Translations under genes and position numbers: made by a program
Notes under the pieces: model-generated
Database searches by the model: none
Told to the model about the DNA's origin: nothing
The model's input: only the letters and a program-made list of their open reading frames with translations
Shown here: piece after piece, positions 1 through 46,789 of the stretch
Position numbering within the stretch: position 1 is the first letter of the stretch
Layout: every line of letters begins with the position of its first letter
Assembly: GCA_021107575.1 (NCBI GenBank)
Contig: JAIOSM010000100.1
Coordinates: 1 to 46,789, forward strand
DNA length: 46,789 nucleotides
Reading direction: 5' to 3'
Origin: Desulfobacteraceae bacterium
GTDB lineage: Bacteria > Desulfobacterota > Desulfobacteria > Desulfobacterales > Desulfobacteraceae

Positions 1-25
1 GGAACGCCGAAATTTTTACAAACTC

Positions 26-403
26 TCAATCTTCCTCTGGCAGCATTTCTGTGCTTGCCGGCTCTGGCTCGTCCATATCCATTGCACCTCTCTGAGCCAA
101 AAATATGTGATTTGCGCTTTGTTCTGCTCCGGTAATTATAACTGTAAAATTTATATTATTCTCTTCTTTGCTTGTTTGAATTCCATGTCTTAACATGGTG
201 AGGATATCGCAATTAATGCCGTCAAAATCATTGCAATGTTTTTTGCTTGCTACAGCCTTTTGAATGACGGAATGAACTCCAGGGGTCAAAAAAACGGGGA
301 ATTTAAAACCGGCTTCTTTAACAATGTTTCTACCCATTTCAACCTGCGTACCATCCTCAATCGCTTGTTTTCTTGTGTATGAAAATATAATATTGTCGTT
401 CAT
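26..403 (-). CDS. small acidic conserved hypothetical protein (DUF6573-like, often found next to RadC on mobile elements)
   Basis: ORF 26..478 trimmed to the internal ATG at 403, which is preceded by AAGGAG (rc of ctcctt 410-415). The N-terminus MNDNIIFSYTRKQAIEDGTQV...EAGFKFPV matches a family I recall from plasmid/ICE RadC neighbourhoods. The C-terminal tail is acidic. Confidence 0.55.
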   Translation of the reverse strand: MNDNIIFSYTRKQAIEDGTQVEMGRNIVKEAGFKFPVFLTPGVHSVIQKAVASKKHCNDFDGINCDILTMLRHGIQTSKEENNINFTVIITGAEQSANHIFLAQRGAMDMDEPEPASTEMLPEED

Positions 404-416
404 GTTAAGCTCCTTT

Positions 417-854
417 TTATAAAATTGAGTTTTCAGCAAATGAAAAATAATCTTTGTCGGAAAAAACCAGATGATCAAAAAGGTTTAAACCTATTGTGTC
501 GCTTGCTGTTTTTATTCTCTCTGTTACCTGTCTGTCTGATGGTGACGGTGTGACTTCTCCAGAAGGGTGGTTGTGAGCAATAATAAAACTAACTGCATTA
601 GCTAATAAAACGCTTTTTAAAAGTGTTGGAGCATCAACCGTCGAACCGGTTAAGCCACCTTTAAACAGCTCTTGAAAGCCTAAGACTTGATTTTTAGCAT
701 TGAAAAAAATTACAAAAAAACTTTCTTGAAAAGGATTAAACAAATCTTTTAAAACCTTTTCAAAAACATCTTGAGCCTTACCAGCTTTTACACTTTCAAT
801 TTCTCTTACCATTTCAAACTTAGTTTTAAGCTCGTATAATCTGATCATTTCCAT
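417..854 (-). CDS. radC: RadC-like JAB/MPN domain protein
   Basis: JAMM signature HNHPSGEVTPSPSD followed by LFDHLV. Start trimmed to the ATG at 854, which is preceded by GGAGGAG. Sits 13 nt upstream of the next gene. Confidence 0.85.
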   Translation of the reverse strand: MEMIRLYELKTKFEMVREIESVKAGKAQDVFEKVLKDLFNPFQESFFVIFFNAKNQVLGFQELFKGGLTGSTVDAPTLLKSVLLANAVSFIIAHNHPSGEVTPSPSDRQVTERIKTASDTIGLNLFDHLVFSDKDYFSFAENSIL

Positions 855-1570
855 TTTCTCCTCCTGTTTGTTTGCTTTTTTAAAAAGCGAGTTATTATTT
901 AATTGTTCATTATAAAAACTGCTTTCCATGGGCGACTTGCCCTTAAAAAAATGCGGAGGTGTAGCCAGTCAAGAAAACAAAACGGAAAGCGTTTTGTTCG
1001 TTTTAAAACGAACGAAAAACCGTTTTTATTCTTTACTGGTGGAAAGGAGAGCAGTATTATTTCTTAAAAAAGCCCACGGAAGTTAAGGGAGGGCAGGGCT
1101 GACTTGTCCGCTTTCATTTTTAGCTTTTAGTTTTTTAGGAAGGCGAGAAAACATGAAAAAGATTGCTGAATGCATCTTTTGAAAAGTTTTTTGTATTTAG
1201 CCTGATTGGGTTTTATACCAGAGGCCTTAAAGGTCCTTCAGTTTCTATCCCTGCTCTTGAAGTTTCTTAATTTAAAAAAAGAAACAATATTCAGGCTTGC
1301 AATCGGCTTAGATTACAAACCTTGTTTTGCAATGAAATATATTTATGAAGACAGCAAAGGAGTGAAGCTTGATGCACTTTGCTGGTGTGTGCTACCAGCG
1401 GTGGTGAGATTGAAAATCGAATAATGACCCAGTGTTCAGACAAATCGCAAAAGCTTTAGCCCCTTTTGTCAAGCGTTTCAGGCGGCTGATAGGGCTATGT
1501 ATGGCTATTGATGTCAAAAGGCCTATATGTTGTACCTGTGACATGCTGTTTTTTGAACAGGTCATTTTTT

Positions 1571-1610
1571 TGTTGACAAGAGGGTTTTTTTGTTGACAAG
1601 AGGGTTTTTT
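1571..1610 (+). repeat. perfect 20-bp tandem duplication (TGTTGACAAGAGGGTTTTTT x2), each copy carrying a TTGACA -35-like hexamer
   Basis: Read directly at 1571-1590 and 1591-1610. Lies about 80 nt upstream of the small ORF at 1692. Confidence 0.9.
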
Positions 1611-1691
1611 TTACCTACCTTTATTTATCCCCTTAAAAAAAGTCCTTCAAAATATTTATTTTTTATTTATAAAATATATTTGGAGGTTTTT

Positions 1692-1874
1692 ATGGCTGAG
1701 TCACAAGAATTAAGAAAAGATGAACTCAGGTTTTCATGGGGAAAAGGTTTTTTTAAGATTCGTATCGGAATGATAATGTATATGGTTGCAATATCAACCA
1801 TGATCTTTTTACTTCTTGTATTCGGTTTAATTGACAAAGAGACCTTAAATATAATACTTGAGTTTTTTAAATAA
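1692..1874 (+). CDS. small (60 aa) single-pass membrane protein, hypothetical
   Basis: ATG at 1692 lies 5 nt after GGAGG (1683-1687). Hydrophobic segment IGMIMYMVAISTMIFLLLVFGLI. The longer track ORF start at 1590 lies inside the tandem repeat and has no RBS. Confidence 0.4.
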   Translation: MAESQELRKDELRFSWGKGFFKIRIGMIMYMVAISTMIFLLLVFGLIDKETLNIILEFFK

Positions 1875-2370
1875 ACTGAGTGAAGCGGAGAAACCCTCAA
1901 AAAAGATGCCTTGTTTTGAGCAAAGCATCACCTTTCTATTTTTTCAGAATCCTTGAAAAGTCCATAAAATAGGGCAACGTCTGATAAAAGTCTATTATGT
2001 AAACTTATCCGAATTTTTAGCTTGAAACCATTGAGATTAAAAGAGCTTTAGCATTTAAAGCAATGGTGATGAAAACATAAATTCTATAAAAAATCCTGAG
2101 TTTTGCTGTTTTTATGCCTGAAAAGGTTGAGGTTTTCAGCAGTCAGTTTCTCAGATTCATAATGTAATCAAAAAAAGTTATCGAATTCAATTTTTAATGC
2201 AATTTGAAAATAGTGACTAATGCAAGCACCTTTGAGTTTCGCCTATACTAAAAACTTAGTTTTCTTTACAGCCTTGTTTTTTTTTGATACAGATTTAAGT
2301 AAGGTTCTGTGTCTACAATTTTCAAAAAAGATCAAAATTGACACCTTGAAATTCAAAAAGGATATTATTT

Positions 2371-2910
2371 ATGGATCAAGACGAGAGAGAAAATTTGAAA
2401 TTTGATTTGCTAAATATGCACTGGACGGAAGAGTTGCATGACGGATTGAAAGAAATTGACGAAGAGGATGCAAAATCTATTGTTGAGTCAATGGATGAAG
2501 AGGAAATTACTTATAAAGTAAATCCGAGACGATTTCAGGAAGATTATATTGCAGATTATTTGGAATTTTTGTGGGAAATAAGTGAGGTCAGTTTCTGGAA
2601 GCATGTTAAAACAACGTTCGCTAAAGAGGTGGGGCTATTATGGTCAGACAACATGTTTTATTTCGATCAATTGTGCGATGAAGAATTTCCTCAAGATGTT
2701 TTAATAGAACTCATTAATTTTATTGTTGTATGTGATCCGGATTGCGAACAAGACATTAATCTTCTTGGTTGTATACTTAAAGAGCAAATAGCAAATTTCG
2801 ACAGATTACCTGAAATTAAAAAAATTGTTTCTTCTCTTCCAAAAAAACAGAAAACGGAAGCAAACAAAAGAATAAACCTAATGATCCAAATGGATTGTGA
2901 TTATCGATAA
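2371..2910 (+). CDS. hypothetical acidic cytoplasmic protein (179 aa)
   Basis: Long ORF rich in D/E with no motif I recognise. Ends 5 nt before the next gene, so the two are probably co-transcribed. Confidence 0.6.
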   Translation: MDQDERENLKFDLLNMHWTEELHDGLKEIDEEDAKSIVESMDEEEITYKVNPRRFQEDYIADYLEFLWEISEVSFWKHVKTTFAKEVGLLWSDNMFYFDQLCDEEFPQDVLIELINFIVVCDPDCEQDINLLGCILKEQIANFDRLPEIKKIVSSLPKKQKTEANKRINLMIQMDCDYR

Positions 2911-2915
2911 AAAAT

Positions 2916-4013
2916 ATGAGTTATAATAAGTTTACAATTCTTTATATTGAAGCGATAAAACGAAATCTCAATATCGAAGTAAATGAAAATAATAAAGCTG
3001 TTTTTTTGCCTGACAATATCACTGAAAAAAATATTAGAGCGCTTAGAGATGAACTCACATCTATCTGGAGACACTCACAAAGTGCCATAGAAATAATACA
3101 AAACAAACATGAGTCCAAATTACAATCTGGGCTCTTTGGATTAATAGATGATTTCGGCAAAGCCCTTAAAATTGGATTTTTAATTGGGGACAGAGTTGTA
3201 TTATTAGATTATTTGTTTGACAGATTATTAACTAAAAAAGTAAGTGGGCAGATTAACAAGTTACAACTTGGTTTGATAGGAAATAATATTGTAGAGCTCC
3301 TTCCTTTAGCAAAAAAAGGAAGAATAGTAATTATTCCCAATCCTTTTGTCTGGAATCAACGGACAAAAAAAATAATAAAGGAAGTGTCGGAAACATCAAT
3401 AATGACACCCAACTTGATTAGCATGTTGAATATGCTTTCGATTTGTAAGAGTTGTCATCTCCATCCCTATACAATAGCGGAATCCGAAGATCTTTATGAA
3501 AAAATAATCAATGAACAAATTGATCATGCAGATACAATCGGTAAAGATGGGGGGCAATTCGCTTATGAGGGTATTTTAGCTGCGTTGCTCTCTGAAAGGC
3601 TTTTCGACAAAACGGAATTTTCATACATCAAAGATATTCCCATTTCGGAATATATTGAAATCATATCTCAACATAAAAATTTTTATTCTGAATATCTCAA
3701 TAGTTTATCATCTGGCGGTTCATTAAGTGCCACCAATAACATTGAAAAAATCAGAGAGTCTTTTGTCAATAATGTTGAAATCCTCAATTCTCAAATCAAA
3801 AACAGAATAGCAAAAGGGGTGCTTACTGTAGGGGCGATAGGAAGTGGTGCGATTGCTTTACTCGCTGCTTTTACTATAACTTCTGCACCTTTAGCAATTG
3901 CTGGCGGGATGTTAGGGCTATCAGCAAGTTTGAGTGGACTAATTAATGACAAACCCCTAAAAGAGGATATTATAATTAGTCTGTTTCATGATCTAAAAAA
4001 TAATAAGCATTAA
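2916..4013 (+). CDS. hypothetical protein with C-terminal glycine-zipper-like double TM segment (365 aa)
   Basis: Long ORF. The C-terminal segment GVLTVGAIGSGAIALLAAFTITSAPLAIAGGMLGLSASLSGLI is small-residue rich and hydrophobic. The soluble N-terminal ~300 aa has no recognised motif. Confidence 0.65.
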   Translation: MSYNKFTILYIEAIKRNLNIEVNENNKAVFLPDNITEKNIRALRDELTSIWRHSQSAIEIIQNKHESKLQSGLFGLIDDFGKALKIGFLIGDRVVLLDYLFDRLLTKKVSGQINKLQLGLIGNNIVELLPLAKKGRIVIIPNPFVWNQRTKKIIKEVSETSIMTPNLISMLNMLSICKSCHLHPYTIAESEDLYEKIINEQIDHADTIGKDGGQFAYEGILAALLSERLFDKTEFSYIKDIPISEYIEIISQHKNFYSEYLNSLSSGGSLSATNNIEKIRESFVNNVEILNSQIKNRIAKGVLTVGAIGSGAIALLAAFTITSAPLAIAGGMLGLSASLSGLINDKPLKEDIIISLFHDLKNNKH

Positions 4014-4216
4014 AGGAAAAAATATGCCTAAATTTAAAGATTTATCTTTCGACATTCGACTGGATTTATCACCCTGTCTTATTCATTCTAATAAATCTTA
4101 TATAGTAGCTCATGTCTTTATTTGTATTTTTACAAATATTCAGAATGGATTTAAAAAAGCTTTTGAAATAAAAAACATTTGGCAGCAGTCAATGCTTAAA
4201 TTAAAAGGTTTTCACA

Positions 4217-5566
4217 ATGTTCAGTGATGATAATACGTTGGATTTAAGCAAAGTAAAAAAAATGATGCAATCCAAGGGAGTTTATAAAATACTCCTAAAA
4301 AGACTTTCTCCAAATGACAACAGTAAAAATCAACTATATTTTGGAGGGAGTTCTGAAATTTTTAATACCTTCCACACTGGCGATGTCACTGCTGAACAAA
4401 GCACCTCTTCAAAGAAATCAAAATCAGCTACTCGATTTAAGGCACCATTGGAATTTTACTGGTTAGATAATGATGGGAATGAGTATCAAGCCCCAAACGC
4501 TCAGTTAATATACTATCCACAGTATCCAGAAATAAGATTTTCCGGCTTTCTTGCTGGATGTAAAAAAAGACCAAGTGAACTTATGGATAGCCAGAAAAGA
4601 GGTAGAGAGGAAGGCAGGATGCTTTTGTTAGGGTTAACAGAAAACAAAGCTTACGGTATTATTGCGAGTTGTAAAACTGAAATAGCCAGCGAGTTGGCTC
4701 AAAAGACAGATTTCGAAGCATCTGGGGTTTTTGAGATAATCCCACTGTCTGCAATAAGTTCAAAAGATAAATTGCTTAAAGAACTATTAAGAATACATAA
4801 AAAAGGATGGATAAAGGGAAGAAGATTAACTTCAGATGGTAGCTTTGTGGAATGTGTTTCAAATCCAAACTGTGGTGGTTATACCCTTGAAGCTGAGTTC
4901 GGTATTTCAGCAAATGGTGTGCTTGGGCCCGATTTCTTGGGGTGGGAAATAAAACAGTTTTCGGTTAAAGCGTTTGAAAAACCAGGATCGCATGTATTAA
5001 CTCTTATGACCCCTGAACCTGACGGTGGGGTATATACAGAGGGTGTGTTGAATTTTGTTAAAAAATTTGGATATCCTGACAAAAATAATAAACCGGACAG
5101 AATGAATTTTGGAGGAATCTACAGGTTTATGAAACCTGCAAAAAGCACTGGCTTAAAACTTGTCCTTTCGGGCTACGACTTCAAAAAACAAAAAATAGTC
5201 GATGCAGAGGGTGGTCTTGCAATAGTTAATGATAACGAAGAAGTGGCCTCGCTCTGGACATATAAAAAGCTTATGAACCACTGGAAAAAGAAGCATGCAA
5301 AAGCTGTCTATATTCCTTCAATGAGGAGAGGGAAAGAGTATCAATACCATTATGGGAATACAGTTCATGTCTGTGAAGGAACAGACTTCGATAGATTTTT
5401 AACTGCCATCCAAAATGAAACAGTTTATATTGACCCTGCAGTCAAGGTTGAAAAGATTTCCACACCTACGCCCCAAATAAAAAGGCGAAATCAGATTAGG
5501 GTTAACTTTAAGGACATAAGCTCACTTTATCATTCAAAAAAAGAAGTTGATTTGATGACATTATAA
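4217..5566 (+). CDS. putative type II restriction endonuclease, MvaI/BcnI (MutH-like PD-(D/E)XK) C-terminal domain with an extra N-terminal DNA-binding-like domain
   Basis: C-terminal half carries GGYTLEAEFGI...GPDFLGWEIKQ (D...E-x-K). N-terminal ~200 aa carries LKRLSPNDNSKNQLYF...YYPQYPEIRFSGF, reminiscent of EcoRII-N/B3-like modules. Convergent with a C5-MTase and vsr. Confidence 0.55.
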   Translation: MFSDDNTLDLSKVKKMMQSKGVYKILLKRLSPNDNSKNQLYFGGSSEIFNTFHTGDVTAEQSTSSKKSKSATRFKAPLEFYWLDNDGNEYQAPNAQLIYYPQYPEIRFSGFLAGCKKRPSELMDSQKRGREEGRMLLLGLTENKAYGIIASCKTEIASELAQKTDFEASGVFEIIPLSAISSKDKLLKELLRIHKKGWIKGRRLTSDGSFVECVSNPNCGGYTLEAEFGISANGVLGPDFLGWEIKQFSVKAFEKPGSHVLTLMTPEPDGGVYTEGVLNFVKKFGYPDKNNKPDRMNFGGIYRFMKPAKSTGLKLVLSGYDFKKQKIVDAEGGLAIVNDNEEVASLWTYKKLMNHWKKKHAKAVYIPSMRRGKEYQYHYGNTVHVCEGTDFDRFLTAIQNETVYIDPAVKVEKISTPTPQIKRRNQIRVNFKDISSLYHSKKEVDLMTL

Positions 5567-5585
5567 TATCAATGAAACTGTCATA

Positions 5586-6055
5586 TTACTCACTGAAGTC
5601 TTTAGAAGCTATTTCGCAGGTCATTCTATTATCACAAAAAAGCCATTTTTCTATCTGATTGATAATATCATCTTCTTCCAATCTTCTTTTCCCGGTATAC
5701 GCACATTCCCAAACAGTTAAAACTCTCCACTCCAAACCCAAAAGCTTCAGAGTGTTTTTTTTATCTCTATCAATATTCGACTGAATTTTTTTTTCCAAAA
5801 CTCAGGGTTTGCTTTTGGTAATTTAAAATATCTGCAATTTTTATGGCCATGCCAGAAACATCCATGGACTTCTATAACAGCATTGTATTTAGGCAAGACA
5901 ATATCAGGCTTCCCCGGCAAGTTTTTTACATGTATTCTGAATCTATAACCTTTCCGATGCAACATGCTTCGAATGGCAACTTCAGGCTTTGTATTTTTTG
6001 ATCTGATCGCAGCCATATTCTTACTTCGGATCGCTGGAGAATGAACATCTGCCAT
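5586..6055 (-). pseudogene. vsr: very-short-patch repair endonuclease (Vsr), reading frame broken at an A9 homopolymer
   Basis: ORF 5747..6055 encodes the N-terminal block (SKNTKPE...RKGYRFR...LPGKPDIV...VHGCFWHGH...PEFWKKK). ORF 5586..5798 encodes the C-terminal block (IQSNIDRDKKNT..LGLEWRVLTVWECA). The frames join if the T9 run at 5786-5794 (A9 on the coding strand) were 10 nt. Confidence 0.85.
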
Positions 6056-6065
6056 AAATATTTGA

Positions 6066-7364
6066 TTAGGAAGCTTTTTTCCTGATGGTCCTTTTGCTAA
6101 TAAGTTGGTTTGCTTTAACTGCTTTCTTTATATAAGGTTGCATTAACTTTGCAACGGCATTGAAGACAGGTACAACAACTGAGTTCCCGAATTGCCTATA
6201 TGCCTGAGTATCCGATACAGGTATTTTAAAATTATTCCCATCTGGTTTATCAAAGCCCATTAGTCTTGAACATTCTCTGGGAGTTAACCTTCTTGGCCTC
6301 TTGCCTTTACCTCTATAAATAAGAATTTCAGATCCATCTTTATAATACCTTGCAGACAGGGTTCTTGCTATACTATCATTATAAGTTAGACTATATCCAA
6401 AACCATTTCCTTTTGCTTTATGTTTTGCTGCATAGTTCTGAAGGTATAACCATAGCTTAGGAGTCAAAATATATTTATCATCAACTTTTTCTTCAAGGAC
6501 ATCACTAAAAGAAGGTACTTTTTCAGGGAATAGCTTAGAAATTTTACTTAGGGAGAAACCTTCATGTACATTCAAATCCTTTCTATATCCCACCAAAACA
6601 ATTCTTTCCCTATGCTGGGGTACAAAATTCTGCCCGTCAATAATCTTCGGATCAGGCTGTTTTTTTTTAACATTCAGATCAGCAACAAAATATCCTAACT
6701 CCAGCAGTGTTTCTTTTATAACTCTGAAAGTATTACCTTTATTATGAGACTTCAGATTTTTAACATTTTCAAGCATGAAAACAGACGGCTTTTTTATGCT
6801 TAATATTCTGGCAACATCAAAAAAAAGCGTGCCTTGTGTTTTACATTCAAATCCATGCTTATCACCAAGAGCATTTTTTTTTGACACACCAGCAATAGAG
6901 AACGGCTGACAAGGGAACCCAGCTATCAGTACATCATGATTAGGTATCAGTTCATCAATATGTTTGCATGCCTGTCTATCATGAAGCCCGTTTGGTTGAG
7001 TAATTTCACGTATATCTCCGTTAATTTTATGATCCGAATGAAAATTAGCCATATATGTTCGGACAGCATATTTATCATATTCACTGGTGAAGACACATTT
7101 CCCTCCAACATTCTCAAAAGCTCGTCTTATTCCACCTATTCCTGCAAAGAGATCAATAAAAGTAAAATCAGGTTCAGATTTTACAAAATTTCTGGGTAAT
7201 AATTCTGAAAGTTTATCATATTTTGTTTTACTGAGTTCACATCCAATGTCTTTAAGTTTTCTGTTAATAGTCTCACGTTCAACACCAATATGCTCAGCAA
7301 TAAATTTTTGATCATAAATGGAAGCAACTTTTTTTAACAATTTGTATTCTGAAGTCTGTCTCAT
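6066..7364 (-). CDS. DNA (cytosine-5)-methyltransferase with N-terminal HTH extension
   Basis: Motif [11 protein letters not shown], motif [10 protein letters not shown], motif VI ENV, motif [14 protein letters not shown], motif [11 protein letters not shown]. The N-terminal ~60 aa carries an HTH-like [17 protein letters not shown]. Confidence 0.95.
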
Positions 7365-7734
7365 ATTTTTAATATCTCTGGGTTAATTGTGTGACTAACA
7401 TGTCACATATTAATCCTTGTATGTCAACAATAATCTTATAATTTTTTTCAGAGGGACAGTGCAAGGCGTTTTGTTTTTTCATTAATCAGATAGATACAGT
7501 AAAAAAACAATATATTTCCGCCATAAATAAAACAAGCGCCAGTTTAGTTGTCAAAAAAACTATAGATTTATTTACATCATCCCAGGCCTTCAAAACCAGC
7601 ATTTTATCATGTTTAAAATAGTTATACTTTTCAATTTTTTACATATTCTAAGAAAAGCCTTAGATGTTTATTGACATTCTTTAAACACAGATATACTCTA
7701 TTTTTAGAATAAACAAAAATGGAAAAGCAAAGTT

Positions 7735-8322
7735 ATGGCAGAAGTCGGATATATAAGAGTCTCAACAGTAAATCAAAACGATGCCAGGCAACTTGCAGAG
7801 ATTGAGCTGCAACACACTTTTAAAGAAAAGCTTTCCGGTAAAAGCATCAAAAGACCAAAACTCCAGGAGTGTTTAAACTTTTGCAGGGCAGGGGATACTC
7901 TTCACGTTCATTCAATGGACAGACTTGCAAGAAATTTAAAAGATTTACAAAACATAGTAGATAGCCTGGTAAAAAGAGAAGTAAAGGTTCATTTTCACAA
8001 AGAAAATTTAATTTTTTCAGGCGAGGATAATTCTCTCTCAAAACTAATGTTGCAAATCATGGGGGCAGTTGCTGAATTTGAAAGATCTTTAATAAACGAA
8101 CGTCAAAAAGAAGGAATAAAATTAGCACAAGAAAAAGGTGTCCGATTTGGCCGGAAACCTGTTGTAGATGATGAAAAATTAAATCAAATTGTTAATCTTT
8201 TAAATAAAGGCTTAAATAAAAAAGAAATTTCTGAAAAAATGAGGATATCAAGGCAAACATTATATAAAGCTCTTAAGGATGTAAAAAAAATTCATCAAAC
8301 AAAGGCGAATCTCAATAATTAA
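7735..8322 (+). CDS. small serine recombinase (resolvase/invertase family) with C-terminal HTH
   Basis: N-terminal GYIRVSTVNQ catalytic-serine motif, then DRLARN, then a C-terminal HTH (ISEKMRISRQTLYKAL). Confidence 0.9.
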   Translation: MAEVGYIRVSTVNQNDARQLAEIELQHTFKEKLSGKSIKRPKLQECLNFCRAGDTLHVHSMDRLARNLKDLQNIVDSLVKREVKVHFHKENLIFSGEDNSLSKLMLQIMGAVAEFERSLINERQKEGIKLAQEKGVRFGRKPVVDDEKLNQIVNLLNKGLNKKEISEKMRISRQTLYKALKDVKKIHQTKANLNN

Positions 8323-8591
8323 TTTTTTCAGGAGGAGTGGGAAAAGATGGAATCAGAAGCAGATTCCGTCACCAAAGAAGCCTCGGAGGTGTTAAAGCGC
8401 ATGAGAGGAAGAAGGAAAGCGAGGAAAATTTAAGGGAACCTATTTTTCCAAAATCCATAGCTCCTTTGGTTTTTGATCTTCTTTAATCTCATTGACATTA
8501 AATATGGAATCCCATGCAAAAAGGTTGACTGCCTTTAATTATCTGATATAAGAACATATGTATTTTTTTTATTTTCTTTATTATTATGTAA

Positions 8592-9281
8592 ATGGTGAAA
8601 AAAATGAGTTCTCTGTATTACTTTAAAAATTTTAAAAAATTGGCTAATGATTTTAGACGATCCCCTGTAAAAATTGAGAACGGAGCACTATGGATCGGAG
8701 ACTCTTTACAAGTATCTGAATGGGAAAAGCCATTCCAAAAAAAGTTAGCTCAAATATGCCTTAATAAAAAAGAAGGAAATATCTTAGAAATTGGATATGG
8801 GTTAGGAATGGCATCTAATATTCTTGCCGCCTCAAATATTATAAAATCATATTCCCTAATTGAGGCTCATCCCCAAATCTTTAGCACGGCACTTAATACT
8901 ATAGGGGAAGTTGCTAACTTTACAGGATATTATTCATTTTGGGAAGTTGTAGTAACAAAAATGTCCCCTAAATGTTTCGATTCTATTTTGTTTGATGCAT
9001 ATTTACCTTTGTTTGATAATAAGGCGGATTCAGAATATAAATCAAGTACAATTAAGAAGTATTTATTAGAATCATTACCTCATTTTTCAAGAATTCTCTC
9101 GAAAGAAGGAATTCTAGTATTTGTTGATGTCACAAATGATATCGAATTCTCAGCAAAAGAGTTGCTGAGTACAAATTTCCATAAACTTAAAAAAAAAAAA
9201 GTTGGTGTTGTAATTCCAGATCGTTGTCCTAATTATTGTAACGACGATTATGTTACACTCATTCAATTAGAGGCCTTATGA
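8592..9281 (+). CDS. SAM-dependent methyltransferase, guanidinoacetate N-methyltransferase (GAMT)/RMT2-like
   Basis: Colinear by eye with GAMT as I remember it: SEWEKPF..(WETPYM), ILEIGYGLGMAS (VLEVGFGMAIAA), FDSILFDAY (FDGILYDTY), ILSKEGILVF (LLKPGGVLTY). ATGA overlap with the next gene. Confidence 0.65.
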   Translation: MVKKMSSLYYFKNFKKLANDFRRSPVKIENGALWIGDSLQVSEWEKPFQKKLAQICLNKKEGNILEIGYGLGMASNILAASNIIKSYSLIEAHPQIFSTALNTIGEVANFTGYYSFWEVVVTKMSPKCFDSILFDAYLPLFDNKADSEYKSSTIKKYLLESLPHFSRILSKEGILVFVDVTNDIEFSAKELLSTNFHKLKKKKVGVVIPDRCPNYCNDDYVTLIQLEAL

Positions 9282-10636
9282 TGATTTATGTTTGTATAAT
9301 GTTCGTTCTTATTGTGTTTGTTTTTGTAGGTGTTTTCGGTCAAAAAGGAAAGAACTTCAGTAGCCTTGACCTATTACTCGATGATAAATCAGCTGGAATA
9401 TACAAGATTGGAGCAAGTCTTTTCACTTTAATAGGTGCTGGTGAAATAATAGCACTTTCAACCTTAGGGTTTCTCTTCGGTAGAAATGGTGTCTTCCTTT
9501 TTTTAGGGTATTTTGCTGCTTTTATTTTCTTGGGTTTGCTTGCTCCAAAGATACGAGCTTTACCAGCTACTCAAGGATCCAAATCAATAGTAGAATTTTC
9601 TAAAAATCATATTGGACCTTGGTTTGGATGGGTTGTTTTAACATGTTCTTTTGCTGCTTTTTTTTCTCTTCTTATGCTTCAATTCTCTGCTATTGGAGCA
9701 ATTTTACCAGACCAGAATATGGTTTCCCGCAGTATCATTATTGTTCTTGTTGCATTAGCTATATATGTTTATCTATCTAAGGGAGGTGGATTAGGCTCTG
9801 TGTTTAGGACAGATATTTTTCAATCAATTCTGATGATCACTTTAATGGGAGTCGTTTTACTATTATTTATTAATTCTCCGGATTTACCACAGAAAGCGCA
9901 TAAGTTCGAGATTCCACCCTTTAGTTACACCTGGGGCCTGCTTATCTCTGGCTTTTTCGTTGGAATTGTGAGTGCTGATGTCTGGCAAAGAATGTTTGCT
10001 GCAAAAAGTAATAGTTCTGCGAGAACGGGTTTCATTATGGGGGCATTTATATTATTAGTATATGGTTTTGTAATCACAGAAATAGGTGTACTTGTAGCAA
10101 ACTCCTATCCTCTAATTGATTCTAGTAATACTTTTTTTCATGCTTTAAAAATTGTTTTCCCTGGTGCCATGAGCCTACTAGGAATAGGCCTTTTACTTTC
10201 AGCGTTAATATCAACTGCAGATACTGAAATCTTTGTATTGACCACGATGCTGGTGGATAAAATTAGTCAATACAGTTCGTCCTATAAAGCTTACTTAGAT
10301 AAATTTCCTCTCAAAGCAGTTAACATAGTTCTTTTATCGGTTACTCTTCTTTCTGCGGGGTGCGCAATTTTTGCAGATAATTTATTGCAGATATATACTT
10401 GGCTACTGTATGCCTTAATTTCAATATCACCTGTTTTTTGGTTGTCTATAATTAAACCTATCCCTGATCGGCTTGCATCAATAACTGTGATAATTAATTG
10501 GGCAATTCTCGCCGAGATGATTGCTCAGGGTTTTATTACTATAGATACTGTTTATTACTATGTAATTCCTTGTTTGTTAACTGGAATAGTTGCGTTTATT
10601 GTATCTTGTGGGATTGACAGGGCAAAAAAAAACTAA
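9278..10636 (+). CDS. sodium:solute symporter (SSS) family transporter
   Basis: About 12-13 hydrophobic segments and an SSF-like ADVWQRMFAAKS motif. Translationally coupled (ATGA) to the upstream methyltransferase. Confidence 0.7.
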   Translation: MMIYVCIMFVLIVFVFVGVFGQKGKNFSSLDLLLDDKSAGIYKIGASLFTLIGAGEIIALSTLGFLFGRNGVFLFLGYFAAFIFLGLLAPKIRALPATQGSKSIVEFSKNHIGPWFGWVVLTCSFAAFFSLLMLQFSAIGAILPDQNMVSRSIIIVLVALAIYVYLSKGGGLGSVFRTDIFQSILMITLMGVVLLLFINSPDLPQKAHKFEIPPFSYTWGLLISGFFVGIVSADVWQRMFAAKSNSSARTGFIMGAFILLVYGFVITEIGVLVANSYPLIDSSNTFFHALKIVFPGAMSLLGIGLLLSALISTADTEIFVLTTMLVDKISQYSSSYKAYLDKFPLKAVNIVLLSVTLLSAGCAIFADNLLQIYTWLLYALISISPVFWLSIIKPIPDRLASITVIINWAILAEMIAQGFITIDTVYYYVIPCLLTGIVAFIVSCGIDRAKKN

Positions 10637-10791
10637 AAAATTTAACTTCTCCTTTAAAAGCAAAAGAATTTGAACACCGGGTACAAATTGGGAGTGAATT
10701 AGCATTATTCCTATATGTCTTTATATCTGCAGGGTTTAAATTTTTACTACCAGCATTTACAGAATTTGAAATAGTAAAACCAAATTTTCTC

Positions 10792-11424
10792 ATGCTTTTA
10801 TTCAATAAGGAGGGTTTCTATCTATCCGAATTCATAGGAATTTTCTTTTTCTGTGGATATATTCGGGTTTTTTTTGGAATTCATTTTTTAGATCATGATA
10901 AAAGTGCTAATGAAGCAAAAGAACGGTTTATTAAAGAGAAACGTGGTAATAAAGATTTAAATAAAATTTTTTCTGATGAAGGAATTCGTAGACCAATGTT
11001 ATATTTTTCAACCTTATTTATGCTTTGGTCAATTTGCTTAGGTGATTATCCAATTGCACGAGTAACTTTCTTTTGCTCTGGGTTCATTCAAATATTTGTC
11101 ATGCTACGATATTTGTATATATACTATGAAATATTATTAGAATATGATGACGATAAAAAATGGAACAAGTGCATCTATGTTGCGGATGGAATATATATAT
11201 TTTCAACATTATATCTATGCTGCTTTGTTCTTTTTACAGGATTTCGAGAAAAACTACTTTCCTGGAATTTTACCACATGGGGTTTATTAATTTTTATGAG
11301 TTTCTTTTTTGTTGTTTTTGTTCTTGAAATGATCGTGGTTTATATCAAATCATTATGTCGGGCAGTAATGGCATATTTTTCTATAATTGATATGATACAC
11401 CCTGATATTGAAGAATCTGATTAG
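10792..11424 (+). CDS. hypothetical multi-pass membrane protein
   Basis: ORF with 5-6 hydrophobic segments on the same strand as the transporter. Start codon uncertain. Confidence 0.45.
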   Translation: MLLFNKEGFYLSEFIGIFFFCGYIRVFFGIHFLDHDKSANEAKERFIKEKRGNKDLNKIFSDEGIRRPMLYFSTLFMLWSICLGDYPIARVTFFCSGFIQIFVMLRYLYIYYEILLEYDDDKKWNKCIYVADGIYIFSTLYLCCFVLFTGFREKLLSWNFTTWGLLIFMSFFFVVFVLEMIVVYIKSLCRAVMAYFSIIDMIHPDIEESD

Positions 11425-11893
11425 TTTGTCGAGATGGGGAATTGGAATAAATTAGAATGGGGTTGGACCAAGCTTTTTTTCAACTCACTGTTAATAAACC
11501 AAAAAAATTTTCTAAACTCTCAAAAACAACTCTTAGCGGCCTCATTTTGATACTAAAATAAGCTTTGATCGGGACATCCAATAAGTGAAATATTGACGAA
11601 TAAACAGCACATTTCAAAAATAATCAGAGTTATGTTTAATTATCCAAAGTTTAACCTCCCTTATATTGCAATTATTAATATATAAATCGTTTTGGAAAGG
11701 TCCAGGAGAAGCCTCTGCATTTTAAATTGATTTGAAAGTATACTTTTTGCCTCTGACGTTGTATGAAACTATTGGAGCCATGGCATTGCTCTGAGATATT
11801 TAATCTGGAGGATTATTTTTGCCTGAGAAACTAACAAAAGAAAGAATGAATTACAAAAACATTATATCGAACAAAAAATGAGGAGGCGTAATA

Positions 11894-12343
11894 ATGAAGG
11901 ATTTTTTAAAAACTCTTAGACCCTCTAAAACCAAAAAATCTATGCGGGATCAACAAGATAATGAGCTTGAAGATATAGCGACCAATCTTGCATCTTTGGC
12001 AAATGAAGATATTTCAACCATTACTGACTCAATTAAAAAAGTTGCTGCATCTCAAATAGAAAAGAATGAAGCGGCTACAAAGCTTATCAATGCTATTTTC
12101 GACTTTTTTTTCCAACCAGAAACGCATTCGTCTGGAACAGGACCAGGGCTGAGTTACACAACCGATACAACATATACAAGGGGCGAAGTGTTATCAATTA
12201 TAAAAACAATGCGGAACAAAAGGGCAACTTATAAAACCATCGCCTTATATTTTCAAGAAAAAAATATACCAACTTTCTCAGGAAGGGGTGAATGGTATGC
12301 ACAGACTATACACAGGCTGTGTAAGCAGCATAATCTCGACTAA
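11894..12343 (+). CDS. hypothetical protein with C-terminal recombinase-type HTH-like module
   Basis: Strong RBS GAGGAGG 7 nt upstream. The C-terminal TYKTIALYFQEKNIPTFSGRGEWYAQTIHRL resembles the DNA-binding module of serine recombinases. Confidence 0.55.
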   Translation: MKDFLKTLRPSKTKKSMRDQQDNELEDIATNLASLANEDISTITDSIKKVAASQIEKNEAATKLINAIFDFFFQPETHSSGTGPGLSYTTDTTYTRGEVLSIIKTMRNKRATYKTIALYFQEKNIPTFSGRGEWYAQTIHRLCKQHNLD

Positions 12344-12360
12344 AAATTAGCAGGTGAAAA

Positions 12361-12816
12361 ATGATAAAAAAAATAATATCCGGAGGGCAAACAGGGGCAG
12401 ACATAGCCGGGGTTGATGCTGCAATTGAATCAAATATATCATATGGCGGTTGGTTACCAAAAGGAAGAAAAGCAGAAAACGGCATAGTGCCAGAAAAATA
12501 TTCTGCGTTTCAGGTCATGACCAGAGGTGGTTATCCAATGCGAACAGAACAAAACGTCAAAGATTCGGATGGTACGGTTATTTTTACTTTTGGAAAACTA
12601 TCCGGGGGATCCTCGTTGACAAAAAAATATGCAGTGAAAAATAAAAAGCCCTGGGTGCATATCGACTTGACAGCAAAAACAAATCCGACAGAAAAACTAA
12701 AAAATTGGGTGATTGATTGGGATATTCAAATTTTGAATGTAGCTGGGAAAAGCACGAGTAAAGCACCAAATATCTATGGTTTAGTGAAATCAATAATAAA
12801 AGATGTTTTGAAATGA
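12361..12816 (+). CDS. SLOG-superfamily protein, YpsA / 'putative molybdenum carrier' family
   Basis: N-terminal ISGGQTGADIAGVDAA...GGWLPKGRKAENGIVPEKY...RTEQNVKDSDGTV matches the YpsA-type SLOG signature. Confidence 0.8.
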   Translation: MIKKIISGGQTGADIAGVDAAIESNISYGGWLPKGRKAENGIVPEKYSAFQVMTRGGYPMRTEQNVKDSDGTVIFTFGKLSGGSSLTKKYAVKNKKPWVHIDLTAKTNPTEKLKNWVIDWDIQILNVAGKSTSKAPNIYGLVKSIIKDVLK

Positions 12817-13004
12817 GAATACAAACCAATCAATCGCCAGAAAGCAAAAATAATTTAGTTGTTAAAGCAAACATAGACAAAAAAATTAAATATAAAAAAT
12901 TCATCATAGTAGATAATGTAATTACAACCGGGGGAAGTGTTAAAGCTTTTGCAACCACATTACAAAACAATAAAATCAAAACTTGTAATGTGGTTGCTTT
13001 GATG
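12813..13004 (+). pseudogene. phosphoribosyltransferase (ComF-like PRPP-loop) remnant, read through into IS debris
   Basis: PRPP-binding loop KKFIIVDNVITTGGSVKAF. Only ~25 aa precede it, and the ORF 12813..13136 continues into an IS3 transposase tail from 13005. ATGA overlap with the SLOG gene. Confidence 0.5.
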
Positions 13005-13197
13005 GTAAGCGCTCAAAAACCCCATCTTAAAAAGCTTGAGGATTCATGTCATATTGAGCTTACTTATATTGAGATATTTTATAACAATAAAAGGCGTCAT
13101 TCTTATTTGGGTAATATCAAGTCCAAAAGAATTTGAAGAATTGTGGAAAATAGAAAAAGCACCTAAGAAAAGTGTCCGATTTTATTTGACCACATCA
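13005..13197 (+). mobile_element. IS3-family transposase 3' tail plus terminal end (remnant, copy A of an inverted pair)
   Basis: Encodes ..YIEIFYNNKRRHSYLGN, and after a frameshift SPKEFEELWKIEKA. Ends in ..GACCACATCA (CA terminus). Reverse complement recurs at 21289-21484. Confidence 0.8.
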
Positions 13198-13429
13198 CGC
13201 TGTTGAAGAATCATTTTTTCATACATTCAAGACACAATTAATCTATCATATTAGATTGAAAAATATTAACGAGGCGGAAAGAATTCTCTTTAAATATATC
13301 GAAATTTATTATAATCAAAGAAGAAAGCATTCTGCAAGTGGCTGGAAAGAGCCTGCTCACTGCGAGCAGGAATGGTATAACTTAAGAAAAGTGGCTTAAC
13401 TTAGCTTCCACTTTTTTGGGGTAGGATCA
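13198..13429 (+). mobile_element. second, different IS3-family transposase C-terminal remnant and putative right end
   Basis: Translates as HAVEESFFHTFKTQLIYH...FKYIEIYYNQRRKHSASG..., the typical OrfB C-terminus, with a stop at 13397-13399. The remnant ends ..GGTAGGATCA at 13429. Confidence 0.75.
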
Positions 13430-13460
13430 GTTTTCAATAATAATATAGGATCAAATAACT

Positions 13461-15500
13461 ATGCTAGAAACAATTTTTAGTGCGAATTCATTGGCATTTA
13501 TAGGGGTTTCAAACTCTAAAGATAAGGGCTATCAGACCATAAACACCCTTCAGAAAGAAGGATATAATGGAAATGTTTTTCCCGTCAATGCTAAAAAAGA
13601 TAGCATTCTTGGTCTTAAATGCTACAAAAGTATTACTGATATTGAACCTAACGTGAATATTGCATTCATCACTACTCCACTAAAAACCATTCCCTCTATT
13701 CTAAAAGAGTGCGGTGAGAAAGGAGTTGAAGGAGCCATCCTTGCCATTGAATTTTCTATGAAAGTAGATGAGAGTGATTTGAAAAATAAGATACTCCAAA
13801 CTGCCAAGGAGTATGGTATTCGTCTCATTGATTTCATAAGCAACATTGAATCCAACATGAACCTTTCTGGCATTAAAAATATACCTAAAGGTACTGTCGC
13901 TCTTCTTTACCAGAATAAAAATATTGCACAAAACCTAATTTCCAGAGCCACTCCCCGTCAATACATAGGGTTTACACATTGTGTGCAAGTGGGAAAAATT
14001 TCTGATATCGGCCTCGATGAATATCTTGAATATTTTACTAACGATCCAAGAACAAATTGTATCATACTATGTGTAGATTCGATTTCTGAGGGAAGAAAAT
14101 TTCTTATTGCAGCCTATAAAATCACGATAAGGAAACCTGTAATTATGTTGAGCATCAATCATTCAAATTTCAACTATGATGAGACTTTTGAGCGAAGTGG
14201 TATCATTGTTATTAGTGATCCAGATGAGCTTTTACCTGCGGCCGAAGCCTTAGCCAACCAAATACCCATAAAAAATAACAATATAAGTATACTTGGTTTC
14301 GATGGAGAATTTTATACTACCGAAACTGCTGACTTGCTTTCAGATTATGGTGTTCAACTTGTTACTCTATCTAATTCAAAACATAAAAAAGTGGAAAAAT
14401 ATTTTTCAAAAGCATCATTTATACTAAATTCATTTTATGTCAACCCTATTGAATACTCCGATCTATTATCTGTTACGGAGTTTGCTAAGATTATTCTACA
14501 AGATGGAAATGTAGGAGGCCTTATTATTGTAGGACTTTCCAAGGAAAGTGGCATATGTTTTAATGAAGAACTCACTCCTCCAAAAGAGGACGCACTCCGA
14601 AACCTAATAAAAAAACACAAACCTGTTGTGGTACATAGCAAATATATACCTCATAACAAAAATCCATTTCGGCTTTATGATATTCCAGTATATGATTCTC
14701 TTATGGTAGCATGTAAATGTATTATAAACCTATGTAAATACGGTAATCATCTTGTGCGATATCACAGTAAAACCAATTTTGTATTTAATTGGAGAGCGAA
14801 AGCTAAAAAACTTGGTGATGTTATCCTTCAAAAAGTTATTAAGGAAGGTAGGCGTTTCCTTTCAGAGAATGAAGCTAGGCAATTATTCAAGCTACACGGA
14901 GCGCCAATTCTTTTGATAGCAGAGACTGAGGATCAAGCGATTAAGCTGGCACAGAAGATTAAAGAAAAAGTGCTACTTAAAATCTTCCCTCTTGATGATA
15001 AGGAACAAAGCGATCCTGACAAAATCAGAGAGAATCTTGATACAGAGGATGAAATTCGCAGAGCATTCAGGGATCTTATGAAAACTGCTCGAAAATATAG
15101 CTCAAACGAAGTAACCTTGGGAATAATGGTTTCTCCCATGTCTGAAAGTGATGGTTTTGAGGTGACCATTGAAATCAAAACAGATGATACTTTTGGACCA
15201 ATTATCATGCTGAAGATTATGGAACATATTACCTCTCAAGTCCTGCCTATTCTTCCGAGGGAAGCCAAGAAAATGATTGAAGAGTCATCTCTATCATTCA
15301 TTTTTGATGGTGTGAAAGGGCAGTCAGGGTATGATAAGTATGGATTAAGAAAGCTACTATCAATTTGTTCTGAATTGATAGAAGCTTATCCAGAAATAGA
15401 GTCGATCAATTTGAACCCTGTGACTCTTTACCATCAAGGGCTTAATATTATGAATTTAAAAATTTTTCTAAGGGACAGAATCGTTCTTAAAGACGTATAG
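13461..15500 (+). CDS. ADP-forming acetyl/acyl-CoA synthetase-like protein (CoA-binding + ligase-CoA + ATP-grasp architecture), catalytic motifs apparently degenerate
   Basis: N-terminal CoA-binding pattern (LAFIGVSNS..GY..GNVFPVN..ILGLKCY..DI) and C-terminal ATP-grasp-like pattern (EARQLFKLHGAPI...DTFGPIIML...NLNPV). I cannot find GPNC, SQSG, a SHTG-type His loop or HKSDxGGV. Confidence 0.65.
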   Translation: MLETIFSANSLAFIGVSNSKDKGYQTINTLQKEGYNGNVFPVNAKKDSILGLKCYKSITDIEPNVNIAFITTPLKTIPSILKECGEKGVEGAILAIEFSMKVDESDLKNKILQTAKEYGIRLIDFISNIESNMNLSGIKNIPKGTVALLYQNKNIAQNLISRATPRQYIGFTHCVQVGKISDIGLDEYLEYFTNDPRTNCIILCVDSISEGRKFLIAAYKITIRKPVIMLSINHSNFNYDETFERSGIIVISDPDELLPAAEALANQIPIKNNNISILGFDGEFYTTETADLLSDYGVQLVTLSNSKHKKVEKYFSKASFILNSFYVNPIEYSDLLSVTEFAKIILQDGNVGGLIIVGLSKESGICFNEELTPPKEDALRNLIKKHKPVVVHSKYIPHNKNPFRLYDIPVYDSLMVACKCIINLCKYGNHLVRYHSKTNFVFNWRAKAKKLGDVILQKVIKEGRRFLSENEARQLFKLHGAPILLIAETEDQAIKLAQKIKEKVLLKIFPLDDKEQSDPDKIRENLDTEDEIRRAFRDLMKTARKYSSNEVTLGIMVSPMSESDGFEVTIEIKTDDTFGPIIMLKIMEHITSQVLPILPREAKKMIEESSLSFIFDGVKGQSGYDKYGLRKLLSICSELIEAYPEIESINLNPVTLYHQGLNIMNLKIFLRDRIVLKDV

Positions 15501-15659
15501 GAGGACTTTAACCACAAATGGGAAAAACTGTTTTAAAAATTTAAGTGCCACACTATTTAATAAGCAATTTAGTAAATTAGGACTGGATAGATAAACCCGT
15601 ACCTAAAATTAAATTATATAATTTTATGATAAATTAACAAATATAATAGGAGGAGGAAA

Positions 15660-16109
15660 ATGGATCCTGGAATAACAGATTTAACAGCAAGTGTAATGGC
15701 AATTATAACTTCGTATGCTTCAATTGGAGCAAAAGAAATGATTAAATCAGCGGGCAAAGATATCTATGAAAAGGCAAAAAGTCTATATGCTGTATTAAAA
15801 AAACGATTAGCAGGAGACGAAGCCGCAGAGCATGCTCTTGCAGGATTCGAAAAAGATCCAGAGTTGTTTAAGTCACCACTTGAAGAAATTTTGAAAAAAA
15901 AGTTAAATCAGGATATTGACTTATTTAATGAATTATCCGAATTTATTAATGTGATGGGACCGATATTGAATGTGGTTCAAACGATAGAAAAGGCTGATGG
16001 GGTTGTCGGAGTAGAGACAGAAGAAATAAATAGAGGTAAATTGAGTGTTAATCAAAAAGCCGCTGAAGCAAAAAATATGGTTGGGGTAACTGTTAAAAGG
16101 ATTGGATGA
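15660..16109 (+). CDS. hypothetical small helical protein with beta-rich tail (149 aa)
   Basis: Very strong RBS AGGAGGAGG upstream. The body is predicted helical (..EAAEHALAGFEKDPELFKSPLEEILKKKL..). The tail is GVVGVETEEINRGKLSVNQ..MVGVTV. Confidence 0.6.
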   Translation: MDPGITDLTASVMAIITSYASIGAKEMIKSAGKDIYEKAKSLYAVLKKRLAGDEAAEHALAGFEKDPELFKSPLEEILKKKLNQDIDLFNELSEFINVMGPILNVVQTIEKADGVVGVETEEINRGKLSVNQKAAEAKNMVGVTVKRIG

Positions 16110-16225
16110 TTCAAGAATTGTCATTTTATATAAAAAAGAGTAATTATAGGAAACTATTGTAAGAATGCTGCTATATTTTAATGAAAAATTTAGCTTAACC
16201 TGGGGATGGAATTCAAAATAAAATA

Positions 16226-17506
16226 ATGGAACGCTATAGTACTTCAGTGACTCAGACAGTAGGAGAAGTTCATAACGGTAAAGTTATCGGAACTCAGGTT
16301 AATAATCAATTCATAGTCAACATAGATCCTGAATTCATGCGTAGTCTTTTGGAAATTTTTTCAAATAAAGGTATTGACAAAAAGATATGGAAGCCTTCTT
16401 ATAAGGCCAATATTCCTGAACTATTTAAAAAAAAATTTAAAGACACAGAATTGCTGACAATTTTAGAGGTATTATTTGATATACCGCCTCAACTGGATAA
16501 TTCTCTTCCACTTTTATCTTTTCTACAAGGATTTGTTGATAGAATAAAGGATAATGAAGTTGCCGACAAACTAGGAAAATGGATAAATAAGGTTGCTTTA
16601 GAACAAGCAAAAAACTCGAATTTTAATATAGCTAAAAAACCTGTTGAAATAATAACTGATGATCAAATTTTAAAAAATGCACATTTATTTATAGAGTTGA
16701 TACCTGATCCAAATAACCAAAACAAAGGACAAGAATTGTTTGTTATTAGGATGTATTTATGGAAAAATTCAAATGATGTTCAATGTAGATATACAAGTGA
16801 AAGACCCTGTGAAATAGGGGGTATTAATAAAATTATAGATCATTTTATAGCAACTGAGTTTGATGAACTTGATGAACTGCAAACAATCGAATTTTTTATG
16901 CCGTGTGGTTTTATCTTTCTTGAGGTTGACCAATGGAGAATAGAAGAAGGTATTCTTACTACTAAAACTTTTGGCCAAGAATATCATATATTTATCCGAC
17001 TGAATCGCAATCGCCAGTATAGGGATGGAAAAATGATTACAATTCATCCTGTGTCACGTCGGAAATGGAAGAAGAAGTGGGATTTTCTCCAAACAAAGGG
17101 AAAGGCATATCATGATTCAGTTGTATGGATGAATGACCAAGGTAGTTGCGACACTAAGAATTTGTTTAAACTTTTCGAATATTTTAATGAGGAATCTTGC
17201 CTGCTTATTACCTCTATGCCTGATGAGTCTGTAGATGAAATAGGATTAGGACATGTTATTCTCGAGACAGGTATTCCAATCGCTCTTTGTTTCAGAAAGA
17301 GTGGGCAGAATATTAAAAATATCGAACAAACTATAACTGAAATAAAAGAAACTATTTCAAAAGGAAATATTTATGAATTACCTGAAATGATTCTAAAAAA
17401 ACGTCGAGAAGCGAAAGATATCATGGATGTTGGTAATCACTTGACTCTGATATGGGATGATCCAGAACGAGTAATTCCAAAGTTTTATTACACTCCAAAA
17501 GGATAA
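16226..17506 (+). CDS. VMAP-like (vWA-MoxR associated) protein, no recognisable effector domain
   Basis: Sits immediately upstream of the MoxR ATPase (5-nt gap). The C-terminal region with ILETGIPIALCFRKSG resembles my recollection of the VMAP-C module. No catalytic motifs seen. Confidence 0.45.
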   Translation: MERYSTSVTQTVGEVHNGKVIGTQVNNQFIVNIDPEFMRSLLEIFSNKGIDKKIWKPSYKANIPELFKKKFKDTELLTILEVLFDIPPQLDNSLPLLSFLQGFVDRIKDNEVADKLGKWINKVALEQAKNSNFNIAKKPVEIITDDQILKNAHLFIELIPDPNNQNKGQELFVIRMYLWKNSNDVQCRYTSERPCEIGGINKIIDHFIATEFDELDELQTIEFFMPCGFIFLEVDQWRIEEGILTTKTFGQEYHIFIRLNRNRQYRDGKMITIHPVSRRKWKKKWDFLQTKGKAYHDSVVWMNDQGSCDTKNLFKLFEYFNEESCLLITSMPDESVDEIGLGHVILETGIPIALCFRKSGQNIKNIEQTITEIKETISKGNIYELPEMILKKRREAKDIMDVGNHLTLIWDDPERVIPKFYYTPKG

Positions 17507-17511
17507 ATAAT

Positions 17512-18552
17512 ATGACAAAATGGCACATTTTTAAGGGTAACAAAATCCCACATGACGGAATAAATATTCATCCGCTTCCTCCACCACCACCTTGGAGAGA
17601 ATTCAAAGGAAAGGTTCTTGAGGAGAGAAATCTCGAGCCTGACAGTCGGGCAACAAGGCGTTTAGGAAGTTCTTCGAGACAAAAAACGTTTGAAGCAAGT
17701 GAAATAGAAATTGAAATGGTGAATGCCTCACTTTATCTTCGACGACCTCTACTTGTAACTGGAAAACCCGGAACTGGAAAATCATCATTGGCCTTTGCAG
17801 TGGCTCATGAACTAAAGTTGGGAAATGTAATTTACTGGCCAATTACTACTCGTTCAACACTTCAAGAAGGGCTTTATAGGTATGATGCTATCGGTCGTTT
17901 ACAGGAAATTCAACTTGCTCGTTTTGATGAGGCCAATAAGAATAAAACAATTCCAGATATTGGGCAATTTATTCGATTAGGACCTTTAGGAACTGCATTA
18001 CTGCCTTCAAAACGTCCACGCGTTCTATTGATTGATGAAATTGACAAGAGTGATATCGATTTGCCAAATGATTTACTTAACATTTTCGAAGAAGGAGAGT
18101 TTGAGATTCCTGAACTTTCAAGGTTGTCTGAAAAATTTGAAACAGTTAAAATATTTCCATATGATGGTAGTGAGACGGTGCCTATTGCAAGAGGGCATGT
18201 CCTATGCCGCGAGTTTCCACTCATCATATTGACCAGCAATGCTGAAAGGGAATTTCCCACACCTTTTTTGAGACGTTGTCTTCGCCTTGATATTAAGCCT
18301 CCAACACCAGAAAAATTGGAAAAAATTGTTCATGCCCATTTCAATAATATAAGTGTAGATGCTGAAGAAGAAATAGAAAAACTAATCAAATTATTTTTGA
18401 CGCGTGCCCAAGAGAATGATTTGGCAACAGATCAATTACTTAATGCTATCTATCTGACTACTCAAGGCATTGACCTATTAATTAAAGATAAAAGTAAATC
18501 CAACCTTATCGATGCTGTACTGAGACACTTAAATACATTAGGGACGGTATGA
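17512..18552 (+). CDS. MoxR-like AAA+ ATPase (AAA_5 type)
   Basis: Walker A LLVTGKPGTGKSSLA, Walker B RVLLIDEIDKSDIDLPNDLLNIFEEG, sensor region TSNAEREFPTPFLRRC. Confidence 0.9.
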   Translation: MTKWHIFKGNKIPHDGINIHPLPPPPPWREFKGKVLEERNLEPDSRATRRLGSSSRQKTFEASEIEIEMVNASLYLRRPLLVTGKPGTGKSSLAFAVAHELKLGNVIYWPITTRSTLQEGLYRYDAIGRLQEIQLARFDEANKNKTIPDIGQFIRLGPLGTALLPSKRPRVLLIDEIDKSDIDLPNDLLNIFEEGEFEIPELSRLSEKFETVKIFPYDGSETVPIARGHVLCREFPLIILTSNAEREFPTPFLRRCLRLDIKPPTPEKLEKIVHAHFNNISVDAEEEIEKLIKLFLTRAQENDLATDQLLNAIYLTTQGIDLLIKDKSKSNLIDAVLRHLNTLGTV

Positions 18553-21101
18553 TTAAGGCTTTAATTCAAACCCTAAGTAGTATTGGTTTCATAGGTACAG
18601 GAGAGGAGATCGCTGATATTCTGTGGTTGGCATCGCATTTTGATAAAATGGAATCAGATGAATTTGAGATGATTCAGAATCGGCCAACGGTCAAAAAAGT
18701 TCCTTTAAAATTTGAATCGCGAGAAGAAAAACTGAATTCATCTCAATACAATATACCTAGAAAAAAGCTTAAACAATCCAGCAAACCCGTGCGAGCAGAA
18801 TTGCATCCAGCTGAGCAAAAAGAAACGATCATCTCTGATAAAAACGATATTGCTTTCCAAACTCCAGGAGCTCCTGCACTTTCTAACAAACTATCTATTA
18901 GTAGAGCACTTCGTCCACTCATGAGAAAAGTTCCATCTCGAGTTTATCAGGTTTTAGATGAAGAAGAAACTGTAAGACAAAGTGCGGAAACTGATAACTG
19001 GCTCCCAAAGATGCGCCCTGAATCATCTCGGTGGCTTGATATAATTCTTGTTGTAGAGGAATCTATGTCAACGATTGTATGGGAAAAAACAATTATGGAG
19101 TTTAAAGCTTTACTTGAACGAATAGGGGCATTTAGAAATATTCAGTGCTATGGCATTTGTACAGAAAAAAAACAAATCAAATTACATATGGGGATTGGAC
19201 ATAAGGCAATAAAAAATATTACTCGAAATCCTAAGGAATTGATTGATACCCTAAAACAGAGGATTATTCTTGTAGTAAGTGATTGTTCTTCAAAAGCGTG
19301 GCACGATGGCCGAATAGCAAAAATGATGAGTTGCTGGTCAAATAACGCTATGTGTTCTATTGTTCAATTGCTTCCATATTGGAGTTGGGATCACACTGGG
19401 CTCAATCGCGCTGAGTTTGTTTATCTACGGGCTACACAGGCGGGTACTGTTAATGATTCACTAAAAGTAGAAATATCTTACAAATCTGATAAAATTGTCA
19501 AGAAAGGATTTTCTGTTCCTATAATTACTTTAGAAACAGCATCGATTCATTCATGGGCAAAATCTTTAGCAGGTTTAGGTGGAATATGCTTACCTGGTGT
19601 TATATTTCAATTGCCAACTTCAGATATCTGTTTGGATCAAAACTTGGAAGAGGATGAATTACCAAAAAAATCCTTGTCTTTAGAAGGAAAAATGAAGCGG
19701 TTTCAAGCGAATGCTTCTCCACTGGCACAACAATTAGCATGTTACCTTGCCGGAGTTCCCCTAACTCTTCCGATTATGCGTTTAGTTCAAAAAGTTATGC
19801 TTCCAAAATCTGAACAGATTCATCTGGCAGAAATCTTTTTGAGCGGTTTATTAAAAAGAAATTCAAATGATTTGTCTATACCTAGTGAAAAAGCTAAATA
19901 TGATTTTACAACTGGAGTTAGGGAATACTTGATTAGTATGACTCTTTTGAGTGAAACTGTTGACGTTATTACCAAGGTAACAAAAAAACTAGGATGTTTT
20001 ATAGATAAGCAAACAGGAAAAACTATTGATTTTAAAGCAATTCTTGTTAATCCTTCATTAGTTGATCGAGTATCTATAAATGAAGACAGCAAAACCTTTG
20101 CTTCAGTTGCTATGGATGTGTTAAGGCGGTTAGGAGGACATTATACAGAATTATCTAATCAAATTAATTCTCAAATATTCGGTATTTATGATTTTTCAGA
20201 AGAAAATAGAAAAATTAACCTTAATCAAAGACGTCATGGATATTTAAATACTCTTTTAAAAGGCTGGGGTACTCCTAAAGATAGGATGACTGTTGGAAAT
20301 AGATTGAGTCGTATGGGAGACTCCAGATTTGACCCTGCTAATTATTATCTTCCCGCAGATAAAAATATGGGCTTTGTCACTGTGCCAGCGGGTAAATTTT
20401 TGATGGGAAGTGATGAGAAAAATGACTCAGAGGCATTTAAGGATGAAATACCACAGCGTGGAGTTGACTTGTCAGATTATCAGATTGCTCGATATCCAGT
20501 AACAGTTGTGCAATACAAATTTTACGCGAAGGAAACCAAATTAAATCTTAGTGCTAACTGGAAAAATTTTAATACCATAGATAATCATCCAGTTGTATAT
20601 GTAAGTTGGAACGATGCTGTTCAATATTGTAAATGGCTTACAAAAGAGATGGTAAAAAACGAAATTAATTGTCTAATAACCCTGCCCAACGAAGCTCAAT
20701 GGGAAAAAGCAGCCCGTGGACCAAATGGACAAATATATTCTTGGGGAAACAACAGAATAGATCCGAGCAAGGCCAATTATTTTGATACCGATATTTACAC
20801 AACAAGCCCGGTAGGATGTTTTCCTGATGGTGCCTCAATTTATGGAACAATGGATATGATTGGTAATGTATGGGAGTGGTGTAATAATTGGCATGATAGA
20901 AATAGCTATTTTGATAATCAGTCTGTAGATTATTCTACAAAAGAGAGCGAAACCTCGCGTGTTCTTCGAGGAGGATCATGGGGCAACTTTGCTAAATTCT
21001 GCCGTGCTGCTAACCGTCTCATCGACTCACAGAATTCTAAGGACAATTATATTGGTTTCCGGCTGCTTTTTTCACCTAAAAATGGAAGACAAAAAAAATA
21101 G
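18549..21101 (+). CDS. multidomain protein: N-terminal SAV_2336-like module, vWA-like domain with degenerate MIDAS, C-terminal formylglycine-generating-enzyme (FGE-sulfatase/SUMF1) domain
   Basis: ATGA overlap with the MoxR gene. Carries EEIADILWLASH, then LVVEESMSTIVW...RIILVVSDCSSKAWHDG (vWA-like). The FGE domain from about 20346 shows HPVVYVSWNDAVQYC, GNVWEWC, RVLRGGSW and IGFRLL. Confidence 0.8.
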   Translation: MIKALIQTLSSIGFIGTGEEIADILWLASHFDKMESDEFEMIQNRPTVKKVPLKFESREEKLNSSQYNIPRKKLKQSSKPVRAELHPAEQKETIISDKNDIAFQTPGAPALSNKLSISRALRPLMRKVPSRVYQVLDEEETVRQSAETDNWLPKMRPESSRWLDIILVVEESMSTIVWEKTIMEFKALLERIGAFRNIQCYGICTEKKQIKLHMGIGHKAIKNITRNPKELIDTLKQRIILVVSDCSSKAWHDGRIAKMMSCWSNNAMCSIVQLLPYWSWDHTGLNRAEFVYLRATQAGTVNDSLKVEISYKSDKIVKKGFSVPIITLETASIHSWAKSLAGLGGICLPGVIFQLPTSDICLDQNLEEDELPKKSLSLEGKMKRFQANASPLAQQLACYLAGVPLTLPIMRLVQKVMLPKSEQIHLAEIFLSGLLKRNSNDLSIPSEKAKYDFTTGVREYLISMTLLSETVDVITKVTKKLGCFIDKQTGKTIDFKAILVNPSLVDRVSINEDSKTFASVAMDVLRRLGGHYTELSNQINSQIFGIYDFSEENRKINLNQRRHGYLNTLLKGWGTPKDRMTVGNRLSRMGDSRFDPANYYLPADKNMGFVTVPAGKFLMGSDEKNDSEAFKDEIPQRGVDLSDYQIARYPVTVVQYKFYAKETKLNLSANWKNFNTIDNHPVVYVSWNDAVQYCKWLTKEMVKNEINCLITLPNEAQWEKAARGPNGQIYSWGNNRIDPSKANYFDTDIYTTSPVGCFPDGASIYGTMDMIGNVWEWCNNWHDRNSYFDNQSVDYSTKESETSRVLRGGSWGNFAKFCRAANRLIDSQNSKDNYIGFRLLFSPKNGRQKK

Positions 21102-21288
21102 AAGACATTACCTTTATTGTCATTATTTAAGATTATATTCAGACATCCAATTTAATTCACAGTTTTGTTTTTGATAACATTTTCGTATGTTGGTTTTGGT
21201 CTGTAGTAATCCCAACTCAGCAAAGGGATTAGAATATATATCAGTGTAAATTTAATTTACTACAAAAAATTAATAACCACTTGAGAAA

Positions 21289-21484
21289 TGATGTGGTCAA
21301 ATAAAATCGGACACTTTTCTTAAGCTGCTTTTTCTATTTTCCACAATTCTTCAAATTCTTTTGGACTTGATATTACCCAAATAAGAATGACGCCTTTTAT
21401 TGTTATAAAACATCTCAATATAAGTAAGCTCAATATGACATGAATCCTCAAGCTTTTTAAGATGGGGTTTATTAAGCGCTTACC
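21289..21484 (-). mobile_element. IS3-family transposase tail remnant, copy B (inverted copy of 13005-13197)
   Basis: The reverse complement aligns with 13005-13197 end to end with a handful of substitutions and small indels. It has the same inner terminus (..GACCACATCA) and the same outer breakpoint (GGTAAGCGCT). Confidence 0.85.
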
Positions 21485-21644
21485 TTTGATGGGTGATAAA
21501 AGGTTGATGAAAATACAAAAGAAAAGCTCAAAGAAAAATTAACAGAGAAAAAAATAAATATTCACCAGGACAAGTTAGCAAACATGTTAACCCGAACTGA
21601 AGCAGGCATGGTAATTCAAAAACTCAATCAAAAAGGATTAAGCA

Positions 21645-21824
21645 ATGAAAGGCTACGAGAATTTACCAGAAACTTACAAGGGTTTGTCAACCAATTATCT
21701 AATCAAAATTATAGACGAGATAGCAAACGAAGGAACAAAAGCACCGGAAGAACACATAATAATAATGCACCGAATGCTGGAAGAATACAAAATAGGAGTT
21801 TACGCCGATCTGGACGAGGAATAG
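21645..21824 (+). CDS. possible small hypothetical protein (59 aa); overlaps the alternative track ORF 21584..21832 in another frame
   Basis: Encodes MKGYENLPETYKGLSTNYLIKIIDEIANEGTKAPEEHIIIMHRMLEEYKIGVYADLDEE, which looks more protein-like than the R/N/S-rich tail of the track ORF. No clear RBS. Confidence 0.2.
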   Translation: MKGYENLPETYKGLSTNYLIKIIDEIANEGTKAPEEHIIIMHRMLEEYKIGVYADLDEE

Positions 21825-22094
21825 GTGATTGAAAACGCCATACGGTTTTTTGATTGCAAAAGCCACCTGCCCGGCAAACTTTCAGACACAAGAGCCTTGC
21901 AAGTTAATAAAGCACATCAAGAAAAAACATTCTTAGTTTTTCTATCATAAATAACTTCTTTATTGTTTTGGTGGCTGTGTTTTTTTGTTAAAGAGTAAAG
22001 CAATTACGGAAATGTCGAGCCTTAAGGCCCTGATCTTATTTTAGTAACTTAAAGCGAATCACCAAACTGGTGATTAGAAACGTATTGTTCCACC

Positions 22095-22406
22095 TCAGCC
22101 TATTTCACCCGACCATTTATCCTCAAATCCATTTACCATTATATTCGTATTCTCCCAACATATACACTTGCTCTCTTTTGATTTTGTCGGGCTAAACGAA
22201 ATGTCCATAGCGGCATTGTCAAGAACTTCAAAAAATAGAGCCATTTTATTATTATCAACCCCCTTGTCTTTGATTTCTTGTATCTCTTTACCGTTTCCGA
22301 GTCTTACTAATATTTCTTTGAAAGCGTTGTCCATAACTGCTCCAACAACTCCGGCCACTTCTTCGTATACCGATTGTTCTTCTACTGACATAGTTTGATT
22401 TAACAT
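22095..22406 (-). CDS. hypothetical acidic protein (103 aa), last gene of the minus-strand transfer block
   Basis: AAGGAG RBS 7 nt upstream of the ATG at 22406. No recognised motif. Confidence 0.55.
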   Translation of the reverse strand: MLNQTMSVEEQSVYEEVAGVVGAVMDNAFKEILVRLGNGKEIQEIKDKGVDNNKMALFFEVLDNAAMDISFSPTKSKESKCICWENTNIMVNGFEDKWSGEIG

Positions 22407-22492
22407 ATTACACTCCTTTTAAATTGTGAAAAAATATTTTTACACTTCCGTAATCGCCTCAATTTTTTCATAAAAGAGATCCAAACAAAGTT

Positions 22493-23413
22493 TCAATCCC
22501 TTTGAGTATCAAGCATTTCAGTTCTGCTTGTGTCGAAACATCTAAGAGGCAAGAAGGTTTTATCTTGCCACAGCCCTATTTTTCTTCTTCTTGCTGTTTT
22601 TTGTATTTCAAACCAGTTATTACAAAAATTAGCTTTACAGTGTTTAGGGTATACCCAGGCAAAGCCATTTTTTAATAACTCCTTGCTCAAGGATTTCTTT
22701 TTTAAATAAATACTTGCAATCACTCTGCCATAACAACCTTGACCGTATGAGACTCCAAACACTTTTTTATTTAAAATTAGATCAGAAACAAACTTTTTAG
22801 CATTTTGGCCACAGCGATGTTTTGTCTCCGGTGCATCAATGCCATAAAACCGAACAGTAAGAATTTTGTTAAGGTCTTTAATTTTGATGGTGTCACCATC
22901 TAAGACCTTAACAACTTTACCGGAGAACATATCATTAGCGTAAGCCGTGGCGGATAATCCTGTGATCTTGGAATACTGAACCATGACTTTTTGAATATAT
23001 TCTATACAGTCAAAAAACCGTCTTAAATTTGGTAAGTCCAGGGGGGCATATCCTGAATGGTATGAACCAACGGACGCCCAAGATTTTCCATATCGATTTT
23101 GACTCTCTTTTAAAATATATGCTCCAGTTTCAGTGCAATAAACGGGATCTGTGAGCAAACGAGCTAAATCAATGCCTTTTTTCTCCCAAAAACTATTGAT
23201 TTGCATGTGTCCCACGTCAATCGTTCCATAGTTGATGGCAAGAGCTGTATTATTATGCTTACTTTCTACGCTACTGATAGCCCTTAAAATATTTGAATCG
23301 ACGTTAAATCGGGCAGATACGGAGTCGAATTTGTAGTCATCTGCAAAAACAAACGAATTTAAGAAAAATAGTAAAAAAAGAACGTTTTTTGATGCTTTTT
23401 TAATAATTTTCAT
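22493..23413 (-). CDS. secreted VirB1-like lytic transglycosylase fused to a staphylococcal-nuclease (SNase/thermonuclease) domain
   Basis: Start trimmed to MKIIKKASKNVLFLLFFLNSFVFA (signal peptide). SLT block AISSVESKHN...DVGHMQINSFW. SNase block VLDGDTIKI...VRFYGIDAPET...YGRVIA...GFAWVY. Confidence 0.8.
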   Translation of the reverse strand: MKIIKKASKNVLFLLFFLNSFVFADDYKFDSVSARFNVDSNILRAISSVESKHNNTALAINYGTIDVGHMQINSFWEKKGIDLARLLTDPVYCTETGAYILKESQNRYGKSWASVGSYHSGYAPLDLPNLRRFFDCIEYIQKVMVQYSKITGLSATAYANDMFSGKVVKVLDGDTIKIKDLNKILTVRFYGIDAPETKHRCGQNAKKFVSDLILNKKVFGVSYGQGCYGRVIASIYLKKKSLSKELLKNGFAWVYPKHCKANFCNNWFEIQKTARRRKIGLWQDKTFLPLRCFDTSRTEMLDTQRD

Positions 23414-25151
23414 ATTCTTCTTCATTTTTTTTAGTTTCAAAAGCATTTTCCGGTAAAGCATCAACACTAGGAATATTATCTTCTTCTGCTTCAGCTTCTT
23501 CCTCAACTTCAATATTTATCGGCAAACCAATAAATGACGACATAGACTTATCTAAAAAGTAAAAAGGAGCAAAGCAAGCAATAGGTGTTTCAAAAGCACC
23601 TTGAACTAGAATAAACATTTGCCCAAAATCCATACTCATAATATCTTGACTTCGTATTAATGCCATGCCTTGCTCTGATTCAGATCCTCCCTGGAGTAAT
23701 GACCGCCTTTCATTTTTTGTTACCTTTTTAAAAGTGAAATCTCCCACAGAATCAGAAATTAATTTTGCTTCCTGAAATTCATTCTGAGAAAAAATTAAGT
23801 GAAACGAGCAAGTATTCCTTAGGGCATTGGTTAAGTGTTCACCATAAACATTTTTTAACTGACTGATAGATTGACATATAAAAATAGCATTAAATTTATA
23901 GCCTCGGCCAACATCAGGTAAAGTAATAACCTGTGTCATTTTTTGCAGTCTTACAAATTCGTCCAGGATAAAAGTTATTTTTTGATCCTTGCCGGTTGGT
24001 TCTTTTTCAAGCAGGGACAGAGTACCTAATTCAAAAAACAATGATATAATTGGTTTTAATCTTTCAATGTCAGGCATAGAGACAACTAAATAAACAGTTA
24101 TGGTTTCATTTCTTAAATCTTTAAATGTAAAATCTGATTTAGTAGTATTTTTTGCAACTCTTTCATCATTAAAAAGATTCATAGAATTTTTAAAAGTTCC
24201 AAAAATACCGTCAAATTGTTTGTCTGCCATATCAACAAAGCTGATTCCTTCATTTTTTATTCTTTGTGGTAAATCCGGATTGCTTTCTATTGCAGCTTGA
24301 ATAGCGTATTGCCCCTCAACGCTTGATTCAAAAATTTTACTAAAAGAAGTCTCTCCATTTTTATAAATCAAAAACATAGCCCAAAATCTAAACATCGTCC
24401 TGCCCTCTGACACCCACATGGAAGCTGATCCGTCCTTTTGGTCGTTAGCTATAATGGATTCAGCAATTCTTGATACATGTACCTGTATATCGTTTTGGGC
24501 TTGTGGTAATTCTTGTTTTGAAAGAGGGTTCCAGGAAGCAGAATTATCTTTTCCGGGATCATACTTTATAATTGTTCCAATTTGCGACTTAGCGCCGGCA
24601 GTCATTTTAAAAACCTCACCTTTTGGATCTAAAATCACAAGACTGTTATTGGATGCAAGCACAGAAGGAATAACAACTCCAGTGGTTTTACCTGAACCAG
24701 GGGGAGCATATACCAAGGCAGACAAGGGCTGGTCTGTCCTTAAATATTCTGCTCCCCATGCTCCAAAAACTTTGGGAGTATGGCGAACTCCATTTTTATC
24801 CTTTTTAATAGAGCCATGAGGTTTAGTGAGCCCCAAAACCATTCCTTCATCATTTCTTAAGCCTAAATTTTTAATTTCTTTTTCATTTGCCCAATGAGCA
24901 CCGCCAAAAGCATCTTTAGACCTAAAAGGATTTAACATAATTGCAAAAAATGAAAAAACGATTGAAAAAGCTATTGAATACTTAAACCAGGCTGGAAAAG
25001 GCATTGATATTTCTTTAAAACAAATAAAAGCTGCTCCCGGAACCATAGGGTAATTTTTATAAAAGACAAGAATACACCAAAACACGAAATATCCTGATAA
25101 AAGGGATAAAACCACCCATAATAAACTTTTTGAACTATCGTTTTGATTCAT
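23400..25151 (-). CDS. virD4: type IV secretion coupling protein VirD4/TraG
   Basis: N-terminal TM segments, Walker A VYAPPGSGKTTGVVIPS, Walker B-like ITFILDEF. Position in the transfer block. Confidence 0.93.
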   Translation of the reverse strand: MNQNDSSKSLLWVVLSLLSGYFVFWCILVFYKNYPMVPGAAFICFKEISMPFPAWFKYSIAFSIVFSFFAIMLNPFRSKDAFGGAHWANEKEIKNLGLRNDEGMVLGLTKPHGSIKKDKNGVRHTPKVFGAWGAEYLRTDQPLSALVYAPPGSGKTTGVVIPSVLASNNSLVILDPKGEVFKMTAGAKSQIGTIIKYDPGKDNSASWNPLSKQELPQAQNDIQVHVSRIAESIIANDQKDGSASMWVSEGRTMFRFWAMFLIYKNGETSFSKIFESSVEGQYAIQAAIESNPDLPQRIKNEGISFVDMADKQFDGIFGTFKNSMNLFNDERVAKNTTKSDFTFKDLRNETITVYLVVSMPDIERLKPIISLFFELGTLSLLEKEPTGKDQKITFILDEFVRLQKMTQVITLPDVGRGYKFNAIFICQSISQLKNVYGEHLTNALRNTCSFHLIFSQNEFQEAKLISDSVGDFTFKKVTKNERRSLLQGGSESEQGMALIRSQDIMSMDFGQMFILVQGAFETPIACFAPFYFLDKSMSSFIGLPINIEVEEEAEAEEDNIPSVDALPENAFETKKNEEEYENY

Positions 25152-25172
25152 AATTTATCCTTGCTTAAAATT

Positions 25173-25910
25173 TCACAAAGCAATCCCCGGAACAACTTTT
25201 CTATTACGACCTCTAATTTTTTTGTCTTTATAACGGATTTTATTATAGGCATTATTGACTGTTTTTTTGACATAGACATTAATGTCTTTATGTCTGTCGT
25301 TAAGATTGGGGCTGTTTTCTTTTAATGCCTGTTCAACCTTAAAGCGCTTATTGTTTTTTAAAAGGTCGCAACAAACCCGAAAATCTAATTTATCGTGGTC
25401 TAATGACCAATTTTTTGAGTGTGCAAATTGTTCATGTTTTTTGCGAATAGTTGAAAATTCTTTATTAATAACTTTTTCTTTTAAAGCAACTTTTGATAAA
25501 CTTTGAGTTTCAGATACCCTCTGTATAGTTTTAAGAAGTTCTTTTTCCGTTAAAAAAGTTCTTGTTGAACTCTCTGCCTTTTTAATAGCGCTCTCTATAG
25601 TATCTTTCTGAAAACTGAATGTATGGAATTTTAATCCTGTTGTTTTTTCAGCGATATAAAAACCATTATTTTTTTTGTATACAAAAAAATCAATTTTTTC
25701 ATATCCTTTAAGCTTAACAGGTTTTCCAGATACTTTCTTTTTGCCATCTTTTGAAAGAACGTAACAATCTGAATAACCGTTTTTATGATTTAATTTTTCA
25801 TCTGCGTTTATTATTGTTTTTTGAGCTTTTGCTACAAAATCTTCTTCAAATAATTCCTCAGAATTTTGTATTGCTGTTCTAATAATTTTTTTTGCATCTT
25901 CTCTGTTCAT
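25173..25910 (-). CDS. hypothetical protein (245 aa) carrying a ~70-aa C-terminal domain that has a paralog in the next gene
   Basis: C-terminal FAHSKNWSLDHDKLDFRVCCDLLKNNKRFKVEQALKENSPNLNDRHKDINVYVKKTVNNAYNKIRY. Confidence 0.6.
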   Translation of the reverse strand: MNREDAKKIIRTAIQNSEELFEEDFVAKAQKTIINADEKLNHKNGYSDCYVLSKDGKKKVSGKPVKLKGYEKIDFFVYKKNNGFYIAEKTTGLKFHTFSFQKDTIESAIKKAESSTRTFLTEKELLKTIQRVSETQSLSKVALKEKVINKEFSTIRKKHEQFAHSKNWSLDHDKLDFRVCCDLLKNNKRFKVEQALKENSPNLNDRHKDINVYVKKTVNNAYNKIRYKDKKIRGRNRKVVPGIAL

Positions 25911-25942
25911 AATTCCACCTTTAGGTCGTGAAGCCCATGTTC

Positions 25943-26257
25943 TTAAGACTTGGGTAGCTGATAGCGCACTTTGTTATATGCATTTTTAACCGTTGTCTTG
26001 ATATAGGCATCAATATTTCTATGCCTATCAATGAGGTCAGGACTATTCTTTCTTAATGCTTGCTCGACCTTAAATTGCTTGTTGTCTTTTAGCAGATCAC
26101 AACAAGCTCTGAAATCAAGCTTGTCATGGTCTATTATCCAATTTTTAGATATTGCAAATTTTTCATATTTTATGCGTGCCATTACAAATTTTGTATCTAT
26201 ATTTCCTAAGCTTTCTTTTTTCCCCCGATCTCTACCAATCCGATATTTTTGATTCAT
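25943..26257 (-). CDS. hypothetical protein (104 aa), stand-alone copy of the same ~70-aa domain
   Basis: FAISKNWIIDHDKLDFRACCDLLKDNKQFKVEQALRKNSPDLIDRHRNIDAYIKTTVKNAYNKVRY. Confidence 0.6.
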   Translation of the reverse strand: MNQKYRIGRDRGKKESLGNIDTKFVMARIKYEKFAISKNWIIDHDKLDFRACCDLLKDNKQFKVEQALRKNSPDLIDRHRNIDAYIKTTVKNAYNKVRYQLPKS

Positions 26258-26577
26258 TTTAACCTCCTGTCTGTTTTTCTATGTTTTTTTATAAAAACAT
26301 TAAGTTTTTTCTGATAGTTAAATTCTTCATCAATTATTTTATTAATGATTTGCATTGTTTTTTTATAATTTTTAAGCGGGTCGGTAGGTACTTTAGAATT
26401 TAATACTTTTGCATAGAATAGTAATTGTGCTTTTGTTTTTATTTCAATATTTTCCAGATACCTTGCTATTTCGTTCTCTTCTTCCATTCTATTTAGTTCC
26501 TCTGGAAATTTATCCCGGAGATGTTTGAGTGCTATTCGAACATATTTATTTTTTGATGCAGAAGGATTGTTTGTCAT
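26254..26577 (-). CDS. hypothetical protein (107 aa)
   Basis: ORF packed between topoisomerase III and the paralog pair, with an ATGA-type overlap at 26254-26257. Confidence 0.5.
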   Translation of the reverse strand: MTNNPSASKNKYVRIALKHLRDKFPEELNRMEEENEIARYLENIEIKTKAQLLFYAKVLNSKVPTDPLKNYKKTMQIINKIIDEEFNYQKKLNVFIKKHRKTDRRLK

Positions 26578-26588
26578 GGCTTTTCTTC

Positions 26589-28745
26589 TTATTTGTTTGT
26601 TTTAAAAATCATTACTTCACCAGGCTTGCCATTATCATCTTTCCTAAGTGGACATTCACCGCTTTTACACGCCCAAAAGAAAAAGCCTTTCTTCTTTACA
26701 GATTCTTTCTGAAAAGTATCTTTGCCACAATCAGGACATTTAGCTTTTTTTTGATTTTGGTTGTTCGCTCCCTTGCGGATCACCGCCGGAACTCCGTTAT
26801 TGTCTGGAAGAAAAAGAGGGCTGTTGGTTTTATGCCCATCATTATTAAAACATGCCCAATAAAAACCCGGCTTGTCTTTTGATTTAATTCTTTTGATTGC
26901 AGATCCGCATTCCGGACATTTAACAATGTCACCGATTAAACTTTTAGGAAACTTAGCTGATAAAGTCTCTTTTACAATATCCGGAAGTAAGTTTTTTTGC
27001 TGGTTTAAGAAATCAGAAAGAGTTCCTTCTTTTTTAGCAATTTCATTAAGTTTAGTTTCCCAGGTTGCAGTGGTGCAATAGTCTTTTAATAAACTAGGAG
27101 AAACCGCAATTATTACCTTGCCGGTTTCTGTGGAAATTATAAATTTTTTGTCCCGGAGTAAATATTTTCTTGAAAGCAGGGTTTCAATAATATTTGCCCT
27201 GGTTGCCTCTGTTCCAAGTCCAGAGGTTTCTTTTAAAGTTGTTTTTTTTTCTTTATCCTCAACATATTTATGTATGTTTTCCATGGCAGCAATCAAAGTA
27301 CCGTCTGTAAATTTAGCAAGTGGCTGAGTTGTTTTAGACTTACAATCAAAATCCTTGCAAGAGACAGGATCATTTTCTTTTACCTCAGGTAAAGTTATTA
27401 CTTTTTTAGTCTCTTTTTTAGGGTTTACACTCGTCCACCCAGGATCAATCACGGTTGTTCCTGATACGCTCCATTGTTCATCTGCAATATCTGAAATAAT
27501 TTTAGTAGATTCATAATGCATCGCCGGAAAAAACTGTTGTATGTAGGAGAAAACAATGGCATTAAAAACGTGTGTCTCTTGAGTATTTAAAGAGTTAGGT
27601 GTTTCACCGGTAGGTATGATGCCGTGATGCTCGCCAACTTTTTTAGTGTTCCATGCTTTAGACTTTAAAGTATGATCTGCATTAAGAGCTGAATTATATT
27701 TTTGTAACATGAGATCGTTTAAAATAGCTTCACTCTCATTAAATTGATCTTCCGGAAGAAACCGGCAATCTGTTCTTGGATACGTTGTAAGCTTTTTATC
27801 ATATAGCGATTGAGCATAATCAAGTGTTTCTTTAGCTGTAAAACCCCACTTTTTTGAGCACTCTTGCTGCAATGCTGATAAACTGAACGGTAACGGCGGG
27901 ACTTTCTTTTTTCTTTCTGTGTTTACTTGAGAAACTATTCCATGCTGATCTTTTGCTTTTGAAGCAATCTCGTGAGCAAGTTTCTTATCTAAAACCCTGT
28001 TTTCAGGGTCAAGGTCCTCATATTTATCGCTTGCAACCCAGGAAGCAACAAAATCACCGCTACTGTGATTAATTGTGATTGTGGGTATAAAATAGTTTAC
28101 AGGCTTAAAATTTTTAATAGCCTGGTCACGCTCAACAACAAGAGCAAGAGTTGGAGTTTGGACACGACCGAGAGAAAAAACGCCTTCTAAGCCTTGAGAT
28201 TGAGCTGTAACAGTTAACGCCCTTGTTGTATTAAGTCCAATAAGCCAATCAGCTCTTGATCTTGCCAGAGCAGAATCTTTAAAAGAAATATAATCATTGT
28301 TATCTTTTACTGAGTCCAAGGCTTTTTGAATTGCTGCATCAGTTAAAGAAGACAATAAAAGCCGTTGTGTTTGAGCCGTACAATTAAAATAGTCCAGGAC
28401 TTCATCAACAATTAACTGCCCTTCCCTGCCTTCGTCGCCAGCATTAACAACAATGTCACTTTTTTTAATTAACTCTTTTATGACATTCAGTTGTTTTTTT
28501 ATACCCTTATTATTCCTCGGTTCCATTTTCCAATGATCCGGTACAAAAGGAAGATTTTCTTTTTTCCAGGTCTTAAGATCTGGATCATAATGTTCAGGTT
28601 TTACTTGTTCAAGCAAGTGACCCACACACCAGGTTACATACGTTTCGTTATTGCATTTAATGTAGCCTGGTTTGTTTTCTGTGTTGCCGATTACTTTAGC
28701 AATAGCACGAGCAACGCTTGGTTTTTCTGCAATTATGATTTTCAA
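26589..28745 (-). CDS. topB: DNA topoisomerase III (type IA) with C-terminal zinc-ribbon repeats
   Basis: Toprim MKIIIAEKPSVA and GDEGREGQLI. Active-site region LTTYPRTDCRFL. C-terminal CPECG.../CPDCGKD... zinc ribbons. Confidence 0.92.
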   Translation of the reverse strand: MKIIIAEKPSVARAIAKVIGNTENKPGYIKCNNETYVTWCVGHLLEQVKPEHYDPDLKTWKKENLPFVPDHWKMEPRNNKGIKKQLNVIKELIKKSDIVVNAGDEGREGQLIVDEVLDYFNCTAQTQRLLLSSLTDAAIQKALDSVKDNNDYISFKDSALARSRADWLIGLNTTRALTVTAQSQGLEGVFSLGRVQTPTLALVVERDQAIKNFKPVNYFIPTITINHSSGDFVASWVASDKYEDLDPENRVLDKKLAHEIASKAKDQHGIVSQVNTERKKKVPPLPFSLSALQQECSKKWGFTAKETLDYAQSLYDKKLTTYPRTDCRFLPEDQFNESEAILNDLMLQKYNSALNADHTLKSKAWNTKKVGEHHGIIPTGETPNSLNTQETHVFNAIVFSYIQQFFPAMHYESTKIISDIADEQWSVSGTTVIDPGWTSVNPKKETKKVITLPEVKENDPVSCKDFDCKSKTTQPLAKFTDGTLIAAMENIHKYVEDKEKKTTLKETSGLGTEATRANIIETLLSRKYLLRDKKFIISTETGKVIIAVSPSLLKDYCTTATWETKLNEIAKKEGTLSDFLNQQKNLLPDIVKETLSAKFPKSLIGDIVKCPECGSAIKRIKSKDKPGFYWACFNNDGHKTNSPLFLPDNNGVPAVIRKGANNQNQKKAKCPDCGKDTFQKESVKKKGFFFWACKSGECPLRKDDNGKPGEVMIFKTNK

Positions 28746-29662
28746 AATTGTACCTCCGAAATTTTAGTTACTGTGGCTTCGTATTCGGTTCTGGAATGCC
28801 TTTGAATAAAGACAATGATGTTTACAGCTTTTTTTACATATTCTTGTATAACTTCTTTAGCACCAGAAATGCCCGACATTTGTACATTCATTACTAAAGC
28901 ATCAATGGCAAGCTCCGGCGAATTTGCGTGTAAGGTTGCCATGCTTCCCGCATGACCGGTATTAATGATTCTTAAGAAAGGATAAGAATTTGCTATATCA
29001 AGTTCTCCCCAAATTATACGGTCTGGCCGCATCCTTACTATTGAATCATTGATCTCTTTATATGTACTTTTCCCAATATCTGTGCCGCTTTTAGATTTTA
29101 CGAGTGACACAACATTAGGTTGGTCAACTATTAACTCCGGTGCATCTTCAACCGTGATAATCCTTTTAGATTCTGGAATATAACGAGTCATTGTATTTAA
29201 AAGAGTTGTTTTACCGCTTGAAGTACCGCCAACAATTATAATTGTCTGCCCTGTTTCAAGGGCAGACTTTAAAAATTCAACTTCCTTTTCAGAATCAATA
29301 TAGTCTTTTAGTTCAAACCGTTTGGCTGCTGCAACTCTTATAGAAAGACTTGTTCCTTTCATAGCAACGGTATCTTTTACAGCATGAATTCTATAGCCAT
29401 ATTTAGGTATAGTTGTGGCCAGAACAGGGTGTTCATCAGAAAATTTCTGCCCCTGGCTTGTAGCAAGGGTTTCAACAAAACTATTTATGTTTCTTAGTGT
29501 TAAAGAATCTTTAACTGCTTTAGTTTTTATCTGCTCCCATCCGGTGTTTGTATCAAGCCAGATCATGCCAGGCTCATTAATAACAATATCAGTCACGTCT
29601 TTTCTTTTAAAAAAAGGTTCAAAAAGCTTTAAATAGTGATTTAGTAATGCTATTTGTGCCAT
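28742..29662 (-). CDS. virB11: T4SS ATPase VirB11/TrbB
   Basis: Walker A IIVGGTSSGKTTLLN, then RIITVEDAPEL, then a His-box-like INTGHAGSMATLHA. Confidence 0.9.
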   Translation of the reverse strand: MAQIALLNHYLKLFEPFFKRKDVTDIVINEPGMIWLDTNTGWEQIKTKAVKDSLTLRNINSFVETLATSQGQKFSDEHPVLATTIPKYGYRIHAVKDTVAMKGTSLSIRVAAAKRFELKDYIDSEKEVEFLKSALETGQTIIIVGGTSSGKTTLLNTMTRYIPESKRIITVEDAPELIVDQPNVVSLVKSKSGTDIGKSTYKEINDSIVRMRPDRIIWGELDIANSYPFLRIINTGHAGSMATLHANSPELAIDALVMNVQMSGISGAKEVIQEYVKKAVNIIVFIQRHSRTEYEATVTKISEVQF

Positions 29663-29665
29663 TTT

Positions 29666-32155
29666 TTACTCCGAAACATAATAGAAAGTACCGTCAGGGC
29701 GTACATATTTAGTTGTTTCAAAGGCAATCAGAATGCCGCCGTTTTCTGAGTCGTTTGACACGGATGATGTACCACCAAGACCAGAGAAACCCCAAACAGA
29801 AAAACGCTGATGGTCCGTTGAACCACCAAACCACGTACCGCTCTCAACTGCTACCGTGCCGGAAGATGCTCCCGGGCTGGTCGTACTCCCACCCCTACCT
29901 ACATTAAGATGGTCGTTTGATAATACATAGCCAGGCTGACCAGAAGCACCAGTGTTACCTATGCCACCTGATTGTGCAGTGTAAGTGATATCTCCACCAT
30001 TGAAACTACCTGTTATTGTCGTAATTTGTGGTGGAACAGCACTAAAAAAAGCAGATTGAGAACTGTTTTGTTTTAATAAACTTGAAGTTCCTTTGCTACC
30101 AACTTTTAGAGTTAAGACAGAGCCTGGTATAACAACAATTGACCCTGAAATTGTTTTAAATTCCCCGCGTGACCCTCCTTTCGCTGCTTCATAATTAACC
30201 GTTACACCACCATTGTTATTAGTATAAGCCGACCAAGTGAAATCGCCACCAGTACCACCGCCACCAACTAAAATAATTTCCTTAAGCTGATTTACCGGAC
30301 CCGGAACCGTCCAAGCCTGAGAAGTTCGAAAAACAAGCCTTTCCTCGGTATCACCTAAGAATTCATAAGGTATTATCGCGTGGTCGTGTGCTTCTTCGAT
30401 TTTAACTCTTGTAACTCCATCTTTTTCTGTAATATATGTTTCTACGCGGTGAACCGCCTGGAGAGCTTCATCATCATTGATCCAGCCCGCTGTTTCATAT
30501 TCATGCGACATTGAATAGCCTTCATCTCGCTGAAAGGGTGTTAAAATTTCCTTTTCTTCTGTAATCGGATCAATGAAAAATGTTCTAGTGATGTAATAGG
30601 ATCTTTTTGCAGTAAAATCATGCTCAAATCTTGGATCTCCATATTCTTTTTGAACTAAAATTTCATCAGAATGAGGGTAGCAATGCGTGGCGTAGTCTTC
30701 CTGTTCAAAACGATTTTCGAATGCTTTTCTGTAATTTGGAATAATATATATTCCAACCTGAGTTACCGGGCAAGTATTTCTAGTAACGTAATGCTCTAAG
30801 TCCGGGCCGATTTCAGTAGTATCTCCGATGTTAAATCGTTTATTATTCTGATTAGGTTCAATGTAATAGTATTGTACTGCTCGCTTTGAATAGCCCGGAA
30901 CTTCCGGATCATCATTTAAATAATGAGCATAGCCCTTTTCTTCTATTTGTAATTCTACAAAATTACCATTGAGTGAGCATCCTGAATCTGAAAATGGTAA
31001 AAAAGGAGATTCGGGAATACGCTCATTCCGCCTTGTTAAAATCGTTTTATCTTCTTCCAGCGCTTGCAATCTTTGATAATCTATAATTCGATCTTCGCAG
31101 ATATCGACCCTTGTTTTAAAAGTAGCGTTCTTAGAGCAATCATCACAGATCACCTGACCCTCTTCGTCTGTATCTATAGCTCTTCTTGTATATTCAATTC
31201 TGACATTTTCTGTACTTGTATCATCAATACAACCCTGGTCTGTAAAATATTGCTGATATTGTTTATCAGTTGTTCTGCAAGCGCCGGCAGTAATTTCCTG
31301 ATTATTGTACAATGGCTCAGTGTAATAATACTGAACCTGTTCAGTAGACAGTCCGGTTTTAAAGTCATGGATATAACCACAAACTTTTTGCTGTACCGGT
31401 ACTCCGGCATCGTAGTCAGGAGTACAATTAGTTTCTATCATTACCTCCCCGTTTTCATATGTTATTTGCTTGAAAAGGGGATAGGCCGTCATTGATTCAA
31501 GGTCAATCTCTCTTTTTCCACAAAATTTATTTTCTTGCCGATAAATAGTTACGGGATCGTCTTTTGGTGGTTCCGGTTCCTGGAATTCAAAGGGGTTTGA
31601 TCCTTGATCGCCATCATCCTTATCACCTTTTACACTGTCAGCACCGCCCCCCTCTGCAGTGAATGTTCCGGCATCTTTAGCGGTTGTAACTTCTACAGGT
31701 TTTTTTTCCTTTAACGCAAGATTTTGTAAAGCTTCTTCCAGTGCTTCTATATTGCCTTTAGCCATAATTGTTTCATTAATATTTATTAACTCGTCTTTGG
31801 TTCTAAATTGAGAACGCAAGGGAAAAGTAAGTTGCTCGGAAACTGTTTTTTTCCCTTGTGTGGTCATCTCTATACTATGCCACTCTATACGGCCACGCTG
31901 AGAGTTAGACAATTTCTCAAAAACCAAAGAACCAATAAAAGTGACTCTATTAAGGCCAAAACTCACAGCATCAGCGTTTATTTCTGCGATCTGTGCGCTT
32001 ACGTTTAGCGTGTCAGGTACTTGAATTGGTGTTGTTAATTTTAATTTAATCGCTTTTTCTTTTTCAATTTTGGCATTATTATTAGAAGCTACAGCAACAC
32101 CAAACAAAATCAGTATTGCAAATAATAGGGTTGAGTAAAGTATTAATCTTTTCAT
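29666..32155 (-). CDS. large secreted protein (829 aa) with internal repeats and a C-terminal glycine-rich domain (PF12810-like); putative surface/adhesin component
   Basis: Signal peptide MKRLILYSTLLFAILILFGVAVA. Repeated VQYYY(T/I)EP..NN motifs about 150 aa apart. C-terminus carries SQAWTVPGPVNQLKEIILVGGGGTGG followed by G/S/T-rich strands. Confidence 0.7.
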   Translation of the reverse strand: MKRLILYSTLLFAILILFGVAVASNNNAKIEKEKAIKLKLTTPIQVPDTLNVSAQIAEINADAVSFGLNRVTFIGSLVFEKLSNSQRGRIEWHSIEMTTQGKKTVSEQLTFPLRSQFRTKDELININETIMAKGNIEALEEALQNLALKEKKPVEVTTAKDAGTFTAEGGGADSVKGDKDDGDQGSNPFEFQEPEPPKDDPVTIYRQENKFCGKREIDLESMTAYPLFKQITYENGEVMIETNCTPDYDAGVPVQQKVCGYIHDFKTGLSTEQVQYYYTEPLYNNQEITAGACRTTDKQYQQYFTDQGCIDDTSTENVRIEYTRRAIDTDEEGQVICDDCSKNATFKTRVDICEDRIIDYQRLQALEEDKTILTRRNERIPESPFLPFSDSGCSLNGNFVELQIEEKGYAHYLNDDPEVPGYSKRAVQYYYIEPNQNNKRFNIGDTTEIGPDLEHYVTRNTCPVTQVGIYIIPNYRKAFENRFEQEDYATHCYPHSDEILVQKEYGDPRFEHDFTAKRSYYITRTFFIDPITEEKEILTPFQRDEGYSMSHEYETAGWINDDEALQAVHRVETYITEKDGVTRVKIEEAHDHAIIPYEFLGDTEERLVFRTSQAWTVPGPVNQLKEIILVGGGGTGGDFTWSAYTNNNGGVTVNYEAAKGGSRGEFKTISGSIVVIPGSVLTLKVGSKGTSSLLKQNSSQSAFFSAVPPQITTITGSFNGGDITYTAQSGGIGNTGASGQPGYVLSNDHLNVGRGGSTTSPGASSGTVAVESGTWFGGSTDHQRFSVWGFSGLGGTSSVSNDSENGGILIAFETTKYVRPDGTFYYVSE

Positions 32156-32169
32156 TATGTTTTCTCCTT

Positions 32170-33495
32170 TTATAAGGTGATTTCGGAAGCCTTCCCTTCT
32201 GTTTTTGATATGACTTGAAACAAAATGTCTGCTTTTGGTTCAATAAATATTTTAGCTCCTTGCGGAACATGAACAATTGGTTTTAACTGCAAGGTGCTAT
32301 CAAGTATTTTTTCTGTTATGTCGGCAAAAGAATTTGTTGCGGCCTGTAAAGCAAGACCTTCTTGTCGTGAGGTAACAGGTACAGAATATAAAGAAAGAGC
32401 ATTAATTATGCTTGTAAACATGCTCATGCCGTATCTGTCCAGAAACCTATTATCAACTTTGCCGGTAATACCAGATCTTCCCATTGAATCTGACATCTCA
32501 GCATTACCGACATGGACATTCACGCCCTGGGGAGTAATAAAACGATTCCAGATGCATAAAATACGTTCCTGCCCTTGCTTCTGGATCGGATAATAACGCC
32601 CTACTGCTTTTGTGCCGGCAGGAATCAGGATTGTGCGACCATGACCGCCGTAAACATTTTCTGATATTTGAGCAATTATTTTACCTGGTAGTTGAGAATT
32701 AATTCTATTCTCAAGGATTGCCGGAATATGTTTGGCCACATGGAGAACTCTTGTCATGTCTATTGGTTTGCTTGCCTCGGTTGCATCTTCTCTCCAGAAT
32801 TGATGTTCCTGGATAACATTAGTTTCTTTTTTTTTGACATTCAACCCGCTCATTTCACTGACAAGGCTAATTGAAACCGTACCACGCCTTGTTTCATTTA
32901 AAAGGCCAGCCCAGTCATTAAGAGAAAAGGTTTTTACTGGTACAAGGCTTTTTGCCTGATCATCAGAGCTTAGTTTTAAGCCTTGTCGAACCAATATCTC
33001 TTGTTGCCTTTCCTTTTCTGCTTTTTGTTGTTGGACAAAGCCTTGGTTTTTAGCTTTTAAGGCTTTATTCTCCGCTTGTATTTTTGCAAGCTCAATAGCT
33101 TTTTCAGCCTCTGCTTTACTTAATGTTTTTGGATTTTTGTCTGCAGGTGTTGTTGCAGCAGAATCCTGACCAGAACCAAATTTAAAAAAATCACTATCCA
33201 GAGTTAAACCGTCCATGTCTTCAATTTCCGGCGATTTTTCTGCTGTCTTAAAAAAATCCGCACTGATCCCTAAAAAATCAATGCTTAAGGTGTGTTCAGG
33301 ATCAGAGTAATAACTGACAACAAAAAACATTAAGACACCAAGAGAACAAGAAAGCAGAACAGAGCCGAGTATAATACCCCAAGCACCGCCAAGCTTAGGC
33401 TTTTTTATTTTTAATGTCTTTTGTTTGCTCAATTTTCTTCCTTTTGTTTTGACCTGGTTATGCAAACGTATGATTCGCCATATCTTAAACACCAC
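32170..33495 (-). CDS. virB10: T4SS VirB10/TrbI
   Basis: N-terminal TM, coiled/Pro-poor linker, C-terminal barrel block TILIPAGTKAVGRY...ILCIWNRFITPQGV...GITGKVDNRF. Start ambiguous: the ATG at 33495 has GGTGA upstream, and the TTG at 33432 has AAGGAAG upstream. Confidence 0.85.
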   Translation of the reverse strand: MVFKIWRIIRLHNQVKTKGRKLSKQKTLKIKKPKLGGAWGIILGSVLLSCSLGVLMFFVVSYYSDPEHTLSIDFLGISADFFKTAEKSPEIEDMDGLTLDSDFFKFGSGQDSAATTPADKNPKTLSKAEAEKAIELAKIQAENKALKAKNQGFVQQQKAEKERQQEILVRQGLKLSSDDQAKSLVPVKTFSLNDWAGLLNETRRGTVSISLVSEMSGLNVKKKETNVIQEHQFWREDATEASKPIDMTRVLHVAKHIPAILENRINSQLPGKIIAQISENVYGGHGRTILIPAGTKAVGRYYPIQKQGQERILCIWNRFITPQGVNVHVGNAEMSDSMGRSGITGKVDNRFLDRYGMSMFTSIINALSLYSVPVTSRQEGLALQAATNSFADITEKILDSTLQLKPIVHVPQGAKIFIEPKADILFQVISKTEGKASEITL

Positions 33496-33800
33496 AAATC
33501 ACCTGTTGTTTCTGCGATTAAGAAATTGCCGTCAACTCTGGTGTTGACTAGAGATTCCATTTTGTCATCTATGATGTAAACGGTGGGGAGTTTTCTCTTG
33601 TCAATGTGTCCGGAATGTGAATACTTGAAATATGTCCAGTATCCATCATCAAAAACCTGAATAGGAGCTATGTTTACATCTCCGCCTGAATTGCCGATTA
33701 CACAAGGTGAATAATTTTTTGATATTTTCTTTTTAAAAGCACAGGCAGGGAACAACAACAATATCATTAATAGCAGTATAATTAATTTATTCTTGGACAT
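33429..33800 (-). CDS. lipoprotein carrying a VirB9 C-terminal-like domain (VirB7-like role)
   Basis: ATG at 33800 lies 6 nt after AAGGAGGTG. Lipobox LLLFPAC. VFDDGYWTYFKY...LPTVYIIDD...LVNTRVDGNFLIAE matches the VirB9 C-domain pattern. Confidence 0.7.
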   Translation of the reverse strand: MSKNKLIILLLMILLLFPACAFKKKISKNYSPCVIGNSGGDVNIAPIQVFDDGYWTYFKYSHSGHIDKRKLPTVYIIDDKMESLVNTRVDGNFLIAETTGDLWCLRYGESYVCITRSKQKEEN

Positions 33801-34446
33801 ATTTTTCACCTCCTTTTATGCTGTAATTATAGTTAATATCTTTTCCTCTCATATATGGTAACTCTCTTAGATAATCGCTTTCATGTTGTTCCATTTTTGA
33901 AATCTCTTTAGCCTCATTTTTTTCTTTTCTATCTTTTGCGGTTAAAAGAGGCTTTAGGAAAGGATCTGAAATGTAATAAACAAGGTTTGGTAAATAAGCA
34001 CTCTCGGTTGAATCAATTCTTAAATAAAAAGAATAGATGTTTCCTGACTTGCCGATTACAGTTAGGTTGGTATCTCCACCCGGGCGAATACCCCAAACAG
34101 TAAAAAGATTGTCTCTTTCTTCAATCTTAGCAAAGTTGAAATTCTGGTTATCCCCCAGGATAAAACTTTGAATGATTTCATGGTGTGGCAAACGAATAGT
34201 CGTTACCATAAACTCTCTTAGCCTGATTTTATAAGTAAAGTTTTGACCGTATAAAACGGTTTTTATGTTTGCATCGGCTTTTGATAAATCAAAAGCCTTT
34301 TGAATACGGTCAAGATTAACAATAATATCTTGCATTTCTCTATTATTTGTTGCTCCGGCTGCTCCGGCATTATCAAGGGTTTCATCGGTAAGAGAAAACC
34401 CTGGAACAGAGAAAAGCAAGATTATTAAAATGATTAGAACCCTCAT
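33787..34446 (-). CDS. virB9: VirB9/TrbG N-terminal-domain protein (lacks the C-terminal domain)
   Basis: Signal peptide. MVTTIRLPHHEIIQSFILGD...FTVWGIRPGGDTNLTVIGKSGNIYSFYL matches the VirB9 N-domain pattern. The gene ends right after NYNYSIKGG. Confidence 0.7.
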   Translation of the reverse strand: MRVLIILIILLFSVPGFSLTDETLDNAGAAGATNNREMQDIIVNLDRIQKAFDLSKADANIKTVLYGQNFTYKIRLREFMVTTIRLPHHEIIQSFILGDNQNFNFAKIEERDNLFTVWGIRPGGDTNLTVIGKSGNIYSFYLRIDSTESAYLPNLVYYISDPFLKPLLTAKDRKEKNEAKEISKMEQHESDYLRELPYMRGKDINYNYSIKGGEKYVQE

Positions 34447-35075
34447 TAATTATGCCTCCTTGTGATTGAATATTTTAGAACTAAAAAACCAAGTGGATTA
34501 AGCAGCCGTTCATCATAAGACACTTTTCTATCAACAAAAGTATATTGAAGGGTTGCTATCCAGTACTGGTTTTCATCTTTTTTAAAATCGTAAGAGTCTA
34601 TTGTTTCAAATTCGACCTGGTGCAAGCCTTTGGCAAGGTAAGAATCACGGATTATATTAATTTTTCTTTCAAGTCCTTTTTTAAAATATAATCCATTTTC
34701 TGTATCACCATAAATCCTTTTGAACTTTGTTCTTACTTCCTGAGCACTCATGGACATGACACGGGGATAACGGATTTTTGATTCCGTGGCGTGGTCAATT
34801 CTTTCTCTGCTTGTGACGTACATTCTCATAAACATGCTTATTAAAGCCTTTTCATTGGTGATAACACCACCGGCTTTTTGAACAGTTACAAAATTATTGG
34901 TTCCGCTTGAAAACTCGATAATATAAGGAACTTTTTCTTTCATTGGCAGTAAAAACATAAAGCTGATTACCAATAAAATATTAAGTAAAATTGAAACGAC
35001 AAAACAAATAGCTAAAATTTTATTATTTCGTATAGCCTGTTTGTATGGTGCTGTTACCTGTTCGGTTATTTCCAT
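34446..35075 (-). CDS. virB8: T4SS VirB8
   Basis: Single N-terminal TM (ILAICFVVSILLNILLVISFMFLL), a YVTSRE motif, an NTF2-like size, and a position between B6 and B9. Confidence 0.7.
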   Translation of the reverse strand: MEITEQVTAPYKQAIRNNKILAICFVVSILLNILLVISFMFLLPMKEKVPYIIEFSSGTNNFVTVQKAGGVITNEKALISMFMRMYVTSRERIDHATESKIRYPRVMSMSAQEVRTKFKRIYGDTENGLYFKKGLERKINIIRDSYLAKGLHQVEFETIDSYDFKKDENQYWIATLQYTFVDRKVSYDERLLNPLGFLVLKYSITRRHN

Positions 35076-35179
35076 ATTTATAATCCTATTGGTTTTTTTG
35101 GTTGCTCGTCCTTTTGAACAAGCTGTTTCAGCACAGAAAAAACGATTTCAAACTTTTCATCCGTTTGATTTTTTAAATC

Positions 35180-35449
35180 CTAGATGGCTTGTTTTAGCTC
35201 TTCAGTTTTTGTCAGCATGTATCTAGTTTTTGTGAAAGTTCTCATGATCTGGATGTTGACTTGGATTGCTCTATCGCTTTTAAGAACACTTGAAAGCATT
35301 GCAACGCCTTGTTCAGTAAAAGCCATAGGAGAATATCGAGTGCCACCCCAACTTGAGGTGCCAATTTGTGACCTCAAGTTGGAATTGGAGGTGTCAAATT
35401 GGGATCTCCAATTTTTAAATTCTAGTTTTGTGAGATTTGATTCAGTCAT
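35180..35449 (-). CDS. ORF6N-domain protein, N-terminally truncated
   Basis: [48 protein letters not shown] is the conserved ORF6N C-terminal block. The usual N-terminal half is missing. Start taken at the ATG at 35449. Confidence 0.6.
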
Positions 35450-35591
35450 TTCTATATCCTTTGTTGCAATCAAATTTTTCTGCTGCAGGTCCTTCCGGAA
35501 AGACCGGCAATGAAATTTTGCAATCATTTTTTTGCCTTACATGGTTCATGGGTTCATGCGCTGACCAAGTACAATGTTTTTTGGATAGCAT

Positions 35592-35822
35592 TTACTCATT
35601 TTGAACAAGTTCATTTTTCAAGGATTCGTCTATTTGAACCTGCTTTTCCGATTTTTTCCGAGGCTTTTTAAAGATAAAAACATACAAAGCAAGAACAAGA
35701 AAACTAATGACATGATATCTGTACGGCAAAATATCAAACGCTGTTAATACCCCTGTGGATATAAAAATTGTTGAAAGAATTCCTAAACCAATTGTAATAT
35801 TTCTAAGTGTTAAAATTTTCAT
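35592..35822 (-). CDS. small two-TM membrane protein (76 aa)
   Basis: AAGGAGAG RBS 7 nt upstream. Two hydrophobic helices and a charged tail. Confidence 0.6.
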   Translation of the reverse strand: MKILTLRNITIGLGILSTIFISTGVLTAFDILPYRYHVISFLVLALYVFIFKKPRKKSEKQVQIDESLKNELVQNE

Positions 35823-35838
35823 AATTTACTCTCCTTTA

Positions 35839-36939
35839 TTATTTCATTAGTTGATCTCGTCGGGATTGGCTCATAGCGCTTGCCCGGTTAATAACATTTC
35901 TAACGCCGGGAGGGGCAAATCGACTGTAAGCCCCCCTACCCATGCCGCCCGCAGCCGCACTGGCTTTCCCTGCAAATGCACCGCCTTTAGCCATTGCCAT
36001 TGCACCGCCACTAGCCGCAAGACCACCAATAGCACTAAGACCGCCTGTAATACCTGCGGTTGATCCGGCCTGGCCACCGCTTAAATTAGCTGCAATGTCC
36101 GGAACTTTTAGAAGTAAGCCGATCGAAAGAAGGTTCATGAAAAAAACAAACCAGTATTCAGATGTAAAAAAAACCCATCGGAAATCACCTGTTTGTGCAT
36201 ATAAATCCTTCATTGACTGTCCTATAATGCTTGAAGTAATACCAACCACCAAAGAAGCAAAAATAATTATTAAGGCATAGTTTATAAGGGCGGTAGCCCA
36301 ATTTTTAAAATATCCTCTTGCTCCTTTAAAACAAAAACAAAAAAGAAATATTGGACCGACTACCCAAAGGATATAGGACATAAAAAGTGATATGGAACAG
36401 AGCACAAAATATGTTATCGAATAAACAAGAACGGGGGCTATAAGCAAAACAAAAGCCATTCCGTTTTCAAAATATTTCCATGCATTCCAAATCAAACTGC
36501 CAGACGGTTCGATATTAAAACAAAACTGAAAAGTTTGATCTAATAAACCTCCTATTTGAGCAAAACAGGCTTGAACACCAAAGAGTTGAGCAGTTTCTGA
36601 ATGAACTTCCGCAGTAATAAAAAACCCGGCTAATTTATATGTTAAATCTTCAAATGGTTCTTTAACCCAATCTAAATAAGTTAAACTATCAAAAACCAAA
36701 CTATTGCAAAGAATTAATAAAAAAGCTGTCATAACCGCTTCTTTAGGCTTTTCAAGTCTTCCAAACCATGTCTGAATAATTATATATAAAATATAAAAAA
36801 TTGTTAAAACAACAGCGAGATCCTTAAACACAAATGGTATCTCTGATAAAATATCAATTAAATAAACATTTAAAACCTCTTGAAATTTTCTCCAAAGATT
36901 TAATAAAATTTTTCCATAAAAATATTCATAGGTTTGCAT
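35839..36939 (-). CDS. virB6: T4SS VirB6/TrbL
   Basis: Polytopic membrane protein with a Gly/Ala-rich C-terminal tail (GGQAGSTAGITGGLSAIGGLAASGG...). AAGGAAGG RBS upstream. Confidence 0.8.
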   Translation of the reverse strand: MQTYEYFYGKILLNLWRKFQEVLNVYLIDILSEIPFVFKDLAVVLTIFYILYIIIQTWFGRLEKPKEAVMTAFLLILCNSLVFDSLTYLDWVKEPFEDLTYKLAGFFITAEVHSETAQLFGVQACFAQIGGLLDQTFQFCFNIEPSGSLIWNAWKYFENGMAFVLLIAPVLVYSITYFVLCSISLFMSYILWVVGPIFLFCFCFKGARGYFKNWATALINYALIIIFASLVVGITSSIIGQSMKDLYAQTGDFRWVFFTSEYWFVFFMNLLSIGLLLKVPDIAANLSGGQAGSTAGITGGLSAIGGLAASGGAMAMAKGGAFAGKASAAAGGMGRGAYSRFAPPGVRNVINRASAMSQSRRDQLMK

Positions 36940-36954
36940 AAGGGACCTTCCTTG

Positions 36955-37838
36955 TTATTGTTTTTTTTCTTTCGCCTGTCTTTTTTTTATTTGTAATCTA
37001 AGTTGGGCATTACGATCTTTAGCGCGCTGAACGTCTGTTCTATTATCAGCATCAAGCTCATTTAGTGTTCTTTTGACATAGCCACCAGATTTTCCCTTAT
37101 CGTCCTTAGCTTTTTTTTGCATAGCCTTTTGTTCTTTTTCAAATTCCTCATCTGATTGTTCCCCGGTATATAAAAGCATTGCCTGAGCTTCATAATAATT
37201 AGCAGATAAAAGAAGTTGCTCAGTGAGGACGGATAAAACCTCAATTAAAATCCTGCTGGTTAAATCTTGTGCTGATTTCATGTTTTTATTTGAGGAATGG
37301 TCGATCATTATAGAAAGGTCTTCAATTTTTGATATTCTATCGCCAATGCCTTCAAGTCTTTTCTCATTATTGATAATAATATTTTTCAATTTGCCCTGCC
37401 TGATTTTGTGCTGGATCTTCTGTTTTTTCCAGGGCGTTACTTTTTCATCACCACACCAGACGATTTTTACAAGGTCTTTAGCATTGGTAAAACCTTCGAT
37501 TTCTTTTAAAACAGCCTGATATTGACTAAGGTTTGTAAGCTTGCCACTAGTAATATCATCAAAACTACTCTGGATATCTTTAAGATTGCCCTGCAAGCCT
37601 TTTCCCATGTTGTAAGACCCGCTCAGATTTTCAATTACTTTTTCAAGTTTTTTGAAATTACCTTTTTTAAAACTTTTTGCTTCGGAGTACATACTTGCCA
37701 TTTTTTTTATCTGCTGTAGGTAATAAACGTACGATGTCACGTCTGTAACCGGCTGCATTGCGCTAAGCATTGTTACAGGCATAATTAAATTTATGATAAT
37801 GATACAAATAAGCAGTTTTTTTTTAGTTTTTTAGTCAT
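36955..37838 (-). pseudogene. VirB5/TrbJ-like protein; signal-peptide exon out of frame at an A9 homopolymer as assembled
   Basis: Track ORF 36955..37782 starts at MPVTMLSAMQPVTD. An upstream ATG at 37838 has a GAGGTG RBS and would encode MTKKLKKKLLICIIIINLIMPVTMLSA (signal peptide) if the T9 run at 37816-37824 were 10 nt. Position between virB4 and virB6. Confidence 0.6.
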
Positions 37839-37856
37839 TTCACACCTCTGTTTAAG

Positions 37857-37973
37857 TTAAAAAAATTTTGTCTTGTCCGGTAGCTTGTCCGGTAGCTTGT
37901 CCGGTAGCTTGTCCGGTTCTTGTCCGACATCTGCAAAGACACTCTGTTTACAAAAATTTGCAGGGGTTTTCAT
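37857..37973 (-). CDS. possible 38-aa micro-protein containing (LPDK)x3-4 encoded by a 12-bp tandem repeat
   Basis: ATG at 37973 lies 17 nt after the virB4 stop and is preceded by GAAGGAAG. Encodes MKTPANFCKQSVFADVGQEPDKLPDKLPDKLPDKTKFF. Confidence 0.3.
   Translation of the reverse strand: MKTPANFCKQSVFADVGQEPDKLPDKLPDKLPDKTKFF
37872..37929. repeat. 12-bp tandem repeat CTTGTCCGGTAG, 3 perfect copies plus about 2 degenerate copies
   Basis: Read directly: perfect copies at 37872-37883, 37884-37895 and 37896-37907, then CTTGTCCGGTTC and TTGTCCGACA. Confidence 0.9.
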
Positions 37974-37990
37974 CTTCCTTCGCCAATATT

Positions 37991-40381
37991 TTAAGTTTTT
38001 AAAAATTCTTCTTTCCATTTATTTCCATATTTCGGCTGGAACTTTTCCAATTTTGCCACTGCATCGCTTGAGGAATCAAAAATATTTAGCATGTCGCCCA
38101 ATGGACTTAAGTTAATAAAACAGGTTACGCTTTCACCATCTTTTCGTTTAATCATTACTTGTCTGCCAAATGGATCTGTATTTTTAATCCATTCAAATTC
38201 AGTTTCATTCAGGCCGAGCATATCCATGTAATGTTTACGTTTTGCCAAAGGTTCAGGGAAAAGTATAAAAGTTCCCATATTCTGTCTGATAATGGGCGAA
38301 ATTGAGTCTTCAAGGAGTGTTTCTGCGTCTTGGGTAGCACCTAAAAAGACTCCGTTTGTTTTTCTTATTTCTTGTAAAATTGTTTCAATTTTAGGTTTAA
38401 ATTGTTTGTTATCTAAATATCTTGGTAATTCATCTATAAAACAGACGTAGCCGCCTTTTGATTCCCTTGCTTTTAAAAACAACTTATGGAAAATATACAA
38501 AATTAAAGGGGCTAAAACTTCCGGGACATCAAGAAGTCCTGACATATCATAAGTTATGAGTTGATTTGAAAAATCAAGAGCATCGTTTTCATTATTAAAA
38601 AAACTACCGTACAAGCCACCGTCTAACCATTGTTTTAAATTCCTTGCGATTGTTCCTTTTTCCGGTGTTCCGAATGCAACGGCAATATTCTCAAGAGTTC
38701 TTTCTTTTTCCGGTAATTGATAAAGTTCAAAAATAGCTTTTCCAATTGTTTCCTGGTCTTCTTCCCCTGCCCGACCCGTTAAAATCTGAAACCAGTTTTT
38801 TAAAAATGTTCTGTTGTCTCCTGTGTCTGGAAGCCGTAAAGGATTCATTTCCATTTGTTTGATGTATTCTGGAGAGATATAAGTTCCGTCATGGAAATTG
38901 TTCCAGACTTTTAAGCCTTTTAATCGATCAAAAGCTAAAATACGGAAATTGTCGTATTTAAAACAATGAGATAAAAGAAAGCTTAAAAAAGTTGTCTTGC
39001 CTGATCCAGTACCGCCAATTATTAAAGTATTGCCCAATGCAAAAGGTTCTGGTGAAATATGGAAGGTAAAAGCATAATCAGATCCGGCAGTAGTTTTTAA
39101 ATTTACAACCGGGTGTTGTCCCCAGGAACAAGAACTAAAGCCCTGCCCTGAGTTTGAAAAGCTTGCAAAATGTGACGCGTTTGAAGAGGTTATCTGTCTT
39201 TGTCGTGGATTCATCCAGCTTGTTTCAGGGAATCTTGACCAAAAACAAGCTTCTGTATTAATTCTTTCTCTAGCACATCTAAAACCAAAAGAATTAACAA
39301 AAGTTTGTAGTTCTGTTACTGCTCGTTCTAACTCTTGGAGAGAATCTTCTTGAATTTCAAGTATCCAGGAATGTTTTAACAGTGAGAAGTCGTCAGCTTC
39401 CAGCCTCTCTAGTAACAGATTACATTCTTCAATCCTTACAGCACCGTATTGTATAAAGTTTTCAGCATTTTTTAATTTATCTTCAACAATTAAAATAGAA
39501 TGCCCTTTTTCATATTTTTTAAAGCCTTGAAAAAGAGAAAAAGTTCTTTGTATTGAAAAAAGCTTGTCTTGAAACTTAGCTTTTGTCTCTGTTGGCGGCA
39601 TTTTAATTGTTAAGTATGCTGCATATCTCTTTTTCCCAGAAAAATAGACCTGATAATTCTTGTTGCCGGGAAAATTTAAATGAACCTCAGAGAGAAAGCC
39701 TGTTAAAAAGCCATTCTTCTGGACTTTTTGTTTAACAGGCTTTCCGTTTATTAACCATGCCCAATAACTTGCAAGCTCATCACCGTGTAATTTTCTAGCG
39801 CCGCCAAAATTTTTCAATTTGGCAATCAGATCATTTGTTGTGTCTGTTAAAATGCGTATATGTTCGGCAGTTGCCCTGGTTTCTTTCTTTTTAGAGGCAA
39901 CCGCTGACAACACCTGATCATAAAGATTTACTCCGGCAACTAAAACGAGATAATGTTTTGTTCGGTAACTTCGTTGAAAATTTTGTGACCAGAGTTTTGC
40001 TATTTGAGAAGCTATTTTAATTGTAAACGATTCAGTGTCAATGCTTTGCTGTATTTCCAGCCTATGCGATTGAGATAATAAGGTTAAGGATTCCGGGACC
40101 TGATCAAAAATTGCCTGCCTGGTTAAAAACAACGAGTCTTGCCGAGCTAAATCCAAACCAGTATAATCAATACCTCTAACCTCTAAGACAGCACACAAAC
40201 CACCGCCTTTAGTAATTGTAAAGCCGTCTTCTGTTACCCTCTGGATTGGGCATTTGTCATCAGCTAAGCTTATTTGAGACGATGATTTAAAAGGCAATCT
40301 TGTAAAAAATAAGATCCCAATGCAAAAGCATATTAAAATCATTACGACAAAAATTATTAAAAGGACTATCTCAACTCCCAT
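37991..40381 (-). CDS. virB4: T4SS ATPase VirB4/TrbE
   Basis: 796 aa, Walker A IIGGTGSGKTTFLSFLL, Walker B YVCFIDELPRYL. Position after B2/B3. Confidence 0.95.
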   Translation of the reverse strand: MGVEIVLLIIFVVMILICFCIGILFFTRLPFKSSSQISLADDKCPIQRVTEDGFTITKGGGLCAVLEVRGIDYTGLDLARQDSLFLTRQAIFDQVPESLTLLSQSHRLEIQQSIDTESFTIKIASQIAKLWSQNFQRSYRTKHYLVLVAGVNLYDQVLSAVASKKKETRATAEHIRILTDTTNDLIAKLKNFGGARKLHGDELASYWAWLINGKPVKQKVQKNGFLTGFLSEVHLNFPGNKNYQVYFSGKKRYAAYLTIKMPPTETKAKFQDKLFSIQRTFSLFQGFKKYEKGHSILIVEDKLKNAENFIQYGAVRIEECNLLLERLEADDFSLLKHSWILEIQEDSLQELERAVTELQTFVNSFGFRCARERINTEACFWSRFPETSWMNPRQRQITSSNASHFASFSNSGQGFSSCSWGQHPVVNLKTTAGSDYAFTFHISPEPFALGNTLIIGGTGSGKTTFLSFLLSHCFKYDNFRILAFDRLKGLKVWNNFHDGTYISPEYIKQMEMNPLRLPDTGDNRTFLKNWFQILTGRAGEEDQETIGKAIFELYQLPEKERTLENIAVAFGTPEKGTIARNLKQWLDGGLYGSFFNNENDALDFSNQLITYDMSGLLDVPEVLAPLILYIFHKLFLKARESKGGYVCFIDELPRYLDNKQFKPKIETILQEIRKTNGVFLGATQDAETLLEDSISPIIRQNMGTFILFPEPLAKRKHYMDMLGLNETEFEWIKNTDPFGRQVMIKRKDGESVTCFINLSPLGDMLNIFDSSSDAVAKLEKFQPKYGNKWKEEFLKT

Positions 40382-40395
40382 GATTAGCCCTCGCG

Positions 40396-40686
40396 CTAGC
40401 TGCCATAAAAATTCCCTCCGTCATATTTGGTTTTAGTGCTTCCGCAATTCTTGATTTTAATTAATAAAATGGTTACGAATTCATCATCCCAACGCTTTAA
40501 AAACCAACCAAAGACATATAAGACCAAAGCAAACCCAACCGTTATAATAAGCTTGCCAAAAGGCCATATCAGCGTGCAAACCAAACACGCTAAGAGCATA
40601 TAGTCTCTGGGTAAGCCAAAAACCAGGGTTGAGGATTGATACATAGTCGTAAATAATGGCTGTGTTTGCTTTTCTCCGGTTTCCAT
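40396..40686 (-). CDS. VirB3/TrbD-like small membrane protein
   Basis: 96 aa with two TM segments, and a LVFGLPRDYMLL motif region like the VirB3 'TRP' region. Sits between the pilin gene and virB4. Confidence 0.55.
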   Translation of the reverse strand: METGEKQTQPLFTTMYQSSTLVFGLPRDYMLLACLVCTLIWPFGKLIITVGFALVLYVFGWFLKRWDDEFVTILLIKIKNCGSTKTKYDGGNFYGS

Positions 40687-40696
40687 AAATTATCCG

Positions 40697-40981
40697 TTAT
40701 TTACTGATTAAAAATTGTGCTATTTCAAGACTGGAGCCGATTATTAAAGCGGAAACTATAATCCCGATAGCCCAACCTTTAGCAATTTTATTAAAAAACA
40801 TTCCAAGGCAAGCTCCGGCAATTGCCAAAGCACAAATAATGACGGCTACGTCCATTATTTCTTCATATAGCTGAGTTCCCTTGTCGGTGACGTTACCAAA
40901 AGGGCCGTCAGCTAAAGCCAGTGGAACAAGTAAAAAAATGTTTAGAAAATTGATACAGCCAATCGTGATAAAATTTTTCAT
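40697..40981 (-). CDS. VirB2/TrbC-like pilin
   Basis: 94 aa with a signal peptide ending LALA, two hydrophobic helices, and first position in the T4SS gene order. Confidence 0.6.
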   Translation of the reverse strand: MKNFITIGCINFLNIFLLVPLALADGPFGNVTDKGTQLYEEIMDVAVIICALAIAGACLGMFFNKIAKGWAIGIIVSALIIGSSLEIAQFLISK

Positions 40982-40997
40982 GAATACTACCCCTTTG

Positions 40998-41294
40998 TTA
41001 AAGTTTAAAATTTTTAATTGTTTTTATGTACTGTGGGCTTTCATCAATAAGGGATAAAGCCATTCTGCACGCCTGTTGTCTTGTTTTTATGTCTTTTTGT
41101 TGTTCAAGAAGCTTATTTAAAAGATTACTTCCTTTATCAGAGAGTTGAATCCGTACCGTTTTAACGTTTTTAGTAGAAATGCCGTTTTTGGGCCGTTCAC
41201 CAGTTGCCAATTTAAAAAAACCATACTCTAAAGCACCTTTACAACCAGCCAGCGCCGGAGCAACTCTAAGATAGAAATTTTTGCTCTTTTTCAT
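40998..41294 (-). CDS. hypothetical protein (98 aa) between relaxase and pilin
   Basis: The ORF abuts the relaxase stop (TAAATG). No recognised motif. Confidence 0.5.
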   Translation of the reverse strand: MKKSKNFYLRVAPALAGCKGALEYGFFKLATGERPKNGISTKNVKTVRIQLSDKGSNLLNKLLEQQKDIKTRQQACRMALSLIDESPQYIKTIKNFKL

Positions 41295-42809
41295 TTACAA
41301 ACCTATTCCTCTTTGTTTTTTCTTTATATTTTTAATGCTTCTTTTTATTTTTGGTGATGCTTTGCTAAGTTGTTTGGCGTAATAGTTTAATTCTTTTTTA
41401 GCCGCCCTTCTCTCTTTTGGATCTGGAATTTTATTAATTGTTTTTTTTGATTCCTCTAAGCTTTCAGAAAGCCGGTCGGCTTGTTTTTCAGTCATTGAAT
41501 AGCGTTTGGGCTTTAAGTCCCCTGCCCTTTTAATAAACTTTTTAAATCTTGGATCACGCTTCTTAAGGTCCCGTTCAAGCTTTCTGATAGCATTAAAGCT
41601 ATCTAAGCGTTCTTTTGAGCCTTCTTTAGTCTTTTGTTTTACGTTTATTTTTAATTGGTTTATTTGTTTTCCAATAAATTTCACATCGTCTTTATAGGCT
41701 GTTGGTTTTGATTTCCAGGGCTGATTAGCTTTTTCAAGTTTGGCAAATTGCTTTTTAAGATTATTTAAAAATTCTTTTAATTGTGAAGGCGTTTTATCAA
41801 TTAAAAGCTTATCTTTTTTAGGTTTAAGCTGGTCAGCTCTTTTAATAATTTTTTTAAATTCCGGATCGCGATTTTTAAGCTCTCTTTCTAATTTCCGAAC
41901 AGAATTAAAAGCCTGTCTTCTTTGGATTGTATCTGGTGTTGTTCTTTCTTTTATGTTTCGTTTTAATTGATTGACTCTCTCGCCTATTGCATCGCGCTTT
42001 TTTAATAATCTTTCCTTTTTGGCGGGAGTCACGGTTTTTAATGCAATAGCTATTTTATTATGTTGTTTTTTTAATAAGGCAACTTCCTGATTAATGTCTT
42101 TTAATTTAATTTGAAACCATGTTTTGCTTTTAGATTTAATATATTGATTGGCTTTGACTGTTTGTATTCTGTCTCGTATTAATGTTGCAGAATGTGGCAG
42201 CCCTCTTTGTGTTAACCCTATTGCAAACTCTTGCCTTAAACTGAAGAGGTCTTTTTTTCTTAATCTTAACTTGTTTAAGCTTCTGTCTCTTGATTTAGAC
42301 TTTATTACAAGATGCACATGCGGTTTTGTTCCGTCCTGGTGAATACCAAACGCATAATCATAGCCCTGAAAATTATTTGCGGCTAATTCTTTAACAGAAT
42401 CACGAACTTTTAGAATATTTTTTTTGGTTTTCTTACAATCAGCAGAAAAAATAACGTGCTCAACGTGCCGTGGTGTTCTTTTTGAGCCTTTTGGCTTTCT
42501 TTCAAAATCTTTTGCCCAGTCTTGATATAATTCTTTGATTTCTTCTTTATTTTGTATAACTTCACCACCGGAAGTTTCTAATTCAACGCTGTCTTTTTTT
42601 TCTGTATCTTCTCTGGCAATATATTCAAGTAATCCTTTAACTTTATTGCCTCGTGGTGAATTTTTAACTACTTTAATAACGGCTTGAGCCTGTTGTTTTT
42701 TTAAATCTTTTAGATAGTATTTATTAGAAAAACGTACGGCCTGTTGATTTTTAGTTTTTGTGCTTTTTAAATCTAAATAATCATCTTTTATAAGCCGTAA
42801 TGATTTCAT
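41295..42809 (-). CDS. conjugative relaxase (VirD2/TraI-like, HxDxxxPHxH type) with duplicated C-terminal module
   Basis: N-terminal LLEYIAR (candidate catalytic Tyr region), HVIFS, and GIHQDGTKPHVHLVI (3-His motif). The C-terminal half contains two ~60-aa repeats. Confidence 0.85.
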   Translation of the reverse strand: MKSLRLIKDDYLDLKSTKTKNQQAVRFSNKYYLKDLKKQQAQAVIKVVKNSPRGNKVKGLLEYIAREDTEKKDSVELETSGGEVIQNKEEIKELYQDWAKDFERKPKGSKRTPRHVEHVIFSADCKKTKKNILKVRDSVKELAANNFQGYDYAFGIHQDGTKPHVHLVIKSKSRDRSLNKLRLRKKDLFSLRQEFAIGLTQRGLPHSATLIRDRIQTVKANQYIKSKSKTWFQIKLKDINQEVALLKKQHNKIAIALKTVTPAKKERLLKKRDAIGERVNQLKRNIKERTTPDTIQRRQAFNSVRKLERELKNRDPEFKKIIKRADQLKPKKDKLLIDKTPSQLKEFLNNLKKQFAKLEKANQPWKSKPTAYKDDVKFIGKQINQLKINVKQKTKEGSKERLDSFNAIRKLERDLKKRDPRFKKFIKRAGDLKPKRYSMTEKQADRLSESLEESKKTINKIPDPKERRAAKKELNYYAKQLSKASPKIKRSIKNIKKKQRGIGL

Positions 42810-42812
42810 TAA

Positions 42813-43130
42813 TTAGATGTTCCTATTTAAACGTTTTAGTTCTTGAGCAAGATTTTTAAATTCTTGCCTCTGTCTTTTATAAATTGAATTTATTTGGTCT
42901 TCATTTATCTGAATTTTTGTATAAAAACATTTTGAAATTTTATTAAAAAGGCTTTTTATCCTGGTTGATTCTTGCCGGAACAGCTTTAAAATTTCAGAAG
43001 TCTTTTTTTTATTTTTTGAATTTATAAAACCCTGGAAAATGTCATCTCTAAGAAGGTTGCGATCTTTAGAACTTAATTTTCCTTCTTTAATATCAAAAGT
43101 TTGTAGTGTAACTTTTTGTAAATTCATCAT
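42813..43130 (-). CDS. MobC-like relaxosome accessory protein, divergent paralog
   Basis: LFRQESTRIKSLFNKISKCFY aligns with the MobC core of the upstream gene. The C-terminal RQEFKNLAQELKRLNRNI parallels ELRQEFKKIFKELKILNGNF. Confidence 0.55.
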   Translation of the reverse strand: MMNLQKVTLQTFDIKEGKLSSKDRNLLRDDIFQGFINSKNKKKTSEILKLFRQESTRIKSLFNKISKCFYTKIQINEDQINSIYKRQRQEFKNLAQELKRLNRNI

Positions 43131-43474
43131 TAAAAATTCCCGTTTAATATTTTTAATTCTTTAAATATTTTTTTAAATTCTTGCCTCAATTCTTCATGGT
43201 TGTTCTCCAGATCCGAGCGGTTGATTTGTGCAGACATATTATAAGAATGAGCAATTTGATTAAGGTTGCTTCCAATCCTGGCAAATTCCTGTCTGAACAT
43301 TTTTAGTTCATTTAAAAAATTAATTGCTCTGCCACGATCTGCTTTGTTTACATATTCAGACAAAATATCCCTGATTAGTTGAGATCTATTCTTAAGATCA
43401 GGAGAGGTTTTCACTTCCTTTTCCAAATGCTCTAAAACGAAATCTTGAATTTTATGATTTACGTGGATTAGCAT
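43130..43474 (-). CDS. mobC: MobC-family relaxosome accessory protein
   Basis: FRQEFARIGSNLNQIAHSYN matches the MobC (PF05713) core RIGNNLNQIA. Sits immediately downstream of the oriT-like region. Confidence 0.8.
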   Translation of the reverse strand: MLIHVNHKIQDFVLEHLEKEVKTSPDLKNRSQLIRDILSEYVNKADRGRAINFLNELKMFRQEFARIGSNLNQIAHSYNMSAQINRSDLENNHEELRQEFKKIFKELKILNGNF

Positions 43475-43523
43475 GGATTAGAGGACTCCTTTAGGAGATT
43501 TTTTGGTGAGGTCTCCTTTAGGA

Positions 43524-43566
43524 GCAGGATGGCATTTCGTAAACGTAGTACGAAATGCCATCCTGC
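43524..43566. other. candidate oriT core: perfect 18-bp inverted repeat (7-nt loop) whose arms contain the IncP/Ti-type nick-core heptamer ATCCTGC
   Basis: GCAGGATGGCATTTCGTA (43524-43541), loop AACGTAG, TACGAAATGCCATCCTGC (43549-43566). Located 50 nt upstream of mobC. Confidence 0.6.
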
Positions 43567-43712
43567 AAAGACAAAAACAAATACTTTTTTATAGTATTTT
43601 CCCTTAAAAAGTATTTATTTTGTTGTTTTTTATTTAGCTTTAATAAGCAAAACGCTTGCAGGACAAGCGCTACACCTTTATTTAGTTGAGAATCTAACAA
43701 TTTTATTGGTTT

Positions 43713-43837
43713 TGTGACTTTTTGTTTTTCCATTGTGATTCTTTTATTTCCTCTTGTGATTCTTTGATTTTACTTTGTGACGCTTTGATCTTGCTTTAAG
43801 ACTTTAATTTTTCCACTGTGACTCAAAAAAACCTGTT
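43713..43837 (+). repeat. iteron-like array: TGTGAY-initiated 21-bp direct repeats in phase
   Basis: TGTGA starts at 43713, 43734, 43755, 43776 and 43817 (spacing 21, 21, 21, 41). The unit is about TGTGAYTCTTTGWTTTTNCYT, and the copy at 43797 is degenerate. Confidence 0.75.
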
Positions 43838-43859
43838 TCTTTCTGTTTAATGAAATAAG

Positions 43860-43878
43860 TTTTACTTGTCAAGTAAAA
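43860..43878. promoter_or_regulatory. perfect 19-bp palindrome TTTTACTTG-T-CAAGTAAAA, candidate operator
   Basis: 9-bp arms around a central T at 43869. Lies 168 nt upstream of the XRE-family gene. TTTACTT/AGTAAA half-site-like sequences recur at about 43940 and 43976. Confidence 0.4.
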
Positions 43879-44046
43879 ATACCATTTTTTTGAACTTTTA
43901 TTTTATAAATTTAATATATATGTATAAAAATTTAGAATTTACTTACTATTTTTCTCAAATTGTTACATGAAAAAGAGTAAATAAAACAATAATTATATAT
44001 TGAAAAGGCTTGATAAATACTTTAAAGGTCTGTTAAAAATGTAATC

Positions 44047-44904
44047 ATGATAAAAACAACGGATTTATTTCGAATTGGATTAAAATACAAACTTAAAGAA
44101 CATAAGCTAACTCAAAAAGAGCTTGCTATAAAAATAGGTTTTATGCCAAATCACATTAGTCAATATTTAACTATGGCTATTAATTTTTCTGAGAACAAAC
44201 GCGATATAATTGCTGATTTTTTTAATCTTACTTCTTTAGAAATGATGAATTTAGGTGAAAAACTTCATCAACAGGGAGGTAGTGTTGACAATATCGTTCA
44301 TGTTGCTAAATTCCATAATCCAGTTAAAAAAGGAAAAGTCCTGGAACGTAAAGAAAATAAATTATATACAATTTTAAATATTATATCATATATCGCTCAA
44401 GAGTTGATTAATGCTAAATGCGATACTACTTTTCATAAAATACTTAAAATTATTTATTTTGCTGACCAAGATCATTTGGTTCGATATGAGAACCCAGTTA
44501 CATTTGATAAATACTTTGCAATGGATCACGGGCCTGTTGCAAGTGAAACATATAATCTTTTGAAAATGATTAAAGGAGAGGATACCTGGTTTTTTAAAGA
44601 TGAGTTTTTAGACTTTATAACTGTAAAAGATAATCATTATGTTTATCCGCTTATTAAAGCCGATTTAAGCGTTTTAAGGAAAACTGCTAAGGCATGTATT
44701 GATAATTCTATTAAAATTCATAAATCAATGCGTTTTAAAGAGCTAAGAGATAAATCTCATGATGCTGCATACTTAAAAACAATGACTGAAAAAGAAAACA
44801 ATGGTGATATTATGAAAATGTCAGCTATTCCTTATCACGAGATTGCAAAAGCTGGCGGTGCGGATGAAGCAACTGTGGAGTATATTAAAAAAACTTTTAT
44901 TTAA
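44047..44904 (+). CDS. XRE-family HTH fused to a Panacea (DUF4065/SocA/GepA-like) antitoxin-type domain
   Basis: N-terminal LTQKELAIKIGFMPNHISQYL. The C-terminal KILKIIYFADQDHLVRYENPVTFDKYFAMDHGPVASETYNLLK matches the DUF4065 signature. Confidence 0.75.
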   Translation: MIKTTDLFRIGLKYKLKEHKLTQKELAIKIGFMPNHISQYLTMAINFSENKRDIIADFFNLTSLEMMNLGEKLHQQGGSVDNIVHVAKFHNPVKKGKVLERKENKLYTILNIISYIAQELINAKCDTTFHKILKIIYFADQDHLVRYENPVTFDKYFAMDHGPVASETYNLLKMIKGEDTWFFKDEFLDFITVKDNHYVYPLIKADLSVLRKTAKACIDNSIKIHKSMRFKELRDKSHDAAYLKTMTEKENNGDIMKMSAIPYHEIAKAGGADEATVEYIKKTFI

Positions 44905-44991
44905 TATATCTTGTTTTTTTGTAGATTTTTTTTCTCGTCTTTTTATTTTTTTTGCCCTACCCTCTTTTTTAAAATTTTTAGTTATAATAAA

Positions 44992-46344
44992 TTAATTTTT
45001 TAAATACTCTTTTCTAAGAAACGTTTTTAAAGTTAAGTCAAGTTCCCCTGTTTTTTTATAAATTTCAAGGGATTTTTTTGTTCTTGTAGATTTAAAAAAA
45101 GATTTAGAAATTAACAATTCGTTAATTAACTTTTTTAAAGATTCTGGATTTTTTATTTCTAATTCAAAAGATTTTTTATTTTCTAATTCTAAAGCCTGGA
45201 TTTCAATTTCTTCAAGTTCTTTTTGTGCTCGTAATTCTATTTCTAATTTTTCTTTTCTTTTACGAAGTCTTTTTTCTTCCGGAAACTCAAATCCTTTTGG
45301 CTTTGAAAGACCTCCGTTTTTAATAGCAATATAAAATAAACCAAGTTTTGATTTATTTGGTTTATTTATGTCTGGATGTTTTTCTCCAATTTGAAGCTCT
45401 CTTAATAAATCCTCAGGAGTTAAATCTTCAAATTCATTTAACCAGGTTTTACATTTTCTAATACTTAAATCTTTTTTCCAGAACTCTGAGTTTTCTAGAA
45501 AGATAGAAAGATTATTATAATCTATCTTTCTATCTATATAAAGAGAATTCGGTTGCTTAGGTACTTGCTCGGTTGTTCGCTTGCTCGGTTGTTCAGGTAG
45601 TTGCTCGGTTGCTCGGTTGTTCGGTTGCTCGATTAAAGTTGAACCAAATAATTTCAAACATTTAATTTCATTAACAACACAAGTAGAACCATTGTTAACG
45701 CCATCGTTAATACTAAATGGTTTTGATATATATCCTTTTTTTACAAGACTGTTTAAACAATTTCTGACTGTGCCATATTTTATTTTTAATAAACCTTCTA
45801 ATCCGCTTGAACCTTTAACTTTAAAGGGGCGAGTAAAATAAATAGTATGTAAAATTTGGTATTGGTTTAATTTTAAGTCAGCAGGTTTCTTTTCTATAAA
45901 AAAGCGAGGCACTTGCTCGGTTATTCGCTTGCTCGGTTGTTCAGGTAGTTGCTCGGTTGCTCGGTTGTTCGGTTGTTCAGACACTTGCTCGGTTGCTCGG
46001 TTGTTCGGTTGTTCGAGCAATTGTTCAGACACTTGTTCGAGCAATTGCTCAGGCACTTGCCCGGTTGTTCGGTTGCTCGGTTGCTCGGTTGTTCTGATAC
46101 CCTGTTGTGTACTCCTAACTTGCTTGTTACTTCCTTGTAGGTCGGTTGTTATTTCCTCGTTGTCTTTAACGGGTTTATTAACAAGAGGAGTTTTTATTTT
46201 TTGTAGTTTAGCAGGATTTAAATCAGGAAAATCTTTTTTATTAGTTTTAACTTTTTTTAATTTTGATTTGATAGAATTTGTTAAAATTTCACTATCTTTA
46301 TTTTCAATATTTGCTTTTCTAACTTGATCCGCAAAGGATGCCAT
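44992..46344 (-). CDS. repeat-rich winged-HTH protein in the ParB/adaptor position downstream of parA
   Basis: ATG at 46344 follows AGGTGA (the track's GTG at 46353 abuts the parA stop). 12-aa repeats EQPNNRATEQ(V/L)(S/P) flank a wHTH-like YGTVRNCLNSLVKKGYISKPF. C-terminal coiled-coil. Confidence 0.7.
   Translation of the reverse strand: MASFADQVRKANIENKDSEILTNSIKSKLKKVKTNKKDFPDLNPAKLQKIKTPLVNKPVKDNEEITTDLQGSNKQVRSTQQGIRTTEQPSNRTTGQVPEQLLEQVSEQLLEQPNNRATEQVSEQPNNRATEQLPEQPSKRITEQVPRFFIEKKPADLKLNQYQILHTIYFTRPFKVKGSSGLEGLLKIKYGTVRNCLNSLVKKGYISKPFSINDGVNNGSTCVVNEIKCLKLFGSTLIEQPNNRATEQLPEQPSKRTTEQVPKQPNSLYIDRKIDYNNLSIFLENSEFWKKDLSIRKCKTWLNEFEDLTPEDLLRELQIGEKHPDINKPNKSKLGLFYIAIKNGGLSKPKGFEFPEEKRLRKRKEKLEIELRAQKELEEIEIQALELENKKSFELEIKNPESLKKLINELLISKSFFKSTRTKKSLEIYKKTGELDLTLKTFLRKEYLKN
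45911..46095. repeat. tract of 36-bp (12-codon) and shorter CTCGGTTG-based tandem repeats inside the coding sequence; its first 65 bp recur at 45563-45627
   Basis: 45911-45975 and 45563-45627 are identical at 64 of 65 positions. The tract continues with GCTCGGTTGTTCGGTTG-type units to about 46095. Confidence 0.85.
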
Positions 46345-46353
46345 AATTGTCAC

Positions 46354-46789
46354 CTATAGTTTTTCACTTGTTTCTGCAACTAATTCAGTGGCTAGCTCTT
46401 TAAAGAGAGTTGTAATTTTTTCATTTGGTTTATGTAAAAAAACTGTTTTGTGTAAATATTCAGCCTGCTGCATAGCTGTGCAAACAGGTATAATAGTTTT
46501 AAAACAATACTTCTGGCCATAATCATTTAAAACGCGAGCGATTAATACTTTACTAACGCTTGTTCTGCGGTCAGCTTTATTCATTACTAATTTCAGGAAA
46601 CGTAAGTCTTTGTTTCTTTCTTGCATGGCGGATATTAAATCAAGTACCTTATCATGCCCCTCAAGGCTATGAAGAGAGCTAACTTCAATGGGAATAATAA
46701 CAATATGACTTGCATTAAGAGAGATGCTTAATGTTACATCCAGGGAAGGGGGGGTATCAATAAGAACATAATCATAGTCTTTTGTAAAA
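46354..46789 (-). CDS. parA: ParA/Soj-family partition ATPase, 5' end outside the window
   Basis: The frame is open from the window edge: FTKDYDYVLIDTPPSLDVTLSISLNASHIVIIPIEVSSL... then continues into track ORF 46354..46626. Confidence 0.85.
   Translation of the reverse strand, partial: FTKDYDYVLIDTPPSLDVTLSISLNASHIVIIPIEVSSLHSLEGHDKVLDLISAMQERNKDLRFLKLVMNKADRRTSVSKVLIARVLNDYGQKYCFKTIIPVCTAMQQAEYLHKTVFLHKPNEKITTLFKELATELVAETSEKL

Follow-up and report, generated by a model that had tools for sequence, protein, structure and literature searches.

A VMAP-type MoxR-vWA ternary cassette with a probable fourth gene and a DGR-like relic codon signature on a conjugative element of a Desulfobacteraceae bacterium

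The DNA analysed here (the window) is a 46,789-nt stretch from a Desulfobacteraceae bacterium that carries a cassette of four genes between two IS3-family end remnants (Table 1). The ORF list gave the three core genes the boundaries and common strand proposed in a first-pass annotation, and the peptide motifs quoted there were all present in the ORF translations. The tight packing of this core was also found as described, with 5 nt between the VMAP and MoxR genes (TAA ATAAT ATG) and an ATGA overlap at the MoxR/vWA junction. Between the small gene and the VMAP gene lie 116 nt, a wider spacing than any within the core. None of the four ORFs is disrupted, and the Walker motifs are preserved along with the MIDAS residues and the invariant residues of the families. 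A separately assembled contig (L003) carries the MoxR and vWA-FGE genes in identical form, together with the 3' part of the VMAP gene; truncated variants of two cassette proteins occur in another sample. The cargo had been described as IS-bracketed: the bracketing is real, but it is made of remnants, ∼181-nt inverted repeats of 97–100% complementarity with an IS3-type transposase C-terminus and a terminal ...CACATCA, the left one truncating a PRTase gene.

Table 1. Coordinates of the cassette genes, the relic segment and the flanking IS remnants in the window.
Feature	Positions	Strand	Evidence
Left IS3-family end remnant (transposase C-terminus and terminal inverted repeat)	13017..13197	+	Profile and repeat search
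Small helical protein, 149 aa	15660..16109	+	ORF list, homologs, strong RBS
VMAP, 426 aa	16226..17506	+	Pfam VMAP-C, homolog alignment
MoxR-type AAA+ ATPase, 346 aa	17512..18552	+	AAA_5 profile, Walker motifs
vWA component with C-terminal FGE-sulfatase/FGS domain, 850 aa	18549..21101	+	SAV_2336_NTERM and FGE-sulfatase profiles
Putative relic variable region, codons 812-834 of the lectin-fold domain	20982..21050	+	NNC codon signature
Right IS3-family end remnant, inverted copy of the left	21289..21470	-	Repeat search

Curated profiles and homologous loci agree with the earlier proposal of a VMAP/MoxR/vWA-FGE ternary conflict system. The VMAP-C module suspected in the 426-aa protein matched Pfam VMAP-C (PF20028, E = 2.5e-20, residues 189–413); it follows a VMAP-M-like helical middle and a short N-terminal segment rich in Q, N, G, V and T (residues 5–33). 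As had been noted, the protein has no enzymatic N-terminal domain (no peptidase or TIR), and it has no EAD either. An exhaustive search returned 552 VMAP relatives, and the EAD of most of them is missing from the window protein (alignment A1); EAD2 is present on 13 of the 20 closest. VMAP P0125 (L004) is the closest with the same architecture and the only other VMAP that shares the short N-terminus. The MoxR/AAA_5 assignment held up (AAA_5, 3e-8, above the cut-off), with intact Walker A (GKPGTGKSS) and Walker B (LLIDEIDK) motifs, both invariant in the MoxR proteins of VMAP loci L002 (75% identity) and L001 (67%). In the 850-aa protein, NCBIfam SAV_2336_NTERM covers residues 18–479 (E = 1.2e-114) and Pfam FGE-sulfatase residues 608–839 (E = 4.2e-50). 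Because the SAV_2336 model extends to residue 479, the unassigned middle, given before as ∼270 aa, shrinks to ∼128 aa (480–607). The homologs of this protein (265) are mostly cyanobacterial.

Judged by domain content and homology, the cassette belongs to the vWA-FGS class of VMAP-type MoxR-vWA ternary conflict systems (Kaur, Burroughs, Iyer and Aravind, eLife 2020; PMC7159879). It shares with the systems described there VMAP-C, the MoxR AAA+ ATPase, a ∼850-aa vWA protein that ends in an FGS domain, the strict VMAP-MoxR-vWA order and a MoxR protein far more conserved than the VMAP or vWA protein. It differs from them in that its VMAP lacks a peptidase, TIR or EAD at the N-terminus, the small helical protein encoded 5' of VMAP is not among the listed EAD partners, and no diversity-generating retroelement (DGR) is present in the window; it resides on a 34%-GC conjugative element, whereas the published systems are from cyanobacteria or purple sulfur bacteria. 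The VMAP-MoxR-vWA system is not represented among the PADLOC 2.0 models. This class of ATPase systems is defence-like and so far known from computational work alone; context and literature suggest a function of the present cassette that may include defence or an anti-invader role.

The vWA protein is laid out as an N-terminal helix, a disordered linker, a vWA-like alpha/beta domain (residues ∼110–355), a helical middle, a second linker and the C-terminal FGS domain. AF2 gave pLDDT 80–90 across residues 110–355, Foldseek matched FGE/PvdO at 7e-13, and the sole match of the vWA part to PDB profiles was the integrin I-domain (E = 0.5). The MIDAS (E-E-S-M-S and D245) had been read as degenerate. 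Among the cyanobacterial homologs, ExSxS/ExTxS occurs more often than any other form, and the Asp of strand 4 never varies; by this comparison ExSxS is the norm and EESMS no lesion. The C-terminal domain had been called a full FGE domain: the profile match stands, but the first Cys of the catalytic pair is absent. It falls in the lectin-fold FGS class that DGRs diversify and resembles a binding domain. The missing Cys also argues against a housekeeping function in which a MoxR-vWA chaperone pair and a catalytic FGE enzyme would mature a sulfatase or the neighbouring acyl-CoA synthetase-like protein. MoxR-vWA pairs are maturation chaperones in other systems (Kaur et al., 2020; PMC7159879), and an acyl-CoA synthetase-like gene lies inside the same IS-bracketed segment, but the window encodes no sulfatase, VMAP-C has been reported from conflict systems only, and in the relatives the linkage is to TIR, caspase and DGR elements. 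We consider this explanation highly improbable.

Three close relatives (L002, L008 and L009) carry DGR template repeats just 3' of the vWA-FGE gene, ∼330–370 nt downstream. At the 11 Asn (AAY) positions of the L002 template repeat, the window codons are NNY in 11/11 cases and NNC in 7/11 (NNC background 9.6%; p = 1.7e-5), with drift to NNT in 4/11; codons 812–834 form the densest NNC window in the vWA gene. The 46.8 kb window holds neither a second copy of this region nor a template repeat or reverse transcriptase. In the model of Dore et al. (bioRxiv 10.1101/2023.09.22.558884 / PNAS 2024), DGR-diversified vWA-lectin (vWA-CLec) proteins, including a clade with MoxR and VMAP, act as sensors. 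The window protein has the same target architecture, with a variable-region-like segment of identical length and NNC at template-repeat Asn positions; it differs from those targets by the absence of template repeat and reverse transcriptase, and an IS remnant replaces the downstream DNA. On this codon evidence we concluded that codons 812–834 keep the signature of DGR adenine mutagenesis, apparently the fossil of a detached hypermutation system. This DGR link, present in relatives and as a fossil signature here, was absent from the first-pass annotation.

Loss of the DGR could have made the sensor obsolete. In the extreme case the cassette would be a stranded relic, its DGR severed by IS-mediated capture, that hitch-hikes on the element with no function today and a specificity that is frozen and perhaps useless. 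The missing DGR components and the NNT drift are in line with this, as are the IS graveyard on both flanks, the truncated variants in the other sample and the position of the right IS remnant, which begins 187 nt past the vWA-FGE stop, short of the relatives' template-repeat distance. However, the four ORFs have kept their key residues and recur in part, unchanged, on contig L003; L001 likewise has no template repeat within 17 kb, and remote targets are possible for DGRs. A functionless relic is rather unlikely in our estimate.

The first-pass description of a three-gene, effector-poor variant did not survive the comparison of loci, in which a conserved fourth gene takes the effector slot of relatives: in the closest vWA-FGE clade (L002, L008, L009) TIR-EAD2 and caspase-EAD2 genes lie 5' of VMAP, and VMAP carries EAD2. 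The 149-aa product of this gene consists of an N-terminal 'MDPGIT' hydrophobic helix, an all-alpha domain of ∼100 aa and a C-terminal tail with two pseudo-repeats (Q..h..[AG].[ND][VMI][VT]G) that align without gaps. It had no match in Pfam, NCBIfam, PADLOC or the PDB sequences. A poor single-sequence AF2 model (pLDDT 60.6) shows helices over roughly the first 100 residues, followed by a tail of low confidence, and a structure search with it gave no match. Homologs at 35–45% identity were found at L004, L005 and L006; the L004 protein (45%, E = 6e-47) is encoded directly upstream of VMAP P0125 with a 47-nt gap. Members of the family thus stand directly 5' of an EAD-less VMAP twice (window and L004), of a NACHT NTPase (L005) and of an unknown gene (L006, on a Calothrix plasmid, where the member adjoins an LRR-Roc-COR-EAD1 protein). 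Distant homology (hhalign probability 91.8%, E = 7.6e-7) connects the 149-aa protein to a 125-aa helical protein at L010, on a Sphaerospermopsis plasmid, that is paired with a NACHT protein. The known members are four close and one distant; short metagenomic contigs are the source of all except two, and in 5/5 proteins the N-terminal helix is the most hydrophobic 17-mer.

The C-terminal 23 residues of the L010 protein share 11/23 identities with the N-terminus of the neighbouring NACHT protein (z = 7.8, p<2e-4), and over four family loci the effector tail/receptor N-terminus similarity gave a Fisher p of 7e-5. The window pair's own similarity was not significant (p = 0.18), and that of the L004 pair gave p = 0.09. 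At L007, a more distant VMAP and the C-terminus of the protein encoded upstream of it have a 16-aa motif in common (z = 5.9); HMMs built from effector repeats or receptor N-termini did not retrieve the partner class. The non-significant window value and the long gap to the VMAP gene would fit a system formed by the three-gene core alone, with the vWA-lectin protein as sensor and output (e.g., sequestering or aggregating its target) and the small gene an unrelated neighbour or separate small toxin; the FGS domain is regarded as the effector of such systems in Kaur et al. (2020). Against this, the small gene is conserved directly 5' of the only other short-N-terminus VMAP, takes the place of the sister clade's EAD2 effector genes and has relatives paired with NACHT NTPases. 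We regard a core-only system as unlikely.

The layout of the 149-aa protein recalls Bell/BASS-NLR gene pairs (Dyrka et al., 2020; bioRxiv 10.1101/2020.01.06.895854) and Bab/Agp amyloid signalling (Ibarlosa et al., 2024; bioRxiv 10.1101/2024.11.07.622273), in which Bell/Bab-type executors are activated by NLR-like receptors via a short terminal motif. The family's 'MDPxI[TS]' start and hydrophobic helix resemble the 'MEPIS' region of Bab/Bell/Hell (M-D/E-P-x-I-S/T). Further likenesses are the ∼100-aa alpha-helical domain, the short beta-prone C-terminal motif with two pseudo-repeats, the gene position just upstream of a receptor gene, the Q/N/G/V-rich receptor N-terminus and the partnership of family members with NACHT NTPases. 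The differences are that the receptor here is a VMAP and not an NLR or Agp, that motif identity between effector and receptor is weak for the window pair, and that curated Bell or HeLo models did not match the 149-aa protein. With the EAD2-TIR and EAD2-caspase effectors the small protein shares the gene position immediately 5' of VMAP and a presumed recruitment to the VMAP N-terminus, but neither window partner has an EAD, and any coupling would run through a ∼30-residue peptide, not a folded adaptor domain. Since its layout is that of Bell/Bab-type membrane-targeting cell-death executors, we propose the 149-aa protein as a Bell-like effector or adaptor triggered by the VMAP N-terminus; its gene, taken as the fourth of the cassette, probably encodes a cell-killing effector. 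Our preferred reading (probability ∼0.6) is a four-gene VMAP-type MoxR-vWA ternary system, captured on a conjugative element between inverted remnants of the IS3 family, with the 149-aa protein as effector.

The conjugative context noted before was confirmed by VirB4, VirB6, TrbI, VirB11, T4CP, relaxase and TopA, and the R-M system by a MvaI/BcnI and C5-methylase pair; a SocA/Panacea protein is encoded on the same element. SAV_2336-type vWA systems are present on 61 PLSDB plasmids (10/61 conjugative), and relatives of the 149-aa protein on mobilizable and conjugative cyanobacterial plasmids. With such company (T4SS, R-M pair, SocA/Panacea) the cassette might serve the element and not the host, through exclusion of rival plasmids or donor-killing phages or as an addiction/abortive module stabilising the element. 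Homologous systems also occur in chromosomal-looking contexts (L001), however, and service to the element would be compatible with the four-gene reading, not really exclusive of it; as a separate explanation it is quite improbable.

In the four-gene system we favour, the vWA protein would bind an invader-derived ligand through its C-terminal lectin-fold (FGS) domain, whose specificity would be rewritten by the DGR in relatives and is presumably frozen here. The vWA MIDAS and the MoxR AAA+ ring would turn binding into an ATP-driven rearrangement of a complex with VMAP, which would relay the signal onward. In the closest VMAP relatives TIR and caspase effectors would be recruited via the common EAD2 domain; the window VMAP has the short, beta-prone N-terminal segment instead, which would trigger the 149-aa protein, and this effector may then act by membrane damage of the abortive-infection type.

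The cassette was first taken as three same-strand genes, and all three ORFs, the 5-nt spacer, the ATGA overlap and the quoted peptide motifs were found in the sequence and its translations as the first-pass annotation had noted them. The resemblance of the 426-aa protein to VMAP-C was borne out by a Pfam match, and the middle gene does encode a MoxR/AAA_5 ATPase, scoring above the cut-off with intact Walker A and B motifs. The unassigned middle of the vWA-FGE protein, put at ~270 aa, is really ~128 aa long. All features are collected in the table below.

Features of the window and of compared loci (window coordinates unless a locus is named)
Feature	Coordinates	Strand	Details
MvaI/BcnI-family endonuclease	4217-7364		~187-aa N-terminal extension; convergent with C5 cytosine methylase
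Five ORFs (179, 365, 229, 452, 210 aa)	2371-4013 and 8592-11424	+	no Pfam match at E<=1e-3
cpYpsA SLOG gene, then PRTase ORF	12361-13136		Pfam 3e-49 (SLOG); C-terminus of PRTase ORF enters IS3-type rve_2 remnant
Inverted IS repeats	13017-13197 and 21289-21470		97-100% complementary
Second transposase remnant	13250-13400		different C-terminus, 'IEIYYNQRRKHSASGW...'
NDP-forming acyl-CoA synthetase-like protein, 679 aa	13461-15500		CoA_binding, Succ_CoA_lig, ATP-grasp_5
Small protein, 149 aa	15660-16109	+	strong RBS
VMAP, 426 aa	16226-17506	+	VMAP-C PF20028, residues 189-413, E 2.5e-20, 73.8 bits vs cut-off 27
MoxR AAA+ ATPase, 346 aa	17512-18552	+	Pfam AAA_5, 34.2 bits vs gathering cut-off 22
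vWA-FGE, 850 aa	18549-21101	+	SAV_2336_NTERM (NCBIfam) 18-479, E 1.2e-114; FGE-sulfatase (Pfam) 608-839, E 4.2e-50
SLT lytic transglycosylase + staphylococcal-nuclease fusion	22493-23512	-	adjoins T4 coupling protein
SocA/Panacea antitoxin-domain protein	44047-44904		close to relaxase region
Conjugation genes	window		VirB4, VirB6, TrbI/VirB10, VirB11, T4 coupling protein, relaxase, TopA
Other element genes	window		resolvase, MvaI/BcnI endonuclease + C5 methylase, SocA/Panacea protein
Template repeats	L002:8852-8978, L008:7822-7949, L009:7543-7670		copies downstream of vWA-FGE
VMAP of locus L001, 693 aa	L001:4440-6521		300-aa extension without Pfam match
VMAP relative P0148	L007:2-1599		
L010 pair	L010:3932-7052		Sphaerospermopsis kisseleviana NIES-73 plasmid1, AP018315.1

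The gene order 5'-VMAP, MoxR, vWA-3' recurs in L001 and in L002, L008 and L009, the three loci of the closest vWA-FGE clade, and the same VMAP-MoxR-vWA order is strict in the VMAP ternary systems (Kaur et al., 2020, PMC7159879). The 850 aa of the window vWA protein equal the length mode of the vWA proteins in those systems (~850 residues), whose C-termini carry variable effector domains; the FGS (FGE-sulfatase, C-type-lectin-fold) domain is found almost exclusively in cyanobacterial systems (PMC7159879). A search at E<=1e-10 gave 265 homologs of the vWA-FGE protein (30-45% identity, Nostocales in the majority), and an exhaustive one gave 552 relatives of the VMAP; two related VMAP loci encode MoxR proteins with 75% and 67% identity to that of the window and invariant Walker A and B. 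Membership of the VMAP ternary family is therefore solid. The rival reading as a housekeeping chaperone is effectively excluded. The window VMAP is divergent, and a word-index search with it returned two fragments only, one from the same locus and one at 51% identity. A multicellular or aggregative host habit is among the traits associated with VMAP ternary systems (PMC7159879). SAV_2336-type vWA genes occur on 61 PLSDB plasmids. PADLOC-DB 2.0 holds no model for the system, and the PADLOC check proposed earlier matched no system-specific model to the cassette: the ATPase hit IetA, TRIP13 and mad8 at the P-loop level only (E >= 3e-6, Walker A region), and the other three cassette proteins had no match. 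Experimental work on VMAP ternary systems was absent from the literature searched.

The MIDAS site had been called degenerate. Among 29 aligned homologs, strand 1 ends in D-E-S-P-S in the closest clade; the window and most cyanobacterial members have E-E-[STN]-x-[ST] there, and the strand-4 Asp (D245) does not vary. The E-E-S-M-S of the window, with Glu in place of Asp, is thus a common family state with a conservative change and probably not a degenerate site. Direct evidence for the vWA fold is modest: the AF2 model has an alpha/beta domain at residues 110-355 (pLDDT 80-90), the only PDB profile matches, which cover the MIDAS strand, are to integrin alpha1 I-domains (weak, E 0.5), and Pfam VWA_CoxE was weak (0.045) for one homolog. 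In the suggested AlphaFold and Foldseek check of the 850-aa protein, the FGE domain alone was represented among the matches listed, and the vWA fold was not confirmed by this route.

The C-terminal domain, described as a full FGE-sulfatase, does have that fold; what it lacks is one Cys of the catalytic pair. It matches solved FGE-family structures (phmmer: ToxD 9e-27, FGE ~1e-21, TvpA 1e-12; Foldseek 7e-13), and the Foldseek and phmmer matches include FGE, PvdO and TvpA. The copper-binding Cys pair of catalytic FGE (C-x4-C after RGGS[FW]) is incomplete in the window protein: in the alignment to T. curvata FGE 6s07, FLCHESYC stands opposite WGNFAKFC, and the first Cys of the pair is missing. 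We read the domain as a putative ligand-binding lectin-fold domain.

Kaur et al. (2020, PMC7159879) report linkage to a diversity-generating retroelement (DGR) for approximately 80% of cyanobacterial and gammaproteobacterial VMAP systems. Downstream of vWA-FGE in L002, L008 and L009, at ~330-370 nt, lies a ~128-nt copy of the variable region with 84-87% identity to it. For the L002 pair, the sole one aligned, most of the ~20 mismatches fall at adenines of the downstream copy. These copies are template repeats; the three contigs, which are short, carry no reverse transcriptase. The translated L002 template aligns with the window protein without gaps and at equal length, with W811, C818, R819, A821, N822, R823 and I-G-F-R kept. 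At the 11 template Asn (AAY) positions, the window codons are GGC AAC TTT TTC AAC CTC GAC TCT GAC AAT TAT, that is, NNY in 11/11 (p 4e-4) and NNC in 7/11 vs 9.6% over the remainder of the gene (p 1.7e-5). The remaining 12 codons of the segment include 2 NNC (Fisher p 0.03), and codons 810-834 form the densest NNC stretch of the whole vWA-FGE gene. Adenine mutagenesis of AAC by a DGR leaves the third base unchanged. Given this NNC/NNY signature and the sparing of the third base, the segment looks like a variable region that was diversified in the past. The window gene thus shares with DGR targets the lectin-fold C-terminal domain and the codon signature and differs from them in having neither template repeat nor reverse transcriptase in the window: the region 20400-21300 at the 3' end of vWA-FGE has no repeat elsewhere in it, and no reverse transcriptase was found by Pfam among the 34 window ORFs scanned, a set that leaves aside ~20 ORFs of >=100 aa, all <250 aa. 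A remote DGR could still serve the gene. The right IS remnant starts 187 nt past the vWA-FGE stop, nearer than the template repeat of the relatives; either capture cut the gene off from its DGR, or the host has the mutator at another site.

Next, we examined the start of the VMAP and the gene before it. VMAPs are tripartite, with an N-terminal peptidase, signalling domain or EAD, a variable VMAP-M and VMAP-C (PMC7159879). N-terminal of VMAP-C, the window protein has no Pfam match and no peptidase, nucleotide-signalling domain or EAD. Such a domain is typical and not obligatory, and its absence is compatible with membership. In the alignment, most of the 20 closest VMAPs carry a 65-100-aa N-terminal domain that the window VMAP lacks, EAD2 being scored in 13/20, and the operons of L002, L008 and L009 run TIR-EAD2, caspase-EAD2, EAD2-VMAP, MoxR, vWA-FGE. 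The window VMAP begins with the short segment STSVTQTVGEVHNGKVIGTQVNNQFIVNI, 79% of which is Q/N/G/V/I/T. Its closest full-length relative, P0125 of locus L004 (40% identity), has a start of the same kind, and 47 nt upstream of it lies a 148-aa gene whose product is 45% identical (E 6e-47) to that of the window ORF preceding the VMAP. With this small gene before the VMAP and its homolog before P0125, the reading as a three-gene, effector-poor variant probably does not hold.

The small protein matches no Pfam, NCBIfam or PADLOC family. In L005, a member of its own family precedes a NACHT NTPase by 48 nt; another, on Calothrix PCC 7716 plasmid p3 (L006), lies upstream of two unknown genes and adjoins an LRR-Roc-COR-EAD1 protein. 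A distant relative (hhalign probability 91.8%, E 7.6e-7, 78 columns) is the 125-aa helical 'MDSIS' protein of L010, encoded 19 nt upstream of a NACHT-Tll0287 protein on a conjugative plasmid. Its C-terminal VQISGGKVQGLTQQNTGTINQSF and the N-terminal VNIYGSNIQGFIQENNGTVSQYF of the NACHT protein have a terminal motif of 23 residues in common, 11/23 identical (z 7.8, p<2e-4). This arrangement is the defining configuration of Bell/BASS-NLR pairs (Dyrka et al., 2020, bioRxiv 10.1101/2020.01.06.895854), of which Bab/Agp is an experimentally validated relative (Ibarlosa et al., 2024, bioRxiv 10.1101/2024.11.07.622273). All family members start with M-D/E-P/S/L-x-I/L-S/T (MDPGIT in the window), and in the window protein (residues 8-24) and all relatives the most hydrophobic 17-mer is the N-terminal helix, comparable to the "MEPIS" pore-lining helix region of Bab, Bell and Hell (10.1101/2024.11.07.622273). 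A single-sequence AF2 model with a mean pLDDT of only 60.6 gave helices to ~100; residues 105-149 form a low-confidence tail with two pseudo-repeats, alignable without gaps, likewise a feature of HET-s and some Bell proteins. This weak model had no Foldseek match; there was no PDB sequence match, and the PDB profile search gave chance hits only. An alignment search of genome contigs and viral contigs with the small protein gave no match, and a word-index search returned the same locus alone. Two homologs from one JGI 4.2-kb contig are variants of the window proteins, P0124 of the small protein (diverging after residue 83) and P0001 of the VMAP (diverging after residue 299), and may derive from a different sample in which the locus is disrupted.

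A rival reading is a three-gene system with the small gene an unrelated neighbour. The similarity between small-protein tails and receptor N-termini had p 0.0003 in L006 and p 0.017 in L005, and the four loci combined (Fisher) gave p 7e-5; the two VMAP pairs, L004 (p 0.09) and the window (p 0.18), were not significant. In cross-searches, HMMs built on either element, effector repeats or receptor N-termini, failed to detect the partner class, and BLASTP of the small protein against the VMAP was not significant. Coupling of the small protein to the VMAP is thus not statistically secured for this locus. In L007, the N-terminus NAIAGHDFTGNTLNYG of P0148, a more distant VMAP relative, has a clear motif of 16 aa in common with NVVAAHDITGNVFNFG, the C-terminus of the protein encoded upstream (z 5.9), and because of this common motif peptide-motif coupling to VMAPs appears to exist in at least one relative. 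The L007 pair represents a BASS-like common motif in a VMAP system. The extension of the L001 VMAP starts 'MDPFISTICMLGVGVV', which is MEPIS-like and hydrophobic; a relation of this 'MDPFIS' start to the small protein was not significant (hhalign probability 2%). Fusion hypotheses for P0194 and P0203 were rejected, other N-terminal domains being present there.

The window is a conjugative element of ~34% GC, whose VirB4 has its best plasmid match at 46% identity (Nitrosospira). A 9-kb query from the locus had no match in plasmid DNA, the IS-end pattern had none in GTDB genomes, and a promoter/terminator scan of the AT-rich DNA gave nothing informative. The R-M system reported on the element is there, as MvaI/BcnI endonuclease and C5 methylase, and the SocA/Panacea protein suggests a toxin-antitoxin module. 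The SLT-nuclease protein is an unusual VirB1-like/nuclease fusion. The cassette had been described as IS-bracketed cargo, and inverted IS3-family sequences do enclose it in an 8.1-kb segment, but no complete IS copy flanks it: both repeats are ~181-nt 3'-end remnants with a transposase C-terminus and a terminal ...CACATCA, broken at the same internal point. The SLOG-PRTase pair looks broken by the left IS arm. Directly inside that arm lies the second transposase remnant, and the junction is therefore an IS graveyard. The acyl-CoA synthetase-like gene also lies within the segment; no mention of an ATP-grasp or CoA enzyme tying it to the system was found in the text of Kaur et al. (2020). A separately assembled ENA contig (L003) carries identical MoxR and vWA-FGE genes and the 3' end of the VMAP gene. 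Two further rivals belong to this setting. The cassette may be a stranded relic, to be weighed with the broken IS ends and missing template repeat on one side and the intact Walker motifs and D245 on the other; or it may have an element-selfish function, a reading for which its carriage on a conjugative element speaks.

The reading that we set against these rivals builds on the model of Dore et al. (bioRxiv 10.1101/2023.09.22.558884), in which vWA-lectin is the sensor, MoxR the transducer and VMAP the output side. From the observed parts list and synteny, we infer each functional step. On the predicted ligand binding by the frozen lectin-fold domain, the MoxR ring, with the vWA MIDAS site, would remodel the complex with ATP, and the N-terminal segment of the VMAP would then be exposed or oligomerised; the 149-aa helical protein would be activated, and its N-terminal helix could damage the membrane. 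In general terms, we give a probability of roughly 0.3 to the tentative proposal that in VMAP ternary systems a short terminal peptide, by amyloid-like/beta-strand templating, can take the place of a folded EAD in coupling to a Bell-type pore-forming executioner. Already known are the system class, fusion of vWA to FGS, linkage to DGRs and carriage on plasmids. New are the pairing of an EAD-less VMAP subtype with a small, Bell-like protein that has relatives serving NACHT receptors, what looks like a fossil variable region with no DGR in the window, and a minimal version packed in the IS-flanked cargo of a conjugative element.

If the proposal is true, the prion-like/SMOC-type signalling of NLRs and Bab/Agp also acts downstream of a MoxR-vWA ATPase machine, and the window is a compact, DGR-less, plasmid-borne example that is clonable as one 5.5-kb unit. 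VMAP systems are large, their filamentous hosts are hard to handle, and DGRs and several effectors usually accompany them. The cassette is a minimal mobile-element version of them: its four genes take up 5.5 kb, its sensor sequence is fixed, and it has a single candidate effector. It is therefore a practical start for testing how the MoxR-vWA machine converts ligand binding to cell death. It could show whether a Bell-like executor can be activated by a VMAP, and how a DGR target fares after separation from its mutator.
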